A stretch of 64,000 nucleotides of DNA, taken from an uncultured Bacteroides sp. GTDB taxonomy: Bacteria > Bacteroidota > Bacteroidia > Bacteroidales > Bacteroidaceae. Made by a program: the position numbers and the translations under genes. The notes under the pieces are model-generated. The model was not told the origin of the DNA and made no database searches. It worked only from the letters and a program-made list of their open reading frames with translations. Positions 1 to 64,000 of the stretch are shown here, one piece after another (position 1 is the first letter of the stretch; each line of letters opens with the position of its first letter). The stretch is from the NCBI GenBank assembly GCA_902388365.1, contig CABMPB010000002.1:242683-306682 (forward strand). Direction: 5' to 3'.

Positions 1-443
1 GGGATGGTGCTTGCCATGTGCACGAACAGTTCTCTACGGAAAAGATATTGGAATTGAAGAAACAGTATCCTGATGCTGCCATTCTGGTTCATCCCGAGTG
101 TAAGGGAGCTGTTGCCAAGTTGGCCGATAAAGTAGGTTCTACTGCGGGCTTGTTGAAGTATGCCGTTGCCAGTGACAAGAAGGATTTCATTGTGGCTACG
201 GAAAGCGGCATCTTGCACGAGATGCGCAAACAATGCCCTGAAAAGAATTTCATTCCTGCTCCTCCCGAAGACAGTACTTGTGCTTGTAATGAATGTAATT
301 TCATGCGTTTGAATACGATGGAAAAGCTGTATAATACATTGAAGTATGAATGGCCGGAAGTGACAGTAGATGAAGCAGTGGCGCGGGAAGCGGTGAAACC
401 GATTAAGAAAATGCTGGAAATATCGGAGAAACTGGGATTGTAG
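1..443 (+). CDS. nadA: Quinolinate synthase NadA, C-terminal portion; the 5' end lies outside the window
   Basis: ORF 18..443 is open to the window start. The translation carries the NadA C-terminal signature, including the CACNECNFMRLNT Cys-cluster region. Confidence 0.8.
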   Translation, partial: DGACHVHEQFSTEKILELKKQYPDAAILVHPECKGAVAKLADKVGSTAGLLKYAVASDKKDFIVATESGILHEMRKQCPEKNFIPAPPEDSTCACNECNFMRLNTMEKLYNTLKYEWPEVTVDEAVAREAVKPIKKMLEISEKLGL

Positions 444-444
444 G

Positions 445-567
445 ATGAAAGAACTGATAACTGATTTGTTTTCCGTTCCTAAAACTAAAGAGGATTGGTT
501 TTGGAAAGGATTGATTATAGGATGCGTTATCGGAATGGGAATAGCATTACTTGCTTTGCTTAACTAA
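445..567 (+). CDS. Possible 40-aa hydrophobic small protein (MKELITDLFSVPKTKEDWFWKGLIIGCVIGMGIALLALLN)
   Basis: Hand-translated ATG at 445 to TAA at 565-567. It has a C-terminal TM-like stretch, lies 2 bp after the nadA stop, ends 8 bp before the next ORF, and is below the 60-aa ORF-track cutoff. Confidence 0.2.
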   Translation: MKELITDLFSVPKTKEDWFWKGLIIGCVIGMGIALLALLN

Positions 568-574
568 GATATAA

Positions 575-1276
575 ATGAAAACAATGCTGTGGAAAAAAGT
601 AAGATCCTTTTTCGCTAACCGGAGAATAGGAGATTTTGTGTGCAATTTTACTGCTGTAGTACTGGGTATTATCCTTACCTTTATGGGAAGTGACTGGATA
701 GAGGAACGGAATACGCAACACGATGTGCAGAGTACGCTTCAGTTAGTAAAAGCGGAATTAGAGACTAACAGGAAAACTATTTTAGGTGGAAAGAAAAGAA
801 TAGAACAAGAGATATGGGCAGCTCATTTTTTACTGGAAAATAAGGATAGGCTTTCGTCTATACCGAAAGATTCATTGAATTATTATTCTAATATGCCTTT
901 TCAAGCTTCATTTATTACTTTTACTACTGATGCTTTGGAATTGATGAAAAGTTCGGTACTCTTTCCACAGATAAAGGATAAAAAATTGGGATTGAGTATT
1001 ATTCAGGCTTATGCTTCCATAAAGTCTGCTGATATGCTATATACCACTTATCAAACTTTTAAAAAAGAAAAGAATGATTGTTTGGATGCAAAGCCGGAAG
1101 TCAAGCGTATATATGCCTGCAAATACTCTGCTGATCAACTATGGAGTCATTTGTTGGCTATTGAGGAAGGGTACGATTTATTGATTCAGATTCCTAATAT
1201 GATAAATCCTGAATCTTTTGATTATCCTATAGCTGATATAGATGCTACTATAAAAGCCATAGAGGAATATGAATAA
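575..1276 (+). CDS. Hypothetical protein with an N-terminal transmembrane anchor; AT-rich gene
   Basis: 233-aa ORF with a hydrophobic segment at about aa 20-40. No recognisable family. It sits between nadA and rdgB in low-GC sequence. Confidence 0.5.
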   Translation: MKTMLWKKVRSFFANRRIGDFVCNFTAVVLGIILTFMGSDWIEERNTQHDVQSTLQLVKAELETNRKTILGGKKRIEQEIWAAHFLLENKDRLSSIPKDSLNYYSNMPFQASFITFTTDALELMKSSVLFPQIKDKKLGLSIIQAYASIKSADMLYTTYQTFKKEKNDCLDAKPEVKRIYACKYSADQLWSHLLAIEEGYDLLIQIPNMINPESFDYPIADIDATIKAIEEYE

Positions 1277-1287
1277 GACATTATAAG

Positions 1288-1347
1288 GAGTGTGTTCGGG
1301 CGGGCAACCCCCGCCCCTACGACATAAATTCTAGCTTTGACACACTC
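1288..1347. repeat. Half-copy of the dispersed GTAGGGGCGG palindromic element (REP/MITE-like hairpin)
   Basis: GGAGTGTG..TTCGGGCGGGCAACCCCCGCCCCTAC..AAATTCTAGCTTTGACACACTC. The hairpin GGGCGGG/CCCGCCC and the outer GAGTGTG/CACACTC inverted repeat match, in reverse orientation, the left half of the element at 49528-49669. It lies between convergent genes. Confidence 0.55.
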
Positions 1348-1353
1348 ACTTTT

Positions 1354-1935
1354 TTATGCTTTCAAAAACCTGCAAAGTTTCTCCACCGCCAGCGCCCGAT
1401 GGCTAATCTTATTCTTCGTCTCATTTCCCATCTCAGCAAAAGTCTTGCTATATCCTTCCGGCACAAAGATAGGATCATATCCGAATCCCGAACCACCACG
1501 TTTTTCCTTGATGATTTCACCTTTCACAACTCCTTCAAACAAATGCTTCTTTCCATCCAGAATCAGACAAATAGCCGTACGGAATTGTGCTTTTCTGTTC
1601 TGTACTCCTTGCATATCCTGCAATAATTTCTGCATATTGGCTTCCGCATTATGTCCCTCTCCCCCTGCATAACGGGCAGAATAAACACCCGGTGCACCAT
1701 TCAGCGCTTCTACTTCCAAACCTGTATCATCGGCAAAGCAATCCAAACCGTAGTTTTCAAAAATATACTCAGCTTTCAGCATGGCATTGCCTTCCAAAGT
1801 ATCGGCTGTTTCGGGGATATCAACATGGCAGTTAATATCTTTAAGGCTCAGTAATTCAACCTTTTCCCCTAGAATGGAAGATATTTCCTCCAGTTTATGA
1901 ACATTGTTTGTAGCAAATACTAATTTCCGTTTCAT
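1354..1935 (-). CDS. rdgB: Non-canonical purine NTP (dITP/XTP) pyrophosphatase, RdgB/Ham1 family
   Basis: 193 aa with the Ham1 hallmarks [18 protein letters not shown] and FGYDPIF. Its ATG overlaps the TGA of the upstream permease as ATGA. Confidence 0.9.
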
Positions 1936-3341
1936 CTTACATCGTATTTATTGAATGCAAAGATACTGAGAATGAACCAAAGTAATGTAATTCCCAATAA
2001 AATAAATACATATGGAAGTGAAGATAGCAATCTGTGGGATAGCGTTACCTCGGGTTCTTTATAAACAGGATACTCTGTTTCTGTCAGTGGACGTTGCGTA
2101 CTGCTATACCGTTCTTGGGGATTGAGCCAATGCGGACTTTCGGGGTCTTTTGCATCCTCTGCCTTGAACCATTCCATAAAGTGGATACAGAAATCAGTCA
2201 ATGCCTTTTCATTCTTCCGGAAACGGGCATAACCACTATCCAGCCAATATTCATTTAAATGATGGAAGGTTATGACGGGCGACCACATCAATAGCCGGTT
2301 CGTGCGTTCATATTGTTGTTGCCCATATCGGTAATATTCGTTGAGCATGTTCAGTTTCACTTCCAGCATGCGGCGCATTATATCGGCACGCATTTCGTGT
2401 GGCGGATAGAATGGTTCATTTTCTTTATTTCCTAGGGCAGAGGCAGGAGCATTCCTTATTATTTGATGTTGTTGCTCCTGGTATTCTTGTTGCACTTCTT
2501 CAAAAGTAACAGGCATAGGATAGAGATAGCGAGCCAGAGATAGGCGACTGTTGGGCAAGATGATAACGGATAATAGCCAAAAAACGATACAAAGCAGTAA
2601 ACTGTTTCGGGAATGACCGGTAATGGTAGAAGCAAATAATCCGAAAGCAGCAAATAAAGAAAATAACAATAAGGCAGATAGAAAGAAACCACCGCATAGT
2701 ATAATGAAATGTGCATTGATTTCAATCCCTGCCAGAAGCAGGATGAGTATTCCTGCCCCCATGCCCGAAAGTAATAAGATGCTGACCTGCAACAGCACGC
2801 ATAAATATCGGGACAGCAAAAACGAAAACCGTGAAACCGGATAAGTGAGTAGAAATCCCAGTGTATGCGTTTCCTTTTCTCCGGAAAAGGCATTAAAGGA
2901 AAGTAATAAAGTAATGAAGCTGAGCAGCGTGGTGACAACAAACGACCAACTGAATGAAACATCAGGCTCCATCAACGGATTTTTTACCGAGAATGCAGTA
3001 TTGAAGTGGTGAATGCCAAATGCATTATACGTGAACATGGAAGGTAATTGTTGTTCCCAACAAGGATCTATCAGTGACGAAAGTCGTGACTGCAACAAGT
3101 ATTCCTGTGTAATGGTTGCATAAGTCGTGACCGTCCATCCATAATAGTCGTTGTGGTGTGCTTTTTGATATTCCTCATATTCGGCTTCCGTATTTTTCCA
3201 TTGGCGTACAAAGGCAGTAGTACCGCAAATAAATACGCAAAGCATCAATATCCACGACAGACGAAACCGCAGGCTGCGCCTATTCTTTTTCCATTCTTGT
3301 TTTAGCAATATTCCTAACACCATACGCTTATCGAATATCAT
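1932..3341 (-). CDS. ABC-2 family transporter permease (large multi-TM protein, DUF3526-like)
   Basis: 469 aa with multiple hydrophobic helices in the central and C-terminal parts. It overlaps the upstream permease by 14 bp and rdgB by 4 bp, in an operon with an ABC ATPase. Confidence 0.65.
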
Positions 3342-4941
3342 AACGGGCGGAAAGCTTCGTCGTTATATAAATTAATACTAAACTTGCCATTGCAAAGAAC
3401 AGGAAAGCATCCAGAAAACTTTTTTCCTGTTCACGGATACTTACCATCTGCTGGGTGAATCGTGGCAACCCTTTGGTATCCAGTTTCGGACGGTCGTCTA
3501 TACTCTTTAGAAAATCTGCTTTTTCCTCTTCACTCCAGCTTTTATCATATTCTTGACAGAGATTGTCCATTTCTTCGTTAGTCATAAAATCTTTTTCGCT
3601 CTGTGTAGTGAAGTAGGCGTATGAGCTGAACAGGTGGTTTGTTGTGAAATACTCCCATACGGTCTGCCTGTACTCCCTTACTTCGTCCATGTATGACAGA
3701 TAATTATCGGGAGCTGTGTGGCAGATACGCAGTGCCGTTTCTTGAAAAACCTGTAACGGTGAAAGACAGGCGAGCCAATGTTTCAGTCGGATTTGCCGTT
3801 TCAATTTCTCCAAGTATTCTTTCTGTAATTGCCATTTCCGGTCGGAATAAGCGATACGCATCGGTTCACTTTCTGTGTGGGTACGGCGGATGGCGTGGGC
3901 AAACGGTATGGTGATTCCCCATTTATCCACAAATCCGTCTGCACCCATGTTGTTAAAGAGAGCCATTTCGGTTTCTACTTTTTCTTCTTTTTCATACTTC
4001 TCCCGTATGTCTTTTAATTTATAGTATAGTTCATTGTCCAACAATTCCATTTGGGTTTCTATGTTGCGATACAGAGGAATAGGAGCGATGGTTTCTGCCA
4101 GATAGCTGGATACGGGTGGCAGAATAAACACCATGCCCATCCAAAGAAGGAGGCTGATGGTCAATGCCTGTTCGGATGTGCGGACCAGTAACGAAATGAG
4201 TATTCCCAATAGGATACATACAAAGATAAAGCCAAAGGTAAGAAGCAGGAGCAACAAGATGCCGTTCCAGCCGGTGGCAGGCAAAGAGATTCCGGCATAA
4301 ACCAAGTAACTTGTACCCGCTAAGCACAATAATGCCGGAAACACCAACACAAGAAATACGCCTCCTATCTTCCCAAAAAGGAAAGAAACCCGGTTTACGG
4401 GGCGGCTGAATACCATGCGCAGCATACCGCTTTCTTTTTCGTGTGAAAAGGCATCGTAAGAAAATACCAATGCCAGCAGGGAGAATACAAGTCCTATAAT
4501 GCCCGTAAAGTCGGTGTATGAAAAAGTATTCAGAAACACATTGTCATTGTTTCCCGTATCACCTCGTATTTCAGCCTGTTTAAATCCTATGACGGAGTAA
4601 TCATTGCTGATGTTTGTCTGGGGAAGCAACGGATAAGCATCCAGTAATATTTGATTGTAAATGCCCATGCCGGGTGTCACTCCCTCACAGAAGATACTGA
4701 GCGGCTCGGTTTCCTTGATGACAAGCGGGCGTACTTGCGACCACACGTAAGCACTGTTCAGTGCACTGTGGGCAGCAGCTTTTCCTTGTTGACAGGCAGT
4801 TTGCCGGATAAAGTAATTGTCGGTTCCTGTCAATATGGTAAAGGGAACAAGCAGCAGGCAAAGCAGCAGGGTGAGGACAAAGCGTGAAGAACGCAAGTGG
4901 AGTATAAAATCCTTCCGGGCAATATAGAAAGCCATATTCAT
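3328..4941 (-). CDS. ABC-2 family transporter permease (paralogue of the downstream permease)
   Basis: 537 aa. It has an N-terminal TM segment, a large periplasmic-like loop and a TM bundle at about aa 150-270. It overlaps the ATPase gene by 4 bp. Confidence 0.65.
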   Translation of the reverse strand: MNMAFYIARKDFILHLRSSRFVLTLLLCLLLVPFTILTGTDNYFIRQTACQQGKAAAHSALNSAYVWSQVRPLVIKETEPLSIFCEGVTPGMGIYNQILLDAYPLLPQTNISNDYSVIGFKQAEIRGDTGNNDNVFLNTFSYTDFTGIIGLVFSLLALVFSYDAFSHEKESGMLRMVFSRPVNRVSFLFGKIGGVFLVLVFPALLCLAGTSYLVYAGISLPATGWNGILLLLLLTFGFIFVCILLGILISLLVRTSEQALTISLLLWMGMVFILPPVSSYLAETIAPIPLYRNIETQMELLDNELYYKLKDIREKYEKEEKVETEMALFNNMGADGFVDKWGITIPFAHAIRRTHTESEPMRIAYSDRKWQLQKEYLEKLKRQIRLKHWLACLSPLQVFQETALRICHTAPDNYLSYMDEVREYRQTVWEYFTTNHLFSSYAYFTTQSEKDFMTNEEMDNLCQEYDKSWSEEEKADFLKSIDDRPKLDTKGLPRFTQQMVSIREQEKSFLDAFLFFAMASLVLIYITTKLSARYDIR

Positions 4942-5651
4942 AGCGAAACCTCCTGCATATAGTCCAGATAAATGCGTTCAATGTCTTCGTTTAGAAATTC
5001 TTCGCGGCGGCGGAGCATTACCAGGCGGCCTTCTTTCATAATGCCGATGCGATCGGCCACAGTGCGGGCACGAAACAGGTCGTGGGTGCAGAGCAGGATG
5101 GATTTTCCTCTTTGTTTCAGTTGCAGCAGAATGTCCATCAGTTCGGCGGCGCTTTTGGGATCGAGCCCGGTAGTCGGTTCATCCATCAGGATATTCGATG
5201 TGTCTTTTTGAAGTACACAGGCCAGTCCTACTTTTTGCCGCATTCCTTTGGAGAAGTGCTTCACCCGCTTTTCAAAATCCGTTTCTTTCAGTCCCACTGT
5301 CCGCATCAGGTTATAAAGTTCGTCTTTGCCGGGATGTTTCCCATCCAGATGTGAAAAGAATTCCAGGTTTTCGCGTGCGGACAGGTCGCCATAAAGCATT
5401 ACGTTTTCGGATATATAAGAGATAAGCCGTTTGGTTTCCAAAGATTGTTTCACGCTGTCCAGTCCGTCTATCAGGGCTTGTCCCGAAGTGGGACGGATGA
5501 AGTTGAGGAACAGGTTGAGTGTGGTGGTCTTTCCGGCTCCGTTTGCTCCCAGCAGGAAGAAGATTTCTCCTTCCTCTATTTTGAGATTCAGTGCATCAAG
5601 TGCCAGTCTGCCGTCATCATATCTTTTGGTTAAATCAATGGCTTGCAACAT
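4938..5651 (-). CDS. ABC transporter ATP-binding protein
   Basis: Walker A GANGAGKTT, a signature region and Walker B ILMDEPTTGLD are present. The track ORF extends to 5765, but the start is placed at the internal ATG (MLQAIDLTKRY) at 5649-5651. A TAtcTTTG -7 box lies about 27 nt upstream of it on the minus strand. Confidence 0.85.
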   Translation of the reverse strand: MLQAIDLTKRYDDGRLALDALNLKIEEGEIFFLLGANGAGKTTTLNLFLNFIRPTSGQALIDGLDSVKQSLETKRLISYISENVMLYGDLSARENLEFFSHLDGKHPGKDELYNLMRTVGLKETDFEKRVKHFSKGMRQKVGLACVLQKDTSNILMDEPTTGLDPKSAAELMDILLQLKQRGKSILLCTHDLFRARTVADRIGIMKEGRLVMLRRREEFLNEDIERIYLDYMQEVSL

Positions 5652-5756
5652 ATTATATCTGTTTGGATGGTTCAAAGATAGGGATGAATTGCTTTTGCTC
5701 CTATTGTTTTTCTGTTTTTTATTAGTGATAAAACTGTTTTTGTATGCTCCTGTTTG

Positions 5757-5845
5757 GCTCCCCACGGTTATGGGGAGCGCAGCCCACGGCTATGGAGAGC
5801 GCTCCCCATAGCCGTGAGGAGCGCTCCTCATAGCTATGAAACGGT
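5757..5845. repeat. Array of four ~22-bp units forming nested palindromes (GCTCCCCACGGTTATGGGGAGCGC / AGCCCACGGCTATGGAGAGCGC / TCCCCATAGCCGTGAGGAGCGC / TCCTCATAGCTATGAAACGG)
   Basis: Read directly from the sequence. Unit 1 is a self-hairpin (GCTCCCCA..TGGGGAGC). Units 2 and 3 form a 17/18-bp palindrome centred on AGCGCT. The array lies just downstream (minus strand) of the TonB receptor stop. Confidence 0.6.
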
Positions 5846-5912
5846 AAACTTGAATAGAGGGAAAGGGTTCTTCATCACTATGTAATCTTGTTTATCACCG
5901 GGAAGAAACCGG

Positions 5913-8225
5913 TTACAGACGGTTCATTTCCTCATTGGCGGCACCTGTTCCACGGTATTTGCTACGGGTGGAGTTGAATTTGTATCGCACGCTGAGCTGA
6001 ATGTTGCGGGTATCACTGTAATTCCATTTTTCAAACTGCATGCAGTCACCATAGATAATGTAGGAACTGCGTTGTGAGGCAAAAATATCATTTACGTGCA
6101 GGTTCACGTTCAATCGCTCATCCATGAAAGTCTTGTTCAGGCTTATGTTTACGCCTTGGTTGGGCTTCATCAGCATAATGCTGGTGTTTCCTTTGGTGCT
6201 ATAGAACATAGTTAGGTTTCCTGTAAATGTTTTGCTGAAACGGAAATTGTTATCCAGCCTTCCGCTGAAAATGGGTCGGTTGAAGTGTTTCCACTCTCCC
6301 ATCGTTATATTCTTGAAAAATGGTTGTTGCATTTGCAGGCTGAGGGAAGGTTCCCAAATGCCGAACTTGGGAGAAAGTACCAATCCTGTGTTCAATTCTT
6401 CTATCTTGTCGAAGTTCTTGCGGGTGAACAGGGTGATGGCAGGGTTCTTGTCGTATGATTCGGCTACAAACTCTATGGCATCCCGTCGTTGCTGGTAGCT
6501 GACAAACAGTTGTATCCATTGGTAGCTGCCCATTAAGGTGATGTCGTGAATTGTTGCGGGCTTTAGGTTGGGATTTCCTCCTTCATAGGTAAATCGGTCG
6601 TCGTATTGCAGGTTGCTGCTTAGTTCGTTGTAAGACGGTCGTCGGGTTTTGGCAGTGTAACTCAGTGAGAGTTGGGTTTTGCCTACGGGCATGGCCAGGG
6701 AAATATTGGGAAACAAATTGTCATAGTTCCGGCTTTGTTCCTCTACTCGTTTGCCTTTATCCAGATATTCGGAAGTGACGTGTTCGTAACGAAGACCTGC
6801 TGATGCCTGCAATTGACCCAGTGCAATGGCAAATTCGGCAAAGCCTGCCAGTTTTTCTTCTTTTATTTTATTGTCTGTTTCGGGCAGGTAGTTTTGCGGG
6901 TTTTCATAACGGCTGATGCGGCGGGTGTTGCTATATTCGGCTCCTGCTTTCAGTTCTCCTTTTCCTATGGGGTGGGTAAGGACAAGTTTGGCGGCATACA
7001 GGCGATTGTCATTCAGGTTGCTGGTGGTGACGTGGCGGTCTTCGTATTCTTCGCTGGTTTCCAGTACGTTTTGATATTGGCGTGTTTCTCCGCTGTAATA
7101 GTCGGCATTGAAGTCGATACCTAGTTTTCCTACTGTACCCAGGTAGTAAGCGTTGACGCGATGTGAGAAATCGTTATTATTCCAGTCATAGTCATAGTGC
7201 TGGCGGTCGTAGAAGTTTCCGTTGGCGGCAATTTCGTAATCGGAAGTCATGTCCAGATGGGTTTTGGGGCTGCGGCCGAATGTGTAACGCGCTCCCAGCG
7301 AATGGTTGCTGTCAATCATATAATTGAATCCGCCTTCTGTGTTGAGCGAGTAGCTGATGGCGTTCATGTCCATTTCCGAACGATGGTTCCAGGTGGTGTC
7401 CACTTCAATGTAGTGTTTGTCTTTTTGTTCCTGATAGTTGCCCATGCGCGAGAAGTAGAAGTTGGCGAACACGTCCAATCCTCCGTGACGGTAGTTCATG
7501 TTCAGTTGTTCGTAGTGGTTAAAGTTATGATCTTGAATGATTCCGGCATTTACGTTGGTGCTGAATCCTTCTCCTTGTGGTTTCACGGTCTTTATCTTGA
7601 TGACCGATTTTACGGTTACGTCATACTCCGCTCCGGGGTTGGTAATTACTTCTACGCTTTGTATATCTTTGGAACTCAGACGGGCAAGTTCGCTGAGGTC
7701 ACGCAGTTGGCGTCCGTTGAGATAGATGAGTGGCGTACCTTTTCCAAACACGGTGAAGTCGCCATTATCTCCTTGTACAAAAGGGATATGGGTTAATACG
7801 TCATTGGCTGTTCCGGCTGTGCTGAGCAGTGAGTTGGCGACGTTGGTAACGAGGGCATTTCCTTTCATCTTATAGGTGGGGCGGTGGGCGGTGATGACGG
7901 TTTCCTGTAAAGTGACTGCATCGGATTTCAGAATTAAGGTTCCTATATGGCCTGATTGGCAATTCTTATAGGTCGTTTCATATCCCACGGAGGATGCTTT
8001 CAGAATATAGGTTTTACCGTTTACTTTGTCTATGGTAAAATCTCCGTTTGTGTTAGTGACTGTTCCTTGTATGAAAGTGGAGTCGCCGGGATTCAATAAT
8101 ACTACATTGGCATATTCCAACGGAGTATGGGTTTCGTCCGTCAGTTTTCCGGTGATGGTTTGTGCTTGTGTGGCGATTGTGGCTCCTGCAAATAGGGTTG
8201 CAAATAGTAATTTTACTGTTTTCAT
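5913..8225 (-). CDS. TonB-dependent outer-membrane receptor (N-terminal carboxypeptidase-regulatory-like domain, plug and beta-barrel; no STN domain)
   Basis: 770 aa with a signal peptide, a CarbopepD_reg-like Ig domain (GTVTNTNGDFTI), plug motifs (PLIYLNGRQ, ITNPGAEYD) and a C-terminal Tyr/Asn/Gly-rich barrel. It is a paralogue of the receptor at 39556-42132. Confidence 0.8.
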   Translation of the reverse strand: MKTVKLLFATLFAGATIATQAQTITGKLTDETHTPLEYANVVLLNPGDSTFIQGTVTNTNGDFTIDKVNGKTYILKASSVGYETTYKNCQSGHIGTLILKSDAVTLQETVITAHRPTYKMKGNALVTNVANSLLSTAGTANDVLTHIPFVQGDNGDFTVFGKGTPLIYLNGRQLRDLSELARLSSKDIQSVEVITNPGAEYDVTVKSVIKIKTVKPQGEGFSTNVNAGIIQDHNFNHYEQLNMNYRHGGLDVFANFYFSRMGNYQEQKDKHYIEVDTTWNHRSEMDMNAISYSLNTEGGFNYMIDSNHSLGARYTFGRSPKTHLDMTSDYEIAANGNFYDRQHYDYDWNNNDFSHRVNAYYLGTVGKLGIDFNADYYSGETRQYQNVLETSEEYEDRHVTTSNLNDNRLYAAKLVLTHPIGKGELKAGAEYSNTRRISRYENPQNYLPETDNKIKEEKLAGFAEFAIALGQLQASAGLRYEHVTSEYLDKGKRVEEQSRNYDNLFPNISLAMPVGKTQLSLSYTAKTRRPSYNELSSNLQYDDRFTYEGGNPNLKPATIHDITLMGSYQWIQLFVSYQQRRDAIEFVAESYDKNPAITLFTRKNFDKIEELNTGLVLSPKFGIWEPSLSLQMQQPFFKNITMGEWKHFNRPIFSGRLDNNFRFSKTFTGNLTMFYSTKGNTSIMLMKPNQGVNISLNKTFMDERLNVNLHVNDIFASQRSSYIIYGDCMQFEKWNYSDTRNIQLSVRYKFNSTRSKYRGTGAANEEMNRL

Positions 8226-8467
8226 CTTTATCTTTTTTTGTTTGTTATTTCTTGTGGGTGGGTAACTGTTTACCCGGTTACCCGTTATTATTCCTTGGTT
8301 TGCTATAAGAGATGCAATTACTGTGCCAAGAAATGTTAGTTGTTGATTATCAGTGTGTTGTTAGTTTATGTGTAATAGCCGATAATTCAGTTGGGAAAAT
8401 AATTACTCAAATGTGGGTAAATTGTTACTTGAATTCATATCTTTGGAGAAACATAGCAATAGAAAAC

Positions 8468-9331
8468 ATGAAGGAGCAAGGAGAAATTATATTATATCAG
8501 CCGGATGAAATGGTGAAGTTGGAAGTTCGGTTGGAAAATGAAATGATTTGGTTGACACAAGCACAAATAGCCAATTTATTTGGAGTAAAGCAACCGGCTA
8601 TATCTAAACATCTGAAGAATATTTTTGAAAGTGGAGAGTTAGAAGAAAATTCAGTTTATTCCATTTTGGAATATACTGCTGTTGACGGGAAGATATACAA
8701 TACTAAATTTTATAATTTAGATGCTATCCTTTCTGTTGGATATCGTGTTAATAGTAAGAATGCAACTTTATTCCGTCAATGGGCAAACAGAGTTTTGAAA
8801 GATTATTTATTGAAAGGTTATTCTATTAATCAACATTTGAATATTATTGAACAGAAAATGGACACTAAGTTTGCTCTCCATGAAACTCAAATAGCTGAGT
8901 TGAATGAGAAAGTGGATTTCTTTGTTCGTACTTCTCTTCCTCCTGTCGAAGGAGTATTCTTTGAAGGTCAGATATTTGATGCATACGTTTTTGTCACTAA
9001 TTTAATAAAGACTGGCAAGAAATCTTTAGTTTTAATTGATAACTATGTGGATGAAACCGTATTGCTTATGCTATCTAAACGAAATCCAAAAGTAACTGCT
9101 ACAATTTATACTCAACAAATAACTCCGCAATTCCAATTGGATTTGAAACGGCATAATAATCAATATCCTCCTATTAATGTGAAGATATGTAAGCAATCGC
9201 ATGATCGTTTCTTAATAATAGATGGGGAAAAACTTTATCATATTGGTGCTTCCCTGAAAGATTTAGGTAAGAAATGGTTTGCTTTTTCACAACTGTATAT
9301 AGATATAAAAGATATTTTGAACAAATTATAA
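8468..9331 (+). CDS. RhuM-family (virulence protein RhuM / Fic-related) protein
   Basis: The conserved RhuM N-terminus is present (IILYQPDEMVKLEVRLENEMIWLTQAQIANLFGVKQPAISKHLKNIFESGEL). The start is placed at the internal ATG 8468 (MKEQGEII) because the 5' extension of the track ORF looks non-coding. Confidence 0.75.
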   Translation: MKEQGEIILYQPDEMVKLEVRLENEMIWLTQAQIANLFGVKQPAISKHLKNIFESGELEENSVYSILEYTAVDGKIYNTKFYNLDAILSVGYRVNSKNATLFRQWANRVLKDYLLKGYSINQHLNIIEQKMDTKFALHETQIAELNEKVDFFVRTSLPPVEGVFFEGQIFDAYVFVTNLIKTGKKSLVLIDNYVDETVLLMLSKRNPKVTATIYTQQITPQFQLDLKRHNNQYPPINVKICKQSHDRFLIIDGEKLYHIGASLKDLGKKWFAFSQLYIDIKDILNKL

Positions 9332-9336
9332 TTATC

Positions 9337-10575
9337 ATGTTCCATCTCTTTTCTACCCCCCATCATATAGAGCTAAAGCAACTCTTGTCAGAGTTTAATC
9401 GTTCACTGATGTTGATTGCCGACAGGCAATTGCTGATAAAGAATTTCTTGTCGAAAGTAAGCCAGATAACTCCGGTGGAAAGTATCTCTTTATTCCTGTC
9501 CGACGAAAGTACGGAGAAGTATAAGGAACAGGGGACGGAAGAAAAGAATCCTCCTTATTTCTCGGGTAGGGGGAAACTGGTGAGCTGGCTGGCGGTCAAT
9601 GAACGTCCGTTGATTGTTTCGGAAAGTCCCTCGCTACTCTCCTATTTTTCAGAGGAAGAACAGGAAGTGTTGAAGCGGTTGAAGGCAGAAATAGTCTATC
9701 CCTTGAATGTGATGAACCGCATCAGTGGCATATTGGTAATGGGTAAGAAAGTGAATGGAAAGAGATTCGGGAAGCAAGAATTGGAATTACTTTCCCTATT
9801 ATTAGGACAAGCCGCTTTTGCCATAGAACATGCTTCACTGTATGAAATCCAGCGTGACCGCCTGAAACGGATGTATCGCACAGACCGCCTGGCAGTGCTG
9901 GGCGAATTGGCTGCCGGAGCAGCGCACGAAATAAAGAATCCGTTGACTTCCATCCGTAGCACCATTCAATATTTAAGTTCTGATTTTGATCCGGACACAG
10001 AGAAAGGACAGATGATGCACGAGTTACTGAATGAAACGGAACGCATCAACAAGATTGTGCAAGGATTGCTTTCTTTTGCCCGTCCATCGGAATTGAATAC
10101 TACGGAAGTCAACTTGGAACAATTAATTAACCAGACATTGCTACTTATCAACAACACGTTAAAGAAGCAACAGGTAGAAGTGGAATTTGAATATTTCACC
10201 GAGGAAACGACTATCATGGGTGATGCCGAACAGTTGAAACAAGTCTGTCTCAACATTATTCTGAATGCAGTGGAAGCCATGAAGGGAAATGATGAATCTC
10301 ACCCGCGTACCTTATATATAAGTATGGAACACGGAGCAATGATTGATGCCCGTAGCCGTTACCTGCTACTCTCATTTGAAGATACGGGCAAAGGCATTGA
10401 CGAAAAGAATATAGAGAATGTATTCAACCCTTTCTTTACCACCAAGGAAGAAGGAACAGGATTGGGACTTGCCATCTGTTATGGCATTATCAACCGGCAT
10501 AAAGGCGAACTGGAAGTTCGCAGCACTCCCGGAAAAGGCACATGTTTTACCATTAAACTCCCTCAACACGTATGA
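9337..10575 (+). CDS. Cytoplasmic sensor histidine kinase (GAF-like sensor, HisKA and HATPase_c)
   Basis: H-box GELAAGAAHEIKNPLTSI and ATP-lid G-boxes (FNPFFTTK, GTGLGLAI) are present. There are no TM segments. The start is placed at ATG 9337, and the stop overlaps the response regulator start. Confidence 0.8.
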   Translation: MFHLFSTPHHIELKQLLSEFNRSLMLIADRQLLIKNFLSKVSQITPVESISLFLSDESTEKYKEQGTEEKNPPYFSGRGKLVSWLAVNERPLIVSESPSLLSYFSEEEQEVLKRLKAEIVYPLNVMNRISGILVMGKKVNGKRFGKQELELLSLLLGQAAFAIEHASLYEIQRDRLKRMYRTDRLAVLGELAAGAAHEIKNPLTSIRSTIQYLSSDFDPDTEKGQMMHELLNETERINKIVQGLLSFARPSELNTTEVNLEQLINQTLLLINNTLKKQQVEVEFEYFTEETTIMGDAEQLKQVCLNIILNAVEAMKGNDESHPRTLYISMEHGAMIDARSRYLLLSFEDTGKGIDEKNIENVFNPFFTTKEEGTGLGLAICYGIINRHKGELEVRSTPGKGTCFTIKLPQHV

Positions 10576-11924
10576 AAGGAAAAGTATTGATAGCGGATGA
10601 TGAACCGCGTATCCGCAAGATAATGAGCCTTCTGCTGACGCAGGAAGGGTATGAAGTAAAATCAGTAACCAATGGCAAGGAAGCTGTGACGGAAGCCGCA
10701 TCATTCCATCCCGATGTGATACTTTTGGACCAGCAGATGCCCGTAATGACCGGAATGGAGGCGTTGGAGAAGATACAGGCGGCGCGTCCCAATCAGGTAA
10801 TGATATTGATAACCGCTTTTGGAACTATTTCGCTGGCGGTAGATGCCGTAAAGAAAGGTGCATACGACTTTATAGAAAAGCCTTTTGACAATGATGATTT
10901 ATTGTTGAAAGTAAAACGGGCCATGGAGCATAGCCATTTGAAGGGGGAGCTCCGCCAACTGAAGAAACGCTTGGGCGAAGGGGAGCGTCCCATTATAGGC
11001 AGTGAAGGAGGACTTCGCACCGTTATGGAGCAAGTAAACCGTGTGGCAAAGACCGAAGCCACTGTATTTATTCATGGAGAAAGCGGAACGGGAAAAGAAT
11101 TAATAGCCCGTGCGGTGCATGTCCGCAGCAGGCGTTCCGAGCAACCTTTTGTGGCTATAAACTGCGGCGCCATTCCTCTTACATTGATAGAAAATGAGTT
11201 GTTCGGACATGAAAAGGGCGCTTTTACGGATGCAAAAGAGGCGCAACCGGGTATCTTTGAGCAAGCGGAGGGCGGTACGCTTTTTCTGGATGAAATAGGT
11301 GAATTGCCTATGGATGCACAAGTAAAATTGCTGCGTGTATTGGAAGAACGGAAGGTAACCCGCATTGGCGGAACCAGACTGATTCCTGTCAATGTGCGTA
11401 TAGTGGCGGCCACCAATCGTGATTTGGAATCGGAAGTAAAGACCGGTAATTTCCGCCTTGATTTATTATATCGTTTGAATGTGTTTACCTTAGAACTTCC
11501 TCCGCTACGCGAACGCAAGGAAGATATTCCTTTATTGGCTGATTTCTTTATCCGGAAACACAATGAGGTTTTGAATCTATCTGTAAAAAGTATAACTCCT
11601 GCGGCTATGGACCGGCTTTGTGCTTATGACTGGCCGGGGAATATCCGCGATTTGGAGAATGCTATTCAAAGTGCTATGATTCTTTGCCTGGATGGAATGA
11701 TTGATGTGCAGCAACTACCTGCGCGTATTAAAGGATATGAACAAAGTGATTCTTCCATTACTTTGGGAGACAGTAATGATATTAGGGAAGTAAATGCACA
11801 GGTGGAAAAAGAATTGATACAAGAGACACTGAAGAAATTTGGGGACAACCGCACACTGACTGCTGAGGCTTTGAATATAAGCCGAAAGACTTTGTTTAAT
11901 AAGATGAAGAAGTATGGGTTGTAA
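10572..11924 (+). CDS. Sigma-54-dependent response regulator (NtrC/Fis family: REC, AAA+ sigma-54 activator and HTH)
   Basis: Receiver residues DDEPRIR and LLDQQMP, sigma-54 interaction motifs GESGTGKE and GAFTDA (GAFTGA-like), and a C-terminal Fis-type HTH. It overlaps the histidine kinase gene by 4 bp. Confidence 0.9.
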   Translation: MKGKVLIADDEPRIRKIMSLLLTQEGYEVKSVTNGKEAVTEAASFHPDVILLDQQMPVMTGMEALEKIQAARPNQVMILITAFGTISLAVDAVKKGAYDFIEKPFDNDDLLLKVKRAMEHSHLKGELRQLKKRLGEGERPIIGSEGGLRTVMEQVNRVAKTEATVFIHGESGTGKELIARAVHVRSRRSEQPFVAINCGAIPLTLIENELFGHEKGAFTDAKEAQPGIFEQAEGGTLFLDEIGELPMDAQVKLLRVLEERKVTRIGGTRLIPVNVRIVAATNRDLESEVKTGNFRLDLLYRLNVFTLELPPLRERKEDIPLLADFFIRKHNEVLNLSVKSITPAAMDRLCAYDWPGNIRDLENAIQSAMILCLDGMIDVQQLPARIKGYEQSDSSITLGDSNDIREVNAQVEKELIQETLKKFGDNRTLTAEALNISRKTLFNKMKKYGL

Positions 11925-11996
11925 GAGGTATGTGTATTGTTTATTATTACAAAATTAGGAGTGCTAGTTGCATTATAGGAAAGTCGGAATGAGCAA

Positions 11997-12492
11997 AGTT
12001 CTGAAGGAACTATATTTCACCTTAAATTGTTGTTTACCAATGAAATAATAAAAGACTGATAGAAGCGGTATATTGCCTGTAGTAACCTAAAAGTAGGCTT
12101 CCAAACAATGATTTCTATTTTATTTCTACTTAATAGTCCTTTATATACCCTATCTTCTTTGCAAAAAGAGAAGGCTAAGCAATAGAACAATAGAAATCAG
12201 AAGTAAATATGCTATACGGTGATGAATAAGATAAAATTAAAATTCTACCTTTTTTCTACTATAAATACCAATAGAAATAAGCAATAAAACAAAAATTTAA
12301 CTCGCAAAATTCATAAAATTATAAAAGTTTCATGAGTTACCTATTAATTATTGATCGAAAATAGATTGATATTCAATAAGAAATAACAGGAACAACGAAA
12401 AAAACTTTTCTTTAAGGCTTGAGTTATTAAAATTTATCATATATTTGTGCAGTTAATCTAAATCAGATTGAGAATGTAGTTCCTTCAGAACT
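11997..12492. promoter_or_regulatory. Candidate invertible (phase-variable) promoter segment flanked by inverted repeats
   Basis: IR-L AGTTCTGAAGGAACT (11997-12011) and its exact reverse complement IR-R AGTTCCTTCAGAACT (12478-12492) extend to 17 bp (AAGTTCTGAAGGAACTA). They bound a 466-bp AT-rich ORF-less segment containing a TAtaTTTG -7 box at about 12441-12448 oriented towards susC (start 12534). Confidence 0.35.
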
Positions 12493-12533
12493 TGGAGCCT
12501 CTATACTCTCAGTAAACCTTAAAATTAATAATT

Positions 12534-15500
12534 ATGTTAAAACGACTGAAATCTGTCAGTATGTTATTATTCCTTGGAAGTTTATTCTCGGGAACAATCT
12601 CTACAATTATGGCTTCCGGAGTAAACTCCTCAGCCATTGTACAACAAACGGAAACATGTAAAGGTGTGGTCAAGGACGCTACAGGCGAGTCCGTTATTGG
12701 TGCTTCAGTAGTTGTAAAAGGTACAACAAACGGAACGATCACCGACTTCGATGGTAATTTTAGCCTTGATGGAGTGAAAAAGGGAGATATGATCATAATC
12801 TCTTATGTGGGCTATCAAACTCAAGAAATTAAATGGAATGGCGGTTCACTGAATGTTATTTTGAAAGAAGATTCAAAAACATTGAGCGAAGTTGTCGTAG
12901 TAGGTTATGGTACACAGAAAAAAGTAAACCTCTCGGGTTCTGTGGCTATGGTGGATAGTAAAGAATTGGAGAATCGTCCTATTCAGAACGTATCCAGCGG
13001 TTTGCAAGGTTTGATGCCGGGTGTTACTATTACAGGAACCAATGGTGCGCCGGGACAGGATGCCGGTAAAATCCGTGTTCGTGGTATCGGTACTTTGAAT
13101 GAGGCCGGTCCGTATATCTTAGTGGATGGAATAGAAACCGGTACTTTGAGTGCTGTCGATCCCAATGATATTGAAAGTATTTCTGTGTTGAAAGATGCCG
13201 CTTCTGCCGCAATCTACGGTTCTAAAGCTGCCAATGGTGTTGTTTTGATTACAACAAAGCGTGGTAAGACTGGAGAAACAAAAGTATCATATAGCGGCTA
13301 TTTGAGTTTCCAGAACGCAACGAATATGATTGAGCGTATGGGTTCTTATGAATATGCTTCCCTGTTGAATAAGGCATTGGAAGCAGAAGGTATGGCAAAA
13401 CGCTTCGATGATACCGAGCTGCAAAAGTTCAAAGCCGGAAATGATCCGCTTTATCCGGACACGGATTGGTATGACCTGGCCTATAAGACCGGTGTTCAGC
13501 ATCGCCATAATATCAATATCAACGGCGGTTCCGAAAATGTGAAGTATATGGCTTCATTGGGTTATCTGAATCAGACCGGTATTTTGCCGAATGCAGGCCG
13601 TGAACAATTCAATGCCCGTACAAATCTGGATATGAAGATCAATGAACGTTTAAGTGCGCGCATGAACTTATCTTATATTAAGAATCAGTATAGCGATGCC
13701 AGTTCTGCCTATGCCGGCGGTAGTTCGGATCAGATTATCCGCCAGTTAAATTTGATTGCTCCCTGGATTGTTGCCCGGTATGACGATGGTACCTGGGGAA
13801 CTATTTCGGATGGTAGCCCCATTGCCTGGTTGGATTCGGGCATGAAGGTAAACCGCGACAATTATAACTTTTCGGGAATGGCTGCCGTGGATTATAAAAT
13901 CATGGATGGTTTGAAACTGACTTTGCAGGGTGCATATGTAAACAATTTGCAGAACTACAGTTATTTCCAGAAATACATCAAGTATAATGAGAATAAAGAA
14001 TCAGACCCTAACCAATTGGATGAACGTTACTATAAATGGGATCGTACAAACTATGACGCGTTGCTGAATTATGATAAGAGTTTTGGCAAGCATAATATCA
14101 AGGGCTTATTGGGTTGGCACACAGAAAAATACAACTATAAGTATCAGAAAGCCGTGCGTAAGAAATTCCCCAATAATGAATTGACGGATATGAATGCCGG
14201 AGATGCTTCTACTCAAAGCAACGAAGGTTATTCGGCAGAACTGGCAATGATTTCATGGTTTGCCCGTGTCAATTATGATTTTGCAGGCAAGTATCTTTTG
14301 GAAGCCAATATCCGTTCGGATGCTTCTTCTCGTTTTGCAGAAGGTCACCGTTGGGGATATTTCCCTTCATTCTCGGGTGCATGGCGCATCAGTGAAGAAG
14401 CATTTATGGAAGGTGTAAGAGATAGCTGGTTGTCAAGCTTGAAGATTCGCGCTTCCTGGGGGCAGTTAGGTAATCAGGATGCATTAAGTGGTACCAATAA
14501 TGACTATTATCCGGCATTGAATACTTATAATCTGGATTCTAAATATGCATTCGGAGGTTCTTTGAATTCCGGTTATTATCAGCGGAAATACCGTTTGGAA
14601 ACCATCTCATGGGAAAAGGCATCTACTTGGGGTATCGGTGTTGACTTTACTTTATTCAACAAGTTGAATGGTTCTATTGATTATTATAATCGTAAGACTA
14701 CCGACATCATTATGGATGTAACGGTTCCTGAAGAATTTGCATTGGATGCTTACAAGGACAATGTAGGCTCTATGAGAAATAGTGGTGTAGAAATAAACTT
14801 GAGCTACAATACCCAAATAGGTCAGGTTGACTTTGGAATCGCAGGTAATTTCTCTTATAATAAGAACAAGATCCTTGATTTGGGAGGCGGTGATCCTGAT
14901 AAATACCTGGATGCTTCGGGTGGTTACAATCAGCGTAATAAAGTAGGTGAAGCTATGAACTCATACTTTATTTATAGAGCAGACGGTTTCTTCAATTCTC
15001 AGGAAGAAGCAGATGCTTATACCGAAAAATATGGTAATCCTTTCGGCAAGAAGTTTAAAGCCGGTGACTTGCGTTATGTAGATACAAACAAAGATGGTAA
15101 GCTGACGGCTGAAGACCGTGAATATTGTGGTAGCTCGGATCCTAAGATTACTTATGGTTTCAATATTAATGCAGGCTGGAAAGGTTTTGACCTGTCATTG
15201 ATGTTTAATGGTGCTGCCGGTGTAAAGAGATTGTTTGACGGATATGAAGTTTATGGTAACTTCTCGGGTGATGCTGCCCATCCGTCTACTATATGGAGAG
15301 ATGCTTGGACACCCGAGAATCATAATGCTTCCATGCCGCGTATTTTCTATGATACAAATTCTCCCAGTAGCAGCCGTTCCGTGCAATCTGATTTCTGGTT
15401 GCAGAATACAAGCTACTTGCGCCTCAAGAACCTGCAGTTAGGATATACATTACCAAAGAAGTGGTTGAATGCCGTCGGTGTTGATAATATCCGCATTTAC

Positions 15501-15629
15501 TACTCTGTAGAAAACTTGTTGACTTTTGATAATATGAAAATTAATATTGATCCTGAAGCAACCAGTCAACGCTTGTCTTCTTATCCGTTGCTGCGCACTC
15601 ATGCATTCGGTATTAATATAGCATTCTGA
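12534..15629 (+). CDS. SusC/RagA-family TonB-linked outer-membrane protein
   Basis: 1031 aa with a signal peptide, a CarbopepD_reg domain (GTITDFDGNFSL), a TonB box/plug (VVVGYGTQKK, ISVLKDAASAAIYGSKAANGVVLITTK), a SusC-type barrel and a C-terminal aromatic residue. Confidence 0.95.
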   Translation: MLKRLKSVSMLLFLGSLFSGTISTIMASGVNSSAIVQQTETCKGVVKDATGESVIGASVVVKGTTNGTITDFDGNFSLDGVKKGDMIIISYVGYQTQEIKWNGGSLNVILKEDSKTLSEVVVVGYGTQKKVNLSGSVAMVDSKELENRPIQNVSSGLQGLMPGVTITGTNGAPGQDAGKIRVRGIGTLNEAGPYILVDGIETGTLSAVDPNDIESISVLKDAASAAIYGSKAANGVVLITTKRGKTGETKVSYSGYLSFQNATNMIERMGSYEYASLLNKALEAEGMAKRFDDTELQKFKAGNDPLYPDTDWYDLAYKTGVQHRHNININGGSENVKYMASLGYLNQTGILPNAGREQFNARTNLDMKINERLSARMNLSYIKNQYSDASSAYAGGSSDQIIRQLNLIAPWIVARYDDGTWGTISDGSPIAWLDSGMKVNRDNYNFSGMAAVDYKIMDGLKLTLQGAYVNNLQNYSYFQKYIKYNENKESDPNQLDERYYKWDRTNYDALLNYDKSFGKHNIKGLLGWHTEKYNYKYQKAVRKKFPNNELTDMNAGDASTQSNEGYSAELAMISWFARVNYDFAGKYLLEANIRSDASSRFAEGHRWGYFPSFSGAWRISEEAFMEGVRDSWLSSLKIRASWGQLGNQDALSGTNNDYYPALNTYNLDSKYAFGGSLNSGYYQRKYRLETISWEKASTWGIGVDFTLFNKLNGSIDYYNRKTTDIIMDVTVPEEFALDAYKDNVGSMRNSGVEINLSYNTQIGQVDFGIAGNFSYNKNKILDLGGGDPDKYLDASGGYNQRNKVGEAMNSYFIYRADGFFNSQEEADAYTEKYGNPFGKKFKAGDLRYVDTNKDGKLTAEDREYCGSSDPKITYGFNINAGWKGFDLSLMFNGAAGVKRLFDGYEVYGNFSGDAAHPSTIWRDAWTPENHNASMPRIFYDTNSPSSSRSVQSDFWLQNTSYLRLKNLQLGYTLPKKWLNAVGVDNIRIYYSVENLLTFDNMKINIDPEATSQRLSSYPLLRTHAFGINIAF

Positions 15630-15657
15630 TTTATATAGACTTTAAAAGATTTGAACT

Positions 15658-17295
15658 ATGAAATATTTGAAACAATATATGATAATGGGAGCAGCAATGA
15701 TGATTACATCTTGTTCTGACTTCCTGGATACGGCTCCGCTGGATGCCCTGTCTCCTGCTACTACCTGGAAAACCGAGGATGATGCCCAGAAATTTGCTAT
15801 CGGGTGTTATGGTGGTAATAATGATGATACTTCCAGTTGGGAAGATGGTGGTAATATCTTATATCTGGATTGCGGATCGGATTTTGGCTTTAATAACTTT
15901 GAATGGGAAAACTATAAAACCATTGGTAACGGTGCAATGACTCCGTCGGGATCTGTGGCAAGTTTCTATGACTTCTCAGTGATCCGCCGTTGTAACACAT
16001 TCCTGGAAAAAGTAAAGGATATTCCGTTCTCCAGTGAGCAGGCTAAGACGGATTTGATAGGTCAGGTTCGTACCATTCGCGCTTATCGTTACTTTGTAAT
16101 GAACTGGTGGTATGGCGGTGTGCCTATTATTGATAACTATGATTCTGCGGATGAGGCTAAAGTTCCCCGTAAATCGGAAGAGGAAGTGAAGACTTTTGTT
16201 AATAGCGAATTGGATACTGCCATTGGCGAACTGAATGCTGTTCCATCCGAAAGGGGACGTTTTGCAAAGGGGGCTGCTATGGCTATCAGGATGCGTAGTG
16301 CATTGTATTATGGTGATTATGCGAAAGCAAAGGAAATGGCCGAGGCTATCATTAACCTGAAACAATATGCTTTGGAACCGGACTATAATAACTTATTTAA
16401 AGTTGCCGGTCAGGATTCAAAGGAAATTATTCTGGCTGTTCAGTATGTAAATTCCACTTTGGAATTGGGTACAATAGGTCAGATGTATAATAATGGTGAT
16501 GGTGGTTGGTCTTCTATCGTTCCTACCCAAAACTTGGTAGATATTTATGAAATGGCGGATGGTTTGACCAAGGAAGAATCTTCCTCTTATGATCCGGCTC
16601 ACCCGTTTGCCGGTCGTGACCCGCGTATGGCAATGACCATTATATATCCAGGTATGGACTGGAATGGTGCTATTGTTAATACATTGGATAAAACGATCAA
16701 TGGTAAAGATAATGCAAACTATCCTCCTTCTGCAAATAATGCCTCAAAGACAGCTTTAACTTGGAGAAAATATTTGGATGAACAATATACCAATGGCATT
16801 TGGAATACGAATGCTTGTCCTATTGTGATTCGTTATGCAGAAGTGTTGCTTACTTATGCGGAAGCTGCCAATGAACTTACAGGGCCGTCTGCAGATGTTT
16901 ATGATAAGTTGGATCTTATTCGGGAGCGTGTAGGAATGCCGAAGGTGGATCGTACCAAATATGCATCAAAAGAGGCATTGCGCCAGTTAATACGTAGAGA
17001 GCGTGGTGTTGAACTGGCCGGTGAAGGAGTACGCCGTGCAGATATTTTGCGTTGGAAAGACGATAGTGGCAAGATGGTTGCCGAAACAGTATTGAATGGT
17101 GTGCTGGAACGCATTGTGGGTACTGTGAATTACAGTGAAACCGATCCGACCAAACGTGCGGTAATTGATGTGAATGCCGCTGCTACTGATAAAAAGGTGG
17201 AAGATCGTGTATTTAAGCCTTATAATCGGTATAACCCTATTCCACAAGGGGCAATTGATAATAATCCGAGCTTAAAGCAGAATCCAGAGTATTAG
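15658..17295 (+). CDS. SusD/RagB-family nutrient-binding outer-membrane lipoprotein
   Basis: 545 aa with a lipoprotein signal ending in Cys (MITSCSDFL) and SusD-like TPR helices. It lies immediately downstream of susC. Confidence 0.9.
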   Translation: MKYLKQYMIMGAAMMITSCSDFLDTAPLDALSPATTWKTEDDAQKFAIGCYGGNNDDTSSWEDGGNILYLDCGSDFGFNNFEWENYKTIGNGAMTPSGSVASFYDFSVIRRCNTFLEKVKDIPFSSEQAKTDLIGQVRTIRAYRYFVMNWWYGGVPIIDNYDSADEAKVPRKSEEEVKTFVNSELDTAIGELNAVPSERGRFAKGAAMAIRMRSALYYGDYAKAKEMAEAIINLKQYALEPDYNNLFKVAGQDSKEIILAVQYVNSTLELGTIGQMYNNGDGGWSSIVPTQNLVDIYEMADGLTKEESSSYDPAHPFAGRDPRMAMTIIYPGMDWNGAIVNTLDKTINGKDNANYPPSANNASKTALTWRKYLDEQYTNGIWNTNACPIVIRYAEVLLTYAEAANELTGPSADVYDKLDLIRERVGMPKVDRTKYASKEALRQLIRRERGVELAGEGVRRADILRWKDDSGKMVAETVLNGVLERIVGTVNYSETDPTKRAVIDVNAAATDKKVEDRVFKPYNRYNPIPQGAIDNNPSLKQNPEY

Positions 17296-17325
17296 TACAA
17301 TATATTAAAAAGGATTTCAGGAACT

Positions 17326-17403
17326 ATTCTCTATTTATGGTGAGAATAGAGGTCTAAAAGAATGGTCAGCCAACGTAGAAATATAAAGTTGGTTGGCCAT
17401 TGT
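17326..17403 (+). terminator. Two tandem stem-loops downstream of susD
   Basis: CTATTCTC-loop-GAGAATAG (17326-17353) and AATGGTCAGCCAAC-loop-GTTGGTTGGCCATT (17362-17403). Confidence 0.4.
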
Positions 17404-17546
17404 TTGTTCTAAGCTGTAAATAATAAGTGAATATTCTTGAGAAATGAGATAAGTCTGTTCTGTCTTTTGAAAACATGTTTTTGGCTTCAATACTTTTCAT
17501 TTCCATTTTTATGTTATATCTTTGAGTTAATTAGAACGGATAGCGT

Positions 17547-18404
17547 ATGAAGCCAAAACTGGATTTATCCCATTATGTCACCTGTTGGGGGATGTGCCTG
17601 TTATTCCTGGTTATATCTTCACAGATAGCTGCTCAGGAGGACGTTAAGCGCATCAACTGCGATAGTGTGAAGGTAGAAACCGGGACGCAGGGAGAAGTTT
17701 CTGTGTCTCCTTTGCCTTTGGATGAGATTTCCAAAGCTCCTCTGCCCCAACCTACGGCTGCCGATTCTTTATTCCGGTTTTCGTTAGATAGACCTCTCGT
17801 TCTTCCTTATTATGTGAATCCGTCACCCATGTTTCGGGGAGATTATAGTACGGGTGGTGTGTTGGGAGAGTTTCGTCACGGTATATTATATGGTGCGGGC
17901 GCCCAGACTACACTGCCGGGTATAGGGCAGATGAATGAGGCTTCCTTGGGATATATGCACAGATTTAATTCTCAGTGGAGTTTTCAGGTAGGCGTTGATG
18001 CTTTGAAGATGAATATGCCTTTTGCTGTGGGACAGTCTTTCGGAACTTCGGGCGCATTGATGTACCGCCCTTCGGATCGCATTGCCTTTAAGGTGTTTGG
18101 TTCTTATTACAGAGGGCAGACGTATGGTATGGAATCACACAGCTATGGTGGTAGTGTAACGGTGGGTATGAGTGACCGTTTCAGTGTGGAAATGGGGGTG
18201 CAGCGTCGTTACAACCCGTTGCGCGGAGGTTGGGAAACTGTACCTTTAGTAACTCCTTGCTATAAATTCAATAAGTTTGATCTAGGAATAGATGTAGGCG
18301 GCATCCTCTATGAGATTCTCCATAAAGTGGTTATTGATAAAGACAGGAAGATGGGGAATCCTACCATCGGGGCGCCATCTCATTTTCAGATGCAAGGACG
18401 ATGA
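17547..18404 (+). CDS. Hypothetical secreted protein (signal peptide, Gly/Tyr-rich)
   Basis: 285 aa with an N-terminal signal-like hydrophobic segment. No recognisable family. Confidence 0.5.
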   Translation: MKPKLDLSHYVTCWGMCLLFLVISSQIAAQEDVKRINCDSVKVETGTQGEVSVSPLPLDEISKAPLPQPTAADSLFRFSLDRPLVLPYYVNPSPMFRGDYSTGGVLGEFRHGILYGAGAQTTLPGIGQMNEASLGYMHRFNSQWSFQVGVDALKMNMPFAVGQSFGTSGALMYRPSDRIAFKVFGSYYRGQTYGMESHSYGGSVTVGMSDRFSVEMGVQRRYNPLRGGWETVPLVTPCYKFNKFDLGIDVGGILYEILHKVVIDKDRKMGNPTIGAPSHFQMQGR

Positions 18405-18413
18405 GATACTATA

Positions 18414-18456
18414 AATACGAACTATATAGGATAAAGTAAAACCTATATAGTTCGTA
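18414..18456. terminator. Bidirectional hairpin between convergent genes
   Basis: ATACGAACTATATAGG...CCTATATAGTTCGTAT forms a perfect 16-bp inverted repeat. Confidence 0.5.
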
Positions 18457-18481
18457 TCTGTAAAAGGGGGAAAAAGATTGT

Positions 18482-19378
18482 TTATTTCACCTTTAGCTTA
18501 TCAAATCCTTCTCCATAAACTCCCACTACATTACTTTGAGAGATAAATGCATTAGGATCAATATCTTTCACCAGCCGGAATATATCCAATGACTGGCTTT
18601 TCTTAGCCAGGACCACCACTACTTTGATACCCTGTTTGCTATACCAGCCTGTGCCGTCCAGCAAAGTAACCCCGCGATCTATTTCTGTAGAGATTCCTTC
18701 GGCTATCTCATCGTGCTTGCGCGAGAAGATAAGGAATTGAACAGATTGGCGTGAACTGTTGATTACATAATCAATCACAATACTCATGATGAACAATACG
18801 CAGAAACCAAACAATACCCGCTTCCAATCATGGAAAATGAAATAGCAGGACGAGATGATTACAATATCGCAATACATCATCATGCGGCCCAGCGTTACAT
18901 CTTTGTATTTATTGATAATCCACGCAATGATGTCCGTTCCTCCGGTACTTCCGTTGTTGCAGAACACAATGCCGATGCCAAATCCCAGTAATCCGGCTCC
19001 TACCACGCAAGCCATGAATTCCTGTCCCGGACCTAACAGTTGGGGAAGTTCTCCATCGGGACCCTTTAATAAAGCTTGGAAAAGCCATAACAGGAAAGTT
19101 AGCATAAAGATGGCATAAATGGTCTTCAAGCTAAACTTCGGACCCAGTATCTTTAAAGCAAATCCCATAAAGATGGCATTGATAATGAAATAGGATACTT
19201 GGATCTCAATGCCGGTAGCATAGTAGATGATAGCCGATATACCGGTAACTCCACCTGTCGTTATTTGGTAGGGCAGCAAAAATGCCGCCCATCCTATTGC
19301 ATAGCAAATCAGTCCGAAAGTAATGGCCAAATAGTCCTTTACCTCCCTGCCGAATTTGAGTTTCAATACTGAATCCAT
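18482..19378 (-). CDS. YitT-family (DUF161/DUF2179) integral membrane protein
   Basis: 298 aa with the characteristic YitT N-terminus (YLAITFGLICYAIGWAAFLLPYQITTGGVTGIS), multiple TM segments and a C-terminal DUF2179-like soluble domain. Confidence 0.8.
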   Translation of the reverse strand: MDSVLKLKFGREVKDYLAITFGLICYAIGWAAFLLPYQITTGGVTGISAIIYYATGIEIQVSYFIINAIFMGFALKILGPKFSLKTIYAIFMLTFLLWLFQALLKGPDGELPQLLGPGQEFMACVVGAGLLGFGIGIVFCNNGSTGGTDIIAWIINKYKDVTLGRMMMYCDIVIISSCYFIFHDWKRVLFGFCVLFIMSIVIDYVINSSRQSVQFLIFSRKHDEIAEGISTEIDRGVTLLDGTGWYSKQGIKVVVVLAKKSQSLDIFRLVKDIDPNAFISQSNVVGVYGEGFDKLKVK

Positions 19379-19384
19379 AGACGA

Positions 19385-22219
19385 TTATAATACGATGTTT
19401 ACAATCTTCTTCGGAACGATGATTACTTTCTTCGGAGTCTTGCCTTCAATCCATTTCTGTGCCTGTTCGTCGGCCATAACGGTATTTTGGATGGTGTCGT
19501 TATCGGCATCGGCGGCAAACTCCATAGTGAAACGTGCCTTACCATTGAAAGAGATGGTATAATTTACGGTATCTTCTTTCAGGTAATCTTCATTGAATGC
19601 AGGCCACTGGGCATCGCATACGCTGGTAGTATTGCCCAATGCTTCCCAAAGTTCTTCGCTGAAATGAGGAGCGAAGGGAGCCAACAGGATGATGAGATTG
19701 CTCAATACTTCCTTGTTTTTGCACTTCAATGAGGTCAGTTCGTTTACGCAAATCATAAATGCACTGATAGAAGTGTTGTAAGAGAAAGTCTCAATATCTC
19801 CGGTTACTTTCTTTATCAGTTTATGGATGGCTTTCAATTCTTCTTTAGTCGGAGCAGCTTCCACCGGAAGGAATTCGTCCGTGCGGCTGTAGAACAGGTT
19901 CCAAAGTTTCTTCAAGAAACGGTGAACACCATCTATACCGTTGGTATCCCAAGGCTTGGACTGTTCTACCGGACCGAGGAACATTTCGTACATGCGCAAT
20001 GTATCCGCACCATATCTTTCGACAATCATATCCGGATTAACCACGTTGAACATCGATTTACTCATCTTTTCTACCGCCCATCCGCAGATGTATTTGCCGT
20101 CTTCCAGGATAAATTCCGCATTGTTGTATTCCGGACGCCAGTTCTTGAAGGCTTCAATATCCAGAATATCATTGGATACGATGTTCACATCCACGTGCAG
20201 CGGAGTGGTTTCGTATTGGTCTTTCAGGTTCAGGGAAACAAATGTATTGGTATCCTTGATGCGATATACAAAGTTGCTTCGGCCTTGAATCATACCTTGG
20301 TTCACTAACTTCTGGAACGGTTCTTCCTTGATGCTTACACCCAGATCGTGCAGGAACTTGTTCCAGAAACGAGAGTAAATCAAGTGTCCCGTAGCGTGTT
20401 CCGTACCTCCTACATAGAGGTCTACATTCTGCCAGTATTGGTCTACCTTTTCTGAAACCAAGGCCTGATTGTTGTGCGGATCCATATAGCGCAGGTAGTA
20501 GGCTGATGAACCGGCAAATCCCGGCATGGTATTCAGTTCCAGCGGGAATACTTTTACGTTATCAATCAATGAGTTATCTACCACTTCGCCTGTCTCTGTA
20601 TTCCAAGCCCACTTGGTAGCGTGCCCCAATGGGGGTTCGCCTGTTTCGGTAGGCAGGAACTTGGCAACTTCGGGCAATTCCAGCGGCAGTTTGCTTTCGT
20701 CAATCATGTAGGGCATGCCGTCTTTGTAGTACACCGGGAACGGTTCGCCCCAGTAACGCTGGCGTGAGAAGATAGCATCGCGAAGGCGGTAGTTTACTTT
20801 CACGCGTCCCAGGTTGTGGGCTTTTACATATTCTTTGGTGGCTGCGATGGCTTCTTTGATGGTAAGCCCGTTCAATGAAAGATCGCAGTAAGGAGTCACA
20901 CCTTGGCGCGGCGAGTTGCAAACAATACCTTCTTTGGCATCGAAACTTTCTTCGCTTACATCGCAACCTTCTACCAGGGGAACGATAGGCAGGTTGAAGT
21001 GTTTTGCAAAAGCATAGTCGCGGCTATCGTGGGCAGGAACAGCCATGATGGCGCCTGTGCCGTAACCTGCCAATACATAATCACTGATCCATACGGGAAC
21101 TGCATCTCCTGTAAACGGGTTCACAGCATACGAACCGCTGAATACACCGGTTACACGGCGGTCGGCAATGCGTTCACGCTCTGTACGTTTCTTGGTGCGA
21201 TCCAGGTAAGCCTCTACTTCAGCTTTCTGTTCGGGAGTAGTAAGTTGGGAAACCAATTCACTTTCGGGAGCCAATACCATGAAGGTTACGCCAAACATGG
21301 TGTCTGCACGGGTGGTGAAGATGGTAAATTCAATATCGCTGTCTTTTACTTTGAATTGTATTTCTGCACCTTCTGAGCGACCTATCCAGTTGCGCTGGGT
21401 TTCTTTCAGAGAGTCTGTCCATTCCACGTTGTCCAATCCATCAAGCAAACGCTGGGCATAAGCGGATACACGCAGGCACCATTGGCGCATCTTCTTCTGA
21501 ACTACGGGGAAACCGCCGCGTTCCGAAACTCCGTCTACCACTTCATCATTGGCAAGAACGGTTCCCAGTTGCGGACACCAGTTTACCATCGTTTCGCCCA
21601 AGTAAGCGATGCGGTAGTTCATCAGGATTTCCTGCTGTTCCTTTTCGCTTTTGGCATTCCATTCTTCGGCGGTGAAGCTGATTTCTTCGCTGCAAGCGGC
21701 GTTTAGTCCTTTGTTGCCATATTGTGGGAATGCTTCAATCAGTTCGCTGATGGGGCGTGCCTGCTGTTCGTCATTGCAATAATAGCTGTTGAACATTTTT
21801 TGGAAAGCCCATTGTGTCCAGTGGTAATAGTTCGGTTCGCAAGTGCGTATCTCACGGTTCCAATCAAAAGAGAAACCGATCTTGTCCAACTGTTCACGAT
21901 AGCGGTTGATATTGTTTACAGTGGTGATGGCAGGATGTTGTCCGGTTTGGATGGCGTATTGTTCTGCGGGAAGTCCGTAGGCATCATAGCCCATGGGGTT
22001 CAGCACATTAAAGCCTTGCAGGCGTTTGTAACGGGCGTAGATATCGCTGGCAATATATCCCAGCGGATGTCCTACGTGCAAACCTGCTCCTGATGGATAG
22101 GGGAACATATTCAATACGTAGAATTTCTTCTTGCTTTCGTCTTCGGTCACCTGATAGGTGTGATTGTCCACCCATCTTTGCTGCCATTTCTTTTCAATCT
22201 CTCTGAAATTGTATTCCAT
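19385..22219 (-). CDS. leuS: Leucine--tRNA ligase
   Basis: 944 aa with an HIGH motif ([16 protein letters not shown]), KMSKS (KMSKSMFN) and LeuS-specific editing-domain and C-terminal regions. Confidence 0.97.
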
Positions 22220-22469
22220 GATCTATATATAATTTATTTATTAATTGCTTTGTATTTAAGAGTTTGCAAAGATAATGAAAGTCGGGGGAATAATAGATGG
22301 AAAGGGGAAAGAAAATGAGTTTCAGCATTTTGGGGGAGTAGAAAAAGGGTAGTAAAGTGGAAGAAATCCTTTAAAAACTCCTTGTTCTTTTTCAAAAACA
22401 CTTCATTCTTTTCGGAAAACTTCTAATTCTTTTTTAGAAAGGCGGTTATCTTTTCAAGGGGGTGCTGAG

Positions 22470-22650
22470 GCGGTGGAATGCTTCCGGTTTCACACCGCGA
22501 AACACCTCGTAACACACCGCGATATTTTATTTTCGCGGTGTGTTACGGAGCTTTTCTCGGTGTCTTATTAACCGTGAAAAACAATGGCGGTTGTTTTCAA
22601 AAACAATGGTCATTGTTTTTGCATTGAATCATTTGGGGCTGGGAATGAAT
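22470..22650. repeat. ~170-bp multi-hairpin intergenic repeat element, copy 1
   Basis: It contains the hairpins GGTTTCACACCGCGAAACACC, CGTAACACACCGCGA..TCGCGGTGTGTTACG and the perfect palindrome AAAACAATGGCCATTGTTTT (variant AATGGTCATT). Its reverse complement aligns at about 80% identity with 53747-53925. Confidence 0.6.
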
Positions 22651-22659
22651 AGCGTTGCC

Positions 22660-22754
22660 GTCCACCGTAGGGGCAGATTGAATCTGCCCGATAACATCCC
22701 AATGGTATATCTGTGGATGCATTCGGGCGGATTCAATCCGCCCCTACGGTGGAC
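22660..22754. repeat. GTAGGGGC double-hairpin palindromic element, copy at the tricorn protease 3' end
   Basis: GTCCACCGTAGGGGCAGATTGAATCTGCCC...GGGCGGATTCAATCCGCCCCTACGGTGGAC. Each arm is itself a hairpin. It lies 40 bp downstream of the protease stop on the minus strand. Confidence 0.6.
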
Positions 22755-22796
22755 GGCTTACCTTAAACAATTAATTCAAAACCATTTCGACATGCT

Positions 22797-25700
22797 CTAT
22801 TCCACTCCTAAATCTTTATAAGTTCTGGGAGCCGGAACCGGCGGCAACGGCTTGCGGTCTTTCAACTCTTGAAGAATGACCTCAATTGCCTTATTCAACT
22901 GCTGATCCTCTCCCATTTGTTCTTTGATAGGATCATTATCAATCAGAATATCAGGATCTACACCATGATTCTCTACAATCCATTGTCCGGTTTTTGCATC
23001 ATAATTGGTAAAGAACGGAACGCGTACATCCGTGCCATCCATATAAGGCAGTGGCCCGCTGATGCCAATAATACCGCCCCAGGTGCGAGTACCGATTACT
23101 TTACCTATCTTGGTTGCCTTGAAACTCCACGGGAACAGGTCGCCATCTGATGCAGAATACTTGTTTATCAACAGGACTTTAGGACCTACCAGAGTTGCAT
23201 CCGGAATTGTGTTTACCTTAGTAGAAGTGCGGCTCATCGTCAGCCGGTAGGGGTCACGAAGCAAGCGTTCAATAATCATTGGCGATACGTTGCCGCCACC
23301 ATTGGCACGGTCGTCAATAATCAGTGCTTCCTTGTCCAGTTGCGGATAGAAGTAGCGTGCAAATTCATTCAGCCCTTCCGGTCCCATATCGGGAATGTAG
23401 ACGTAGCCTACCCGGCCATTAGTTGCTTTTTCTACTTTCTTTATATTGTCTTGCACCCAGTTGTAATGATATAATGGAGATTCATCATCTATCGGACTTA
23501 TCACCACTTTGCGTGCACCATCGGCTGACGCTGTGCTGTTTATGCTTAATTCTGTCAGTACATTTGCTTTGCCTACCAGCAAGCTATAAATATTGTCAAC
23601 AGTAGCTGTTGAAACACCGTCGATGGCTGTAATGTAATCTCCTTCTTTAACCTCAATACCCGGTTCTGTCAGTGGAGAACGCAATGACTGGCTGTAAACA
23701 GCTCCCGGCAGAATCTTATCAATGCGGTAGAATCCGTTCTTGCCGCGGCTCAACTCTGCTCCCAATAATCCCATCGGGATGCGTTCAGGGCCTTTTATCT
23801 CGCCCGGATTTACATAGGCATGGCCACAAGCCAGTTCGGCAATCATTTCACCTATAATATAGTTCAAGTCCAAACGGGTCTTTGCATAAGGCAGCAGGAC
23901 TGCATATTTCTCTTTTATTGCTTTCCAGTCTGCACCATGCATATTTTCCAAATAGAATCCGTCACGGAAAGCACGCCAGGTTTCATCAAATATCTGTGCC
24001 CATTCTTGCGGATAATCTATCGGTGCCACCATGTCATCCAAATCAACAGGATCCTCCATGGATGCCTTGCTGCATGGAAAATCGCAGATGTATAGATTAC
24101 CTCTTTTGTGGAATAATGCTTTCTTATTGTTGCTCGTTACGCTCATAGAAGCACCGGCGGCTACTGTTTCTTCTTTCTGTTTCTCCAGGTCGAAAACTTT
24201 GGTATCTCTGCCACTTGAATACCATACTTTCTTTCCATCTGAATAGAAGTTACCATAGTTTCCGGCGTTCAATGGCAATTTAATCAATCTGCCCGGTAAG
24301 CCTGCAGGGTCTATTTTAACACTGCTTCCCGTTGCTTCTGATACTTTCTTATCTTTTGCTGCATTTTCTGTGCCGGCTGTTTCATCTGTGGGCAACAGGG
24401 GCGATGGGGTGTCATTGGCAAGCATGGCCATGTAAACGCCTCCCATATGGTTATAGGCATGATTCCATTCTGTTTGGCTATAAATAGGATTGAAATCTCT
24501 TTCAGAACTGAAAATGAGATATTTGCCATCACTGCTAAATTCGGGTGAAGAAGAACTGTACCATTTTTCGGTTACCGGATACTCCTTGCCTGTGCTGAGG
24601 TTGTACACATAGACCACACTCATATTATTTTTGCCGGATTTGGTATAGGTAATCCATTGGCTATCCGGTGAATAGCTTACTGAGTAAAATTCTCCTTCCG
24701 GGTTTTGCATCAAGGTACGTTTGGCTTTTGAAGGAATGTCTACTTCCACAATGCGGTTTTTGCGGTCGGTATAGAGTACTTTTTTACTATCCGGACTCCA
24801 CATCAGTTGGCGGATGTAAGTATCATTGTTCTTAGTGAGTTGGATAGGGTCTCCACCTTCGGCAGATTGCAACCAGATTTCGGTTTCGCCGGTACGGTCG
24901 CTGATGTAGGCAATGTATTTTCCATCCGGGCTCCAATCGGCTCCGCGCTCATTAGCTCCCGGGGTGCGGGTGATGTTACGGGTTACTCCCTTGTCAGCCG
25001 GGACATCGAATACTTCTCCGCGAGCAGTCACTGCCAAGCGGTGCCCGTCCGGTGAAAGGCTGGCGGCTGTGAGGTTATCGGCTACTTTTTTCATTTCCTT
25101 GCGGGCATAGATATTATCTGATGCCAGAGTAATGGAAATCTTTTCTGATTTACGTGTTTTAGGATCTAACTTGTACAGATAGCCCCCGTGTTCATAGACG
25201 ATGACTTGTCCGTTGCTACTGGGGAATTTTACATCATAATCCGTATAGTTGGTAACCTTTTCGGTTTGTTTGGTCTTGGTGTTATAGACAAAGATATTCA
25301 TGGTGCGGTCTCGGTCGGAAATGAAATAGATCTCCTCTCCTATCCACATCGGAATAATATCTTGTGCTATATTGTTGGTAATATTCTCTATTTTCTTGGC
25401 GGCCGGATCATAAATCCATATATCGTCTGCCATACCTCCGCGATAATATTTCCAGTTGCGGAATTCACGCATCACACGGTTGTAAGCAAGCTTTTTACCA
25501 TCGGGCGAGTAGCTGCAAAAACCTCCTTCGGGCAATGGAATAGCCTGTGACATACCGCCTTCTTTAGAGATTGTCCAGAGTTTGCCGGTAAAGCTGTCGC
25601 CAATTCGGTTGCGGTAGACAATGTTTTTGCCATCCGGGCTCCACGTCATCACAATGTTGTTGGGACCCATGCGGTCTCCCAAGTCATCGCGGCTGTTGGT

Positions 25701-26021
25701 CGAGGTATAAGTAAGGCGTTGGGGTTCGCCTCCGTTGGCAGGCATCAGATACACTTCGGTATTACCGTCATATTGTCCGGTGAAAGCAATAGACTTTCCA
25801 TCGGGTGAGAAACGGGCGAACATTTCATAGCCGATATGCGAAGTCAGTCTTTGAGCTTCGCCGCCACCTAGAGGTGCTTTGTACAAATCTCCGGCATAGG
25901 AGAAAACTACGTCCGAACCGTTGGTTGCAGGAAAGCGGAGTAATCTAGCTTCATCGGCATGTCCGGTGAAAGCTGTCCCGGCAAGAAGCAGGGAGAATAA
26001 TAGCTTTTTATTCATACGCAA
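22797..26021 (-). CDS. Tricorn-protease-like S41 family peptidase (tandem PD40 beta-propellers, PDZ and S41 peptidase domain)
   Basis: 1074 aa with a signal peptide, repeated PD40-like SPDG(K/S) blades and a C-terminal S41 region (GRVGYVYIPDMG..., DDRANGGGN, GTRTWGG). Confidence 0.9.
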   Translation of the reverse strand: MRMNKKLLFSLLLAGTAFTGHADEARLLRFPATNGSDVVFSYAGDLYKAPLGGGEAQRLTSHIGYEMFARFSPDGKSIAFTGQYDGNTEVYLMPANGGEPQRLTYTSTNSRDDLGDRMGPNNIVMTWSPDGKNIVYRNRIGDSFTGKLWTISKEGGMSQAIPLPEGGFCSYSPDGKKLAYNRVMREFRNWKYYRGGMADDIWIYDPAAKKIENITNNIAQDIIPMWIGEEIYFISDRDRTMNIFVYNTKTKQTEKVTNYTDYDVKFPSSNGQVIVYEHGGYLYKLDPKTRKSEKISITLASDNIYARKEMKKVADNLTAASLSPDGHRLAVTARGEVFDVPADKGVTRNITRTPGANERGADWSPDGKYIAYISDRTGETEIWLQSAEGGDPIQLTKNNDTYIRQLMWSPDSKKVLYTDRKNRIVEVDIPSKAKRTLMQNPEGEFYSVSYSPDSQWITYTKSGKNNMSVVYVYNLSTGKEYPVTEKWYSSSSPEFSSDGKYLIFSSERDFNPIYSQTEWNHAYNHMGGVYMAMLANDTPSPLLPTDETAGTENAAKDKKVSEATGSSVKIDPAGLPGRLIKLPLNAGNYGNFYSDGKKVWYSSGRDTKVFDLEKQKEETVAAGASMSVTSNNKKALFHKRGNLYICDFPCSKASMEDPVDLDDMVAPIDYPQEWAQIFDETWRAFRDGFYLENMHGADWKAIKEKYAVLLPYAKTRLDLNYIIGEMIAELACGHAYVNPGEIKGPERIPMGLLGAELSRGKNGFYRIDKILPGAVYSQSLRSPLTEPGIEVKEGDYITAIDGVSTATVDNIYSLLVGKANVLTELSINSTASADGARKVVISPIDDESPLYHYNWVQDNIKKVEKATNGRVGYVYIPDMGPEGLNEFARYFYPQLDKEALIIDDRANGGGNVSPMIIERLLRDPYRLTMSRTSTKVNTIPDATLVGPKVLLINKYSASDGDLFPWSFKATKIGKVIGTRTWGGIIGISGPLPYMDGTDVRVPFFTNYDAKTGQWIVENHGVDPDILIDNDPIKEQMGEDQQLNKAIEVILQELKDRKPLPPVPAPRTYKDLGVE

Positions 26022-26208
26022 AGAATGTGTTTGTTTTAGTAAAGGAACAAAGTTAATGAATATTCTTTAGAATATAGAGTAGAGTTTATTCCTTTTTTTC
26101 GTTTTTCGTATTTGAGTATTACTAGTATTCTTAATAAGAAATAGTTTTATGGCTGTATTCTTCTAAAATTATCTATATTTGCAATATTAACATATTCTAA
26201 TAATAAAG

Positions 26209-26796
26209 ATGGAGGCAAGGGTAGTAGACCGGGACTTGATTGAAAGAATAAACAAAGGAGATGAAAAGGCTTTTGAGATCTTTTATAATTGCTACTTTGT
26301 ATATCTCTGCGCTTGTGCCAATTCTTATATTTTTAATCCGGTTGAGGCGCAGGATATTGTAAATGAAACCTTTGCAAAAGTATGGTATAAGCGCAAAGAA
26401 TTATCTTTTCCCATTCATGCTTACTTGGTACGTGCCGTTCAGAATGGGTGTTTGAATTATTTGCGTTCACTTCATAGCCGTGAGAGAATCCTGGATGAGT
26501 ATCGCGAGGCATTGCTTCAATTTCAGGAAGAATATTGTGCTTCCGAATGCACTCCTTTGCAAGAAATGGAGTTGGCAGATCTGGAACATCAAGTGCAGGA
26601 ATTGGTGGCTTCCCTTCCTGATAAATGCAGAACTATTTTTGAGCAGTATCTTTATTCTAATCTGACTCCGCAGGAAATTGCAGATAAGAATAATCTTTCG
26701 GTCAATACGGTCAGAGTACATATAAAGAATGCCATGGACAAGATAAAAGAAAAGGTAGGAACGAGGATCGGAATTTTATTATTTTTCCTTTTTTGA
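26209..26796 (+). CDS. ECF-type RNA polymerase sigma-70 factor
   Basis: 195 aa with a sigma-70 region 2 (FEIFYNCYFVYL..., DIVNETF) and a region 4 HTH (TPQEIADKNNLSVNTVRVHIKNA). A TAtaTTTG -7 box lies upstream. Confidence 0.85.
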   Translation: MEARVVDRDLIERINKGDEKAFEIFYNCYFVYLCACANSYIFNPVEAQDIVNETFAKVWYKRKELSFPIHAYLVRAVQNGCLNYLRSLHSRERILDEYREALLQFQEEYCASECTPLQEMELADLEHQVQELVASLPDKCRTIFEQYLYSNLTPQEIADKNNLSVNTVRVHIKNAMDKIKEKVGTRIGILLFFLF

Positions 26797-26887
26797 GTGG
26801 AATAAGAAGAAAAAATTGGTTTTTGCCTAAATGATTTGTTTGCTGCGCGTGTATTATCTGTAGTAAGTAAAGTCAAAAGAGTGCAGA

Positions 26888-27898
26888 ATGGACAATTTGA
26901 TAGATGAATTTGAAAGAGTAATGCTGGATTATCTGAAAGGTAGTATCACGCCTGAAGATATGCAGAGACTGACGGAATTGTTGAGAGACAATGATTCCTG
27001 TCGCCAAAAGTATAGTGAAATGACACGCGCTTATGCTTTGGCTTCTTCATCTTGGTTTGCACGGCGGAAAGAGCAAAATTTTGAGCAACTGCGTGATACC
27101 CTGAATTTCCGTTCCTCTCGTAAACGCACCCTTTCACGTAAAATCAGAATATGGAGCGTTGCTGCTGTATGGGCATTGCTTATAGGTTGCAGCATTACTT
27201 TCCTTTATTTATACTCCTCATCGGAATCTACTTCTGTTATGGATTCTTATTGCCAGATAGAGATACCTCAAGGAGCTACTTCCAAACTGATATTGCCTGA
27301 TAATACCGTTGTTTTTCTTAACGGGGGAACTACATTAAAATATGATGCCTCTTTGCAGGACAAAGAGAACCGGGAAGTCTTCCTTACCGGTGAAGCTTAT
27401 TTTGAAGTTACTAAAAATGCGGATAAACCTTTCATTGTCCATGCGGGGGAATTGAATGTGAAAGTGCTCGGTACTACATTCAATGTTGTTTCTTATCCGG
27501 ATGAACCGGAAGTTAAAGTGAGCCTTGCAGAGGGACGTGTGCAGGTTTCTGTAGCTTCAGAGGCAAAAGAGGATCTTTTTCTGTCTCCCAATGAACAAGC
27601 TATATATAATAAGGAGGACAAGCAGCTGTCTATGAAAAAGATAGATGCAGCTTCTCAGACTGCCTGGACAACAGGACGGTTGGTTTTTGTCAATGAAACA
27701 TTGTTTGATATTCTTAAAACAATAGGGAAAAAATATGATATACAGATACTTATTCAGTCTCAAAAAGTGCATACTGAATATTTCTCAGGCAGTGTAGATG
27801 CTCATCTCACATTGGACGAGATTCTTTCCTATCTGGATGTTGATAATAAGTTTGTGTGGCGGAAGAAAGGAAAAACGATTGTCATTACAGACAGATGA
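26888..27898 (+). CDS. FecR-family anti-sigma factor (single TM, FecR and DUF4974-like C-terminal domain)
   Basis: 336 aa with a central TM (IWSVAAVWALLIGCSITFLYLY), a FecR-like beta domain and a C-terminal TonB-transducer interaction region (TLFDILKTIGKKYDIQI). Confidence 0.85.
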   Translation: MDNLIDEFERVMLDYLKGSITPEDMQRLTELLRDNDSCRQKYSEMTRAYALASSSWFARRKEQNFEQLRDTLNFRSSRKRTLSRKIRIWSVAAVWALLIGCSITFLYLYSSSESTSVMDSYCQIEIPQGATSKLILPDNTVVFLNGGTTLKYDASLQDKENREVFLTGEAYFEVTKNADKPFIVHAGELNVKVLGTTFNVVSYPDEPEVKVSLAEGRVQVSVASEAKEDLFLSPNEQAIYNKEDKQLSMKKIDAASQTAWTTGRLVFVNETLFDILKTIGKKYDIQILIQSQKVHTEYFSGSVDAHLTLDEILSYLDVDNKFVWRKKGKTIVITDR

Positions 27899-27965
27899 TC
27901 GAACTATGAAAAGAAGTACTATAACCGGTACATTTTAAATATTTTGTTAACTAAAAAATCTAAGT

Positions 27966-30900
27966 ATGAGAAAAAACTTTTCCAAAAATCACAGGGGGCA
28001 TTGGATTCCTCTTGTTTTGGTGGCTTCATTTCTGTTATGGGGAAATGTGGCTATGGCTGCGCTGTCTATTCAGGAGGCAAAATTTTCTATGCGGCAAAAT
28101 TCTATCTCTTTAAACCAGGTTTTTCATGAAATTGAGAAACAGACGGGCTACTCCTTTTTAGTACGTAATAATGATATCAATATCAACGAAAAGGTTTCTA
28201 TTGATGTCCGGAATAAAAGTGTGGAGGAGGTATTGGAAATCTTATTTGCAGGAAAGAATATCCGTTACAAGGTAGAGGGAGAACGTATTTCTGTTTATAA
28301 GCCTCAGCAAGCAAGACAAAGCACTATTACAGGATTGGTTCTGGATGCTGCCAAAGAACCGATTATTGGTGCATCTGTTGTAGTAATAGGATCTACTAAC
28401 GGATGTATTACAGACTTTGATGGAAAATTCTCTTTAGAGGTTTCCGAACTTCCGGTGAAACTGCAAATCAGCTATATCGGTTACAAGTCTCAAGAAGTAA
28501 CGGTAAATGATACGAAGACCATTCAGGTGGTGATGCGTGAGGATACCGAAACATTGGACGAAGTAGTGGTAGTAGGTTATGGTTCACAGAAAAAGGCAAA
28601 CTTGACCGGTGCTGTCGCTTCCGTAAAAATGGACGAAGTAATTGGTAACCGTCCCTTATCACAAGCTGCCGATGCATTGCAGGGTACAGTTCCCGGCTTG
28701 TTTGTTTCAAGTGACGGTAATGCTCCCGGTAAGAGTAAATCATTTCAAATTCGTGGTGCCTATTCTGTAGGTATCAAGAATGATGACGGTTCTTATGGTA
28801 GTGCCATCAAGCCTTTGATTTTGATTGACAATGTGGAAGGAGACCTGGATATGGTTAATCCTGAGGATATTGAAACGGTTACAGTGCTGAAAGATGCCGC
28901 TTCGGCTGCCATTTATGGTGCCCGTGCTGCCGGTGGTGTAATTTTGGTTACTACCAAACGTCCGAAAGGAGAAACTTCTTTCCAACTGAATTATAATAAT
29001 AACTTTGCCTTTGCAACCGCCATGAATTTGCCAGAACAAGCACCGTTGATGGAATATTTGCAGGCCTATTCTGATGCTGCCGGAGATCAATTCTGGACAA
29101 TGGGTTCACCCAGTGTAAGCAAATGGATGGGATATTTGGAGCAATATCGTAATAATCCGTCTTCTATTCCTACTGTCGGCGATGGTATCTTTAAAGATAC
29201 GGATGGGGCTGTTTATTATATGAATGAAAAGGACTTGGTGAAGAACATGCTTGAGACCAGTTTCCAGCATACTCATAATATATCAATGACAGGTAGTACT
29301 GATAAGCTCCGCTATCGTCTTTCTGCCGGATTTATTGATAATGACGGTGTGCTGATTACTGACAAGGATAAATACAGACGAATGAATGTCAGTGGATTTA
29401 TATCCGCCAATGTTACAAAATGGTTTACTCAGGAAGCTACTTTCAGCTATGCACATAGTAAAAGAATGGAGCCAAAGTCTGCTTTGGGCGCTGTTTACAG
29501 TACCCGTCTTGCTTCTTTCTATCCGGAAGGCAATATGCCGGAAGGTATTTCTGCTGCAGGCGATGGGTTGCCTTTCTTTACTCCGTCCAATCAGATACGT
29601 TGGTCCAATCCGGCTAAAACTTTGTATGATAATCCGCGTATTTTCTTGAAGTCTATATTGAAGCCTTTGAAAGGCCTTGAAATAGCATTCGAATATACAT
29701 TCGACAAGAATATATATGATTATAACTGGTACACAGGAAGTGTAGCATATACAACTGTTCAAGGTGGTAAAGATACTACTCCTACAAGTGACTATTTGCA
29801 GAAAACAAAAAGATATACTGATTATAATTCCATTAACTTATATGGTACCTATGATTTTGCATTAGGAGATCATAAGTTTAAAGTAATGGCAGGTTTCAAC
29901 CAGGAGTCAAGCTACCGGGAAACAATGGAAGCTTATTCTTATGGACAGGCTGTAATTGAGGTTCCCTCATTAGGTTCAGGTACTTCTACTTTGAAAGCCA
30001 CTGATAAATACAATGAATTTTCTGTTCGCGGCGGATTCTTCCGTGTGAATTACAACTATCAGGATAAATATTTGCTGGAAGTAAACGGACGCTATGACGG
30101 TTCTTCTAAGTTTCCTAAAGAATCACGTTACGGTTTCTTCCCCTCTGTTTCGGCCGGTTGGAACATTGCACAGGAAAAATTCATGGAAAGTACTCAGAAT
30201 TGGTTAGGTTCTTTGAAGCTACGCGCTTCTTATGGTATGATTGGTAACCAGAACGTGCCTGCTTATTCGTTTATTCCGACTATGACGGTGAATAATAAAT
30301 ACAATGGTTGGATATCCAATGGTAATTATGTAACCGCTATTACTTCTATTCCTTCATTGGTAAGTCGCAACTTTACTTGGGAAAAGGTAGGAACATTAGA
30401 CATCGGTATTGATTTCTCTATGTTCAGTAATCGCTTCACAGGTACTTTTGACTGGTATCAGCGTAATACGAACGGCATGCTTGCTCCGGGTGTACAATTG
30501 CCTGCTGTGGTGGGTGCGGATGCTCCTTATCAGAATACGGCAGATATGCGTACACGTGGTTGGGAACTGAGCTTTAATTGGCGCGATCAGATTGGAAAGG
30601 TTGGTTATCGCGTTGGTTTCAACCTGTCTGATAGTAAGTCAAAGATTGTGAAGTATGATAGTAATTCATCTTATTTATTGAGCAGTGAGCGTACCAATGC
30701 ACAGACTGGTGGAAAATATACATTCTGGGAGTTTTATAAAGGTAAGGAATTAGGCGAAATCTGGGGATATGAAACAGATGGTTATTATACCGTAGACGAT
30801 TTTGTCGATACTTCTTCATGGAAATTAAAGGATGGTGTTCCAAGCATAGATGGCTATAATCCTCGTCCGGGTGATGTGAAGTTCAAGAACTTAATGGATG

Positions 30901-31493
30901 ATGAAAGAGGAACAAATATGATTTCCAGCGGTGACAATACGTTGAATAATCCGGGCGACCGTAAAGTGATTGGTAATGAAACTCCTCGTTATCTTTATGG
31001 TATTAATCTGGGATTAAACTATAAGGGTTTTGATTTGAGTGTCTTCTTGCAGGGAACCGGTAAACGCGACAAATGGATTGCCAATACATTGACTTTCCCA
31101 TTGTACTCTGACTTTAAGTTTATTCCTTTATACAAAGGTTTGGGTGATTACTGGCAACCGGTAGATGCTGCCAATGGTGATTACACAGCAGTTAATCCTA
31201 ATGCTGAGTTCCCACGTATTTATGGCAACTATGGTAACCAAGCCTCTAATTACCGCCAGTCAGACAAGTACTTGTCTGATGCTTCTTATCTGCGTATCAA
31301 GAATGTTACTTTGTCATATACATTCCCCAAAGCATGGATTACCAAAATATCTTTGTCGCAGTTGCGTGCTTTTGTCAGTGTAGAAAATCTGGCAACATTC
31401 TCATCATTACCAAAAGGTATCGATCCGGAAACGCTGAAATGGGATTATCCCGCATTCCGCACAGTATCCTTTGGGCTTAATCTTACATTATAA
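27966..31493 (+). CDS. SusC/RagA-family TonB-linked receptor with an N-terminal STN signalling extension (trans-envelope transducer)
   Basis: 1175 aa with an N-terminal secretin/TonB STN domain (QVFHEIEKQTGYSFLVRNNDININEKVSIDVRNKSVEEVLEILF), CarbopepD_reg, plug and barrel. It is preceded by the ECF sigma / anti-sigma pair. Confidence 0.95.
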   Translation: MRKNFSKNHRGHWIPLVLVASFLLWGNVAMAALSIQEAKFSMRQNSISLNQVFHEIEKQTGYSFLVRNNDININEKVSIDVRNKSVEEVLEILFAGKNIRYKVEGERISVYKPQQARQSTITGLVLDAAKEPIIGASVVVIGSTNGCITDFDGKFSLEVSELPVKLQISYIGYKSQEVTVNDTKTIQVVMREDTETLDEVVVVGYGSQKKANLTGAVASVKMDEVIGNRPLSQAADALQGTVPGLFVSSDGNAPGKSKSFQIRGAYSVGIKNDDGSYGSAIKPLILIDNVEGDLDMVNPEDIETVTVLKDAASAAIYGARAAGGVILVTTKRPKGETSFQLNYNNNFAFATAMNLPEQAPLMEYLQAYSDAAGDQFWTMGSPSVSKWMGYLEQYRNNPSSIPTVGDGIFKDTDGAVYYMNEKDLVKNMLETSFQHTHNISMTGSTDKLRYRLSAGFIDNDGVLITDKDKYRRMNVSGFISANVTKWFTQEATFSYAHSKRMEPKSALGAVYSTRLASFYPEGNMPEGISAAGDGLPFFTPSNQIRWSNPAKTLYDNPRIFLKSILKPLKGLEIAFEYTFDKNIYDYNWYTGSVAYTTVQGGKDTTPTSDYLQKTKRYTDYNSINLYGTYDFALGDHKFKVMAGFNQESSYRETMEAYSYGQAVIEVPSLGSGTSTLKATDKYNEFSVRGGFFRVNYNYQDKYLLEVNGRYDGSSKFPKESRYGFFPSVSAGWNIAQEKFMESTQNWLGSLKLRASYGMIGNQNVPAYSFIPTMTVNNKYNGWISNGNYVTAITSIPSLVSRNFTWEKVGTLDIGIDFSMFSNRFTGTFDWYQRNTNGMLAPGVQLPAVVGADAPYQNTADMRTRGWELSFNWRDQIGKVGYRVGFNLSDSKSKIVKYDSNSSYLLSSERTNAQTGGKYTFWEFYKGKELGEIWGYETDGYYTVDDFVDTSSWKLKDGVPSIDGYNPRPGDVKFKNLMDDERGTNMISSGDNTLNNPGDRKVIGNETPRYLYGINLGLNYKGFDLSVFLQGTGKRDKWIANTLTFPLYSDFKFIPLYKGLGDYWQPVDAANGDYTAVNPNAEFPRIYGNYGNQASNYRQSDKYLSDASYLRIKNVTLSYTFPKAWITKISLSQLRAFVSVENLATFSSLPKGIDPETLKWDYPAFRTVSFGLNLTL

Positions 31494-31514
31494 ACCTTAA
31501 ATTAGTACGAGTAT

Positions 31515-33437
31515 ATGAAAAGACTATTTATAAGTTTAGCAATTCTCGCAGGAATTAGCCTCTCTAGCTGTAATGATAGTTTCTTGGAAAAGACTCCTGT
31601 TACAGACCTGACAGAGGATAATGCATTCAATTCCTACGATAACTTCAAGGCCTTTATGTGGCCTTGCTATGAGATGTTTACGAATAAGACTATTCGCACT
31701 TCCTTACAAGGATTCGGACAGGACGGACAGTATAAGGGCGATATGGCAGCAGGATACTTTCAGCAAAAATATGAAAGTGGCTACAATGAATTTGCTTATC
31801 AGACAGTTGCCAGTGTAGCATCCGGCAATGGTTGGGATTTCAAATCATTTATCCGGCGTGTCAATATCATGCTTTCACACATTGATAATTCTAGCATGAC
31901 AGAGGCTCAGAAAGACCACTGGCGTGCAGTAGGATACTTTTTCCATTCTTTCTGGTATATGGAATTGATAGATCGTTTTGGCGATGTGCCTTGGGTAGAT
32001 CAGGTATTGCAGGAAGATTCTCCCGAAGCCTATGGACCTCGTGTGGATAGAAAAACCGTAGCCGACAAGGTATTGGAACGTCTGCAATGGGCGGAACAGA
32101 ATATTGGAAATTTCACATCACAGGATGGGGACAACACGATTAACCAAGATTGTGTACGTGCTGCTATTTCGCGTTTCGGATTACGTGAAGGTACATGGAG
32201 GAAATATCATGAATTGGGTGATGCTGAAAAATATCTGCAAGAGTGTGTACGAGCATCCGAGTTATTAATGGCCGCTTATCCTACTCTTTACACAGGAACA
32301 GACGGGCAACCCGGTGCCGGATATGGTGAAATGTGGACAACAGAGGATTTGGGACAAGTTCCGGGTATCATTCTCTATAAATCTTATGTGACGGATATAA
32401 ACCCTATGGGCATGAGTTATATTGAGCATACTTCTTCACACTATGTAGAGATGAACCAGAATACGGTAGATCTTTATTTGATGAAGAACGGTAAGCCGAT
32501 TTTGGGTGACGGCTCAGGTTATCATGGAAATAAAGACATGTATGCAGTATTCCGTGACCGTGACCCGCGTTTGTATCACACTGTTATACCTCCTTATAAA
32601 GTAAAATCCGGAGAAGGAGATTATCCTACATGGTCGTACACAGATAATCCGGCAGACCGTGAATATATTGATATTATGGGAGCAAATGAAAGTTGCAGTA
32701 ACCCGGGTATTGGCATGAAACGTTTGCCCGGGCAGAACTGGAGTGCATCACTTGTACCTGAAATACCAAGATTGGGTACCGGAGCATTTGTGACTTGCCG
32801 TTCAGGCTACTATGTATGGAAGAATTGGGATAACTGGGAAACCAGCTTTAATAATGGTAACCTGAATACAGCTGACAAACCTATTTTCAAAATTGAAGAA
32901 GTTCTGTTGAATGAGGCAGAAGCTAAATTTGAATTGGGAGCATTTAATCAGGGAATTGCAGACCAAACAATCAATAAGCTGCGTGACCGTGTCGGTGTTG
33001 CAAAAATGGTAGTAGCCGATATTAATGATAGCTTTGATCCTAATCGTGGAAAATACTATCCTAAAGGTAATACAAGCGGCATTCAGGTTGATCCTGTTTT
33101 GTGGGAGATCCGTCGTGAACGTATTATTGAGTTAATGGGTGAAGGATTTGGTTTTTATGATGTACGTCGTTGGCGCATGGCTCCATGGTTCCTCAATCAA
33201 CCGGCAACAGGCTTATGGATGACAAAGGAAGAGGCTGTAGCCAATGGTATGACTCTGTACAATCCTGCAACAGGTTATTCTGACGGAACCAGCGGTTCAA
33301 TGACAGAAGGTAATCTTTATCTTTTCAATGATCCTTTGAAAGAAGGAAAAGGCTGGTTGGATAAATATTATTTATATCAGGTTCCGACTACTGAAATATT
33401 GCTGAATCCTGAATTGGAACAGAATCCGGGCTGGTAA
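31515..33437 (+). CDS. SusD/RagB-family lipoprotein
   Basis: 640 aa with a lipobox (LSSCNDSF). It lies downstream of susC. Confidence 0.9.
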   Translation: MKRLFISLAILAGISLSSCNDSFLEKTPVTDLTEDNAFNSYDNFKAFMWPCYEMFTNKTIRTSLQGFGQDGQYKGDMAAGYFQQKYESGYNEFAYQTVASVASGNGWDFKSFIRRVNIMLSHIDNSSMTEAQKDHWRAVGYFFHSFWYMELIDRFGDVPWVDQVLQEDSPEAYGPRVDRKTVADKVLERLQWAEQNIGNFTSQDGDNTINQDCVRAAISRFGLREGTWRKYHELGDAEKYLQECVRASELLMAAYPTLYTGTDGQPGAGYGEMWTTEDLGQVPGIILYKSYVTDINPMGMSYIEHTSSHYVEMNQNTVDLYLMKNGKPILGDGSGYHGNKDMYAVFRDRDPRLYHTVIPPYKVKSGEGDYPTWSYTDNPADREYIDIMGANESCSNPGIGMKRLPGQNWSASLVPEIPRLGTGAFVTCRSGYYVWKNWDNWETSFNNGNLNTADKPIFKIEEVLLNEAEAKFELGAFNQGIADQTINKLRDRVGVAKMVVADINDSFDPNRGKYYPKGNTSGIQVDPVLWEIRRERIIELMGEGFGFYDVRRWRMAPWFLNQPATGLWMTKEEAVANGMTLYNPATGYSDGTSGSMTEGNLYLFNDPLKEGKGWLDKYYLYQVPTTEILLNPELEQNPGW

Positions 33438-33528
33438 TTTTTAGTGATATACTGACGAGGCCGTCTCAATACGGAATATGGTATGGGGCGGCCTTGCTTG
33501 GCTTTTAAACTGTAAATTCTATGCGAAT

Positions 33529-34950
33529 ATGAAATACCGGAAAATATGGTTTGGCGCTACTTTACTGTGTACAGCAGGAATACAGCAAGCATTTTCTGCC
33601 GAAACGGATGCGAAGAACAAACCTAATATTGTTTTTATTTTAGCTGATGATTTGGGCTGGACTGATCTGGGGGTAATGGGAAGTGACTATTATGAAACCC
33701 CTCATATAGACCGTCTTGCTGCAGAAGGATTGCTTTTTGACAATGCTTATGCGGCAGCAGCCAATTCAGCTCCTAGCCGTGCCTGCATGATGACTGGCAT
33801 GTACACTCCCCGTCACGGGGTATTTACCGTGAGCCCACCCGACCGTGGTGACCGGACAAAACGGAAATTGATACCGATAGCCAATACAGATGATGTGCGT
33901 GCTGACTTTGTTACGATGGCAGAAGCCCTCCGGCAACAAGGCTACCAATGTGGGCATATCGGTAAATGGCATTTGGGAGATGATGCTGATGGTACAGGTC
34001 CGCTTTCACAGGGTTTTATTTGGAATGTAGGAGGAAACAGGGCAGGTGCTCCCTATTCTTATTTCTATCCCTATTGCCTGCCCAATAAAAGTAAATGCCA
34101 TTTGGGACTGGATGAAGGAAAGCCGGGCGAATACCTTACGGATCGTTTGACTGATGAGGCAATCTCTTTTATGAAATCTCATAAAGAAGGACCATTTTTC
34201 CTGCATCTTTCTCATCACGCCGTGCATACTGCCTTACAGGCGCCGGATTCATTGGTTGCCAAGTATCGTAATAAAACTCCCGGCAAATATCATACAAATC
34301 CGGTATATGCTGCTATGATTGAGAAACTGGATGACAGTGTGGGGAAGATATGCCAGACCGTTGAGGATTTAGGTATAGCTGATCATACAATTATTGTTTT
34401 TTATTCGGACAATGGAGGCTCTGAGCCGGTAACAGACAACTATCCGCTGAATGGAGGAAAAGGAATGCCTTATGAAGGGGGCAGTCGTGTTCCTTTAATT
34501 ATAAAATGGGTGGACAAAATAGAGCCGGGCAGCCGTTCATCTATTCCTGTAACCGGAGTGGATTTTTATCCTACTTTTGTAACTTTGGCGCATGGTGACG
34601 TTGCGACAAATCTTGATGGAAAGGACATTTTTACGCTTGTGGCAAAGAATGATATGGATCGGGACCTATTCTGGCATTTTCCTGCCTATTTGGAATCTTA
34701 TTTGAATGGAGGGAAATCTTTCCGTGCCAAGCCCTACTCCAGTATTCGTTCAGGTAACTGGAAGTTGATTTATAATTATGAGGATAAATCAATGGAGTTA
34801 TTCAACTTAAAAGAAGATTTGGGTGAATCAAAGAATCTGTCAGAGTCTTATCCGGGGAAACGCGAAGAACTTTATCGGAAATTAATGAACTGGATTGAAG
34901 ATACTCATGCCCCTATCCCTACCGAGCTGAATCCATATTATCAAGAATAA
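33529..34950 (+). CDS. S1-family sulfatase, Ser-type formylglycine motif
   Basis: Signal peptide, DDLGWTD metal site and a sulfatase signature SAPSRACMMTGMY (S-x-P-x-R with Ser at the FGly position). The start is placed at ATG 33529 (MKYRKIWFG); the track ORF begins at 33478. Confidence 0.9.
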   Translation: MKYRKIWFGATLLCTAGIQQAFSAETDAKNKPNIVFILADDLGWTDLGVMGSDYYETPHIDRLAAEGLLFDNAYAAAANSAPSRACMMTGMYTPRHGVFTVSPPDRGDRTKRKLIPIANTDDVRADFVTMAEALRQQGYQCGHIGKWHLGDDADGTGPLSQGFIWNVGGNRAGAPYSYFYPYCLPNKSKCHLGLDEGKPGEYLTDRLTDEAISFMKSHKEGPFFLHLSHHAVHTALQAPDSLVAKYRNKTPGKYHTNPVYAAMIEKLDDSVGKICQTVEDLGIADHTIIVFYSDNGGSEPVTDNYPLNGGKGMPYEGGSRVPLIIKWVDKIEPGSRSSIPVTGVDFYPTFVTLAHGDVATNLDGKDIFTLVAKNDMDRDLFWHFPAYLESYLNGGKSFRAKPYSSIRSGNWKLIYNYEDKSMELFNLKEDLGESKNLSESYPGKREELYRKLMNWIEDTHAPIPTELNPYYQE

Positions 34951-35053
34951 GAATGGATATTCCTTTTATAGCTTTTGCTATCCGGAATATTTTCTATAAA
35001 TTGCCGATGCTTATAATTCAAATGATAACTAACACGTAATGAATATACATATT

Positions 35054-36583
35054 ATGAAAAATCGAAATCTTTTTTTGTTAAGTACTGGGCTTGTACTCAC
35101 CGCTTCGGGTGCCTATGCCCAGAAAACACCTAAGCCGAATATCATTTATATCATGTGTGATGACATGGGCTATGGTGACTTGGGTTGCTATGGCCAGCCT
35201 TATATCAGTACGCCGAACATTGATAATATGGCGAAAGAAGGTATGCGTTTTACTCAGGCGTATGCCGGAAGTCCGGTAAGTGCTCCTTCACGTGCTTCAT
35301 TTATGACCGGACAGCATTCGGGACACTGCGAGGTACGCGGTAATAAGGAATATTGGCGAAATGTGCCGATGGTGAAATATGGTGATAATGAGGATTTCTC
35401 TGTAGTAGGGCAGCATCCTTATGATCCCGACCATGTGATTATTCCCGAAATCATGAAAGATAATGGTTATACTACCGGTATGTTCGGCAAATGGGCAGGC
35501 GGTTATGAAGGTTCTGTTTCAACTCCTGACAAGCGGGGTATTGATGAATATTATGGTTATATTTGCCAATTCCAGGCGCATCTTTATTATCCTAATTTCT
35601 TGAATCGGTATAGCAAATCCATGGGCGATACGGCAGTAGTACGTGTAGTGATGGATGAGAATATTAAATATCCCATGTTTGGTAAGGAATACTTCAAGCG
35701 TCCTCAGTATTCGGCAGATATGATTCACGAAGAAGCTATGAAATGGCTGGATAAGCAGGATGGCAAACAGCCGTTCTTTGGTATCTTTACCTACACTTTA
35801 CCTCATGCTGAGTTGGCACAGCCGGAAGATTCTATCCTGACAGGTTATCAGAAAAAGTTTTTTGTAGATAAGACTTGGGGCGGTTCGGAAGGTTCCCGTT
35901 ATAATGCTTCTGTTCATACGCATGCTCAGTTTGCCGGAATGATTACCCGTTTGGACTATTATGTGGGCGAAGTGATGAAAAAGTTGAAAGAGAAAGGTTT
36001 GGATGAAAATACCATTGTTATCTTTACCAGTGATAATGGCCCTCACGAAGAAGGAGGTGCAGATCCTACATTTTTCGGACGTGACGGTAAGTTGCGTGGA
36101 TTGAAGCGCCAGTGTTATGAAGGTGGTATCCGCATTCCGTTCATCGTCCGCTGGCCGGGTAAAGTGGCTGCCGGAACAGTGAATGATCATCAGTGTGCTT
36201 TCTATGATTTGATGCCTACTTTCTGTGATATTATCGGTGTGAAGAATTATATCAAGAAGTATGGCAACAAGAAGAAAAAGGAAACAGATTATTTTGACGG
36301 TATTTCTATCATGCCAACTCTGTTAGGCCAGGAAGGTCAGAAAGAACATGATTTTCTTTATTGGGAATTTGATGAGACCGATCAGATTGGCGTCCGCGTA
36401 GGTGATTGGAAGATGGTGGTGAAGAAGGGAAAGCCGTTCCTCTACAATCTCGCTACAGACATTCATGAAGATCATGATGTAGCGGCACAGCATCCTGATA
36501 TTGTGAAACAAATGAAAGATATTATCAAGTCGCAACATACGCCCAATCCTAATTTCTCGGTGACGTTACCAGAGTTTGATTAA
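35054..36583 (+). CDS. S1-family sulfatase, Ser-type formylglycine motif
   Basis: Signal peptide, CDDMGYGDLGCYG and SAPSRASFMTGQH. The start is placed at ATG 35054 (MKNRNLF); the track ORF begins at 35039. Confidence 0.9.
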   Translation: MKNRNLFLLSTGLVLTASGAYAQKTPKPNIIYIMCDDMGYGDLGCYGQPYISTPNIDNMAKEGMRFTQAYAGSPVSAPSRASFMTGQHSGHCEVRGNKEYWRNVPMVKYGDNEDFSVVGQHPYDPDHVIIPEIMKDNGYTTGMFGKWAGGYEGSVSTPDKRGIDEYYGYICQFQAHLYYPNFLNRYSKSMGDTAVVRVVMDENIKYPMFGKEYFKRPQYSADMIHEEAMKWLDKQDGKQPFFGIFTYTLPHAELAQPEDSILTGYQKKFFVDKTWGGSEGSRYNASVHTHAQFAGMITRLDYYVGEVMKKLKEKGLDENTIVIFTSDNGPHEEGGADPTFFGRDGKLRGLKRQCYEGGIRIPFIVRWPGKVAAGTVNDHQCAFYDLMPTFCDIIGVKNYIKKYGNKKKKETDYFDGISIMPTLLGQEGQKEHDFLYWEFDETDQIGVRVGDWKMVVKKGKPFLYNLATDIHEDHDVAAQHPDIVKQMKDIIKSQHTPNPNFSVTLPEFD

Positions 36584-36602
36584 GAAAAATGCTATGATAA
36601 TT

Positions 36603-36640
36603 CCCCAGTCCATTCATTTAGGCTGGGGAATATTTTTTTA
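36603..36640 (+). terminator. Rho-independent terminator after the sulfatase gene
   Basis: CCCCAG-loop-CTGGGG followed by a T-run (AATATTTTTTTA). Confidence 0.55.
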
Positions 36641-36837
36641 TATAAAGGAAAGCTGTTATCTTTGCCCTCGCAAATTTAAAAACACTCCGATGAGAATCTA
36701 AAACATTCATTTCCATACAACTATTCATTTTCATGTTGGGACGGCAGGCGAAGCGATTTCGTTTGTTGCGTAATAGTTGTCTTCTAATCCTAACTACACG
36801 CATTTCAGTATTAACATTTTAAATCTTTAGAAACAGT

Positions 36838-38427
36838 ATGAGTATACATGTACAGTCCATTACTTACATGCATCCGGATAAAGACGTGCTTTTCAGCAAC
36901 GTCAGTTTTTCTATCAGTAAAGGTGAGAAGATCGCCCTCATCGGAAATAACGGTTCAGGAAAGTCTACTTTGATGCAACTGATAACAAAAGAGTTATCAC
37001 CCTCCGAAGGACAGATTGTTTGCCTGGAGGCACCTTATTATATTCCGCAGCATTTCGGACAATTCAATCACTTGACAGTTGCCGGGGCATTGCGGATAGA
37101 GACTAAGTTACAAGCACTTCATGCCATATTGCAAGGAGATGCTTCAGTGGATAATTTTACAGCATTGGCAGATGATTGGGAGGTAGAGGAAAGAGCCATT
37201 GCCGCCTTGCATGAATGGGGATTGCCGGAAGTGCCCCTCTCCCATTCGATGCATTTGCTGAGTGGTGGCGAAAAGACCAAAGTATTTTTGGCAGGAATCA
37301 CTATACATTCTCCTTCTTGTATACTGATGGATGAACCGACCAATCATTTGGACAATGCAAGCAGAGAGAAATTGTATCGCTTTATTGCCACTACCCCATC
37401 TGCTTTGATGATTGTCAGCCATGACCGCACATTGCTCAATCTTCTTTCTTCTACTTATGAACTCACAGCCGGGGGCGTAACTTATTATGCCGGAAACTAT
37501 GACTTTTATAAAGAACAAAAGGAATTGGCTGTTCAGGCTTTGCAAGCCCGATTGGAGGAAAGTGAAAAGCAATTGCAGAAGGCTCGGAAGCAGGCACGTG
37601 AAGTAATGGAACGCCAACAAAAGCATGATGCGCGTGGCAAGAAACAGAATATAAAGAAAGGAGTGGGAAAAATGGCAATGGATACGCTTCAGGATAAAGC
37701 CGAAAAGAGTACAGTCCGTTTGGGCAATGTACATGCCGATAAAATCCAGTTCATAACCCAGAGCGCAACGGAACTTCGGAAGGCATTGCCCGATATAAAA
37801 GCAATGAAGGTGGATTTCAATTCTTCTTCCCTGCACACGGGCAAGACACTAATTGCAGCCTCTAACCTCAATTATGCGTATAAGGAAACCCCGTTATGGG
37901 CATCTCCCCTTGATTTTACCATCAAGAGTGGTGATCGCATTCATTTAAGGGGTGGTAATGGTAGTGGAAAAACAACTTTATTAAAGCTGATAACCGGAGC
38001 CCTTTCTCCCACTCAAGGTACATTGACAAGAGCGGATGGTCTGACTTATGTCTACCTTGATCAGGAATATTCCATTATTCATGATGATTTATCAGTATTG
38101 GAACAACTTTCTGCATTCAGCAACGGACTTTATGACCATGAGTTGAAAACGATCCTTAATCGTTTTCTATTCCCTGTTTCTGCCTGGGATAAGAAGTGCA
38201 GTTGCCTGAGTGGCGGGGAAAAGATGAAACTGTCCCTTTGCTGCCTGATGGTAAGTGCGCAGACTCCCGATATATTCATTGTGGATGAACCGACCAATAA
38301 CATTGATATTACGAATATGGAGATATTAACGGAGACTTTGAAAAGCTATCAAGGCACCTTGTTAGTAGTTAGCCATGATGCCTATTTTGCCCGGCAGATT
38401 GGGGTAGATCAGGTGATCATTTTATAA
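36838..38427 (+). CDS. ABC-F family ATPase (two ABC domains, no transmembrane domain)
   Basis: 529 aa. It has two Walker A sites (GNNGSGKST; GGNGSGKTT), two LSGGE signatures and a charged coiled-coil linker (QKARKQAREVMERQQKHDARGKKQ). Confidence 0.85.
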   Translation: MSIHVQSITYMHPDKDVLFSNVSFSISKGEKIALIGNNGSGKSTLMQLITKELSPSEGQIVCLEAPYYIPQHFGQFNHLTVAGALRIETKLQALHAILQGDASVDNFTALADDWEVEERAIAALHEWGLPEVPLSHSMHLLSGGEKTKVFLAGITIHSPSCILMDEPTNHLDNASREKLYRFIATTPSALMIVSHDRTLLNLLSSTYELTAGGVTYYAGNYDFYKEQKELAVQALQARLEESEKQLQKARKQAREVMERQQKHDARGKKQNIKKGVGKMAMDTLQDKAEKSTVRLGNVHADKIQFITQSATELRKALPDIKAMKVDFNSSSLHTGKTLIAASNLNYAYKETPLWASPLDFTIKSGDRIHLRGGNGSGKTTLLKLITGALSPTQGTLTRADGLTYVYLDQEYSIIHDDLSVLEQLSAFSNGLYDHELKTILNRFLFPVSAWDKKCSCLSGGEKMKLSLCCLMVSAQTPDIFIVDEPTNNIDITNMEILTETLKSYQGTLLVVSHDAYFARQIGVDQVIIL

Positions 38428-38439
38428 GGCAGTGTACGG

Positions 38440-38498
38440 CTGTGACATTTTTGTTTCATTTATAGATATTATACCTGTAAAAACGAAAATGTCACAGT
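38440..38498. terminator. Bidirectional hairpin between convergent ABC-F and bla genes
   Basis: CTGTGACATTTT-(34 nt)-AAAATGTCACAG, a 12-bp inverted repeat. Confidence 0.45.
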
Positions 38499-38548
38499 CT
38501 CCGTTGTCGGTTGTTTTGTTTTCAGAAGAATCTGTATCAACAAGGATC

Positions 38549-39478
38549 TTATTTAACCTGCCGATAAACCACCTCCGAAATATCTGCAATGATTTGTGAA
38601 CTCATTAACTCGCTCTCCTCCGAGTCTTTCACAAATACGGCAATGGTGTAGCGGTTTCCATTTGGGAGAAGAACGAAACCTATGTCGTTAGTTCCGATAA
38701 GTTGTCCTTTGGCGTTACGATCTCCTGTTCCGGTTTTATGCCCGATGATGGCTTCTGTTCCTTGCAATGGCCGGGCAAGCCGGTTCTTTCCGGTCTCGCA
38801 TTCGGTCAGGGTGCGCTTAATAAACTCTTGGTAGTCGTCGTTGAATAACTTCCGGGTGAGCAGGATTTCCATCAGGCGTGCGGCCTCCAATGGTGAGCTC
38901 CAGTTGTTGTAACATACATTCATATCCTGGTGCATATCATCTTCCGTTGCCACAATGGCAAATTGTTCTATGCCCAAAGAACGGATATAGTCATCGGCAA
39001 CTTTGGGACCGCCTATATAATTGAAAAGAATATCGCACGCATTATTATCGCTCAACTGAAGGGTATAAGTCAATAATTCGCTGATAGGTAGCGAAATATT
39101 TCCTTCCGGGAATTTATCACGTAGCGGACTGTAGGTGTTTGTTTTCAAATCCTCTTTGGTGATTTTGATTTCTGTACTGAGAGGCAGGTTATTCTGTTGG
39201 AGATAATTGGCAACAGCCAATGCCTGATAGAACTTGAAAACGCTCATCATGGGATAAGGGCGGTCATTATTTATGATGATGGTATCTTTTCCATTCAGAA
39301 TAACGGCTACTCCTACTTGTGCTTTCTTATTTTCGATGATTTTACGGATAGAGGCCTCTAAGTTTACTTCCTTTGAGGTATCGGAAGCTGTATTCCCTAT
39401 CTCTAAAGTAGCTTGGGAATATCCTCCAAGAGAATAAACAGCTACAAGTATCCATATAATGAAAAATCTTATATTCAT
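38549..39478 (-). CDS. Class A beta-lactamase, CepA-like (Bacteroides chromosomal cephalosporinase family)
   Basis: 309 aa with a signal peptide. All class A catalytic motifs are intact: S70xxK (MMSVFKF), S130DN (QLSDNNACD), the E166..N170 omega loop (ATEDDMHQDMN) and K234TG (GHKTGTG). Recalled similarity to the B. fragilis CepA sequence (recalled, not aligned). Confidence 0.9.
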   Translation of the reverse strand: MNIRFFIIWILVAVYSLGGYSQATLEIGNTASDTSKEVNLEASIRKIIENKKAQVGVAVILNGKDTIIINNDRPYPMMSVFKFYQALAVANYLQQNNLPLSTEIKITKEDLKTNTYSPLRDKFPEGNISLPISELLTYTLQLSDNNACDILFNYIGGPKVADDYIRSLGIEQFAIVATEDDMHQDMNVCYNNWSSPLEAARLMEILLTRKLFNDDYQEFIKRTLTECETGKNRLARPLQGTEAIIGHKTGTGDRNAKGQLIGTNDIGFVLLPNGNRYTIAVFVKDSEESELMSSQIIADISEVVYRQVK

Positions 39479-39499
39479 TGGTTTTATAATTATTGTTCT

Positions 39500-39545
39500 G
39501 CCGGATGCAAAAGTAACAATTTGATTATAAAGCGCAATGAATATA
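39500..39545 (-). promoter_or_regulatory. Putative own promoter of bla (TActTTTG -7 box)
   Basis: On the minus strand TACTTTTG lies about 30 nt upstream of the bla ATG (plus-strand CAAAAGTA at 39508-39515). Confidence 0.25.
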
Positions 39546-39555
39546 AGATAACTAT

Positions 39556-42132
39556 TTATAGTCGGTTCAACACATCATCTGCAGCACTCTTTCCTTTGTA
39601 CTTCTTGGAATAGTTGTTGAAGCGATAGACTACGCTCAGTGATACGTGTCGTTCATCCTGGTCTTCATCTTGCCAAAAGTAGATGTTATTGATTCGTCCG
39701 TCATACAAGCTCATGCGACGCTCCAACAAATGTTCGCCTGCCAACCTCACTTGCAGTTTTTCGTTCAGGAAGGTTTTGCTGATACTTACGTTCATGTTGT
39801 GCTGGGCGCGAGAAGTAATCCATTGATAACTGCCCGAACTGGTGTAATTATATTCCAGATTGACCAACCAGTTTTTCGGCAGATGGAAGTTGTTTTCGAA
39901 AGTTACTATCCAGGTGGGTTTGTCCACAGAAAGTTCCCCGTCAATGGATTCCACTTTCTGGATGCATTGTCTATACATACCTGTCAGTGACGGCTCGTAG
40001 AAGCCGAAGCGGTGGCGCAGGTTTACTACGGCACTCAACTGCTGCTGCTTGTCATAGTTGCGCCAAGTGTTGACGCTGACTTCCGGCTTTTGCGGGTGAC
40101 TGTACATATAGAATCCTATGAAATCCTTGATGTACGTGTAACCCAAGGACAGATAGAGGAAATCATAAGAAAGAGAGTATAAAAAGCGATGCGAGGTTTG
40201 CGGAACCAGTAACGGGTTTCCTTCCTGATAATCGAAACGGTTGACATAGTATGAGTAGTTGTTCAGTCTTCCGAAATCCGGTCGGCTGATACCTGTACGG
40301 TAGCTGAGTGACTGGGAAACTTCTTTGGTCTTATAAGAAATTCCGAAGCTGGGGAAGAAGTTCCTGTAAGTGCGGCTGATGTTATTGTCGGCATCATACA
40401 GGTCACGATAGTTGTAAGTGACGTTCTCGTATCTCAGTCCGGCATTCAGCGAAAAGTCCCCTTTGGAGTAGCTGTACGAAATAAATCCGGCGTATTTTTC
40501 TTCTTCTGTTTCTGATTTGGAGTTGCTGCCCGTGCCGCCTTCGTATTCCAGAAAGCTGTTTCCGGTTACCTTATTCCACTCCCCGCCCATTACGAATGAA
40601 TGCTCATCGGTCAGGTTGTAAGTCAGTTTAGGGCTGATGGCATACACGTTATAATCGGCTTCATTGGTATTGGACACTTCCGATAGTCCGAAACGCTCTG
40701 ATTCTTCTGTCACTTTTTGCAAGCGTCCGTTGTGGGTATGGGCGTAGTCGGTGTAAACATCCAGTTTCAGCTTTTCATTTAGTTTGCCGGTGTAGTATGC
40801 ATTTAGATGATGATAATAATCATTGTCGTTCTTCAATAGAGAATTGCCTTTGATGTAGTCGTATGGCTCACCATTGGTCGTGATGGTGCTGAAAGAAGGA
40901 GCATCGTTATAGTCTTTAGACAGATAGCCGTCATACTGGATACCAATGCTATGCCGGTCGCTGATGGCATAATCGGCTCCGGCTGAATAGTTGTAAGAGC
41001 TGTACTGCATGGCTTTGCATTGTTGGTCAAGGTCTTGTGTCCAAATGGTGTCGGGGGTGGTGATGACGGTTTTCATCAGCTGATGGCTTTTCCGCCGGTA
41101 GTCTCCATAGGTAAAGGTGCCGAAGAGGTTCAGCCCGCCGGTCTGGTAGTTCAGTTTCACACTTTCTTCATTGCTCAGTTTGTGGTTCTGGGTTAATTCT
41201 CCGTTCAGTTGCACAGACCAGCCTTCCAGCCGTTTGGTGGTGGTAATTAATAACACTGCGCCAACAGATGCGTCATATTCTGCACCGGGATTGGTGATCA
41301 GTTCTACATTCTTTATGTTCTTTACTTCCAGTTGTTTCACTTCGTCTATGGAACGGGTTTTCTTTCCGTTGATGTAGATCAGTGGTGTGCCGCCGGTGAA
41401 AGAGGTGAGGTTACCACCTTCCATGGTCATGCCCGGAATCTTGCGGAGTACGTCCAGTACTCTGGTTTCGCGGCTCAGTACGGAATTGGCTACATTGGCA
41501 ATCACGCTTCCGCCTTTCATCTTGAATGCGGGTGCGGAGCCGGTCACTATTACTTCTCCCATGGCTACTGCACCGTCTTTTAAGGTTATGGGTTGCAGGG
41601 CTGTATCGGTTGTTATCCGGATGGGTTGGGTAAAGGTTTCGTATCCCAAAAAAGAAATGCAGAGCTCATAGTCTCCGGCAAGAATGTTGGGGATGAAGTA
41701 ATTGCCTGCCGCATCGGTGATGCTGCCGGTCACTACTTTCTCTCCTTTCTTTAACATGATGGTGGTACTTTCCATCGGCATGCTTTGTTCATCTAGTACC
41801 CGTCCTTTCAGGCTGTTCACACTTTTCACGGAGGCGGATACTACTACCACATACTGGTCTCCTTTCAGTGTATAGTTCAGCGGTTTGTCTTTCAGCAGAT
41901 CGCTGATGGCTTGTGTAATGGTTTCATTCCGGATGGAGGTCGTTACTCTATATGTTTGTATGTCATCATAGGTAAATAGGATACGGTATCCTGATGCTTG
42001 TTCCAGTTTCTTGAGTGCCGAAGGCAATGCTTCATTCCGGAAATCAAGAGTGATTCTCTTGTCTGTTTGTGCTGTGACAGTCAGTTGCAGGCTGCATAAG
42101 ATTAGCAAAAGATAAATAAGTCTTGTTTTCAT
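39556..42132 (-). CDS. TonB-dependent receptor / transducer with N-terminal STN domain (FecA-like; outer-membrane beta-barrel family)
   Basis: 858 aa with a signal peptide, an STN domain (EALPSALKKLEQASGYRILFTYDDIQ), a CarbopepD_reg domain (GSITDAAGNYFIPNILAGDYEL), a plug (PLIYINGKK, ITNPGAEYD) and a barrel ending in NRL. It is a paralogue of the receptor at 5913-8225. Confidence 0.85.
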   Translation of the reverse strand: MKTRLIYLLLILCSLQLTVTAQTDKRITLDFRNEALPSALKKLEQASGYRILFTYDDIQTYRVTTSIRNETITQAISDLLKDKPLNYTLKGDQYVVVVSASVKSVNSLKGRVLDEQSMPMESTTIMLKKGEKVVTGSITDAAGNYFIPNILAGDYELCISFLGYETFTQPIRITTDTALQPITLKDGAVAMGEVIVTGSAPAFKMKGGSVIANVANSVLSRETRVLDVLRKIPGMTMEGGNLTSFTGGTPLIYINGKKTRSIDEVKQLEVKNIKNVELITNPGAEYDASVGAVLLITTTKRLEGWSVQLNGELTQNHKLSNEESVKLNYQTGGLNLFGTFTYGDYRRKSHQLMKTVITTPDTIWTQDLDQQCKAMQYSSYNYSAGADYAISDRHSIGIQYDGYLSKDYNDAPSFSTITTNGEPYDYIKGNSLLKNDNDYYHHLNAYYTGKLNEKLKLDVYTDYAHTHNGRLQKVTEESERFGLSEVSNTNEADYNVYAISPKLTYNLTDEHSFVMGGEWNKVTGNSFLEYEGGTGSNSKSETEEEKYAGFISYSYSKGDFSLNAGLRYENVTYNYRDLYDADNNISRTYRNFFPSFGISYKTKEVSQSLSYRTGISRPDFGRLNNYSYYVNRFDYQEGNPLLVPQTSHRFLYSLSYDFLYLSLGYTYIKDFIGFYMYSHPQKPEVSVNTWRNYDKQQQLSAVVNLRHRFGFYEPSLTGMYRQCIQKVESIDGELSVDKPTWIVTFENNFHLPKNWLVNLEYNYTSSGSYQWITSRAQHNMNVSISKTFLNEKLQVRLAGEHLLERRMSLYDGRINNIYFWQDEDQDERHVSLSVVYRFNNYSKKYKGKSAADDVLNRL

Positions 42133-42217
42133 AAATAACTGTTTTATTTTGTTCTTTTGCTAATAATACGGATAGCCTGCAGAATCGGGTACTGTGAAAA
42201 TCGCTTTTTCTCTTGAA

Positions 42218-43273
42218 TTATTGCATTAGTCCTCCTTCTACAAAGAAAAGAACCTCATTTAAACGGTTTTTATTTGCTTTCCCATCTTTGAAAATGGCTG
42301 GAATTGAAATTATCTTGTCTTGAATCAGTTTATCTACCAAGTTCCACATAACCTCATGGTATAATATTACCATAGCTATTTTCTCATTATCAATACCATA
42401 CCGGGTAGCTAGGGAACTGCAATTCTTTTTTAGTTCTGCGCTGATAGATTCCACCAGTTTATCGTTTATTTGATGAAAGCTATCTTGTTGTTTTTTAATG
42501 ATGGGGATTAATACATTTCCATTATCGTCTACCAATCCATATGGTTTTAGTTGAGAGATAAGCTGATTATCTGTTATTTTTCCGAGCTTGTCTATTTCAT
42601 CTGCACATTGATCCATTGTTTTATTACTGGGAGCAATGCTGCTGTCAATGTAGGTCAATATCAAATTCTGTTCTCCAAATCCGTTTGTGCCACATGCAAG
42701 ATCCTTTCTAGGTTCGTATAATACCCAATAACAGCCACTCCAGCTTGTATGACTATCAATGTCCTCAAACAGAACCAGCTTTGTCCACATTCTTCCATCC
42801 AAGAGATATGAAAAGACGAGTGAAAGTGCATTCTCCCTAAAGCCCATTTCATTGATAATTTGGGTTAATGATATAAAATCTGCTTTTGTGTTTGCATACA
42901 TAGATTCGGCAATCTCTTTGCTGAAATTTCTTAAAGAATTGGTTTGTTCTTTATCGAGAATAGGTATTGTTGTTTTCCATTTACCTTTTGTCTCATTGAT
43001 AAGTCCGCCTACTTCCAGCAGTAATAATTGGCTGTCAGAGCATTTGATTCCCATTTCGTGAAGTTCAGTCTGGGTATGCGGGGTTCGCAGATTATATAGT
43101 ATTTCCCAGTTATTGTCAGGCTTTACGTAGTCTTCAGGCTGATGTCCATCTACTGCAATAAATTGAGTTGCCTCCCATTGGTCATAAGGGCGTATCGGGG
43201 TTTGTGCTTTCGTTATAGAGGGAACTGATAATAGTATCAATACTAATAGAAGTAAGATTGAATGATGTTTCAT
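42218..43273 (-). CDS. Hypothetical secreted protein of unknown function, inside the ECF-sigma/TonB transducer operon
   Basis: The start is placed at ATG 43271-43273 (MKHHSILLLLVLILLSVPSITKAQ, a signal peptide); the track ORF extends to 43402. 351 aa in a low-GC gene, no recognisable domain. Confidence 0.5.
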   Translation of the reverse strand: MKHHSILLLLVLILLSVPSITKAQTPIRPYDQWEATQFIAVDGHQPEDYVKPDNNWEILYNLRTPHTQTELHEMGIKCSDSQLLLLEVGGLINETKGKWKTTIPILDKEQTNSLRNFSKEIAESMYANTKADFISLTQIINEMGFRENALSLVFSYLLDGRMWTKLVLFEDIDSHTSWSGCYWVLYEPRKDLACGTNGFGEQNLILTYIDSSIAPSNKTMDQCADEIDKLGKITDNQLISQLKPYGLVDDNGNVLIPIIKKQQDSFHQINDKLVESISAELKKNCSSLATRYGIDNEKIAMVILYHEVMWNLVDKLIQDKIISIPAIFKDGKANKNRLNEVLFFVEGGLMQ

Positions 43274-43398
43274 AATCGTTTTATTTAGAGTTTTATGTTT
43301 TAAGTAAAAGGATGACACTATGGAATATTTAAAAGTGAATATTGTTATGTCTACAATGGACAAAGGTATAAAATATGTGATATGATTGGTGTTTTCTG

Positions 43399-44451
43399 TC
43401 AACGATTCTTTTTATTTGGTAGTGCGGATTCACTCAGGCTGACTATTACCTTATCATTCTTCAGCGTTGCATTCACTTTCTGCATACTGTTCAGCAAATC
43501 AAGGACTTGGGGAAGTGACTCACTCCTATCCGATTGGAAATGCAGGCGGTAGTGCATGGCTTCTTTGCTGGTGAATATGATATTGATGTTGTACCAACGC
43601 CCCAGTTCACGCATGATTTCTACCAGTTCGGTGTTATCGAAATAGAATTGTCCCTCTGCCCAAGAGTTATAGGCTTTGGCTTCCACTTCGTTTATGGTGA
43701 AGTTGCCTGTTTGCTGCAGAGTGGCATTCTGTCCCGGTTTCATGAGTATCTCCTTTTTATGCCGGGCATCGCTTACTTTTACACTTCCTTCTACCAAAGT
43801 GACATGGGCATCTTCGGGAGAATAGGCACGGACATTGAATGCTGTGCCTAATACTTGTGTTTCCAGCAAATCTGTTTCTACAATGAACGGATGTGTAGCA
43901 TCTTTGGCTACTTCAAAGTAGGCTTCTCCTTTCAAGCGGACCACTCTCCTCTCCTGCCCTTCAAAGGTTTCGGGGTATTCTAATTGGCTTTCGGCATTGA
44001 GCCATACTTGTGTGCCGTCGGGCAATTCGAGTTTTTTATTCATGCCTCGCGGAACATTCAGTATGTGGATTCCTTGTTGTGTTTGCACAGTGATTTCTTG
44101 CGCTACCGTGGTAGCTTCGAAAACAGTATAGGCGGATGGTGCGGATGTACGGAGTACGAAAAACAAAGCAATGGTAGCGGCTACCAGCAAAGCTGCCGTA
44201 AAACCAACGATGCGTTTACCACTACGGTGAGTGTGGCGGGCAGAGAACTTTTTCCATTCCCCTTCTATATCCGGAGCAGGTGCATACCGGCGTGCCAATG
44301 CTTCTTTGCTATCCAGCAAATCACGACAGGTTTGCAGGCACTCTTTATCTGCCAGCAACGCACGCAGTTCTTCTTCCGAAAAGTCTTCCGGGTGTTCCAT
44401 CGCTTGCAACGTGCGGCTTATTTTTTCTTCGATGCGTTTATCTTCGTTCAT
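43399..44451 (-). CDS. FecR-family anti-sigma factor
   Basis: 350 aa with a cytoplasmic N-terminus, a TM (IVGFTAALLVAATIALFFVL), a FecR beta domain and a C-terminal DUF4974-like region. Confidence 0.85.
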   Translation of the reverse strand: MNEDKRIEEKISRTLQAMEHPEDFSEEELRALLADKECLQTCRDLLDSKEALARRYAPAPDIEGEWKKFSARHTHRSGKRIVGFTAALLVAATIALFFVLRTSAPSAYTVFEATTVAQEITVQTQQGIHILNVPRGMNKKLELPDGTQVWLNAESQLEYPETFEGQERRVVRLKGEAYFEVAKDATHPFIVETDLLETQVLGTAFNVRAYSPEDAHVTLVEGSVKVSDARHKKEILMKPGQNATLQQTGNFTINEVEAKAYNSWAEGQFYFDNTELVEIMRELGRWYNINIIFTSKEAMHYRLHFQSDRSESLPQVLDLLNSMQKVNATLKNDKVIVSLSESALPNKKNR

Positions 44452-44464
44452 GCTATTTGCCCTT

Positions 44465-45019
44465 TCACATTAATATATACGTTTCATCTTCCTTTTCGGG
44501 TACTTCCTGGCTTTTCTTTTTGATACCGAATTCTTCACGTATCAATCGGAGGGCCTTCATAACGTGTTTCTTTATTCCGTTGATACTCATTCCAAATTCA
44601 TCGGCTACTTCCTTGTATTTCTTATTTTCATAGTAGCATTCCTTTAGAATGGTTTTGGTAGGATCAGTCAGATCTTCAATTACTTTTTCGATGCGTGCGA
44701 TCCTTTCTTCCCGTTCACTGAAACCGTTATCGGCTTCTTCTTGAGTTACGGCACGATAAAAGTCGGCATATTGTTCTTCTACCTGTGAGTGGCGCAGGTG
44801 GTCGATACATTTATTGCGTACATTGGTGTATAAATAGGTGGTAATCGTTTCTCGTTGAAGGGATTCAAACTGACTCCAGACTTTCTCGAATACATCGTTT
44901 ACAATGTCCTTACAGATTTCGGCATCGCTGATAAACTGGAACGCATAGTAATACAATCGGGCATAATTGTCCTTGTATAGTTGTTCAAACTCGTATTTAT
45001 ATCTTGTGCGTTCCAACAT
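44465..45019 (-). CDS. ECF-type RNA polymerase sigma-70 factor
   Basis: Region 2 (LYYYAFQFISDAEICKDIVNDVF) and a region 4 HTH. The start is placed at ATG 45017-45019 (MLERTRY); the track ORF extends to 45109. Confidence 0.85.
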   Translation of the reverse strand: MLERTRYKYEFEQLYKDNYARLYYYAFQFISDAEICKDIVNDVFEKVWSQFESLQRETITTYLYTNVRNKCIDHLRHSQVEEQYADFYRAVTQEEADNGFSEREERIARIEKVIEDLTDPTKTILKECYYENKKYKEVADEFGMSINGIKKHVMKALRLIREEFGIKKKSQEVPEKEDETYILM

Positions 45020-45190
45020 GATGCGGCAAATTACGCAATAAAGTTTCAAAAAAACAAGGATACTGGGAACGATTGCAGATTTTGAGAACGTTCCCGCAAA
45101 CGTTCTCAAGAGATTTCAATGCTGTTGGGGAGAGTTCTTTTTGATGGGTGGCCTATCTTCGTTGCATAAATCTAATAAACAAGTAATATC

Positions 45191-46078
45191 ATGAAAACAA
45201 CAATCGTAGGAATGGGAGAAGCCCTGTGGGACGTTCTTCCCGAAGGAAAGAAACTGGGTGGTGCACCGGCTAATTTTGCATATCACATGTCACAGTTTGG
45301 TTATGACAGTGTAGTGGTAAGTGCTGTGGGGGATGACAAGTTAGGGAATGAAATTCTTGATAACCTGGATGCTAAGCAGTTGCAGTATAATATAGAGAAA
45401 GTGCCTTATCCTACGGGTGTGGTACAGGTGACGTTGGACGATGCGGGAGTTCCTTGCTATGAAATAAAAGAAAATGTAGCTTGGGATAATATTCCTTTTA
45501 CTCCTGCCCTGGAGGAACTGGCACACCACACGCAGGCGGTTTGCTTTGGCTCATTGGCACAGCGCAGTGTAGTGTCTCGCCAAACCATCAACCGATTTTT
45601 GGATGCAATGCCTCAAAAGGGAGAACAATACAAAATTTTCGATATAAATCTTCGTCAGGGATTCTATACGAAAGAAATCCTTGACCATTCTTTCAGCAGA
45701 TGCAATATCCTGAAGATTAACGATGAGGAACTGATTACCATCAGCCGACTGTTCGGTTTCCCCGGAATTGACCTTCAGGATAAATGCTGGATCTTGTTGG
45801 CCAAGTACAATCTGAAAATGCTGATTCTGACTTGTGGCATTAATGGAAGTTACGTATTTACTCCGGGAGAAGTCTCGTTTGTAGAGACTCCGAAAGTGGA
45901 GGTCGCCGACACAGTAGGTGCAGGAGATTCATTTACGGCAGCCTTTATTGCAGCTATCCTGGCAGGAAAGAGTGTGTCGCACGCACACAAGTTGGCAGTG
46001 GATGTTTCTGCATTTATTTGTACGCAGAACGGAGCAATGCCTCTGCTGCCGCAAGAAATGAAAAGGCGGGTTCAGTAA
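45191..46078 (+). CDS. PfkB-family carbohydrate kinase (fructokinase-like)
   Basis: 295 aa with an N-terminal GG motif (GMGEALWDVL...GGAPANFA) and a C-terminal anion hole with catalytic DTVGAGDSF. Confidence 0.85.
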   Translation: MKTTIVGMGEALWDVLPEGKKLGGAPANFAYHMSQFGYDSVVVSAVGDDKLGNEILDNLDAKQLQYNIEKVPYPTGVVQVTLDDAGVPCYEIKENVAWDNIPFTPALEELAHHTQAVCFGSLAQRSVVSRQTINRFLDAMPQKGEQYKIFDINLRQGFYTKEILDHSFSRCNILKINDEELITISRLFGFPGIDLQDKCWILLAKYNLKMLILTCGINGSYVFTPGEVSFVETPKVEVADTVGAGDSFTAAFIAAILAGKSVSHAHKLAVDVSAFICTQNGAMPLLPQEMKRRVQ

Positions 46079-46100
46079 ATCCTTTTTAATCTCCGGTAAA

Positions 46101-46862
46101 ATGAAAAACACATTATCAAAGATATTATTTTCAGTTGCGGCACTGGTTGGCAGTTTTTACCAAGCTGATGCGCAGGTGAATTTTGCTTTAGACCTACAGA
46201 CCATGCATTTATGGCGTGGAATGGAGGTGGCAGACGGAATGGTGCTGACTTCCGACTTGAATATGACTGACCGTCGGAAAGAATTTTGTTTGGGTCTGTG
46301 GGGAGGAATGAATACACAGGCTTCGTATAAGGAATTTGATTATTACGTTTCATACACCAAGGGCGGGTTTAAATGCTCTTTATGGGACATTTATAATTTC
46401 TCGCCTGGAGCAACTTATAACAATAGGGAGGTTTTTAATTACAGGGCTTCGGAGACAGGGCGTTTTATTGACGCTACGGTGTCTTACCAATGGAAGCATA
46501 AGTTTCCACTGTCTTTGAATTGGTCGACGATTGTTTTCGGGCGTGACCGGGACAGGGAGAATCAGAAGAACCGATATTCCACTTTTGTTTATGCCGACTA
46601 TTCTTTTTGGCAGAAAGAGGGATGGGATATTAGTGCAGGGGCCGGTGCGGCTTTTGCACTCTCTCCCGGAAACGATGAAAAGGGACATCGCATCCGTGAG
46701 AACTTTTATGGAGATACGGCGGGTATTGTCCATCTGAATATAAAAGCTGTATACCAGCTCTCTGTCTGTCAGATGAATTTCCCTGTTACACTGCTGGCTA
46801 TGTGGAATCCGCAGAATAATGATGCGTTTTTCCAGGTCGGAGTGCGAGTGCTGGATTTTTAA
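46101..46862 (+). CDS. Hypothetical small outer-membrane beta-barrel protein (signal peptide, C-terminal Phe)
   Basis: 253 aa with a signal peptide ending ADAQ, alternating aromatic/hydrophilic strands and a terminal ...VLDF. Confidence 0.5.
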   Translation: MKNTLSKILFSVAALVGSFYQADAQVNFALDLQTMHLWRGMEVADGMVLTSDLNMTDRRKEFCLGLWGGMNTQASYKEFDYYVSYTKGGFKCSLWDIYNFSPGATYNNREVFNYRASETGRFIDATVSYQWKHKFPLSLNWSTIVFGRDRDRENQKNRYSTFVYADYSFWQKEGWDISAGAGAAFALSPGNDEKGHRIRENFYGDTAGIVHLNIKAVYQLSVCQMNFPVTLLAMWNPQNNDAFFQVGVRVLDF

Positions 46863-46865
46863 AGT

Positions 46866-47873
46866 TTATTCTTCCGTAGAGGCTCTCAATTTGATTTCCG
46901 CATTCAGTGTGATGGTTCGGTTGGGAGCTTCCGGATTGTTTATTTTCTCTAGCATCAATTGGGCGGCGCTCTCTCCCATTTCAACCAATGGTTGCTCTAC
47001 TGTGGTGAGTTGCGGAGTGACAATTGTGGACAGGATTGTACCCGAGAAACTAGCTACGGCTATTTCTTCGGGTATTTTTATGTGCTGTTCCTGCAGATAG
47101 TTCATGGCTCCGATAGCCAATGTGTCCGTAAAGGCGAAGATGGCATCGAAAGGCGTGCCGGTTTTCAACAACTGTGCAGCAGCTTCCCGTCCGTCGCCAA
47201 TGGTCATCCCTGTTTTTATGACTAATGCAGGCTCAAATGGAATCTTGAACTTTTCCAAAGCATCCTTGTATCCTCTTGTTCTTTCTATGGAATTATAGAT
47301 ATAAGGTGGTGCTTGCAGATGCGCTATGCGTTTCCGCCCTATCCGTATGAGGTGTTCCACCATAAAGAATGATTTCAAATAATCATCTACTACTACTTTC
47401 GAAACATCCAGCCCGTCCGGTATCCGGTCATAGAATACCATTGGAGTGCCTTCAGCTTGTAACCGGATGTATTCTTCGCGGTTCTGTGTGTGGTGTGAAA
47501 GGCAAATGATGATACCATCTACCATAAAACGCTCCATCATCAATAGATTCTCCCGTTCCGTTTCCGGGTTTTCGCCGGATTGGGCGATAATCACTTTCAG
47601 CCCTTTAGGATATAACACTTTCTGAATCCCTTCGATGACTTGTGAAGCGAAAGGCGTAATCATTTCGGGAACAATGACTCCCACCGTGTTAGTGCGTCCA
47701 TACTTCAAGTTGGTGGCTACGGGATTGGGTTTGTATCCCAATTGCCTGGCAGTTTCCAGCACCTTTTCTTTGGTTTCCTTTCGGATGTTCTTGTCATCAA
47801 TCAATGCCCGTGAGACAGTTGATACGGAAAGTGTCAGATGCTCGGCTATATCTTTTATGGTTACACGCTTCAT
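46866..47873 (-). CDS. LacI-family transcriptional regulator
   Basis: The start is placed at ATG 47871-47873 (MKRVTIKDIAEHLTLSVSTVSRAL, an HTH); the track ORF extends to 47912. It has a periplasmic-binding-protein-like sugar-binding core. Confidence 0.9.
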   Translation of the reverse strand: MKRVTIKDIAEHLTLSVSTVSRALIDDKNIRKETKEKVLETARQLGYKPNPVATNLKYGRTNTVGVIVPEMITPFASQVIEGIQKVLYPKGLKVIIAQSGENPETERENLLMMERFMVDGIIICLSHHTQNREEYIRLQAEGTPMVFYDRIPDGLDVSKVVVDDYLKSFFMVEHLIRIGRKRIAHLQAPPYIYNSIERTRGYKDALEKFKIPFEPALVIKTGMTIGDGREAAAQLLKTGTPFDAIFAFTDTLAIGAMNYLQEQHIKIPEEIAVASFSGTILSTIVTPQLTTVEQPLVEMGESAAQLMLEKINNPEAPNRTITLNAEIKLRASTEE

Positions 47874-48068
47874 GGCTAGAGTATTTAAGGTATAATTGAA
47901 ACAAAAATACACCTTTCGTTTTTCATCTGCAAATAAAATGGGAACGTTTGCAGATTTTGGGAACGATTGCGGGAACGTTTGCAGGCGAATCCCTTTAAAT
48001 TTCTTCGTTTTTCTTTTTTCCGCCTTCTATATTTGTGGCATAAATCAACAATTTAAAACCATAAAATC

Positions 48069-49514
48069 ATGAAAACACAAGTTATTTCTTTCGATTACAA
48101 TCGTGAACAAGTAAAAGCAGGTATCGTACACATTGGCGTTGGTAATTTCCATCGTGCACACGAGGAGTATTACACTAATCTGTTACTGGCTGATGCCACC
48201 CAGCAGAATTGGGGAATTTGCGGCGTAATGTTGCTGCCGTCTGATGAACATCTGTACAAGGCATTGAAAAAGCAGAACGGTGAATATACCTTGACCGTTT
48301 GCGGGCGTGACGGTAAGGATGAGGCTTATCGCATCGGTTCACTGGTAGAACTGATTTGGGGCCTTGAAAATCCTTCTGCTGTTATAAATAAGATAGCAGA
48401 TAAGGAAATCAGGATTATCACTCTGACCATCACAGAGGGCGGATACAATCAGGACAAGACTACCGGTGAGTTTGATCTTCAGAATGAAATGATACAGCAT
48501 GACATAATCAATCCGCAGGCTCCCAAAACTGTATTCGGTTTTGTGGCAGAAGGCTTGCGTGAACGTATGCAGAGAGGAAACGGTCCTGTCACCATCCTTT
48601 CTTGCGACAACCTTCAACACAATGGAAATACGGCAAAGCGCTCTTTTACCGCCTTTATCAAAGCGCAAGATCAGGAACTGGCTGCATGGGTGGCACAGAA
48701 TGTTACTTTCCCCAACAGCATGGTAGACCGCATTACTCCGGCTACTACTCCTGCTGACATAGAACGGCTGAATGCAAAGAACGACACTGAAGATCAAGCC
48801 CCTGTATATTGTGAAGACTTTATTCAATGGGTGATAGAAGATAATTTCATTGCCGACCGTCCGGCATGGGAAAAGGCCGGTGCGGAGTTTACCAACGATG
48901 TAACTGCTTACGAAAATATGAAGTTGAGCCTTCTGAACGCTTCTCATACCCTCCTATCCTATCCTGCTTTCCTCAGTGGTTACCGAAAGGTGGACGAAGC
49001 GATGCATGATGAACGTTTTGCTCGGTTGCTCCGTACCTTTATGGATAAGGATATTACTCCGTATGTTCCTGCTCCGGGAAATACTGATTTGGAATTGTAT
49101 AAGCAGACGTTGATTGAGCGTTTTGGAAATCGTTCTGTCAGTGACCAGTTGGCACGTCTTTGTTTTGACGGGGTATCCAAATATCCGGTATATGTAATGC
49201 CCAACCTGATTCGGATGATTCGTGACCATGCAGATCTGACCCGTGTAGCTTTCTCTATTGCCGCTTATCGTCATTATCTGAAATATAAAGTGGATGATAA
49301 AGGAATGGCTTATGAAGTGAGTGATCCTTGGTTGACGGATGGAGATAAGCAACTTATAGCCAGCAGTGAACCGATGGACTTCTTAGCACTTTCGCCTTTC
49401 CGGAGCACAGATCTGAAAGCTGCAGAGAACTTTGTAAAAGTTTACTTGCAGATGGTGAAAGATATAAAAGAAAAAGGTATCTTGCCGGTGCTGGAAATGA
49501 TTCTTGCTAAATAA
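48069..49514 (+). CDS. Mannitol-dehydrogenase-family oxidoreductase (likely fructuronate/tagaturonate reductase, UxuB/UxaB-like)
   Basis: 481 aa with an N-terminal Rossmann fold (GIVHIGVGNFHRAH) and the C-terminal domain of long-chain mannitol dehydrogenases. Confidence 0.8.
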   Translation: MKTQVISFDYNREQVKAGIVHIGVGNFHRAHEEYYTNLLLADATQQNWGICGVMLLPSDEHLYKALKKQNGEYTLTVCGRDGKDEAYRIGSLVELIWGLENPSAVINKIADKEIRIITLTITEGGYNQDKTTGEFDLQNEMIQHDIINPQAPKTVFGFVAEGLRERMQRGNGPVTILSCDNLQHNGNTAKRSFTAFIKAQDQELAAWVAQNVTFPNSMVDRITPATTPADIERLNAKNDTEDQAPVYCEDFIQWVIEDNFIADRPAWEKAGAEFTNDVTAYENMKLSLLNASHTLLSYPAFLSGYRKVDEAMHDERFARLLRTFMDKDITPYVPAPGNTDLELYKQTLIERFGNRSVSDQLARLCFDGVSKYPVYVMPNLIRMIRDHADLTRVAFSIAAYRHYLKYKVDDKGMAYEVSDPWLTDGDKQLIASSEPMDFLALSPFRSTDLKAAENFVKVYLQMVKDIKEKGILPVLEMILAK

Positions 49515-49527
49515 ATGCATTCGAGAG

Positions 49528-49669
49528 GTGTGTCAAAACTAGAATTTACTATCATTTTGTTGTAGGGGCGGGGTTTGCCCGCCCGAAAATAGTTCGCTTT
49601 GTGTATTCGGGCAGGCAAACCCTGCCCCTACCAGTGAACATTTGATAGTTGCTCCAGAGTTTTGACACA
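49528..49669. repeat. GTAGGGGCGG double-hairpin palindromic element, full copy
   Basis: Outer inverted repeat GTGTCAAAACT...AGTTTTGACAC enclosing the hairpins GTAGGGGCGGGGTTTGCCCGCCC and GGGCAGGCAAACCCTGCCCCTAC. It lies 14 bp after the stop of the upstream reductase and overlaps the 5' end of the MFS track ORF. Confidence 0.65.
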
Positions 49670-49715
49670 ACCTCCTACCGTAAAACCTTTATTAAATCAA
49701 CTAATAAGCTATGCC

Positions 49716-50993
49716 ATGAATACACAGAAGACCAATAGCTTGGGACCTTTTTTAGTCCTGACCTTCATTTATTTCATTGTCGGATTTCTGACTACTGTGA
49801 ACGGACAGTGCCAGGGACCGCTGAAAATAGCCTTTCTGGCCCATACGGATGAACTGAGGAATACATTTACTACGCTTATTTCCTTCTTTTTCTTCCTGGG
49901 ATATTTGCTAAACAGTACTTTGGGAGGTAAATGGATAAACAACTACGGTTATAAGAAAACCTTGATACGTGCTCTTATCGTTATGGTATCCGGTCTGCTT
50001 ACTTATTTCCTATCTTCCTGGTTTGCCGTAAATTATGGTGACCTCAGTCTGCAAATCGCATCGGATAGCGTGCCCTACGGTTTCTTTATCTTTCTGCTTG
50101 GTTCTTATCTGATGGGAACTTCGGCAGCCTTGTTGCAGGTGGTGATTAATCCTTATATAGCTGCTTATGAATTGCCTAGGACACAACCGGTGCAGCGCAT
50201 GAATATTGTCTGTGCCATCAACTCCATTGGCACAACTATCGCTCCTTTCTTTGTGACGGGAGTCATGTTTTCCGGAGTTTCATTGGATAATGTACGTGCC
50301 GGACAGTTGATGGTTCCTTTTATGGCAATTGCCATCTGTGTAGCAGTGATCACCATTGTTACCGGACGGCTCCGTTTGCCTGATATTCAAGGGACAAGGA
50401 CGGAACAAGGTGAAAAACTGGAACGTAGCATTTGGTCGTTCCGTCATCTGGCTTTAGGAGTAGTAGCCATTTTCTTTTATGTGGGTGCAGAAGTATCTAT
50501 CGGCGTAAATGTCAATCTGCATGCCATGGAATTGGATCGTGAAGGGGAAATGCTCTCTCCCGCCCTGCTTGCTACCCTTTATTGGGGAGGACTGATGGTG
50601 GGGAGAATCATTTCAGGATTATTCAACAAGGTTTCTCCACGCATGCAACTCACGTTTACCACCTCTGTGGCGACGGTGTTGACTCTCATCGCCATCTTTA
50701 CCAACAATTTATGGGTGCTGGTATCTGTCGGGTTATGCCATTCGGTGATGTGGGGATGTATCTTTACCCTGGCTATAAAAGGATTGAAGAAATATACCTC
50801 AAAAGCATCGGGCATCTTTATGATGGGTGTATTCGGCGGTGCCGTATTTCCGGTGCTGCAAGGCATGATGGCCGATGTATTGGGTTCCTGGCAATGGACA
50901 TGGATGATTGTGGTGGTTTGTGAATTGGTAATGCTTTACTATGCTCTGTGGGGCTCAAAGATAAAAGATGAAGAATGTTTAACTGAAAATTAA
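49716..50993 (+). CDS. MFS sugar transporter (FucP/GlcP-like)
   Basis: The start is placed at ATG 49716 (MNTQKTNSLGPFLVL); the track ORF begins at 49662. 12 TM helices with MFS loop motifs. Confidence 0.85.
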   Translation: MNTQKTNSLGPFLVLTFIYFIVGFLTTVNGQCQGPLKIAFLAHTDELRNTFTTLISFFFFLGYLLNSTLGGKWINNYGYKKTLIRALIVMVSGLLTYFLSSWFAVNYGDLSLQIASDSVPYGFFIFLLGSYLMGTSAALLQVVINPYIAAYELPRTQPVQRMNIVCAINSIGTTIAPFFVTGVMFSGVSLDNVRAGQLMVPFMAIAICVAVITIVTGRLRLPDIQGTRTEQGEKLERSIWSFRHLALGVVAIFFYVGAEVSIGVNVNLHAMELDREGEMLSPALLATLYWGGLMVGRIISGLFNKVSPRMQLTFTTSVATVLTLIAIFTNNLWVLVSVGLCHSVMWGCIFTLAIKGLKKYTSKASGIFMMGVFGGAVFPVLQGMMADVLGSWQWTWMIVVVCELVMLYYALWGSKIKDEECLTEN

Positions 50994-51006
50994 AAGATAG
51001 AATAAT

Positions 51007-51402
51007 ATGAATATCAGAAAGAATATCACGGGAGTGCAACATATCGGTATCCCGACAAATGATGTGGAGAAAACAATTGAATTTTATGTAGGCTTGGGTT
51101 TTGAAATTGCATTGTTTACGCTGAATGAAGCGGCAAATGAGAAAGTTGCCTTCCTCCGTTTAGGCAATTTGATGATCGAAACCTATGAAAATAAGGCTGC
51201 TGCAATGAAGAACGGTGCTATTGACCATATTGCATTGGATGTAAAAGAGATAGATAAGGTGTTTCAGGAGGTTCGTTCTGCCGGTTACCGCATGTTGGAT
51301 CATGCCGTGCAATCGCTTCCCTTTTGGGATCATGGAGTGAAGTTCTTCACTATTGTAGGACCGAATGAAGAAAAGATTGAGTTTTGTGAGAAACTGTCAT
51401 AG
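51007..51402 (+). CDS. VOC-family (glyoxalase/bleomycin-resistance fold) protein
   Basis: 131 aa with the glyoxalase-like metal-binding pattern (HIGIPTND..., DHIALDV). Confidence 0.75.
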   Translation: MNIRKNITGVQHIGIPTNDVEKTIEFYVGLGFEIALFTLNEAANEKVAFLRLGNLMIETYENKAAAMKNGAIDHIALDVKEIDKVFQEVRSAGYRMLDHAVQSLPFWDHGVKFFTIVGPNEEKIEFCEKLS

Positions 51403-51487
51403 CTGATTTTTAGGTAAAGAAATCTTCGGCCAAGCACACAGCTTGACCGAAGATTGTCGATATTTAAAAGAATTTAAAGAAGAAGAC

Positions 51488-52980
51488 TTATTTATATTCT
51501 GCCCAGTCTATCAATCGCATATCGCCTTTCTTTGCCAGTGTGTCGTGCATTGCCAATGCAGCAGACATGCAGTGAGGAGTCTGTCCTTTAGAAGACATCT
51601 TCACGTAATCCCACAGGATATTCTTGTAATCCGGGTGAGCACAGTTCTCGATGATGGCGCGTGCGCGTTCTACCGGGCTCTTTCCGCGGAGGTCGGCAAT
51701 ACCTTGTTCTGTGATGATGATATTTACATCATGCTCTGTGTGGTCGGCATGAGAAACCATAGGAACAATGGCACTGATCTTTCCTTCCTTGGCAACGGAC
51801 GGGCAAGTAAAGATAGAAATATAAGCATTGCGGGTGAAGTCGCCTGAACCGCCGATGCCGTTCATCATCTTCGTGCCGCTGATATGGGTTGAGTTCACAT
51901 TACCATAAATATCTGCTTCAATAGCTGTATTCATGGAGATAACTCCGAGGCGGCGAACAATTTCGGGGCTGTTTGAAAGCTCGGAAGGACGCATCACCAG
52001 TTTATCACGGAAGAAATCAATGTCATCATAGATACCCTGCAAGCATTCATTGGTTACGGTCAGCGAACAAGTACTTCCGAATTTCACACGTCCCTGGCGA
52101 ATCAGGTCTACCACTGCATCTTGCAATACTTCGGTGTACATTTCGAATGCAGGGATGGTTTTGTTACGTCCCAAGGCACCCAATACGGCATTGGCAATAT
52201 TACCTACTCCACTCTGCAAAGGCAGGAAGGTAGATGGAATGATGCCGCGGTCCATATCGGCAACCAGGAAGTCGGCTACATTTTGTCCGATTTGGTCGGT
52301 GATAGGATCGGGTGCGGTGAATGAGCGTGCCTGGTCGGGCATGTTCACTTCTACTACGCCGATAATCTTTTTCGGGTCTACCTGCACATAGGGCACACCG
52401 ATGCGGTCGCTGGGTTTATAGATAGGGATCTCGCGGCGGTAAGGCGGATCAAGTGGTTCATATACGTCATGCAAGCCCATACCGTTTTTACTGTGGGCGG
52501 CGTTCAGTTCTATAATCACTTTGTCTGCCAGGCGGGCGATGGTCGGGGCGATACCTCCGGCTGCTGTCAAGTATACTTTGCCGTCGGGAGTAATCTCGCA
52601 GGCTTCCAGAATGGCAACGTTTACTTTTCCCATAAAGCCATAGCGCACTTCCTGTGCCATTTGCGACAAATGGATGTCATTGTATGCTATTTCGCCATTG
52701 TTCACCGCTTTGCGGAAATCGGGGTTGGTGGTGTAAGGAGCACGATAGCGGATTGCTTTCACTCTTGACAGAATACCGTCTGTAGCGTCTCCTGTAGAGG
52801 CACCGGTAAAGATACCGATTTGGAACGGATTGCCTTTAGCATGTTCTTCTTCTGCTATCTTTGCAATCTCGGGAGTTACGGCTTTCGGCGTTCCTGCCGG
52901 AGTAAAGCCACTGAGTCCAATATTGTAGCCATGCTTGATATAGCTGGCTGCTTCGGCTGCTGAAATAATATTAAATCCCA
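51488..52980 (-). CDS. Acetyl-CoA hydrolase/transferase family protein (succinyl-CoA:acetate CoA-transferase, Cat1/ASCT-like)
   Basis: About 497 aa with family-typical N-terminal (GYNIGLSGFTPAGTPK) and C-terminal (GIGGSGDFTRNA) motifs. The track start is TTG at 52990; ATG at 52980 is preferred. Confidence 0.85.
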
Positions 52981-53018
52981 TAATATTCAATGTGTTATTC
53001 TTATTTAGATAGTTGTTA

Positions 53019-53369
53019 TTAATATTTGCGATTGAAAATCTCCGAATAAATAAAGGCCCGTCGCGCTTCTTCTCTTGTGCTTAGTTTTATGGGGGCATGA
53101 CTTGGCTTCTTGTTTTCTTTTTCCGGCTGGGGGGAGATGTTTTGTTTCGTGGTGACTGTAGGCTGGCTCTGCTTGCGGGAAGATTTAGGCTTACGCATCA
53201 TTTGTGGAACGGGAGAAACGGGTTGCTCCTCTCCTTCTATTTCAGGAAACATATCTGCAAGTACGTCTTTGGGGGAAGTTACTTTCTCCTTTTTACTGGC
53301 TTTTAAGATTTGCTGTGCAATGGCAACGGCAATAATTACTATAAATATGATAACCTGAATGATCTCCAT
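53019..53369 (-). CDS. Hypothetical small membrane-anchored, Lys/Pro-rich protein
   Basis: The start is placed at ATG 53367-53369 (MEIIQVIIFIVIIAVAIAQQIL, a TM); the track ORF extends to 53399. It has a disordered basic tail and lies 28 bp upstream of the CoA-transferase gene. Confidence 0.45.
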   Translation of the reverse strand: MEIIQVIIFIVIIAVAIAQQILKASKKEKVTSPKDVLADMFPEIEGEEQPVSPVPQMMRKPKSSRKQSQPTVTTKQNISPQPEKENKKPSHAPIKLSTREEARRAFIYSEIFNRKY

Positions 53370-53746
53370 ATTCTTTCCTTTTATATAATGAGTGCTCAAA
53401 GTTAGGAATTTATTTCTTAATTCGGGCTATAAAAGGACAATAAAAAAGGAAGAGAACTTCACAGTTGTCTTCCCCTATTTTTTTAACCTAAACCTTAACT
53501 ATGAAAAAATCTAATGTTTTTCAGAAGCAAATATGCGAATTAATATGATACGTTGGTAACGTAAACGGTTTTTTTGTTCACGGTTTATAATTATTTAACT
53601 CTTTGCGCTGTTTATGGGGCATTTATAGCATCATATTACCTGTTGTGGTCTAAATTCCTTCAAAAGCTTCATGGGCTTATAACATTTTGTTTATGAGTGT
53701 CTTATCATGAAGAAATATTTTGTGATTCCTTCATAAATGATCAATA

Positions 53747-53925
53747 ATGATTCAAAGCAAAAACACCCGCCATTGTTTTTGGAAACACCCGCCGTTGTTT
53801 GGGAAAACAATGGCCATTGTTTTTCGCGGTCCATAAGACACCGGGAAGTGCTTCGTAACACACCGGGAAACTACAGTATCGCGGTGTGTTACGGAGTGTT
53901 TCCTGGTGTGAAACCGAAGGTATCT
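53747..53925. repeat. ~170-bp multi-hairpin intergenic repeat element, copy 2 (inverted relative to copy 1)
   Basis: AAACAATGGCCATTGTTTTT palindrome units, CGTAACACACCGGG..CGCGGTGTGTTACGG hairpin and GGTGTGAAACC. It is about 80% identical to the reverse complement of 22470-22650. Confidence 0.6.
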
Positions 53926-53957
53926 CACCGAGGTACAGACCGGACAAAACACCTGCA

Positions 53958-54030
53958 TCTTACTAACGATGAGGCCGAAAGATTACTAATGACGAGGGCG
54001 AGTCATTACTAATGATACGGCTTACCCATT
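53958..54030 (+). repeat. About 3.3 tandem copies of a 23-bp direct repeat (CTTACTAACGATGAGGCCGAAAG / ATTACTAATGACGAGGGCGAGTC / ATTACTAATGATACGGCTTACCC / ATTACTGA...)
   Basis: Read directly from the sequence. It lies 75-150 bp upstream of the AraC-family gene start. Confidence 0.55.
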
Positions 54031-54104
54031 ACTGATCCATTTATGAAGGAATTGGAATATATTTGTTCATGATAACTATCTTATAATCAAATTGTTATTG
54101 GCAA

Positions 54105-55049
54105 ATGACGGATTTGAAGGAAAATACATGGACTGAAGATATTCTTGTGCACCCATTATTGACTATCTTTGCAAAAAGTATGATTATGAATTCCATCCCC
54201 CGGTATAAATTTTATAAAACGAAGTATGGTGAGGAGCTTTTGATAGATGTAGTAACCTTGGACAGCATTCGCCCTTATATCAATAAGACTCCGGTGCACA
54301 CCTTGTCTTATTTTGATATCACCTTTATAACCGGTGGCTCCGGACATTTATCCATTGCCGATGAACAGTTTTCCCTTTGCCAAGGGGATATTATATTTTC
54401 CAGACCCGGAGAAATACGGGCGTGGAATGCAGAGAACCTTCCGCAAGGCTATGCGCTTATCTTTGAAGAAGAATTCCTGCTCTCATTCTTTAACGACCCT
54501 TCTTTTATACAAAACCTTTCTTACTTTAACAGAGATAGAGCTTCTGCCAGACTGAACATTACAAATATATATTCCCGAATTGAAAGTCTGATCCGGAATA
54601 TTATATCCGAAATAAACAACGAGCACTCCAGGGACAAACATATTTTGCGTGCCTTGCTGTATGAGATGCTGATGCTTCTCAACCGCGAATATTCAAAAAG
54701 CTACAACGCCATCGAAGGAAAATCTTCAAATAGATATATAGATCATTTTATCAAATTAGTCGATCGGGATTTCAGAACCCATCATGACACTGCATACTAT
54801 GCCAATGAACTATGTATCACCCCCAACTATCTGAATGAACTAGTCCAGAAAACAATGAATACCAGCCCTAAAAGCTATATTCAGAATAGAATAATCCAAG
54901 AAGCAAAAACATTGCTGGCTTATACCAGCCTGTCCGTATCCGAGGTGGCAGACAGACTGAGTTTTGAAAACCCTTCATACTTTATACGGTTATTCCGCCG
55001 GCAGATCCGGTTGACCCCTTTGCAATATCGGCATAGCATCATTCGTTGA
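54105..55049 (+). CDS. AraC-family transcriptional regulator
   Basis: 314 aa with an N-terminal cupin-like sensing domain and C-terminal dual HTH AraC signatures (YYANELCITPNYLNELVQK; SVSEVADRLSFENPSYFIRLFRR). Confidence 0.9.
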   Translation: MTDLKENTWTEDILVHPLLTIFAKSMIMNSIPRYKFYKTKYGEELLIDVVTLDSIRPYINKTPVHTLSYFDITFITGGSGHLSIADEQFSLCQGDIIFSRPGEIRAWNAENLPQGYALIFEEEFLLSFFNDPSFIQNLSYFNRDRASARLNITNIYSRIESLIRNIISEINNEHSRDKHILRALLYEMLMLLNREYSKSYNAIEGKSSNRYIDHFIKLVDRDFRTHHDTAYYANELCITPNYLNELVQKTMNTSPKSYIQNRIIQEAKTLLAYTSLSVSEVADRLSFENPSYFIRLFRRQIRLTPLQYRHSIIR

Positions 55050-55134
55050 AAAGTGCTATTTCTCCTTTGATTTTTATTGCATGGTTTTTCTTTCGTCTTC
55101 TTACTTTTGCATCATCATTTAAACCAAAAAGATT

Positions 55135-55554
55135 ATGAGAAACGTAGAACAAACGATTGGAAAACTGATTGATAATCAGAAAGTAGCTTTTATAGCTTCC
55201 ATTGACGAAGAAGGCTTTCCGAATATGAAAGCAATGTTGCAACCACGAAAGAGGGAAGGGCTCCGCACTTTTTATTTCACCACCAATACCTCTTCCATGC
55301 GTGTGCAGCAATATCTGAGGAACAATCATGCCTGTATTTACTTTTGCGACAGGCGTTTCTTCAGAGGTGCCATGCTGAAAGGAACCATGGAGGTGATGAC
55401 AGACCCTGCGTACAAGGAAATGATATGGGAGGAAGGCGACACGATGTATTATAAAGAAGGAGTTACCGACCTGGACTATTGTGTGCTGAAATTCACGGCA
55501 ATTTGCGGAAGATATTACAGCAGCTTTAAATCGGAGAACTTCGCAGTGGAGTGA
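55135..55554 (+). CDS. Pyridoxamine 5'-phosphate oxidase-like FMN-binding split-barrel protein (general stress protein 26 family)
   Basis: 139 aa with the PNPOx-like fold pattern (FIASIDEEGFPNMKAM...FYFTTNTSS). Confidence 0.7.
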   Translation: MRNVEQTIGKLIDNQKVAFIASIDEEGFPNMKAMLQPRKREGLRTFYFTTNTSSMRVQQYLRNNHACIYFCDRRFFRGAMLKGTMEVMTDPAYKEMIWEEGDTMYYKEGVTDLDYCVLKFTAICGRYYSSFKSENFAVE

Positions 55555-55649
55555 AAGAAAGCAAGTTTTGACAATTTCCAACCTCTTTATTCGTTTCATT
55601 TGCGGGGAAGTCCCTATCTTTGCAGCGAAATAAATAAATCAAAGGAAAT

Positions 55650-57026
55650 ATGAAAGAAACAACAGGAGCAGACTTTAAATCTGCAACTGAAACCGAAAAC
55701 AAGAAATTGTTTATCGAAACCTACGGCTGCCAGATGAATGTGGCTGATAGTGAAGTAATTGCATCTATTATGCAGATGGCAGGCTACCGGGTGTGCGAAA
55801 CGCTGGACGAAGCGGATGCCGTGTTTATGAACACTTGTTCCATCCGTGACAATGCGGAGCAGAAGATTCTGAACCGATTGGAGTTTTTCCATTCCATGAA
55901 GAAGAACAAGCGCAGGGACTTGATAGTGGGCGTACTGGGCTGTATGGCGGAACGCGTGAAGGATGATTTGATAGAGAATCATCATGTAGACCTTGTGGTG
56001 GGGCCGGACGCTTACCTCACTTTACCCGATTTGGTTGCTTCGGTAGAGGCAGGAGAGAAGGCTATCAATGTGGAGCTTTCCACCACCGAGACTTATCGTG
56101 AGGTGATTCCGTCGCGCATTTGTGGCAACCACATTTCCGGCTTTGTCAGCATCATGCGTGGCTGCAACAATTTCTGCCACTATTGCATCGTGCCTTATAC
56201 TCGCGGACGGGAGCGTAGCCGTGATGTGGAGAGCATCCTGAATGAGGTGCGCGACCTGGCAGGCAGGGGCTACAAGGAAGTGACCTTGCTGGGACAGAAT
56301 GTAAACTCCTATCGTTTTGAAAAGGAGGGAGAAGTGATAACTTTCCCTATGTTGCTGCGCACAGTGGCGGAAGCGGTGCCGGGCATGCGTGTCCGTTTTA
56401 CAACTTCGCACCCCAAGGATATGAGCGACGAGACGTTGCAAGTGATTGCGGAAGTGCCCAATGTGTGCAAGCATATTCACCTACCGGTGCAGAGTGGCAG
56501 TTCACGAATCTTGAAACTGATGAACCGCAAATATACCCGCGAATGGTATCTGGAGAGGGTAGCGGCCATCCGCCGGATTATTCCGGATTGCGGGTTGAGT
56601 ACCGATATATTTTCGGGCTATCATTCGGAGACGGAAGAGGATCATCAGGAATCTTTGTCCCTGATGCGTGAATGTGGGTATGATTCCGCCTTTATGTTCA
56701 AGTACTCGGAACGTCCCGGGACGTATGCTTCCAAGCATTTGCCGGATGATGTGCCCGAAGAAATTAAGATCCGCCGTTTGAATGAGATTATTGAATTGCA
56801 GAACCAACTGTCTGCCGAAAGCAATGCCAAGGATGTGGGAAAAACATTCGAGGTAATGGTAGAAGGGGTTTCCAAGCGTTCAAAAGAACAGTTATTCGGA
56901 CGTACACAGCAAAATAAGGTGGTAGTCTTTGATAGAGGCAATCATCGCATTGGCGATTTTGTGAATGTGCGTATCACCGAGGCCAGTTCAGCCACGCTGA
57001 AAGGTGAGGAAGTAATTGCACCGTAG
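55650..57026 (+). CDS. miaB: tRNA-2-methylthio-N6-dimethylallyladenosine synthase (radical SAM methylthiotransferase)
   Basis: 458 aa with an MTTase N-domain (LFIETYGCQMNVADSE), a radical SAM CxxxCxxC (MRGCNNFCHYC) and a TRAM domain. Confidence 0.93.
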   Translation: MKETTGADFKSATETENKKLFIETYGCQMNVADSEVIASIMQMAGYRVCETLDEADAVFMNTCSIRDNAEQKILNRLEFFHSMKKNKRRDLIVGVLGCMAERVKDDLIENHHVDLVVGPDAYLTLPDLVASVEAGEKAINVELSTTETYREVIPSRICGNHISGFVSIMRGCNNFCHYCIVPYTRGRERSRDVESILNEVRDLAGRGYKEVTLLGQNVNSYRFEKEGEVITFPMLLRTVAEAVPGMRVRFTTSHPKDMSDETLQVIAEVPNVCKHIHLPVQSGSSRILKLMNRKYTREWYLERVAAIRRIIPDCGLSTDIFSGYHSETEEDHQESLSLMRECGYDSAFMFKYSERPGTYASKHLPDDVPEEIKIRRLNEIIELQNQLSAESNAKDVGKTFEVMVEGVSKRSKEQLFGRTQQNKVVVFDRGNHRIGDFVNVRITEASSATLKGEEVIAP

Positions 57027-57103
57027 GGGCGGATTGAATCCGCCCGAATACACCCCAAATACCCCCTTCGGATTGTTGTCGGGCAGATTCAATCTGCCCC
57101 TAC
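57023..57103. repeat. GTAGGGGCGG double-hairpin palindromic element, 81-nt copy overlapping the miaB stop codon
   Basis: GTAGGGGCGGATTGAATCCGCCC...GGGCAGATTCAATCTGCCCCTAC. The 7-bp terminal stem GTAGGGG/CCCCTAC encloses two stem-loops with 7-nt loops. The TAG stop of miaB is the first three bases of the element. Confidence 0.65.
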
Positions 57104-57152
57104 AGTAGATGAAAGCGTTATTTGTTCCTTAGTTTCGCAATTATGGAATTTA

Positions 57153-57563
57153 TTGAAAAATATGGGAAAGAAAGAAGAATATAAAGAAAAGAACTTGCAA
57201 TATCTGCAGGTTCTTTCTACACAGGAAGGCATTCATCCATTGCCTTGCGGAATCTATTATAAAGTATTGCAAGCAGGAGAGGGTAGTGTCACCCCTACAG
57301 TCCGTAGCATCGTAACCGTGCACTATAAAGGCAGCCTGATAAACGGGAAAGAGTTCGATAACTCCTACACCCGCAACTGTCCCGAAGCTTTCCGCCTGTG
57401 TGATGTCATCGAAGGATGGCAATTAGCCCTCCAACGTATGCACGTGGGCGACAAATGGACTATTTACATTCCTTATACCATGGGATACGGCAACCGTGCC
57501 AGCGGTCCGATTCCCGCTTTTTCTACATTGATATTCGAAGTAGAATTATTAGGCATTGCATAA
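57153..57563 (+). CDS. FKBP-type peptidyl-prolyl cis-trans isomerase
   Basis: 136 aa with the FKBP core (VHYKGSLINGKEFDNSY..., IEGWQLALQRMHVGDKW, LIFEVELL). Confidence 0.88.
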   Translation: MKNMGKKEEYKEKNLQYLQVLSTQEGIHPLPCGIYYKVLQAGEGSVTPTVRSIVTVHYKGSLINGKEFDNSYTRNCPEAFRLCDVIEGWQLALQRMHVGDKWTIYIPYTMGYGNRASGPIPAFSTLIFEVELLGIA

Positions 57564-57571
57564 CCGTTCTG

Positions 57572-57763
57572 CTACCTCTTCTCCGGCATTACAATCCATA
57601 AAATAAGATAAACGATGACACCGGAGAAAGCGGTGAAAAACGTTGCCAATGTATAAACTACACGTACTATTGTTACGTCCCAACCGAAATAATCAGCCAA
57701 GCCCGCACATACTCCCGCTACCATCTTGTTGCTGCTGGAACGGGTTAATTTTTTATTCTCCAT
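57572..57763 (-). CDS. PspC-domain small membrane protein
   Basis: 63 aa with the PspC motif (LTRSSSNKMVAGVCAGLADYFGWDVTIVRVV) followed by a TM. Confidence 0.8.
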   Translation of the reverse strand: MENKKLTRSSSNKMVAGVCAGLADYFGWDVTIVRVVYTLATFFTAFSGVIVYLILWIVMPEKR

Positions 57764-57870
57764 ATCCGTTTCTTTTTAAATGATCTGTGCAAATGTAGAA
57801 AAAGTAAAAACGAATGATTAACATATACTCTTAAAAGTACTTAAAGGATAGCCCTTATAATACTTTTTAT

Positions 57871-58797
57871 TTGTTATTTTGCAGCAAATTAGGGCAAAAA
57901 GTGGATATACTCAATATAAATACTTGTCCGTTGTGCGGCGGAAAACATTTGGGACATGCAATCACTTGTACGGATCACTATGCTACGGGCGAACAATTCA
58001 GTTTGGTTCGCTGTGAGGGTTGTGGCTTTATCTTTACGCAGGGTGCACCCGTGGAAGCCGAGATAGGACGGTATTATGAAACTCCCGATTACATATCGCA
58101 TAGCGACACCCACAAGGGGTTGATGAACCGCGTGTATCACGAGGTTCGCAAGTATATGCTGTCGCGCAAGGCAAAGCTGATAAAACGTACTTCGGGACTG
58201 AGTAAAGGCAGTCTGCTGGACATTGGTACAGGTACGGGCTATTTCAGCAATGCGATGAAAGAACGTGGCTGGCGGGTGAAAGCCATTGAGAAGAACGCTA
58301 AGGCGCGTGCGTTTGCCAAAGAACATTTTGAGCTGGACGTGGATGCCGAAGATGCTTTGGCGGGATATGATGATGCTTCTTTTGACGTTATCACGTTGTG
58401 GCACGTCATGGAGCATTTGGAACATCTGAATGAAACATGGGAAAAGCTCAGTGCGCTGCTGAAAGATAGGGGAGTGCTGATTGTCGCCGTTCCCAACGCA
58501 AGTTCGTATGATGCACAGAAATACAAGGAATGGTGGGCAGCATATGATGTTCCCCGTCATTTGTGGCATTTTACGCCCTCCGCGATGCAGCAATTCGGAG
58601 TGAAGCATGGTTTTAAACTGGCAGAACAGCATCCCATGCCCTTTGATGCATTCTATGTATCCATGCTGACGGAAAAATACAAAGGCAGCCGTTGGGCTTT
58701 CTTGAAAGGAATGTGGACGGGACTATTGGCATGGTTCAGTTCGCTGGCAAAGGAAGAACGCAGTAGTTCAATGATTTATGTATTCAGAAAGAAGTGA
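57871..58797 (+). CDS. Class I SAM-dependent methyltransferase with an N-terminal Cys4 zinc-ribbon
   Basis: CPLCGG...CEGCGF zinc ribbon and SAM motif I (LLDIGTGTGYF). The track start is TTG at 57871; the true start is uncertain (GTG at 57901 is possible). Confidence 0.75.
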   Translation: MLFCSKLGQKVDILNINTCPLCGGKHLGHAITCTDHYATGEQFSLVRCEGCGFIFTQGAPVEAEIGRYYETPDYISHSDTHKGLMNRVYHEVRKYMLSRKAKLIKRTSGLSKGSLLDIGTGTGYFSNAMKERGWRVKAIEKNAKARAFAKEHFELDVDAEDALAGYDDASFDVITLWHVMEHLEHLNETWEKLSALLKDRGVLIVAVPNASSYDAQKYKEWWAAYDVPRHLWHFTPSAMQQFGVKHGFKLAEQHPMPFDAFYVSMLTEKYKGSRWAFLKGMWTGLLAWFSSLAKEERSSSMIYVFRKK

Positions 58798-59669
58798 TTA
58801 TGGGAAAGAAATCTGGGTCCTTTTTCGATATGCAGTTCATTACTTCCAGCATTAGCACCATGTTGGTGTTGTTGTTGCTGGGCATGGTGGTATTCTTTGT
58901 ACTGTCTGCCAATAACCTGTCCCGGTATGTGCGTGAGAATATCAGTTTCTCAGTACTTATCAGCGATGATATGAAAGAAGCGGATGCCTTGAAATTCCAA
59001 AAGAAATTGAATGAAGAACCTTTTGTAAAAGCCACTTCCTATATCTCAAAAGAGCAAGCCCTGAAAGAGCAGACCGAGGCAATGGGAACCGATCCTGCCG
59101 AATTTCTGGGTTATAATCCCTTTACAGCTTCCATCGAAATAAAACTGAATGCCGATTATGCCAACTCGGACAGTATCTCCTGGATTGAAGAAAAGATCAT
59201 GCAGAATAAGAAAGTAATGGAAATCAGTTATCCGCAGGATTTGCTGGATGCCGTGAACAGTAACATCCGTAAAATCAGCTTCTTGCTATTAGGGCTGGCC
59301 GCACTGCTTACGCTTATTTCCTTTGCTTTGATAAATAATACCATCCGTCTTGCCATCTATTCCAAACGTTTCCTTATCCACACCATGAAGTTGGTGGGGG
59401 CCAGCTGGGGTTTCATCCGTAAGCCTTTTCTGGTGCGGAATATCTGGATTGGCGTGCTGGCTGCCGTCATGGCGGACGCGGCATTGATAGGAATGGCTTA
59501 TGCCTTGGTGAGATATGAACCCGAACTGATTGAAATTATCACTCCCATAACCATGCTTATGGTGATGGGGGCTGTGTTTGTATTTGGGGTGATTATCACC
59601 TTTATGTGTGCGTATATATCGATCAACAAGTACCTGCGAATGAAAGCCGGTGCATTGTATTACATTTAA
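58794..59669 (+). CDS. ftsX: Cell-division ABC-transporter permease-like protein FtsX
   Basis: 291 aa with an N-terminal TM, a periplasmic FtsX extracellular domain and three C-terminal TMs with FtsX-family motifs (FLIHTMKLVGAS). It overlaps the upstream gene by 4 bp. Confidence 0.85.
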   Translation: MIMGKKSGSFFDMQFITSSISTMLVLLLLGMVVFFVLSANNLSRYVRENISFSVLISDDMKEADALKFQKKLNEEPFVKATSYISKEQALKEQTEAMGTDPAEFLGYNPFTASIEIKLNADYANSDSISWIEEKIMQNKKVMEISYPQDLLDAVNSNIRKISFLLLGLAALLTLISFALINNTIRLAIYSKRFLIHTMKLVGASWGFIRKPFLVRNIWIGVLAAVMADAALIGMAYALVRYEPELIEIITPITMLMVMGAVFVFGVIITFMCAYISINKYLRMKAGALYYI

Positions 59670-59680
59670 TTATAAAGGAT

Positions 59681-59923
59681 ATGGATAGACAGAAATTTGC
59701 CTTTGACAAAACAAACTTCATACTGTTGGCAATAGGTATGGCAGTAATCATCATCGGTTTCCTGCTGATGACGGGTCCCAGTTCAACGGAGGGATATTTT
59801 GAACCGGACATTTTCAGCGTGCGCCGCATCAAGGTAGCACCGGCTGTGTGCTTCCTGGGATTTATATTTATGATTTACGGCATTGTGCGCAAACCGAAGG
59901 ATATAACAAATACAAATATTTAA
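59681..59923 (+). CDS. DUF3098-family small membrane protein
   Basis: The start is placed at ATG 59681 (MDRQKFAFDKTNFILLAIGMAVIIIGFLLM); the track ORF begins at 59606. Two TM helices, conserved partner downstream of ftsX in Bacteroidota. Confidence 0.65.
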   Translation: MDRQKFAFDKTNFILLAIGMAVIIIGFLLMTGPSSTEGYFEPDIFSVRRIKVAPAVCFLGFIFMIYGIVRKPKDITNTNI

Positions 59924-59935
59924 AGACGAGAAATT

Positions 59936-60736
59936 ATGGAATGGTTTGAGGCGTTAATCCTTGGTTTGCTCCAAGGGTTGACAGAGTATTTGCCGGTGAG
60001 CAGCAGTGGTCACTTGGCTATAGGTTCAGCATTATTCGGCATACAAGGTGAAGATAATCTGACTTTTACGATAGCAGTCCATGTGGCGACTGTGCTGAGT
60101 ACATTGGTAGTGCTATGGAAAGAAATAGACTGGATATTCCGCGGGTTGTTTAAGTTTGAGATGAATGCGGAAACAAAATATGTCATTAATATCCTGATCT
60201 CCATGATTCCTATCGGCATTGTGGGTGTGTTTTTTAAAGATTATGTAGAGGAAATATTCGGCTCGGGATTGCTGATTGTAGGTTGTATGTTGTTGTTGAC
60301 AGCCTTGCTGCTTACTTTCTCTTATTACGCCAAACCGCGTGTAAAAGAGAACATTAGCATGAAAGATGCGTTTATTATAGGGCTGGCTCAGGCTTGTGCC
60401 GTGTTGCCGGGATTGTCTCGCTCCGGTTCTACCATTGCTACCGGATTGCTGCTTGGAGACAACAAGGCAAAGCTGGCACAATTCTCTTTCCTGATGGTGA
60501 TTCCTCCTATTCTGGGTGAGGCGTTGCTGGATGGAATGAAGATTGTAAAGGGAGCTGCCGCCGGAACAACGGATATATCTGTCCTTTCGTTGCTGGTAGG
60601 CTTCGTTGCTGCCTTTGTATCGGGCTGTGTGGCTTGCAAGTGGATGATTAATATTGTGAAGAAAGGCAAGCTGATTTATTTTGCTGTGTATTGTGCCATT
60701 GTGGGTGCAGTCACCATTATTTGCACATTGGTATAG
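59936..60736 (+). CDS. uppP: Undecaprenyl-diphosphate phosphatase (BacA/UppP)
   Basis: 266 aa with the hallmark motifs [17 protein letters not shown] and PGLSRSG. Confidence 0.93.
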
Positions 60737-60742
60737 TAAAAA

Positions 60743-61447
60743 ATGAATTTTAAAGAAGGAGAAGTATTATACTTTGATAAGCCGCTGAAATGGACTTCAT
60801 TTGCAGTGGTGAACAAGATAAGATACCATATTTGCCGCAAACTGGGCGTAAAGAAGATAAAGGTAGGACATGCCGGGACACTGGACCCGCTTGCCACCGG
60901 AGTAATGATAATCTGTACGGGCAAGGCTACGAAACGCATCGAAGAGTTTCAGTACCATACCAAGGAATACATTGCTACCTTGCAACTGGGAGCTACCACC
61001 CCTTCTTTCGACCTGGAAAAGGAGATAGACGCCACCTATCCCACGGAGCATATTACCCGTGAACTGGTGGAAGAAACGCTGAAGCGTTTCATCGGTAGCA
61101 TAGAACAGATACCGCCCGTCTTCTCTGCCTGCAAAGTGGATGGTAAACGCGCATACGATTTGGCCCGTAAAGGTGAAGAAGTGGAGTTGAAAGCCAAAAC
61201 GTTGATTATCGACGAAATAGAGTTACTGGAATGTAATCTGCCACAGATCAAGATCAGGGTAGTATGCAGCAAAGGAACCTATATCCGTGCATTGGCCCGT
61301 GACATTGGCGAAGCGCTGAACAGTGGCGCACACCTTACAGGGCTGATCCGTACCCGGGTGGGAGAGGTGAAGCTGGAAGATTGCCTGCAAGTGGAAGACT
61401 TCCCCGGATGGCTGGACCAACAAGAGATTGAAGTTATAAACGAATAA
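60743..61447 (+). CDS. truB: tRNA pseudouridine(55) synthase
   Basis: 234 aa with the catalytic motif [15 protein letters not shown]. Confidence 0.93.
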
Positions 61448-61458
61448 GGAGAGATAAG

Positions 61459-62514
61459 ATGAAACTGTCGCAATTTAAATTTAGACTGCCGGACGATAGG
61501 ATCGCTTTGCATCCGGCAAAGTACAGAGATGAGTCGCGCCTGATGGTTGTTCACAAATCAACAGGCCAGATTGAACACAAGGTATTCAAGGATATCTTGG
61601 ACTATTTTGATGATAAAGATGTGTTTATCTTTAATGATACGAAAGTTTTTCCTGCCCGTTTGTATGGAAATAAGGAGAAGACCGGTGCGCGTATTGAGGT
61701 GTTTTTGTTGCGTGAACTGAACGAAGAACTTCGTTTGTGGGATGTATTGGTTGATCCGGCTCGTAAGATCCGTATTGGCAACAAGCTTTATTTCGGTGAT
61801 GATGATTCAATGGTTGCCGAAGTAATTGATAATACGACTTCTCGCGGGCGTACCTTGCGTTTCTTGTATGACGGTCCGCATGATGAGTTCAAGAAATCAC
61901 TGTATGCGCTGGGAGAGGCTCCGTTGCCTGGTTTCATCAATCGTCCGGTAGAAGAGGAGGATGCGGAACGTTTCCAGACTATCTTTGCCAAGAATGAAGG
62001 TGCTGTGACTGCTCCTACTGCCGGCCTTCATTTCAGCCGTGAACTGATGAAGCGTTTGGAAATTAAGGGTATAGACTTTGCTTATATAACTATGCATGCC
62101 GGATTGGGTAACTTCCGTGAAATTGATGTGGAAGACTTGACCAAGCATAAGATGGATTCGGAACAGATGTTTGTCAACTCCGAGGCTTGCCGCATTGTGA
62201 ATAATGCTAAGGATGAAGGAAAGAACGTTTGTGCTGTAGGAACCACGGTTATGCGTACTATAGAGACTGCCGTAGGTACAGACGGCCATTTGAAAGAGTT
62301 TGAAGGTTGGACTAATAAGTTTATCTTCCCTCCTTATGATTTCTCTGTAGCCAATAGCATGGTTACCAACTTCCATATGCCTCTTTCCACATTGCTGATG
62401 CTGGTATGTGCTTATGGTGGTTATGATTTGATTATGGATGCTTATCGCACTGCATTGAAGGAAGGTTACCGTTTCGGTACTTATGGAGATGCCATGTTGA
62501 TTCTGGATAAATAG
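61459..62514 (+). CDS. queA: S-adenosylmethionine:tRNA ribosyltransferase-isomerase
   Basis: 351 aa with the QueA N-terminus ([25 protein letters not shown]) and conserved AGLHF/VGTT regions. Confidence 0.93.
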
Positions 62515-62533
62515 TATTTTATCGGACAGGCGT

Positions 62534-62980
62534 ATGAAGGTATATTTAGGACTAGGAACCAACCTGGGCGATAAAGAAGCGCACCTGCATGCTGCTGTTC
62601 AAAAAATAAACGAGCGGGTAGGGAAGGTCATTTCCCTCTCCGCTTTTTATGTTACCGCCCCTTGGGGCTTTTCTTCCGAAAATTCATTCCTCAACGCTGC
62701 TTGCTGTATAGAAAGTGAACTTCCTCCGCTTGAGATCCTAAAAGAGACGCAAGCGATAGAACGCGAATTAGGCCGTATGAAGAAGTCTGTGGGTGGCAAC
62801 TATAGTGACCGCTTGATTGATATAGATATTTTGCTGTACGGCGATTTAATACTGCATACGCCGGAATTAGAGCTACCCCATCCCTTAATGACCGAACGGC
62901 GGTTTGTGATGGAACCGTTGATAGAAATTGCACCGGATGTGGTGCATCCGGTGCTGGGGAAGGTATTAAAAGAATTATAA
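62534..62980 (+). CDS. folK: 2-amino-4-hydroxy-6-hydroxymethyldihydropteridine diphosphokinase (HPPK)
   Basis: 148 aa with HPPK motifs (YLGLGTNLGD, RLIDIDIL, MTERRFV). Confidence 0.92.
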   Translation: MKVYLGLGTNLGDKEAHLHAAVQKINERVGKVISLSAFYVTAPWGFSSENSFLNAACCIESELPPLEILKETQAIERELGRMKKSVGGNYSDRLIDIDILLYGDLILHTPELELPHPLMTERRFVMEPLIEIAPDVVHPVLGKVLKEL

Positions 62981-63022
62981 ATAGAATACTTCAATAATTT
63001 GAGAACTCCGTTGAGTTGTAGT

Positions 63023-64000
63023 TTAACCTTCTTTCCATTCCGAAATAGTTCGTGTTTGTGAAGAAAAGACTACACCGATACGTACTACTTTCCTTGGATC
63101 TGCTAAATAGGGTTTGGCATATCCTTTTTCTTCTATTTGCTGTAGGGCTTCATCGGCATTTCCATCCAATTTGAATTCAAAAATATAGATATATTGGGGA
63201 GTCTCAAGAATACAGTCCACTCGTCCTTGGCTTTGTGTCTGCTCAATATGCAGGCAATATACTCCTATTAGACGGAGAATAAGATAGAATGTATACTGAA
63301 AATGTTTTTCTGTCAGTTCTGGGTTTTTAGTGCTGTCATGTGAGTCGTATGGGATGCTGGACAGGAAAGCCGTGAAAGAGTTGTGCAACTCTGTGGTTTT
63401 ACCGTCCTCCAGCATGATGGCGGCATCAGAAACCCAGGATGTGATTTCATGATGCTTGGGCTTCAGATAGTTGGAAGCAATGACTGCCAAGAATCCTTTC
63501 CGTACTTCATTATTAGGAAAATCCAGCAAGTAGCGGTCGCGGCGTTTGTCATACCCCTTGATGGTAAGGTATCCGCTTTGGTAAATCATAGGCAAGGGCT
63601 GTTCCACATCGGCCTTGTAATCGGCAAATAGGGAAGCATCATAGTATTTTCCTGCAAGCTCATTGATTTGCTCGTTATTATGCTGCAACAGTCTGACCAA
63701 ATAGGTAGGCGTGCCCGATGCAAACCAGTAGTCGCGGATTTGCTTTTTGTTGAAAGCGTTCAAAATACTGAAGGGATTGTAAATGTCCACCATGTTCTCG
63801 CTAAAGTGATACCCGTCATATTGTGCTTTCAGGCATTCTTTCATTTCATCAAATGTACATTCTTCTTTTTCAGCCAGTTCGGTGATAGCTTCCTTGAAGT
63901 AATGTTCCACTTCCTCTTGTGTAATTCCACAAAGTGTTTCATAGCGTTGATCCATACTTATATCATCGGGTTGGTTAAAACCGCTGAACACACTTACTTG
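63023..64000 (-). CDS. C-terminal part of an AAA-ATPase-like / PD-(D/E)XK nuclease (DUF1703, PDDEXK_9) family protein; N-terminus outside the window
   Basis: The reading frame stays open on the minus strand through position 64000. The C-terminal PD-(D/E)XK-like region (DCILETPQYIYIFEFKLDG) is typical of the Bacteroides AAA-ATPase-like plus DUF1703 family. Confidence 0.6.
   Translation of the reverse strand, partial: QVSVFSGFNQPDDISMDQRYETLCGITQEEVEHYFKEAITELAEKEECTFDEMKECLKAQYDGYHFSENMVDIYNPFSILNAFNKKQIRDYWFASGTPTYLVRLLQHNNEQINELAGKYYDASLFADYKADVEQPLPMIYQSGYLTIKGYDKRRDRYLLDFPNNEVRKGFLAVIASNYLKPKHHEITSWVSDAAIMLEDGKTTELHNSFTAFLSSIPYDSHDSTKNPELTEKHFQYTFYLILRLIGVYCLHIEQTQSQGRVDCILETPQYIYIFEFKLDGNADEALQQIEEKGYAKPYLADPRKVVRIGVVFSSQTRTISEWKEG

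Follow-up and report, generated by a model that had tools for sequence, protein, structure and literature searches.

A 466-bp putative promoter segment upstream of a SusC/SusD gene pair in an uncultured Bacteroides is found in both orientations in public assemblies

The 64-kb window, i.e., the whole stretch of DNA from an uncultured Bacteroides sp. that was analyzed here, contains an adjacent pair of genes encoding a SusC-family TonB-dependent transporter and a SusD-family lipoprotein, preceded by an intergenic region (11925–12533) in which a short non-coding segment lies between inverted repeats (Table 1). Genes for a GAF histidine kinase and a sigma-54-type response regulator precede this region, and a terminator-like hairpin follows susD; 3′ of the hairpin are an unrelated gene for a 285-residue protein, a yitT-family gene and leuS. 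Judged by this arrangement, susC and susD would be the first and second genes of a switched operon, and the hairpin probably marks the end of both the switched transcription unit and a conserved cassette. Homology to related loci stops in the hairpin region, at position 17392 in a related Bacteroidaceae metagenome-assembled genome (L001) and at 17422 in two same-locus contigs (L088 and L090). No terminator was detected by a simple scanner in the interval from the response-regulator gene to susC, and there are no rRNA, tRNA or Rfam matches in the window. The reading made from the sequence alone (hereafter the sequence-only reading) had described the SusC/SusD pair as sigma-54-adjacent, and a sigma-54-type regulator is indeed encoded upstream; the implied regulatory link fell away, since the intergenic region contains no sigma-54 -24/-12 element (TGGCAC-N5-TTGCT with at most 3 mismatches and a GG/GC core), and nothing therefore ties the neighboring regulator to susC. 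Further upstream, an ORF at 8312–9331, with only a partial Pfam match to RhuM, varies between strains (variable part 8429–9336): the window, L084, L095, L098 and L099 have it, and it is missing from L085, L096 and L097, in which a TonB-dependent receptor gene is followed more closely by the gene for the kinase.

Table 1 Features of the switch locus and its surroundings, with repeat pairs found 5′ of related susC genes (positions refer to the window)
Feature	Position	Strand	Description
GAF histidine kinase gene	9274/9337–10575	+	Upstream; same strand as susC
Sigma-54-type response-regulator gene	10572–11924	+	Upstream; same strand as susC
Left inverted repeat (IRL)	11996–12012	.	AAGTTCTGAAGGAACTA; recombination site; inversion junction lies inside it in every inverted assembly
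Invertible segment interior	12013–12476 (466 bp as 12012–12477)	.	AT-rich; orientation in the window assigned as ON
Putative Bacteroides-type promoter	12419–12448	+	Partial -33 cTTG (12418–12421), 18-nt gap, -7 box TATATTTGT; faces susC
Right inverted repeat (IRR)	12477–12493	.	TAGTTCCTTCAGAACTT; its end lies 40 nt 5′ of the susC start codon
susC-family TonB-dependent transporter gene	12534–15629	+	1031 aa; Pfam CarbopepD_reg_2 and Plug; source name SusC/RagA family protein
susD-family lipoprotein gene	15658–17295	+	545 aa; Pfam SusD_RagB (8.9e-58) and SusD-like_3
Terminator-like hairpin	17357–17410 (hairpin 17361–17401)	+	14-bp G+C-rich stem, then UUGUUUGUU; -23.7 kcal/mol, z = -7.4
Subclass A2 class A β-lactamase gene	38549–39478	-	Start overlapped by the 39466–39549 repeat
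Repeat pair, L009, Bacteroides UMGS963			AAGTTCTGTTAGAACTT; interior 279 bp
Repeat pair, L026, Phocaeicola sp.			AGTACTTCTAGAACTT; interior 257 bp
Repeat pairs, L016 and L019, Parabacteroides			AGTCTTGCTTAGACT; interior 207 and 193 bp, respectively
Repeat pairs, L006 and L007, P. barnesiae group			TTTTCTTAGAAAGA; interior 151 bp
Repeat pair, L008, uncultured Bacteroides sp. UMGS1595			TCTTATAAAGAGAAAT; interior 140 bp

The two repeats share a 15-bp core, AGTTCTGAAGGAACT at 11997–12011 and its reverse complement AGTTCCTTCAGAACT at 12478–12492, and the perfect inverted match comprises 17 bp, or 21 nt at 95% identity. IRL is built from 5-bp palindromic arms, AGTTC and GAACT, around the asymmetric 5-nt center TGAAG, and can equally be written as AGTT-CTGAAGG-AACT. 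The sequence-only reading had reported the core repeats at these coordinates, a length of 17 bp with flanks, and an interrupted palindrome of the form AGTTC-N5-GAACT in each copy, all of which was confirmed: no AGTTC-N5-GAACT sites other than IRL and IRR occur in the 64 kb, where 0.07 are expected by chance, and none of 100 shuffles contained two or more. For perfect inverted 16-mers spaced by 50–1500 bp, Markov simulations likewise give an expectation of 0.07 per window. The 17-bp repeat far exceeds chance.

Other inverted repeats were noted elsewhere in the window. An 18-bp perfect repeat (22657–22674 and 22740–22757) is contained within an extended nested palindrome, GTTGCCGTCCACCGTAGGGGCAGATTGAATCTGCCC...GGGCGGATTCAATCCGCCCCTACGGTGGACGGC (22655–22760), that is situated between leuS and the gene for a tricorn-like protease and looks like a REP/MITE-type hairpin. 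At 39466–39549, a 14-bp repeat (ATCTTATATTCATT / AATGAATATAAGAT) extends over the start codon and leader of the β-lactamase gene; a leader hairpin and a chance occurrence are both conceivable, about 0.8 such 14-mers being expected per window. A third observation concerns the 15-bp repeat TTCCTTCATAAATGA around a repeat-rich non-coding segment of about 290 bp (53725–54052), located 5′ of the gene for an AraC-family regulator (54105–55049) and with a TATATTTG box just outside. No inverted copy of this segment was found in the two public matches listed, and the homology of L092 to the window breaks at 53754, beside the left repeat; the segment may be another site of inversion or rearrangement, or could have arisen by chance.

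The interior of the segment upstream of susC is AT-rich, as had been proposed, with a GC content of 22–30% compared with 42.9% for the window as a whole, and reads as devoid of any convincing gene: the sole ORF of at least 50 residues is a 57-residue frame with a TTG start on the minus strand. Several copies of (C)AATAGAA(A/C) and its complement ATTTCTATT are scattered over 12109–12300 (at about 12111, 12186, 12196 and 12272). They could bind an accessory or regulatory protein, and might be a reason why the segment, which is probably longer than a bare promoter requires, so much exceeds that length. Near the right end of the segment, the -7 box at 12440–12448 fits the TANNTTTGY element of the Bacteroides promoter consensus (-33 TTTG / -7 TANNTTTGY; quoted in PMC8748976) and faces the downstream operon, and the accompanying -33 element is partial. 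The box is the single plus-strand occurrence of TAnnTTTG in 11925–12533. The earlier claim of a -7 box that points at susC is thereby upheld, its position, however, needs correction: TATATTTG is found at 12440–12447, one base 5′ of the 12441–12448 originally given, and it is separated from the ATG by about 86 nt and not by 42 bp, which is the distance between the right repeat and the ATG.

Assemblies of the same locus were retrieved by exact-protein look-up with SusC, SusD, the regulator, the kinase and the 285-residue protein, and by one metagenome DNA scan, and orientations were read from the consensus assemblies of different samples. The flanks in these assemblies are 98–100% identical to the window, and the forms designated OFF hold the segment inverted. 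JGI 3300055900 (L081) is ON and identical to the window over 8400 bp. In ENA ERZ28621076 (L082), which is OFF, 1300 of 1300 positions of the left flank and 5000 of 5000 of the right flank are identical, and the interior agrees with the reverse complement at all 466 of 466 positions; the Logan assembly of SRR28426730 (L094) is also OFF and contains the reverse complement of the interior with 0 mismatches. The window and these three assemblies make up lineage A, with two members (the window and L081) ON and two (L082 and L094) OFF. Lineage B, which is separated from the window by 9 interior SNPs and by about 15–18 SNPs per 2 kb of flank, is represented by ERZ28660418 (L085), which is ON, and OGHO01003320.1 (L083), which is OFF, the two interiors being exact mutual reverse complements. 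GCA_965347755.1 (L088) and ERZ27272542 (L089) are OFF, and the contig ERZ28579211 (L090) starts 39 nt inside an OFF-oriented segment. Counted by sample, 2 are ON and 6 are OFF, which is not a true ratio, as places with the same neighboring genes are omitted from the count. The invertible, phase-variable segment put forward from the sequence is thus matched by the exact reverse complement of 12012–12477 in public assemblies. An exact pattern of left flank and repeat gave 0 matches in a genome contig collection, and the representative genome of the species apparently lacks the cassette.

Both lineages are found in natural populations in either orientation without further differences, and inversion has therefore happened repeatedly; such recurrence marks a site-specific switch and speaks against a single rearrangement event. 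A T/G mismatch located 2 nt inside the repeat moves, in lineage A, with the interior, so that ACTATATT/AATGTAGT is converted to ACTACATT/AATATAGT, which places strand exchange within the 17-bp repeat. Near-palindromes such as AGTTC-N5-GAACT are also seen in many operators, and the repeats might accordingly be read as static sites for a dimeric transcription factor, with the opposite orientations being assembly artefacts. Such a reading is hardly credible, however, since the inverted form is present with exact junctions in six independent assemblies produced by different pipelines (ENA, NCBI, Logan and a metagenome record), and since both orientations occur in each of the two SNP lineages. Moreover, a repeat of 17–21 bp is shorter than the final k-mers of the usual assemblers, so inverted contigs should require reads that span the junctions. 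The metagenome contigs L001 and L090 break at or just inside the repeat, as would be expected of samples with mixed orientations.

The layout of repeat, promoter, repeat and susC recurs at orthologous susC genes in other species of Bacteroides, Phocaeicola and Parabacteroides. A scan for perfect repeat pairs of at least 12 bp, covering the 78 related susC loci whose upstream sequence was long enough, found such a pair directly 5′ of susC in several orthologues (Table 1). A TAnnTTTG box is located 13–30 nt 5′ of the right repeat in the repeat-bearing orthologues, and the repeat ends 28–94 nt before the ATG; a -7 box at the equivalent position is present in L009, L016, L019, L026, L006, L008 and L014. 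The arms of the sites are AGTNN/NNACT-like in most loci, and the spacers differ between species while being identical between the two copies at a locus. In L089, the central base is altered in both copies together (AGTTCTGAAAGAACT and AGTTCTTTCAGAACT), and this variant is also present at the contig end of L001. A second AGTTC-N5-GAACT-like site in L001, at position 6040, falls within a coding ORF and probably arose by chance. As observations that would count against inversion, the sequence-only reading had named the absence of the opposite orientation together with repeats that are unconserved in orthologous loci; inverted assemblies and orthologous repeat pairs both exist.

The nearest SusC relatives, in L001 and in P. 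vulgatus (L014), have 93% protein identity, and the nucleotide identity of susC-susD to the window is 85% for L001 and 83% for L014, so that the window belongs to a different Bacteroidaceae species. In P. vulgatus, the promoter is kept, with homology starting from window position 12427, and there are no repeats; within 5896–6000 of L014 the -7 box and leader are retained, and the repeat position is occupied by the degenerate TAGTTATTAAAATTT, which has no partner repeat. P. vulgatus appears to hold the homologous susC promoter in a fixed form that does not switch, and, as this promoter is without repeats, the gene pair does not strictly require phase variation.

The block 11925–17422, which comprises the switch, susC, susD and the terminator, is an insertion/deletion polymorphism between strains. 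L097 has 98% identical flanks and lacks the block; the regulator stop codon is followed by about 90 bp and then by an ECF sigma/FecR/SusC-STN cluster. In L090, the block is present and is followed by this same cluster, and in L088 an extra gene for a 511-residue sulfatase is inserted between window positions 17422 and 17478. Sulfatase genes are located 3′ of susD in L088, L006 and L008 and are only 28% identical among themselves, and the evidence tying sulfatases to the operon is weak. A homologous susC-susD block is found in other genomic contexts in P. vulgatus and L001. The strain variability and the differing contexts support, without proving, a modular and possibly mobile cassette. More tentatively, and with odds that we place clearly below even, the switch may belong to a discrete module of about 5.5 kb (IR, promoter, IR, susC, susD and terminator) that moves horizontally, or whose sites co-evolve with host invertases. 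The presence or absence of the module, its unrelated contexts, and sites with conserved arms and divergent spacers would point to a horizontally moving phase-variable receptor cassette or to such co-evolving sites. If this were true, P. vulgatus would hold a secondarily "locked-ON" derivative.

Terminal inverted repeats, AT richness, the absence of coding capacity and the presence or absence of the whole 11925–17422 block between strains would also suit a MITE inserted by chance in either orientation 5′ of susC. We regard this as very improbable: the flanks, GCAA on the left and TGGA on the right, show no target-site duplication, the segment is single-copy in the window, and both orientations occupy exactly the same position between identical flanks in two lineages. 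In orthologues from other genera, furthermore, repeats of different sequence take up the same position with respect to the promoter and the ATG, which is not in agreement with chance insertion.

With site-specific inversion as the preferred reading, the location and class of the enzyme can be considered. The sequence-only reading held that the invertase is not encoded in the window, and none of the 47 window ORFs of at least 90 residues contains a Phage_integrase or Resolvase domain; nor was a recombinase found in 22 ORFs flanking the orthologous repeat-bearing loci, within about 6 kb. The absence of a recombinase from the window and from the surroundings of the orthologous loci argues for an invertase that acts in trans. 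As to its class, the conserved arms with a free but copy-matched spacer suggest a tyrosine recombinase, for which such an arrangement would represent the core site, with the arms serving in binding and the spacer as a homology-dependent overlap region. Our best guess is a Tsr0667-like tyrosine recombinase. The consensus of Tsr0667, dating from 2009, is reportedly AGTYYYN4GDACT; both window repeats match it and are its sole matches in the window.

The recognition core of the serine invertase Mpi is ARACGTWCGT, and IRL is without an ACGT core of this type. This absence, the short conserved arms with copy-matched spacers of 5–7 nt, which is the classical layout of tyrosine-recombinase cores, and the similar AGTTCTG-starting repeat that adjoins a Tsr0667 homologue in B. 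thetaiotaomicron (see below) make it unlikely that the flip, although real, is catalyzed by a serine enzyme, i.e., an Mpi-like master invertase. In favor of the latter, no enzyme is visible at the locus, which would suit either class, and Mpi of B. fragilis is a trans-acting serine enzyme that serves 13 promoter regions (PMC4747536).

We thus favor, with a probability of roughly 93%, a simple invertible promoter, in which a recombinase encoded elsewhere, likely a tyrosine enzyme, flips the 466-bp segment and thereby turns susC-susD ON or OFF. The recombinase would pair the two 17-bp repeats, exchange strands inside them and invert the segment, and the population would become mixed, with the outer-membrane SusC/SusD pair displayed by only part of the cells; these parts of the mechanism are based on the observed inversions. 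The consequences for expression are based on the promoter consensus match and its conservation. In the orientation of the window, which would be ON, as the sequence-only reading also held, the single promoter of the segment is predicted to read through IRR into susC-susD and to continue to the hairpin at about 17400, so that IRR would sit in the transcribed 5′ leader of susC. In the flipped orientation, which would be OFF, the promoter would face the 3′ end of the response-regulator gene, leaving susC-susD without a promoter of its own and silent. Transcription of susC-susD would, in other words, depend on orientation. Selection for such switching would presumably come from pressure that nutrients, phages, bacteriocins or immunity exert on a surface protein.

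A short promoter segment with short inverted repeats, flipped by the tyrosine recombinases FimB and FimE, phase-varies a surface structure in the case of E. coli fimS (cited in PMC6083910). The window locus differs from fimS, which belongs to another phylum, has unrelated site sequences, and has its recombinases encoded beside the switch. It has the order IR, promoter, IR, operon in common with Bacteroidales invertons of the PhaseFinder type and with the Mpi-dependent promoters that invert at capsular-polysaccharide loci of B. fragilis and B. thetaiotaomicron, and it would share with them the ON/OFF logic and an enzyme that often acts in trans. Compared with the capsular-polysaccharide promoters, the repeat sequence is different, the enzyme class is probably different, and the target is a nutrient-uptake/surface-receptor pair instead of a glycan-synthesis operon.

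Tsr0667 of B. fragilis is the known tyrosine invertase that acts in trans on susC/susD clusters and on nine further regions (PMC4747536), where the Tsr0667-controlled regions of B. fragilis YCH46 are attributed to Nakayama-Imaohji et al. (2009, J Bacteriol 191:6003). The YCH46 regions resemble the window locus in their SusC/SusD targets and AGTTC...ACT-type repeats, with Tsr0667 as a master invertase in trans. The susC/susD loci of B. fragilis are described as being of the shufflon type, in which multiple inversions swap gene segments (PMC4747536); the window locus, in contrast, has one repeat pair, one susC/susD pair and no coding sequence in the inversion.

A further comparison is provided by B. 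thetaiotaomicron BT2260–BT2268, a phase-variable susCD locus with the recombinase BT2267 (bioRxiv 10.1101/2025.06.24.661302). The repeat of this locus, AGTTCTGCAAAGACT..., adjoins a Tsr0667 homologue, is reported to fit the Tsr0667 motif (bioRxiv 10.1101/2025.06.24.661302), and shares its first 7 bases (AGTTCTG) and the terminal ACT with the window repeat. In BT2260–BT2268 the repeat controls SusC/SusD paralogues, in parallel with the role proposed for the window repeats. However, BT2260–BT2268 has its own central recombinase and exchanges N-terminal coding segments of susC, whereas a local recombinase is absent from the window locus, whose inversion includes no coding sequence. A literal text search of the literature found no mention of the repeat sequences or the consensus, and large inverton catalogues (PhaseFinder, DeepInverton) may list this segment already.

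Taken together, the locus has all the sequence hallmarks of a genuine phase-variable inverton and is a well-supported additional case of the well-known class of invertible promoters in Bacteroidales; an inverton upstream of susC/susD introduces no new principle. What had been a guess from sequence is now documented, namely, that a common human-gut Bacteroidaceae species flips the putative promoter of one SusC/SusD outer-membrane pair, and most of the inspectable public assemblies caught the switch OFF. The set of orthologous sites, with conserved arms, free spacers matched between copies, and one concerted change, is useful for defining the recognition rules of the invertase. Such switches produce contig breaks and mis-annotation in metagenome assemblies, and they influence nutrient use and the susceptibility of the bacteria to phages, bacteriocins and host immunity.

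Follow-up and report, generated by a model that had tools for sequence, protein, structure and literature searches.

The two hairpin-rich repeats that lie in inverted orientation in the window, the whole 64-kb stretch of DNA that was analysed, are best explained as paralogous copies of a non-coding, non-autonomous, modular dispersed repeat. On balance, they probably belong to a low-copy, lineage-restricted family of intergenic elements of the MITE/BOX/BrickBuilt kind, whose mode of spread and function we infer. The copies are referred to as W1 (copy 1, + strand) and W2 (copy 2, - strand). The repeat of about 170 bp that was noticed first is, as the family alignment shows, the central part of a longer unit with a size of about 380 bp. 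Further members of the family were found in metagenome contigs, and related genomes that keep the same gene order and promoters lack the element.

Two inverted copies in the window

Repeat search, MAFFT alignment, and blastn all agree that two inverted copies are present where the first-pass annotation had placed them, and the identity of roughly 80% that it gave was measured as 80-82%. W1 (22471-22633, +) and W2 (53746-53930, -) are about 82% identical. The repeat search of the window returned inverted arms of 148 nt with 80% complementarity (22471-22618 / 53783-53930). MAFFT, applied to 22440-22660 (+) and 53730-53960 (-), gave a mean column identity of 82% over about 185 aligned bases, and blastn gave 82% over 139 nt (E = 1e-34), with no third copy found in the 64-kb window. 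The alignment contains a 22-bp gap, because W2 has three 22-bp units and W1 has two.

The motifs that had been named from the letters are real, as their counts lie far above chance expectation. In a pattern search, AAACAATGGNNNNTGTTTT was matched 6 times (0.02 expected) and GTAACACACCG was matched exactly 4 times (0.53 expected), with all four of the latter inside W1 and W2. A perfect 20-bp palindrome, AAAACAATGGCCATTGTTTT, had been attributed to both copies. It is present in W2 (53804-53823), but its counterpart in W1 is AAAACAATGGTCATTGTTTT, a 9+9 palindrome with a 2-nt centre. Both copies fold far better than shuffled sequence.

The source of the window is a Bacteroides/Phocaeicola-like gut bacterium, with a LeuS 88% identical to that of Bacteroides sp. 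ET225. ORF and gene context bears out that both copies are intergenic. W1 has the leuS promoter on one side and, on the other, the stop of a gene for a tricorn-type S41 protease (22797-26021, -). W2 lies between a divergent ORF with an acetyl-CoA hydrolase gene on one side and an araC-family gene on the other. GC skew is uniform across the window, yet W1 and W2 lie on opposite replication strands. An IS200/IS605-type (PATE) element with replication-strand bias is disfavoured by this uniform skew and by the opposite orientations of the two copies.

The long araC ORF (54105-55049) probably starts too early, because a perfect Bacteroides -7 box, TATCTTTG, lies inside it at 54164-54171; translation is more likely to begin at ATG 54183 or 54189. 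In the database, a protein that is 98% identical to the araC product (P0121) is annotated with 314 aa, as long as the long ORF.

Architecture of the unit

The full unit consists of a 23-bp minisatellite, a conserved spacer, a 72-bp palindrome, a 22-bp palindromic minisatellite, and a palindromic tail, in this order. The coordinates of the modules in the window are given in Table 1. Four phased 12-bp ACACCG boxes of the (C/G)GTAACACACCG type, of which two are direct and two inverted, make up the 72-bp imperfect palindrome; on each arm, 21-22 bp separate one box from the next. In W1 and W2, the two inner boxes give a perfect stem of 14 bp. The centre can be perfect over up to 40 bp, and at one of the metagenomic loci (L050) it is a 40-bp perfect palindrome with no loop. 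The conserved core, which comprises the palindrome, the 22-bp units, and a terminal block, is described here in the orientation that has GGTTTCACACC first; this sequence is invariant save for one base in L050. The 22-bp units number one to three per copy, each is itself a palindrome (AAACAATGG/CCATTGTTT), and a short terminal block follows them. For the W1 palindrome, the predicted DNA fold has an energy of -25.6 kcal/mol (z = -7.7).

Table 1. Features of W1 and W2, of the neighbouring leuS gene, and of the 23-bp arrays at two further loci (contig coordinates for the last two)
Feature	Positions	Strand	Basis or detail
W1, three 21-bp A-tract tandem repeats	22373-22434	+	TRF period 21, 3.0 copies
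W1, conserved core start CGGTGGAATGCTTCCGGTTTC, leading into box a	22471-22491	+	Family alignment begins here
W1, 72-bp imperfect palindrome, four ACACCGnGAAA-type boxes (a>, b>, <c, <d)	22492-22563	+	Inverted-repeat arms 31 nt, 84%
W1, central perfect hairpin arms	22508-22521 and 22534-22547		CGTAACACACCGCG and CGCGGTGTGTTACG
W1, exact GTAACACACCG	22509-22519 and 22536-22546	+ and -	
W1, 22-bp palindromic minisatellite, 2 units (AAAAACAATGGnnnTTGTTTTC)	22577-22619	+	TRF period 22, 2.0 copies; pattern matches
W1, end of homology with W2 (TGCATTGAATCATT)	22620-22633	+	blastn limit 22598-22633 / 53781-53746; alignment
W2, tail module, ATGAAGGAAT / TTCATGATAA palindromic boxes	53655-53749	-	Left arm of 96-bp inverted repeat flanking W2
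W2, 22-bp palindromic minisatellite, 3 units including AAAACAATGGCCATTGTTTT	53760-53824	-	TRF period 22, 3.0 copies; pattern matches
W2, 72-bp imperfect palindrome, boxes a-d	53838-53909	-	Inverted-repeat arms 35 nt, 80%; folds
W2, central hairpin arms	53854-53866 and 53881-53893		GTAACACACCG at 53855-53865 and 53882-53892
W2, conserved spacer (GATGCAGGTGTTTTGTCCGGTCTGTAYCTCGGTGAGAT...)	53910-53959	-	Family alignment
W2, 23-bp minisatellite, TCATTAGTAAT core, about 3-4 units	53960-54036	-	TRF period 23
W2 only, second, inverted copy of the tail module	54027-54122	+	blastn 54027-54122 vs 53749-53655
leuS	19385-22219	-	-7 box TATCTTTG at 22267-22274
L048, 23-bp array	7126-7286		
L050, 23-bp array	6609-6683		

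The modules are not shared equally by all members. The W2 spacer is nearly unchanged at two metagenomic loci, L048 and L050, and is shared only weakly by W1. The W2 tail module is common to L050 and, more weakly, to L048. W1 is without a tail module and has a REP pair in its place. The first-pass annotation had placed one copy next to 23-bp iterons; the adjacency stands for W2, but the family alignment makes these iterons part of the repeat family itself. In W1 the corresponding place is occupied by the 21-bp A-tract repeats, which are unrelated in sequence. The element that had been noted beside the other copy was also found, next to W1, as a pair of GTAGGGGC REP-like palindromes at 22657-22757.

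W2 has one feature of its own. Together with the second, inverted tail copy it forms a 468-bp foldback (53655-54122), with 96-bp arms of 78% identity around 277 bp. A -7-like box, TATATTTG, at 54058-54065 in the inverted tail copy faces the araC gene. No inverted tail partner was found at the other loci (W1, L048, and L050). The foldback may represent the element in its intact, TIR-bearing form; alternatively, it may have arisen by local duplication-inversion.

Further loci and strain variation

A pattern for the central hairpin (GTAACACACCG-N8-24-CGGTGTGTTAC) was scanned in 185,579 species genomes and in metagenome contigs. The scan of the species genomes returned 5 chance hairpins, all from unrelated phyla (Pirellula, Nocardia, Nitrosopumilus), and no Bacteroidales copy. 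The metagenome scan recovered an orthologue of W1 (L049) and one of W2 (L055), from a strain whose identity to the window is about 96-98%, and two new paralogous loci. The first (L048/L052/L056) is bordered on one side by a 223-aa ORF, itself downstream of frdAB, and on the other by an araC-type gene, at its 3' end. The second (L050) lies between a GH43 gene and cysS, upstream of cysS, and the CysS encoded there is 94% identical to a Phocaeicola sp. CysS. All four loci were found together in one JGI sample (Ga0192242). The family has at least four loci per genome. Three further metagenome matches were set aside: L054 is a high-GC chance hairpin once read, and L051 and L053 have no similarity to the element outside the hairpin pattern.

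The copies descend from a common ancestor. W2 is 81% identical to L050 over 362 bp (53655-54015), and W2 and L048 have 283 bp in common at 87-89%. Across a 130-nt core, the paralogues are 81-93% identical, with W1 the most diverged member of the family. Orthologous copies in other strains are 96-99.6% identical, which is about the same as the surrounding DNA.

Repeat number changes from strain to strain. W1 has two 22-bp units and its orthologue L049 has one, and W2 has three. The 23-bp units range from about 3 to 7 in the family, with about 4 in L050, 7 in L048, and 6 in L052 and L056. Among the four paralogues, substitutions are concentrated in the loops and spacers, whereas the boxes are spared (run test p = 0.034). 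With respect to at least one flanking gene, each of the four copies has the same orientation. This shared orientation is only suggestive, as it would arise by chance about 1 time in 8. Together, the sparing of the boxes and the common orientation are a hint of a function beyond selfish spread.

Gain of the element in the present lineage

In two related genomes, whose LeuS is 90-95% identical and whose GH43 and cysS DNA is 86-89% identical, the order of the tricorn-leuS and GH43-cysS genes is conserved, as are the leuS and cysS core promoters, and the element is absent from both. Beyond the core promoter, their spacers are unrelated to the element-bearing spacers and cannot be aligned with them. 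AraC orthologues elsewhere (71-76% identity) were also found with no element. Since the relatives keep gene order and promoters without the element, and the AraC orthologues likewise lack it, the comparison indicates that the element was gained in the present lineage, in the fast-evolving promoter-distal part of the spacers. The exact ends of the element and any target duplications are unreadable, because the empty sites cannot be aligned.

The family was found in the present gut Bacteroides/Phocaeicola lineage only. BLAST of the 221-bp core and of the 491-bp W2 unit gave no match in plasmids and phages. Viral contigs were searched with six patterns (box a, the 22-bp repeats, the 23-bp repeats, the tail, the spacer, and a loosened central hairpin), and the matches, checked with an nhmmer family profile, were chance matches only.

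In related genomes (L008-L012, about 2705-2760), a canonical GC-rich hairpin (ATGATGCAGCCGAAAGA...TCTTTCGGCTGCATCAT) comes after the tricorn gene. This hairpin is missing in the window species, where the REP pair and the element fill its place (22640-22796).

Gene order and the proposed 31-kb inversion

A further proposal was that the two copies act as recombination sites that invert the intervening 31 kb, which carries a sulfatase PUL, bla, and a sugar-acid locus, or that the 96-bp inverted repeats of W2 form a local switch. We regard both as highly improbable. The copies are inverted and 31 kb apart, but their identity is only 80-82%, and the available assemblies do not support an inversion: the 24 contigs with an identical LeuS all have the same neighbour genes, leuS adjoins the tricorn gene in both of the places shown, and the contigs of the orthologous loci, L049 and L055, are collinear with the window through W1 and W2. 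No recombinant junction was found among the metagenome matches to the central hairpin. The geometry of W2, with 96-bp inverted repeats around 277 bp, is that of an inverton; however, there is no -7 promoter box to flip within these repeats, and a scan of the neighbouring ORFs against Pfam found no adjacent recombinase gene.

It was also considered whether W1 marks the edge of a 31-kb island. This is ruled out, because relatives without the element have the same tricorn-leuS junction, which thus predates the element; W1 is not the edge of a mobile 31-kb block.

Coding potential and RNA structure

The element is non-coding. A small protein was ruled out, since frames are open on both strands, codon periodicity is absent, and the 22/23-bp indels shift the frame. 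No 3-nt periodicity is seen in the variable columns (15/10/8). What looks like a 9-codon mini-ORF in the tail (MKE....S*) results from an ATGAAG/CTTCAT inverted repeat.

If the family were one of structured non-coding RNAs, whether sRNAs or UTR elements that act in cis, its long hairpins would do the work, and they might serve as RNase III targets, 3' stabilisers, or attenuators. This candidate of the first-pass annotation is not supported, and we consider it clearly unlikely. The folds are much more stable than those of shuffled sequences (z = -8.5, -4.5, -7.4, and -6.8), but the better-folding strand is opposite in W1 and W2, and RNAalifold gave a covariation term of +2.27, with 2 of 48 pairs compensatory. 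A perfect palindrome with no loop can form the centre of the hairpin, as in the 40-bp example of L050, which looks like a palindrome at the DNA level, and the counts of the 22- and 23-bp units vary. The common orientation of the four copies relative to flanking genes, kept even though W1 and W2 are on opposite replication strands, would suit a transcribed element, as would the fact that at W1, L050, and L048 the element is read into by an upstream gene on the tail side. However, no sigma-ABfr -7 box (TAnnTTTG) occurs inside the four paralogues on either strand, and the copies have no consistent or recurring terminator pattern. Rfam returned 0 matches at gathering thresholds for the whole window. 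At permissive E-values, the region 22200-22800 gave generic hairpin matches, of which the best relevant one, rteR, scored 22.1 bits against the 72 required.

The element is probably not an independent sRNA gene. sRNAs of the FopS/GibS type are characterised by a promoter, a terminator, and a 5' seed that is single-stranded (PMC11697453), and FopS has one terminator hairpin, is conserved across Bacteroidaceae, and has been deposited in Rfam (PMC11697453). The present family resembles FopS and GibS (PMC11697453, PMC7366714) in being multicopy and intergenic and in occurring in Bacteroidaceae. In contrast to them, it is without its own sigma-ABfr promoter, 5' seed, terminator, or Rfam match.

Boxes and minisatellites as possible protein-binding sites

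The phasing of the modules at about 22 bp fits a protein-binding array, and it also fits minisatellites generated by slippage. In a cis-acting platform, the boxes and the 22/23-bp minisatellites, with periods of about two helical turns, would load a multimeric protein on one face of the helix. The bound protein could be a regulator, a nucleoid protein, or a recombinase/transposase, and it would modulate or insulate the leuS, cysS, and araC promoters. We consider this rather doubtful. Neighbouring boxes are 21-22 bp apart, the palindromes are perfect and loop-less (as in the 40-bp centre of L050), and the boxes are invariant where loops and spacers vary. On the other hand, an identity of 81-93% over hundreds of bases, spacers included, argues for common descent by duplication and not for independently evolved operators. 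Three of the four copies share one orientation and are placed 100-250 bp upstream of a conserved promoter, but related genomes use these promoters with no element present. None of the copies has a linked candidate for the binding protein, and the araC genes beside W2 and L048 are unrelated to each other. If the bound protein were a transposase, a platform would be compatible with the dispersed-repeat explanation. A more specific version, in which a lineage-specific nucleoprotein platform, possibly bound by a domesticated recombinase/transposase, would set the expression or insulation of the leuS and cysS housekeeping promoters and of an araC regulator and in which minisatellite length would adjust this effect between strains, is distinctly improbable.

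Two other candidate sites were rejected. An AraC operator is ruled out, as the araC genes at the two loci are unrelated and AraC orthologues elsewhere do not have the element. A likeness of GGTTTCAC...GAAACAC to parS was ruled out on inspection, because the half-sites are not arranged as in TGTTTCACGTGAAACA.

Elsewhere in the window, a direct repeat (75%; 45055-45113 / 47930-47988) with GGGAACG(T/A)TTGCAGATTTTG(A/G)GAACG motifs is present in two intergenic regions of the sugar-acid locus. It looks like a set of paired operator sites for a local regulator.

A probable MITE-like dispersed repeat and comparison with known families

Among the candidates raised at first, a MITE-like family is the best supported, with the reservation that a strict definition of a MITE does not cover these elements. 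They are 160-470 bp long and non-coding, they occupy four paralogous loci in unrelated surroundings, all of them intergenic, and they are lineage-specific. Features typical of MITEs, namely terminal inverted repeats at every copy, convincing target-site duplications, and a parent IS, were not found. Terminal inverted repeats are present at W2 only (53655-53749 / 54027-54122, 78%), with none at W1, L048, or L050. The sole candidate for a target-site duplication is a TA on both outer sides of W2, which is not convincing. A parent transposase or IS with matching ends was not found in plasmid, phage, and viral collections. Four copies are very few for a MITE, and this counts against the assignment.

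In the preferred explanation, a dispersed repeat, the copies would owe their spread to transposition in trans or to illegitimate recombination, the routes that are also assumed for elements of the MITE/BOX/BrickBuilt type. W1 would be a diverged or truncated version, in which the tail has been replaced by the REP pair. The present effect of the element would be passive or at most modulatory, for example through hairpins that serve as barriers, stabilisers, or protein landing pads. Such hairpins could form in DNA or in read-through RNA, upstream of leuS, cysS, and araC. The 31 kb between W1 and W2 would not be inverted by the copies.

The closest described analogue is BrickBuilt/MITEPgRS (MITE464) of Porphyromonas gingivalis, which is species-restricted and always intergenic (Klein et al. 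2015, PMC4596501). In these elements, a leader and a tail segment enclose a minisatellite of 23 or 41 nt; many partial forms occur, and the genes listed as their neighbours include leuS, argS, araC, and an S41 peptidase (PMC4596501). Both families are found in Bacteroidales, and both are intergenic and modular, with partial forms and a variable repeat number. The 23-nt variable tandem array with flanking modules is matched here by arrays of about 3-7 units, and this likeness is only architectural. The two families have no sequence similarity, there are about 4 copies here versus about 19, and no matching IS was found for the present family. A further difference is that the present family has two different minisatellites flanking a long palindrome. 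The IS5-type TIR GAGACCTTTGCA / TGCAAAGGTCTC has 5 matches in the window (at most 2 mismatches) versus 5.2 expected, with none in or beside the elements.

BOX elements of Streptococcus pneumoniae (boxA-(boxB)n-boxC), ERIC, and Correia-type elements are short, non-coding, modular intergenic repeats with strong predicted structure. They vary in the number of internal modules, have no transposase of their own, and are present in tens to hundreds of copies. Each Correia or ERIC element is one long imperfect palindrome that carries TIRs. These are looser analogues of the present family. They come from other phyla and have no sequence in common with it, and TIR-like arms occur here at one locus only.

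REP and BIME-REPIN sequences are also comparable, since they are dispersed extragenic palindromes between convergent or co-directional genes, with fast turnover between strains. However, REPs are single hairpins of 20-40 bp that start with GTAG and occur in inverted pairs, whereas the element studied here is multi-modular and unrelated in sequence. This description fits the neighbouring GTAGGGGC pair and not the element itself.

The GTAGGGGC sequences form a separate REP-like family in the window, with 7 exact GTAGGGGC matches, mostly in inverted pairs (1295-1327, the pair beside W1, 49555-49631, and 57019-57128). The inner sequence of the pair beside W1 differs in strain L049, which indicates that these REP-like elements turn over quickly.

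Significance and a side observation

Dispersed intergenic repeats are poorly catalogued in gut Bacteroidaceae, and the present family is a compact example, combining two minisatellites with a long palindrome. It sits upstream of essential aminoacyl-tRNA synthetase genes. A practical application is as a strain-typing (VNTR) marker. For assemblers and gene callers, the family is a warning, because its several open frames attract spurious ORFs. It may also be used as a test case for the origin of such elements and their influence on neighbouring promoters. No major concept is changed unless a binding protein or a transcript is found.

A further pair of repeats in the window has an ordinary explanation. 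The direct repeats at 12867-13262 and 28539-28961 (74-79%) lie inside two genes for SusC-like TonB-dependent receptors and reflect coding paralogy between two PULs.

Follow-up and report, generated by a model that had tools for sequence, protein, structure and literature searches.

REPs of the GTAG class are defined by a GTAG tetranucleotide directly at the base of a GC-rich hairpin and by subfamilies whose stem changes compensate each other (Nunvar 2010, PMC2817692; Di Nocera 2013, PMC3733652). These repeats form GTAG-tagged stem-loops with stems of 6-9 bp, and their families prefer head-to-head dimers ('HH dimers') placed 20-100 bp apart, include G-T pairs and carry alternative complementary residues in the stem (Di Nocera 2013, PMC3733652). 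The REPINs of P. fluorescens and E. coli consist of two inverted REPs and a short spacer which form one long hairpin; the doublet is the repeated unit, the copies are intergenic, singlets resemble decayed halves, and the elements are associated with proteobacterial RAYTs of groups 2 and 3 (Bertels and Rainey 2011, PMC3116915). The Y1 HUH transposases have been split into subclasses, with REPs often lying in frame within the transposase gene, and the canonical REPs of subclass 2.4 TnpA-REP ('abundant in Cyanobacteria and Bacteroidetes') have a 5' GT[AG]G and three basal G-C pairs, the cognate REPs in Table S1 including GTAGGGGCGGGTCCTGTGCCCGCCC (Quentin 2018, PMC6006769).

The two surveys differ over one phylum: Di Nocera 2013 (PMC3733652) reported GTAG repeats from Proteobacteria, Cyanobacteria, Chloroflexi and PVC and, for Bacteroidetes, CGTC repeats only, whereas Quentin 2018 (PMC6006769) described the matching transposase subclass as abundant there and reported the REP class cognate to it from Bacteroidetes and scattered phyla. 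The REPs and REPINs of Proteobacteria have been characterised well, but little has been written on those of gut Bacteroidaceae. No paper on the doublet family described below was found for Bacteroides or Phocaeicola in a literature search that included the motif string, and the species codes checked in the table of Quentin 2018 (PMC6006769) include no Bacteroides or Phocaeicola entry.

The DNA analysed is a single stretch of 64 kb (the window). The cluster members of its proteins are named Phocaeicola sp., P. vulgatus or Bacteroidaceae bacterium, and the window is therefore considered to be part of a Phocaeicola-like Bacteroidaceae genome. It carries a family of palindromic repeats which are probably (a probability of roughly 0.7) GTAG-class REPs paired head-to-head as doublets, in other words REPIN-type non-autonomous mobile elements of a Phocaeicola (Bacteroidaceae) chromosome. 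A first-pass annotation had called the repeat REP/MITE-like, which is right in kind but misses this specific class, and the class suggests movement by a Y1 transposase (RAYT), not the mechanism of classical MITEs.

The units share with the REPs cognate to subclass 2.4 TnpA-REP (the group 4 RAYT of Bertels) the 5' GTAG at the foot, the three basal G-C pairs and the compensatory stem subfamilies, and their core equals published entries such as the one given above (Quentin 2018, PMC6006769). Unlike the REPs of that survey, window-type units are nearly always head-to-head and have a conserved spacer and extra outer arms. They resemble the GTAG HH dimers (PMC3733652) in each of the features listed for them, and the REPINs of P. 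fluorescens and E. coli (PMC3116915) in the single long hairpin, the doublet as repeated unit, the intergenic copies and the singlets, but differ from the latter in their Bacteroidota host, their subclass 2.4-type core and the nesting of one type (type B) in a longer palindrome. As GTAG repeats are found here in Bacteroidaceae, the host range reported by Di Nocera 2013 (PMC3733652) is extended. The understanding of how REP and REPIN elements work is unchanged, the kind being already well known, and the details of interest are local, namely the exchange of alleles within unchanged boundaries and the altered junction of miaB and the FKBP gene.

Repeat units and their copies in the window

The repeat is a 25-nt GTAG-tagged palindrome, GTAG-GGGCRG-N7-CYGCCC-GA. 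Seven units lie at four sites: six form three inverted doublets, with GTAG at the outer ends, and the seventh is a singlet. Their GTAG ends are at 1320(-), 22667(+)/22747(-), 49562(+)/49631(-) and 57023(+)/57103(-). The exact decamer GTAGGGGCRG has seven matches in the window; with at most one mismatch it has 11, compared with 3.6 +/- 1.7 in shuffled sequence, and none of 100 shuffles reaches 11. The GTAG is at the 5' end with the stem directly after it in 7/7 window units and in all Bacteroidales units, and three G-C pairs form the base of each GC-rich hairpin. Two subfamilies are distinguished by their centres, which are ATTGAAT in type A (sites 22667 and 57023) and GGTTTGC or GGGTTGC in type B (sites 49562 and 1320). 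The features are as follows.

57023..57103, + strand: type A REP doublet (putative REPIN), with units 57023-57047 (+) and 57079-57103 (-); stems GGGCGG/CCGCCC in the + unit and GGGCAG/CTGCCC in the - unit, ATTGAAT loop in both
57048-57078: spacer of the 57023 doublet, with a small TTCG hairpin inside
57104..57128, + strand: right outer arm of the type A element at miaB, AGTAGATGAAAGCGTTATTTGTTCC
22657..22757, - strand: type A REP doublet in the opposite orientation, with units 22667-22691 (+, CAG arm) and 22723-22747 (-, CGG arm)
49524..49670, + strand: type B composite element, a 147-nt block with a REP doublet nested in an outer inverted repeat
49528-49539 and 49659-49669: outer inverted repeat of the 49524 element, GTGTGTCAAAAC / GTTTTGACACA
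49562-49586 (+) and 49607-49631 (-): REP doublet inside the 49524 element, with GGTTTGC loops
1288..1347, - strand: half type B element, with a lone REP unit at 1296-1320, GTAG at 1320 and a GGGTTGC loop
1321-1343: outer module of the half type B element, GTGTCAAAGCTAGAATTTATGTC

All four copies of the first-pass annotation (1288-1347, 22660-22754, 49528-49669 and 57023-57103) are present, and these coordinates do hold the repeat, but the elements reach beyond the GTAG, as can be seen from the outer arms of type A. These arms are conserved, with CATCCACC immediately before the GTAG and GGTGGATG immediately after the CTAC (also written with CGTTnnCATCCACC and GGTGGATGnnAACG in these places). 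The arm at 57104..57128 fits the family consensus, CTAC followed by RGTGGATGnAAACGyTATT; the left outer arm is absent at this copy, the miaB coding sequence occupying its place. In the 22657..22757 element the palindrome runs 10 bp past the GTAG on either side (GCCGTCCACC / GGTGGACGGC). The type B ends, TGTGTCAAAAC / GTTTTGACACA, bound a palindrome of ~147 nt and are common to the window, two P. faecalis loci and P. massiliensis (four loci, three species) as well as the half copy at 1288-1347. The outer module GTGTCAAARCTAGAATTT, which had been described as shared by the 1288 and 49528 copies, is real and recurs in Phocaeicola faecalis and P. massiliensis.

Conserved outer parts of this kind raise the question of whether the elements are classical MITEs, that is deletion derivatives of a DDE-transposase IS which moved via their terminal inverted repeats, the GTAG hairpins being mere internal passengers. 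The outer inverted repeat of type B, kept in these four loci and the half copy, would be expected of such elements, as would the conserved arms of type A. However, the GTAG REP core is the sole part common to all variants and genera, and the outer parts vary, both from type A to type B and from allele to allele. In addition, neither of the sites whose boundaries are defined by comparison (miaB-FKBP and mannitol dehydrogenase) shows a visible target-site duplication, and no matching IS was seen in a non-exhaustive look through the window. A MITE origin is accordingly judged improbable. Under the preferred reading as REPINs, the arms outside the GTAG and the extra outer inverted repeat of type B are atypical, minimal REPINs being without them.

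Stem covariation and doublet architecture

The units were compared across the window and 11 Bacteroidales loci, where GTAGGGGC is followed by the hairpin in 38/44 occurrences. In the 27 distinct units, 91.7% of the cells of the 8-pair stem are paired, and this falls to 36-54% once the 3' partner is slid by 1-3 columns. Compensatory double changes are present at four stem pairs, with pairs 9-19, 10-18 and 11-17 carrying 8, 4 and 11 respectively; one-sided changes are zero at pairs 9-19 and 10-18, and pair 11-17 has two unpaired cells. The covariation score observed for the stem was reached by 0/500 shuffles.

Neighbouring REP pairs in the Bacteroidales loci are head-to-head, with GTAG outside, in 15/15 cases, which account for 30/36 units; other phyla show a mixture of head-to-head, head-to-tail and tail-to-tail arrangements. 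The arms of a doublet differ in a fixed way, one having CGG/CCG and the other CAG/CTG, and the polarity of the spacer is constant between copies and between genera, which argues that the doublet is copied as a whole unit. The 64 kb of the window contain four sites, and a single 8-kb locus from a different Bacteroidaceae genome contains nine units.

Relation to RAYT transposases

Judging from the anatomy of the doublets and their family link, RAYT mobilisation is the probable means of movement in this lineage. By analogy with established REP/RAYT biology (E. coli TnpA-REP; Nunvar 2010; Bertels and Rainey 2011; Quentin 2018), each REP would fold into its own hairpin in single-stranded DNA, for example at a replication fork, where a Y1 HUH transposase of the RAYT family (subclass 2.4 / group 4) would recognise the hairpin and the GTAG 'guide', then cleave and rejoin the strand. 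Such cleavage and rejoining would excise the doublet or copy it to new intergenic sites.

In a scan of one genome per species the window motif was found at at least 116 loci, and among the matches listed are Clostridia, Poribacteria, Terriglobia, Anaerolineae and Bacteroidales (Phocaeicola, Parabacteroides and Alloprevotella). RAYT genes lie beside REPs of this type in three of the loci compared. The gene in L122 (13110-13601) has REP pairs on both flanks and the gene in L124 (2660-3139) has two in-frame REPs and one 3' REP, all of the GTAGGGGCGG...CCGCCC type, and the gene in L126 has two in-frame REPs, GTAGGGGCGATCATTGATCGCCCGAA (the GTAGGGGCGATC...GATCGCCC type). Since these RAYT genes adjoin REPs with the GTAGGGGCG stem, the GTAGGGGCG REP class is considered to be cognate to such RAYTs in other organisms. 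The homologues of the L124 RAYT are named Oscillospiraceae, and none of the three genes (L122, L124, L126) is assigned to Bacteroidales. A further RAYT, in the Poribacteria locus L107, has in-frame repeat insertions, and its REP is unlike the window type. Gut Clostridia carry the same REP core as the window; horizontal transfer from Clostridia was considered and is unsupported, as the core is also present in Poribacteria, Terriglobia, Anaerolineae and others, and the sharing is therefore not specific to the gut.

Searches with tblastn and HMMs detected no RAYT gene in the window or in 12 Bacteroidales loci, which comprise ~150 kb of Bacteroidales DNA. E. coli RayT (NC_000913) had no match as a tblastn query against all loci compared and retrieved only Enterobacteriaceae when used as a database query; an approximate RAYT consensus, which was used as a probe only, found the RAYT genes in L107 and L058. 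A composite pattern (REP + YIxxNP) matched four metagenome loci, two of them with a true RAYT and neither of these from Bacteroidaceae. The RAYT family contains 38,590 clusters at 50% identity, and no Phocaeicola RAYT could be picked out from the best 150 of these, which were taxonomically uninformative. REP-encoded peptides within RAYT proteins gave no Phocaeicola-type match, and scans of viral contigs gave very few matches and no Bacteroidaceae RAYT.

A Bacteroidota RAYT profile, built from Spirosoma, Fulvitalea and a gene on a viral contig, reaches Tannerella and Salinivirgaceae. The REP flanking the RAYT gene of the viral contig has the same sequence as a REP listed for a Bacteroidetes genome. 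The cognate REP of this clade is the 'double-foot' GTAGAGACAAGGCATGCCTTGTCTCTAC, copies of which lie next to and within the RAYT genes of Spirosoma, Tannerella and related contigs. Like the doublets it begins with GTAG and ends with CTAC, and it has been proposed that a REP of this form could come from the central deletion of an inverted REP dimer (Quentin 2018, PMC6006769). It is, however, a 28-nt perfect palindrome with a stem sequence unlike that of the window units, and the window contains no copy of it.

Gene neighbourhood and placement

According to Pfam, the 57023 site follows a gene for a MiaB-like methylthiotransferase and precedes one for an FKBP isomerase, the 22657 site lies between the genes for a tricorn-type protease and LeuRS, and the 49524 site between those for a reductase of the mannitol-dehydrogenase family and an MFS transporter; the 1288 site is between a convergent hypothetical gene and a Ham1/RdgB gene. 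The 22657 doublet lies 49 nt past the stop codon of the protease gene and is 447 nt upstream of leuS. The earlier description of the element as sitting at the 3' ends of four genes is correct in that the copies come after genes but is incomplete, as three window copies are between co-directional genes, and are therefore also 5' of the next gene, and one is between convergent genes. At miaB, the TAG stop had been taken as the first three bases of the element; it does fall within the GTAG but as bases 2-4 (57024-57026).

Every doublet sampled is intergenic, mostly with co-directional neighbours, in some cases with convergent ones and in one case within a divergent pair, and the distance from the upstream stop codon to the doublet is typically between -4 and ~150 nt. 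The CGG arm is nearest the upstream gene in 8/9 informative doublets, although this was read by eye and the number is small. The orientation bias fits either a transcription-linked or a replication-strand bias.

Turnover between close relatives

The site between miaB and the FKBP gene has three allelic states: empty, with a REPIN, and a third allele. The empty allele belongs to a sister lineage (L147-L149), in which the miaB TGA overlaps the FKBP ATG with zero spacer and MiaB has 456 aa and the C-terminus EEVF. The window differs from it by the following block.

57014..57161, + strand: lineage-specific block of 148 nt with the type A doublet (putative REPIN) between miaB and the FKBP gene, absent from L147-L149

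The C-terminus of MiaB reads ..EEVIAP* in the window as against ..EEVF* in the empty allele. The third allele is found in L141, a very close genome with an identical FKBP protein, where MiaB ends in EVIAEH and the spacer contains a REP singlet and an unrelated palindromic element instead of the doublet. At the mannitol dehydrogenase-MFS site the flanks in L150/L151 are 100% identical to those of the window, and in place of the whole 147-nt block, 49524-49670, there is another variant of the doublet, whose centres are ATTGAAT and AATGCTT and whose outer arms are unlike those of the window. A Bacteroidaceae genome has doublets 92-93% identical to those of the window, while the one region compared between the two, of ~1 kb, shows only ~75% identity.

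Between close relatives, copies have been gained, lost or exchanged. The suggestion that the elements are mobile rather than convergent is borne out by this strain comparison, with both presence/absence and allele replacement being observed. At miaB, the insertion appears to have separated a pair of genes that overlapped and to have provided miaB with a new stop codon. A REPIN family of this kind can rewire operons, in this instance by separating the miaB/FKBP overlap and rewriting the C-terminus and stop codon of MiaB, and makes strain-level structural variation that is usable as markers. It also breaks metagenome assemblies; one contig, L144, terminates within the repeat.

More speculatively, the Phocaeicola REPINs may be site-specific exchangeable cassettes, which would be excised precisely and re-inserted at a preferred target by a RAYT and not exchanged by recombination between copies. 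The enzyme could be a divergent Y1, and might even act in trans or come from gut Clostridia. This is a doubtful proposal, but if true it would be evidence from natural populations for ongoing REPIN transposition in Bacteroidota.

Folding and RNA readings

Every doublet is an imperfect palindrome which can form one long hairpin on either strand, both strands being equally good, and the energies of these long hairpins range from -51 to -83 kcal/mol (-49 to -83 kcal/mol with the fold comparison below included), their z-scores lying between -8 and -14. The first-pass annotation had drawn the 81-nt copy at miaB as a double hairpin, cloverleaf-like in size, with a 7-bp terminal stem. Three folds of 57023-57103 were compared as RNA: one long hairpin has -49.3 kcal/mol, two separate REP hairpins have -27.8 kcal/mol, and the 7-bp terminal stem enclosing two stem-loops has -17.3 kcal/mol. 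The ranking is unchanged under DNA parameters, and the double-hairpin model, with the worst energy of the three, was discarded.

A structured non-coding RNA gene (an sRNA or tRNA-like) in several paralogous copies would account for the tRNA size, the strong fold and the covariation of the stem. ARAGORN found 0 tRNA genes, in agreement with the original statement that the element is not a tRNA, and Rfam gave 0 matches at gathering score in the whole window. The elements have two-fold symmetry with neither strand preferred, the copies have no promoter- or terminator-like boundary of their own, and the element is wholly missing at the miaB site of the sister lineage. Together these make an RNA gene very improbable.

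The hairpins may instead be primarily transcription terminators or stabilisers of mRNA 3' ends, with the repetition reflecting selection for one good design. This would suit the position of the copies 0-150 nt past stop codons, the very stable RNA folds and the CGG arm facing the upstream gene in most of the informative doublets (8/9, by eye, small n), and E. coli REPs act as 3' UTR stabilisers. As canonical intrinsic (Rho-independent) terminators, which had been one of the functions suggested, the elements were rejected: a T-run is absent after all four window copies, and a terminator scan of 48000-58500 included no copy among its terminator-like sites. The wider explanation also meets with difficulty at the DNA level, as equal folding of both strands is the signature of a DNA palindrome, the neighbours of most copies are co-directional and those of one copy divergent, a genome that is far more diverged in its one compared gene region (only ~75% identical) carries near-identical copies, and the swap of alleles at fixed flanks needs a DNA-level mechanism. 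A primary role in termination or stabilisation is considered unlikely.

For mobile REPIN doublets, a secondary role at the RNA level is plausible by analogy with the REPs of E. coli, either as a hairpin barrier or as a stabiliser. If transcribed, the long hairpin of a doublet (-49 to -83 kcal/mol) could block 3' exonucleases or insulate neighbouring cistrons, and so stable a hairpin in 3' UTRs and intercistronic regions may affect the stability of Phocaeicola mRNAs.

The miaB-FKBP spacer in a close relative

In a very close relative of the window genome, which encodes an identical FKBP protein, the spacer between miaB and the FKBP gene (2290-2490 of locus L141) lacks the type A doublet and instead carries a REP singlet, GTAGGGGCGGGTTCTAACCCCGCC, after which comes another long palindrome, AGCCTCCCCCTTTTTAAGGGGG ... 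CCCCCTTCAAAAGGGGGAGGCT. The miaB-FKBP junction appears to be a hot spot where palindromic inserts of several kinds settle.

REP arrangements in other genomes

An Oscillospiraceae MAG (L071, 3493-3657) has five copies of GTAGGGGCGGCATTCTGCCGCCCGAA arranged head-to-tail with an exact 35-nt period, a tandem REP array that differs from the head-to-head doublets seen in Bacteroidales. In a Bacteroidaceae MAG (L007), two single REP units, at 4525-4549 and 5042-5066, fall within a long ORF (2647-5442). This ORF could be a real coding gene into which REPs have inserted in frame, or it could be spurious.

RAYT-like genes in restriction-modification operons

Three Y1 transposase genes that resemble RAYTs and belong to the Bacteroidota clade are located within type I restriction-modification operons, adjoining hsdM and hsdS or between them:

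L132, 4001-4597: RAYT-like gene
L133, 4001-4633: RAYT-like gene
L134, 2123-2755: RAYT-like gene

Their starts and stops overlap the neighbouring genes, and an in-frame 'double-foot' REP is present in each of the three.

Other repeats in the window

The window also carries the following repeats:

5757-5832: short inverted-repeat cluster (GCTCCCCACGGTTATGGGGAGCGC / GCGCTCCCCATAGCCGTGAGGAGC), with arms 24-32 nt long and 84-92% complementarity
12867-13262 and 28539-28961: paralogous stretches, 74-79% identical, approximately 15.7 kb apart
22471-22618 and 53783-53930: second palindromic family, copies of 148 nt, 80% complementary
53655-53739 / 54038-54122: second palindromic family
22492-22563 / 53838-53909: second palindromic family, inside the 148-nt copies

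The inverted-repeat cluster has no relation to the REP family. The paralogous stretches look like copies of one gene, possibly an outer-membrane receptor gene, and have no connection to the REP doublets. The second palindromic family, parts of which read ACACCGCGAAACACCTCGTAACACACCGCGA... and AAACAATGGCGGTTGTTTT..., is likewise unrelated to the REP family; one of its 148-nt copies directly adjoins the REP doublet at 22660, and the other is located upstream of an AraC-type gene.
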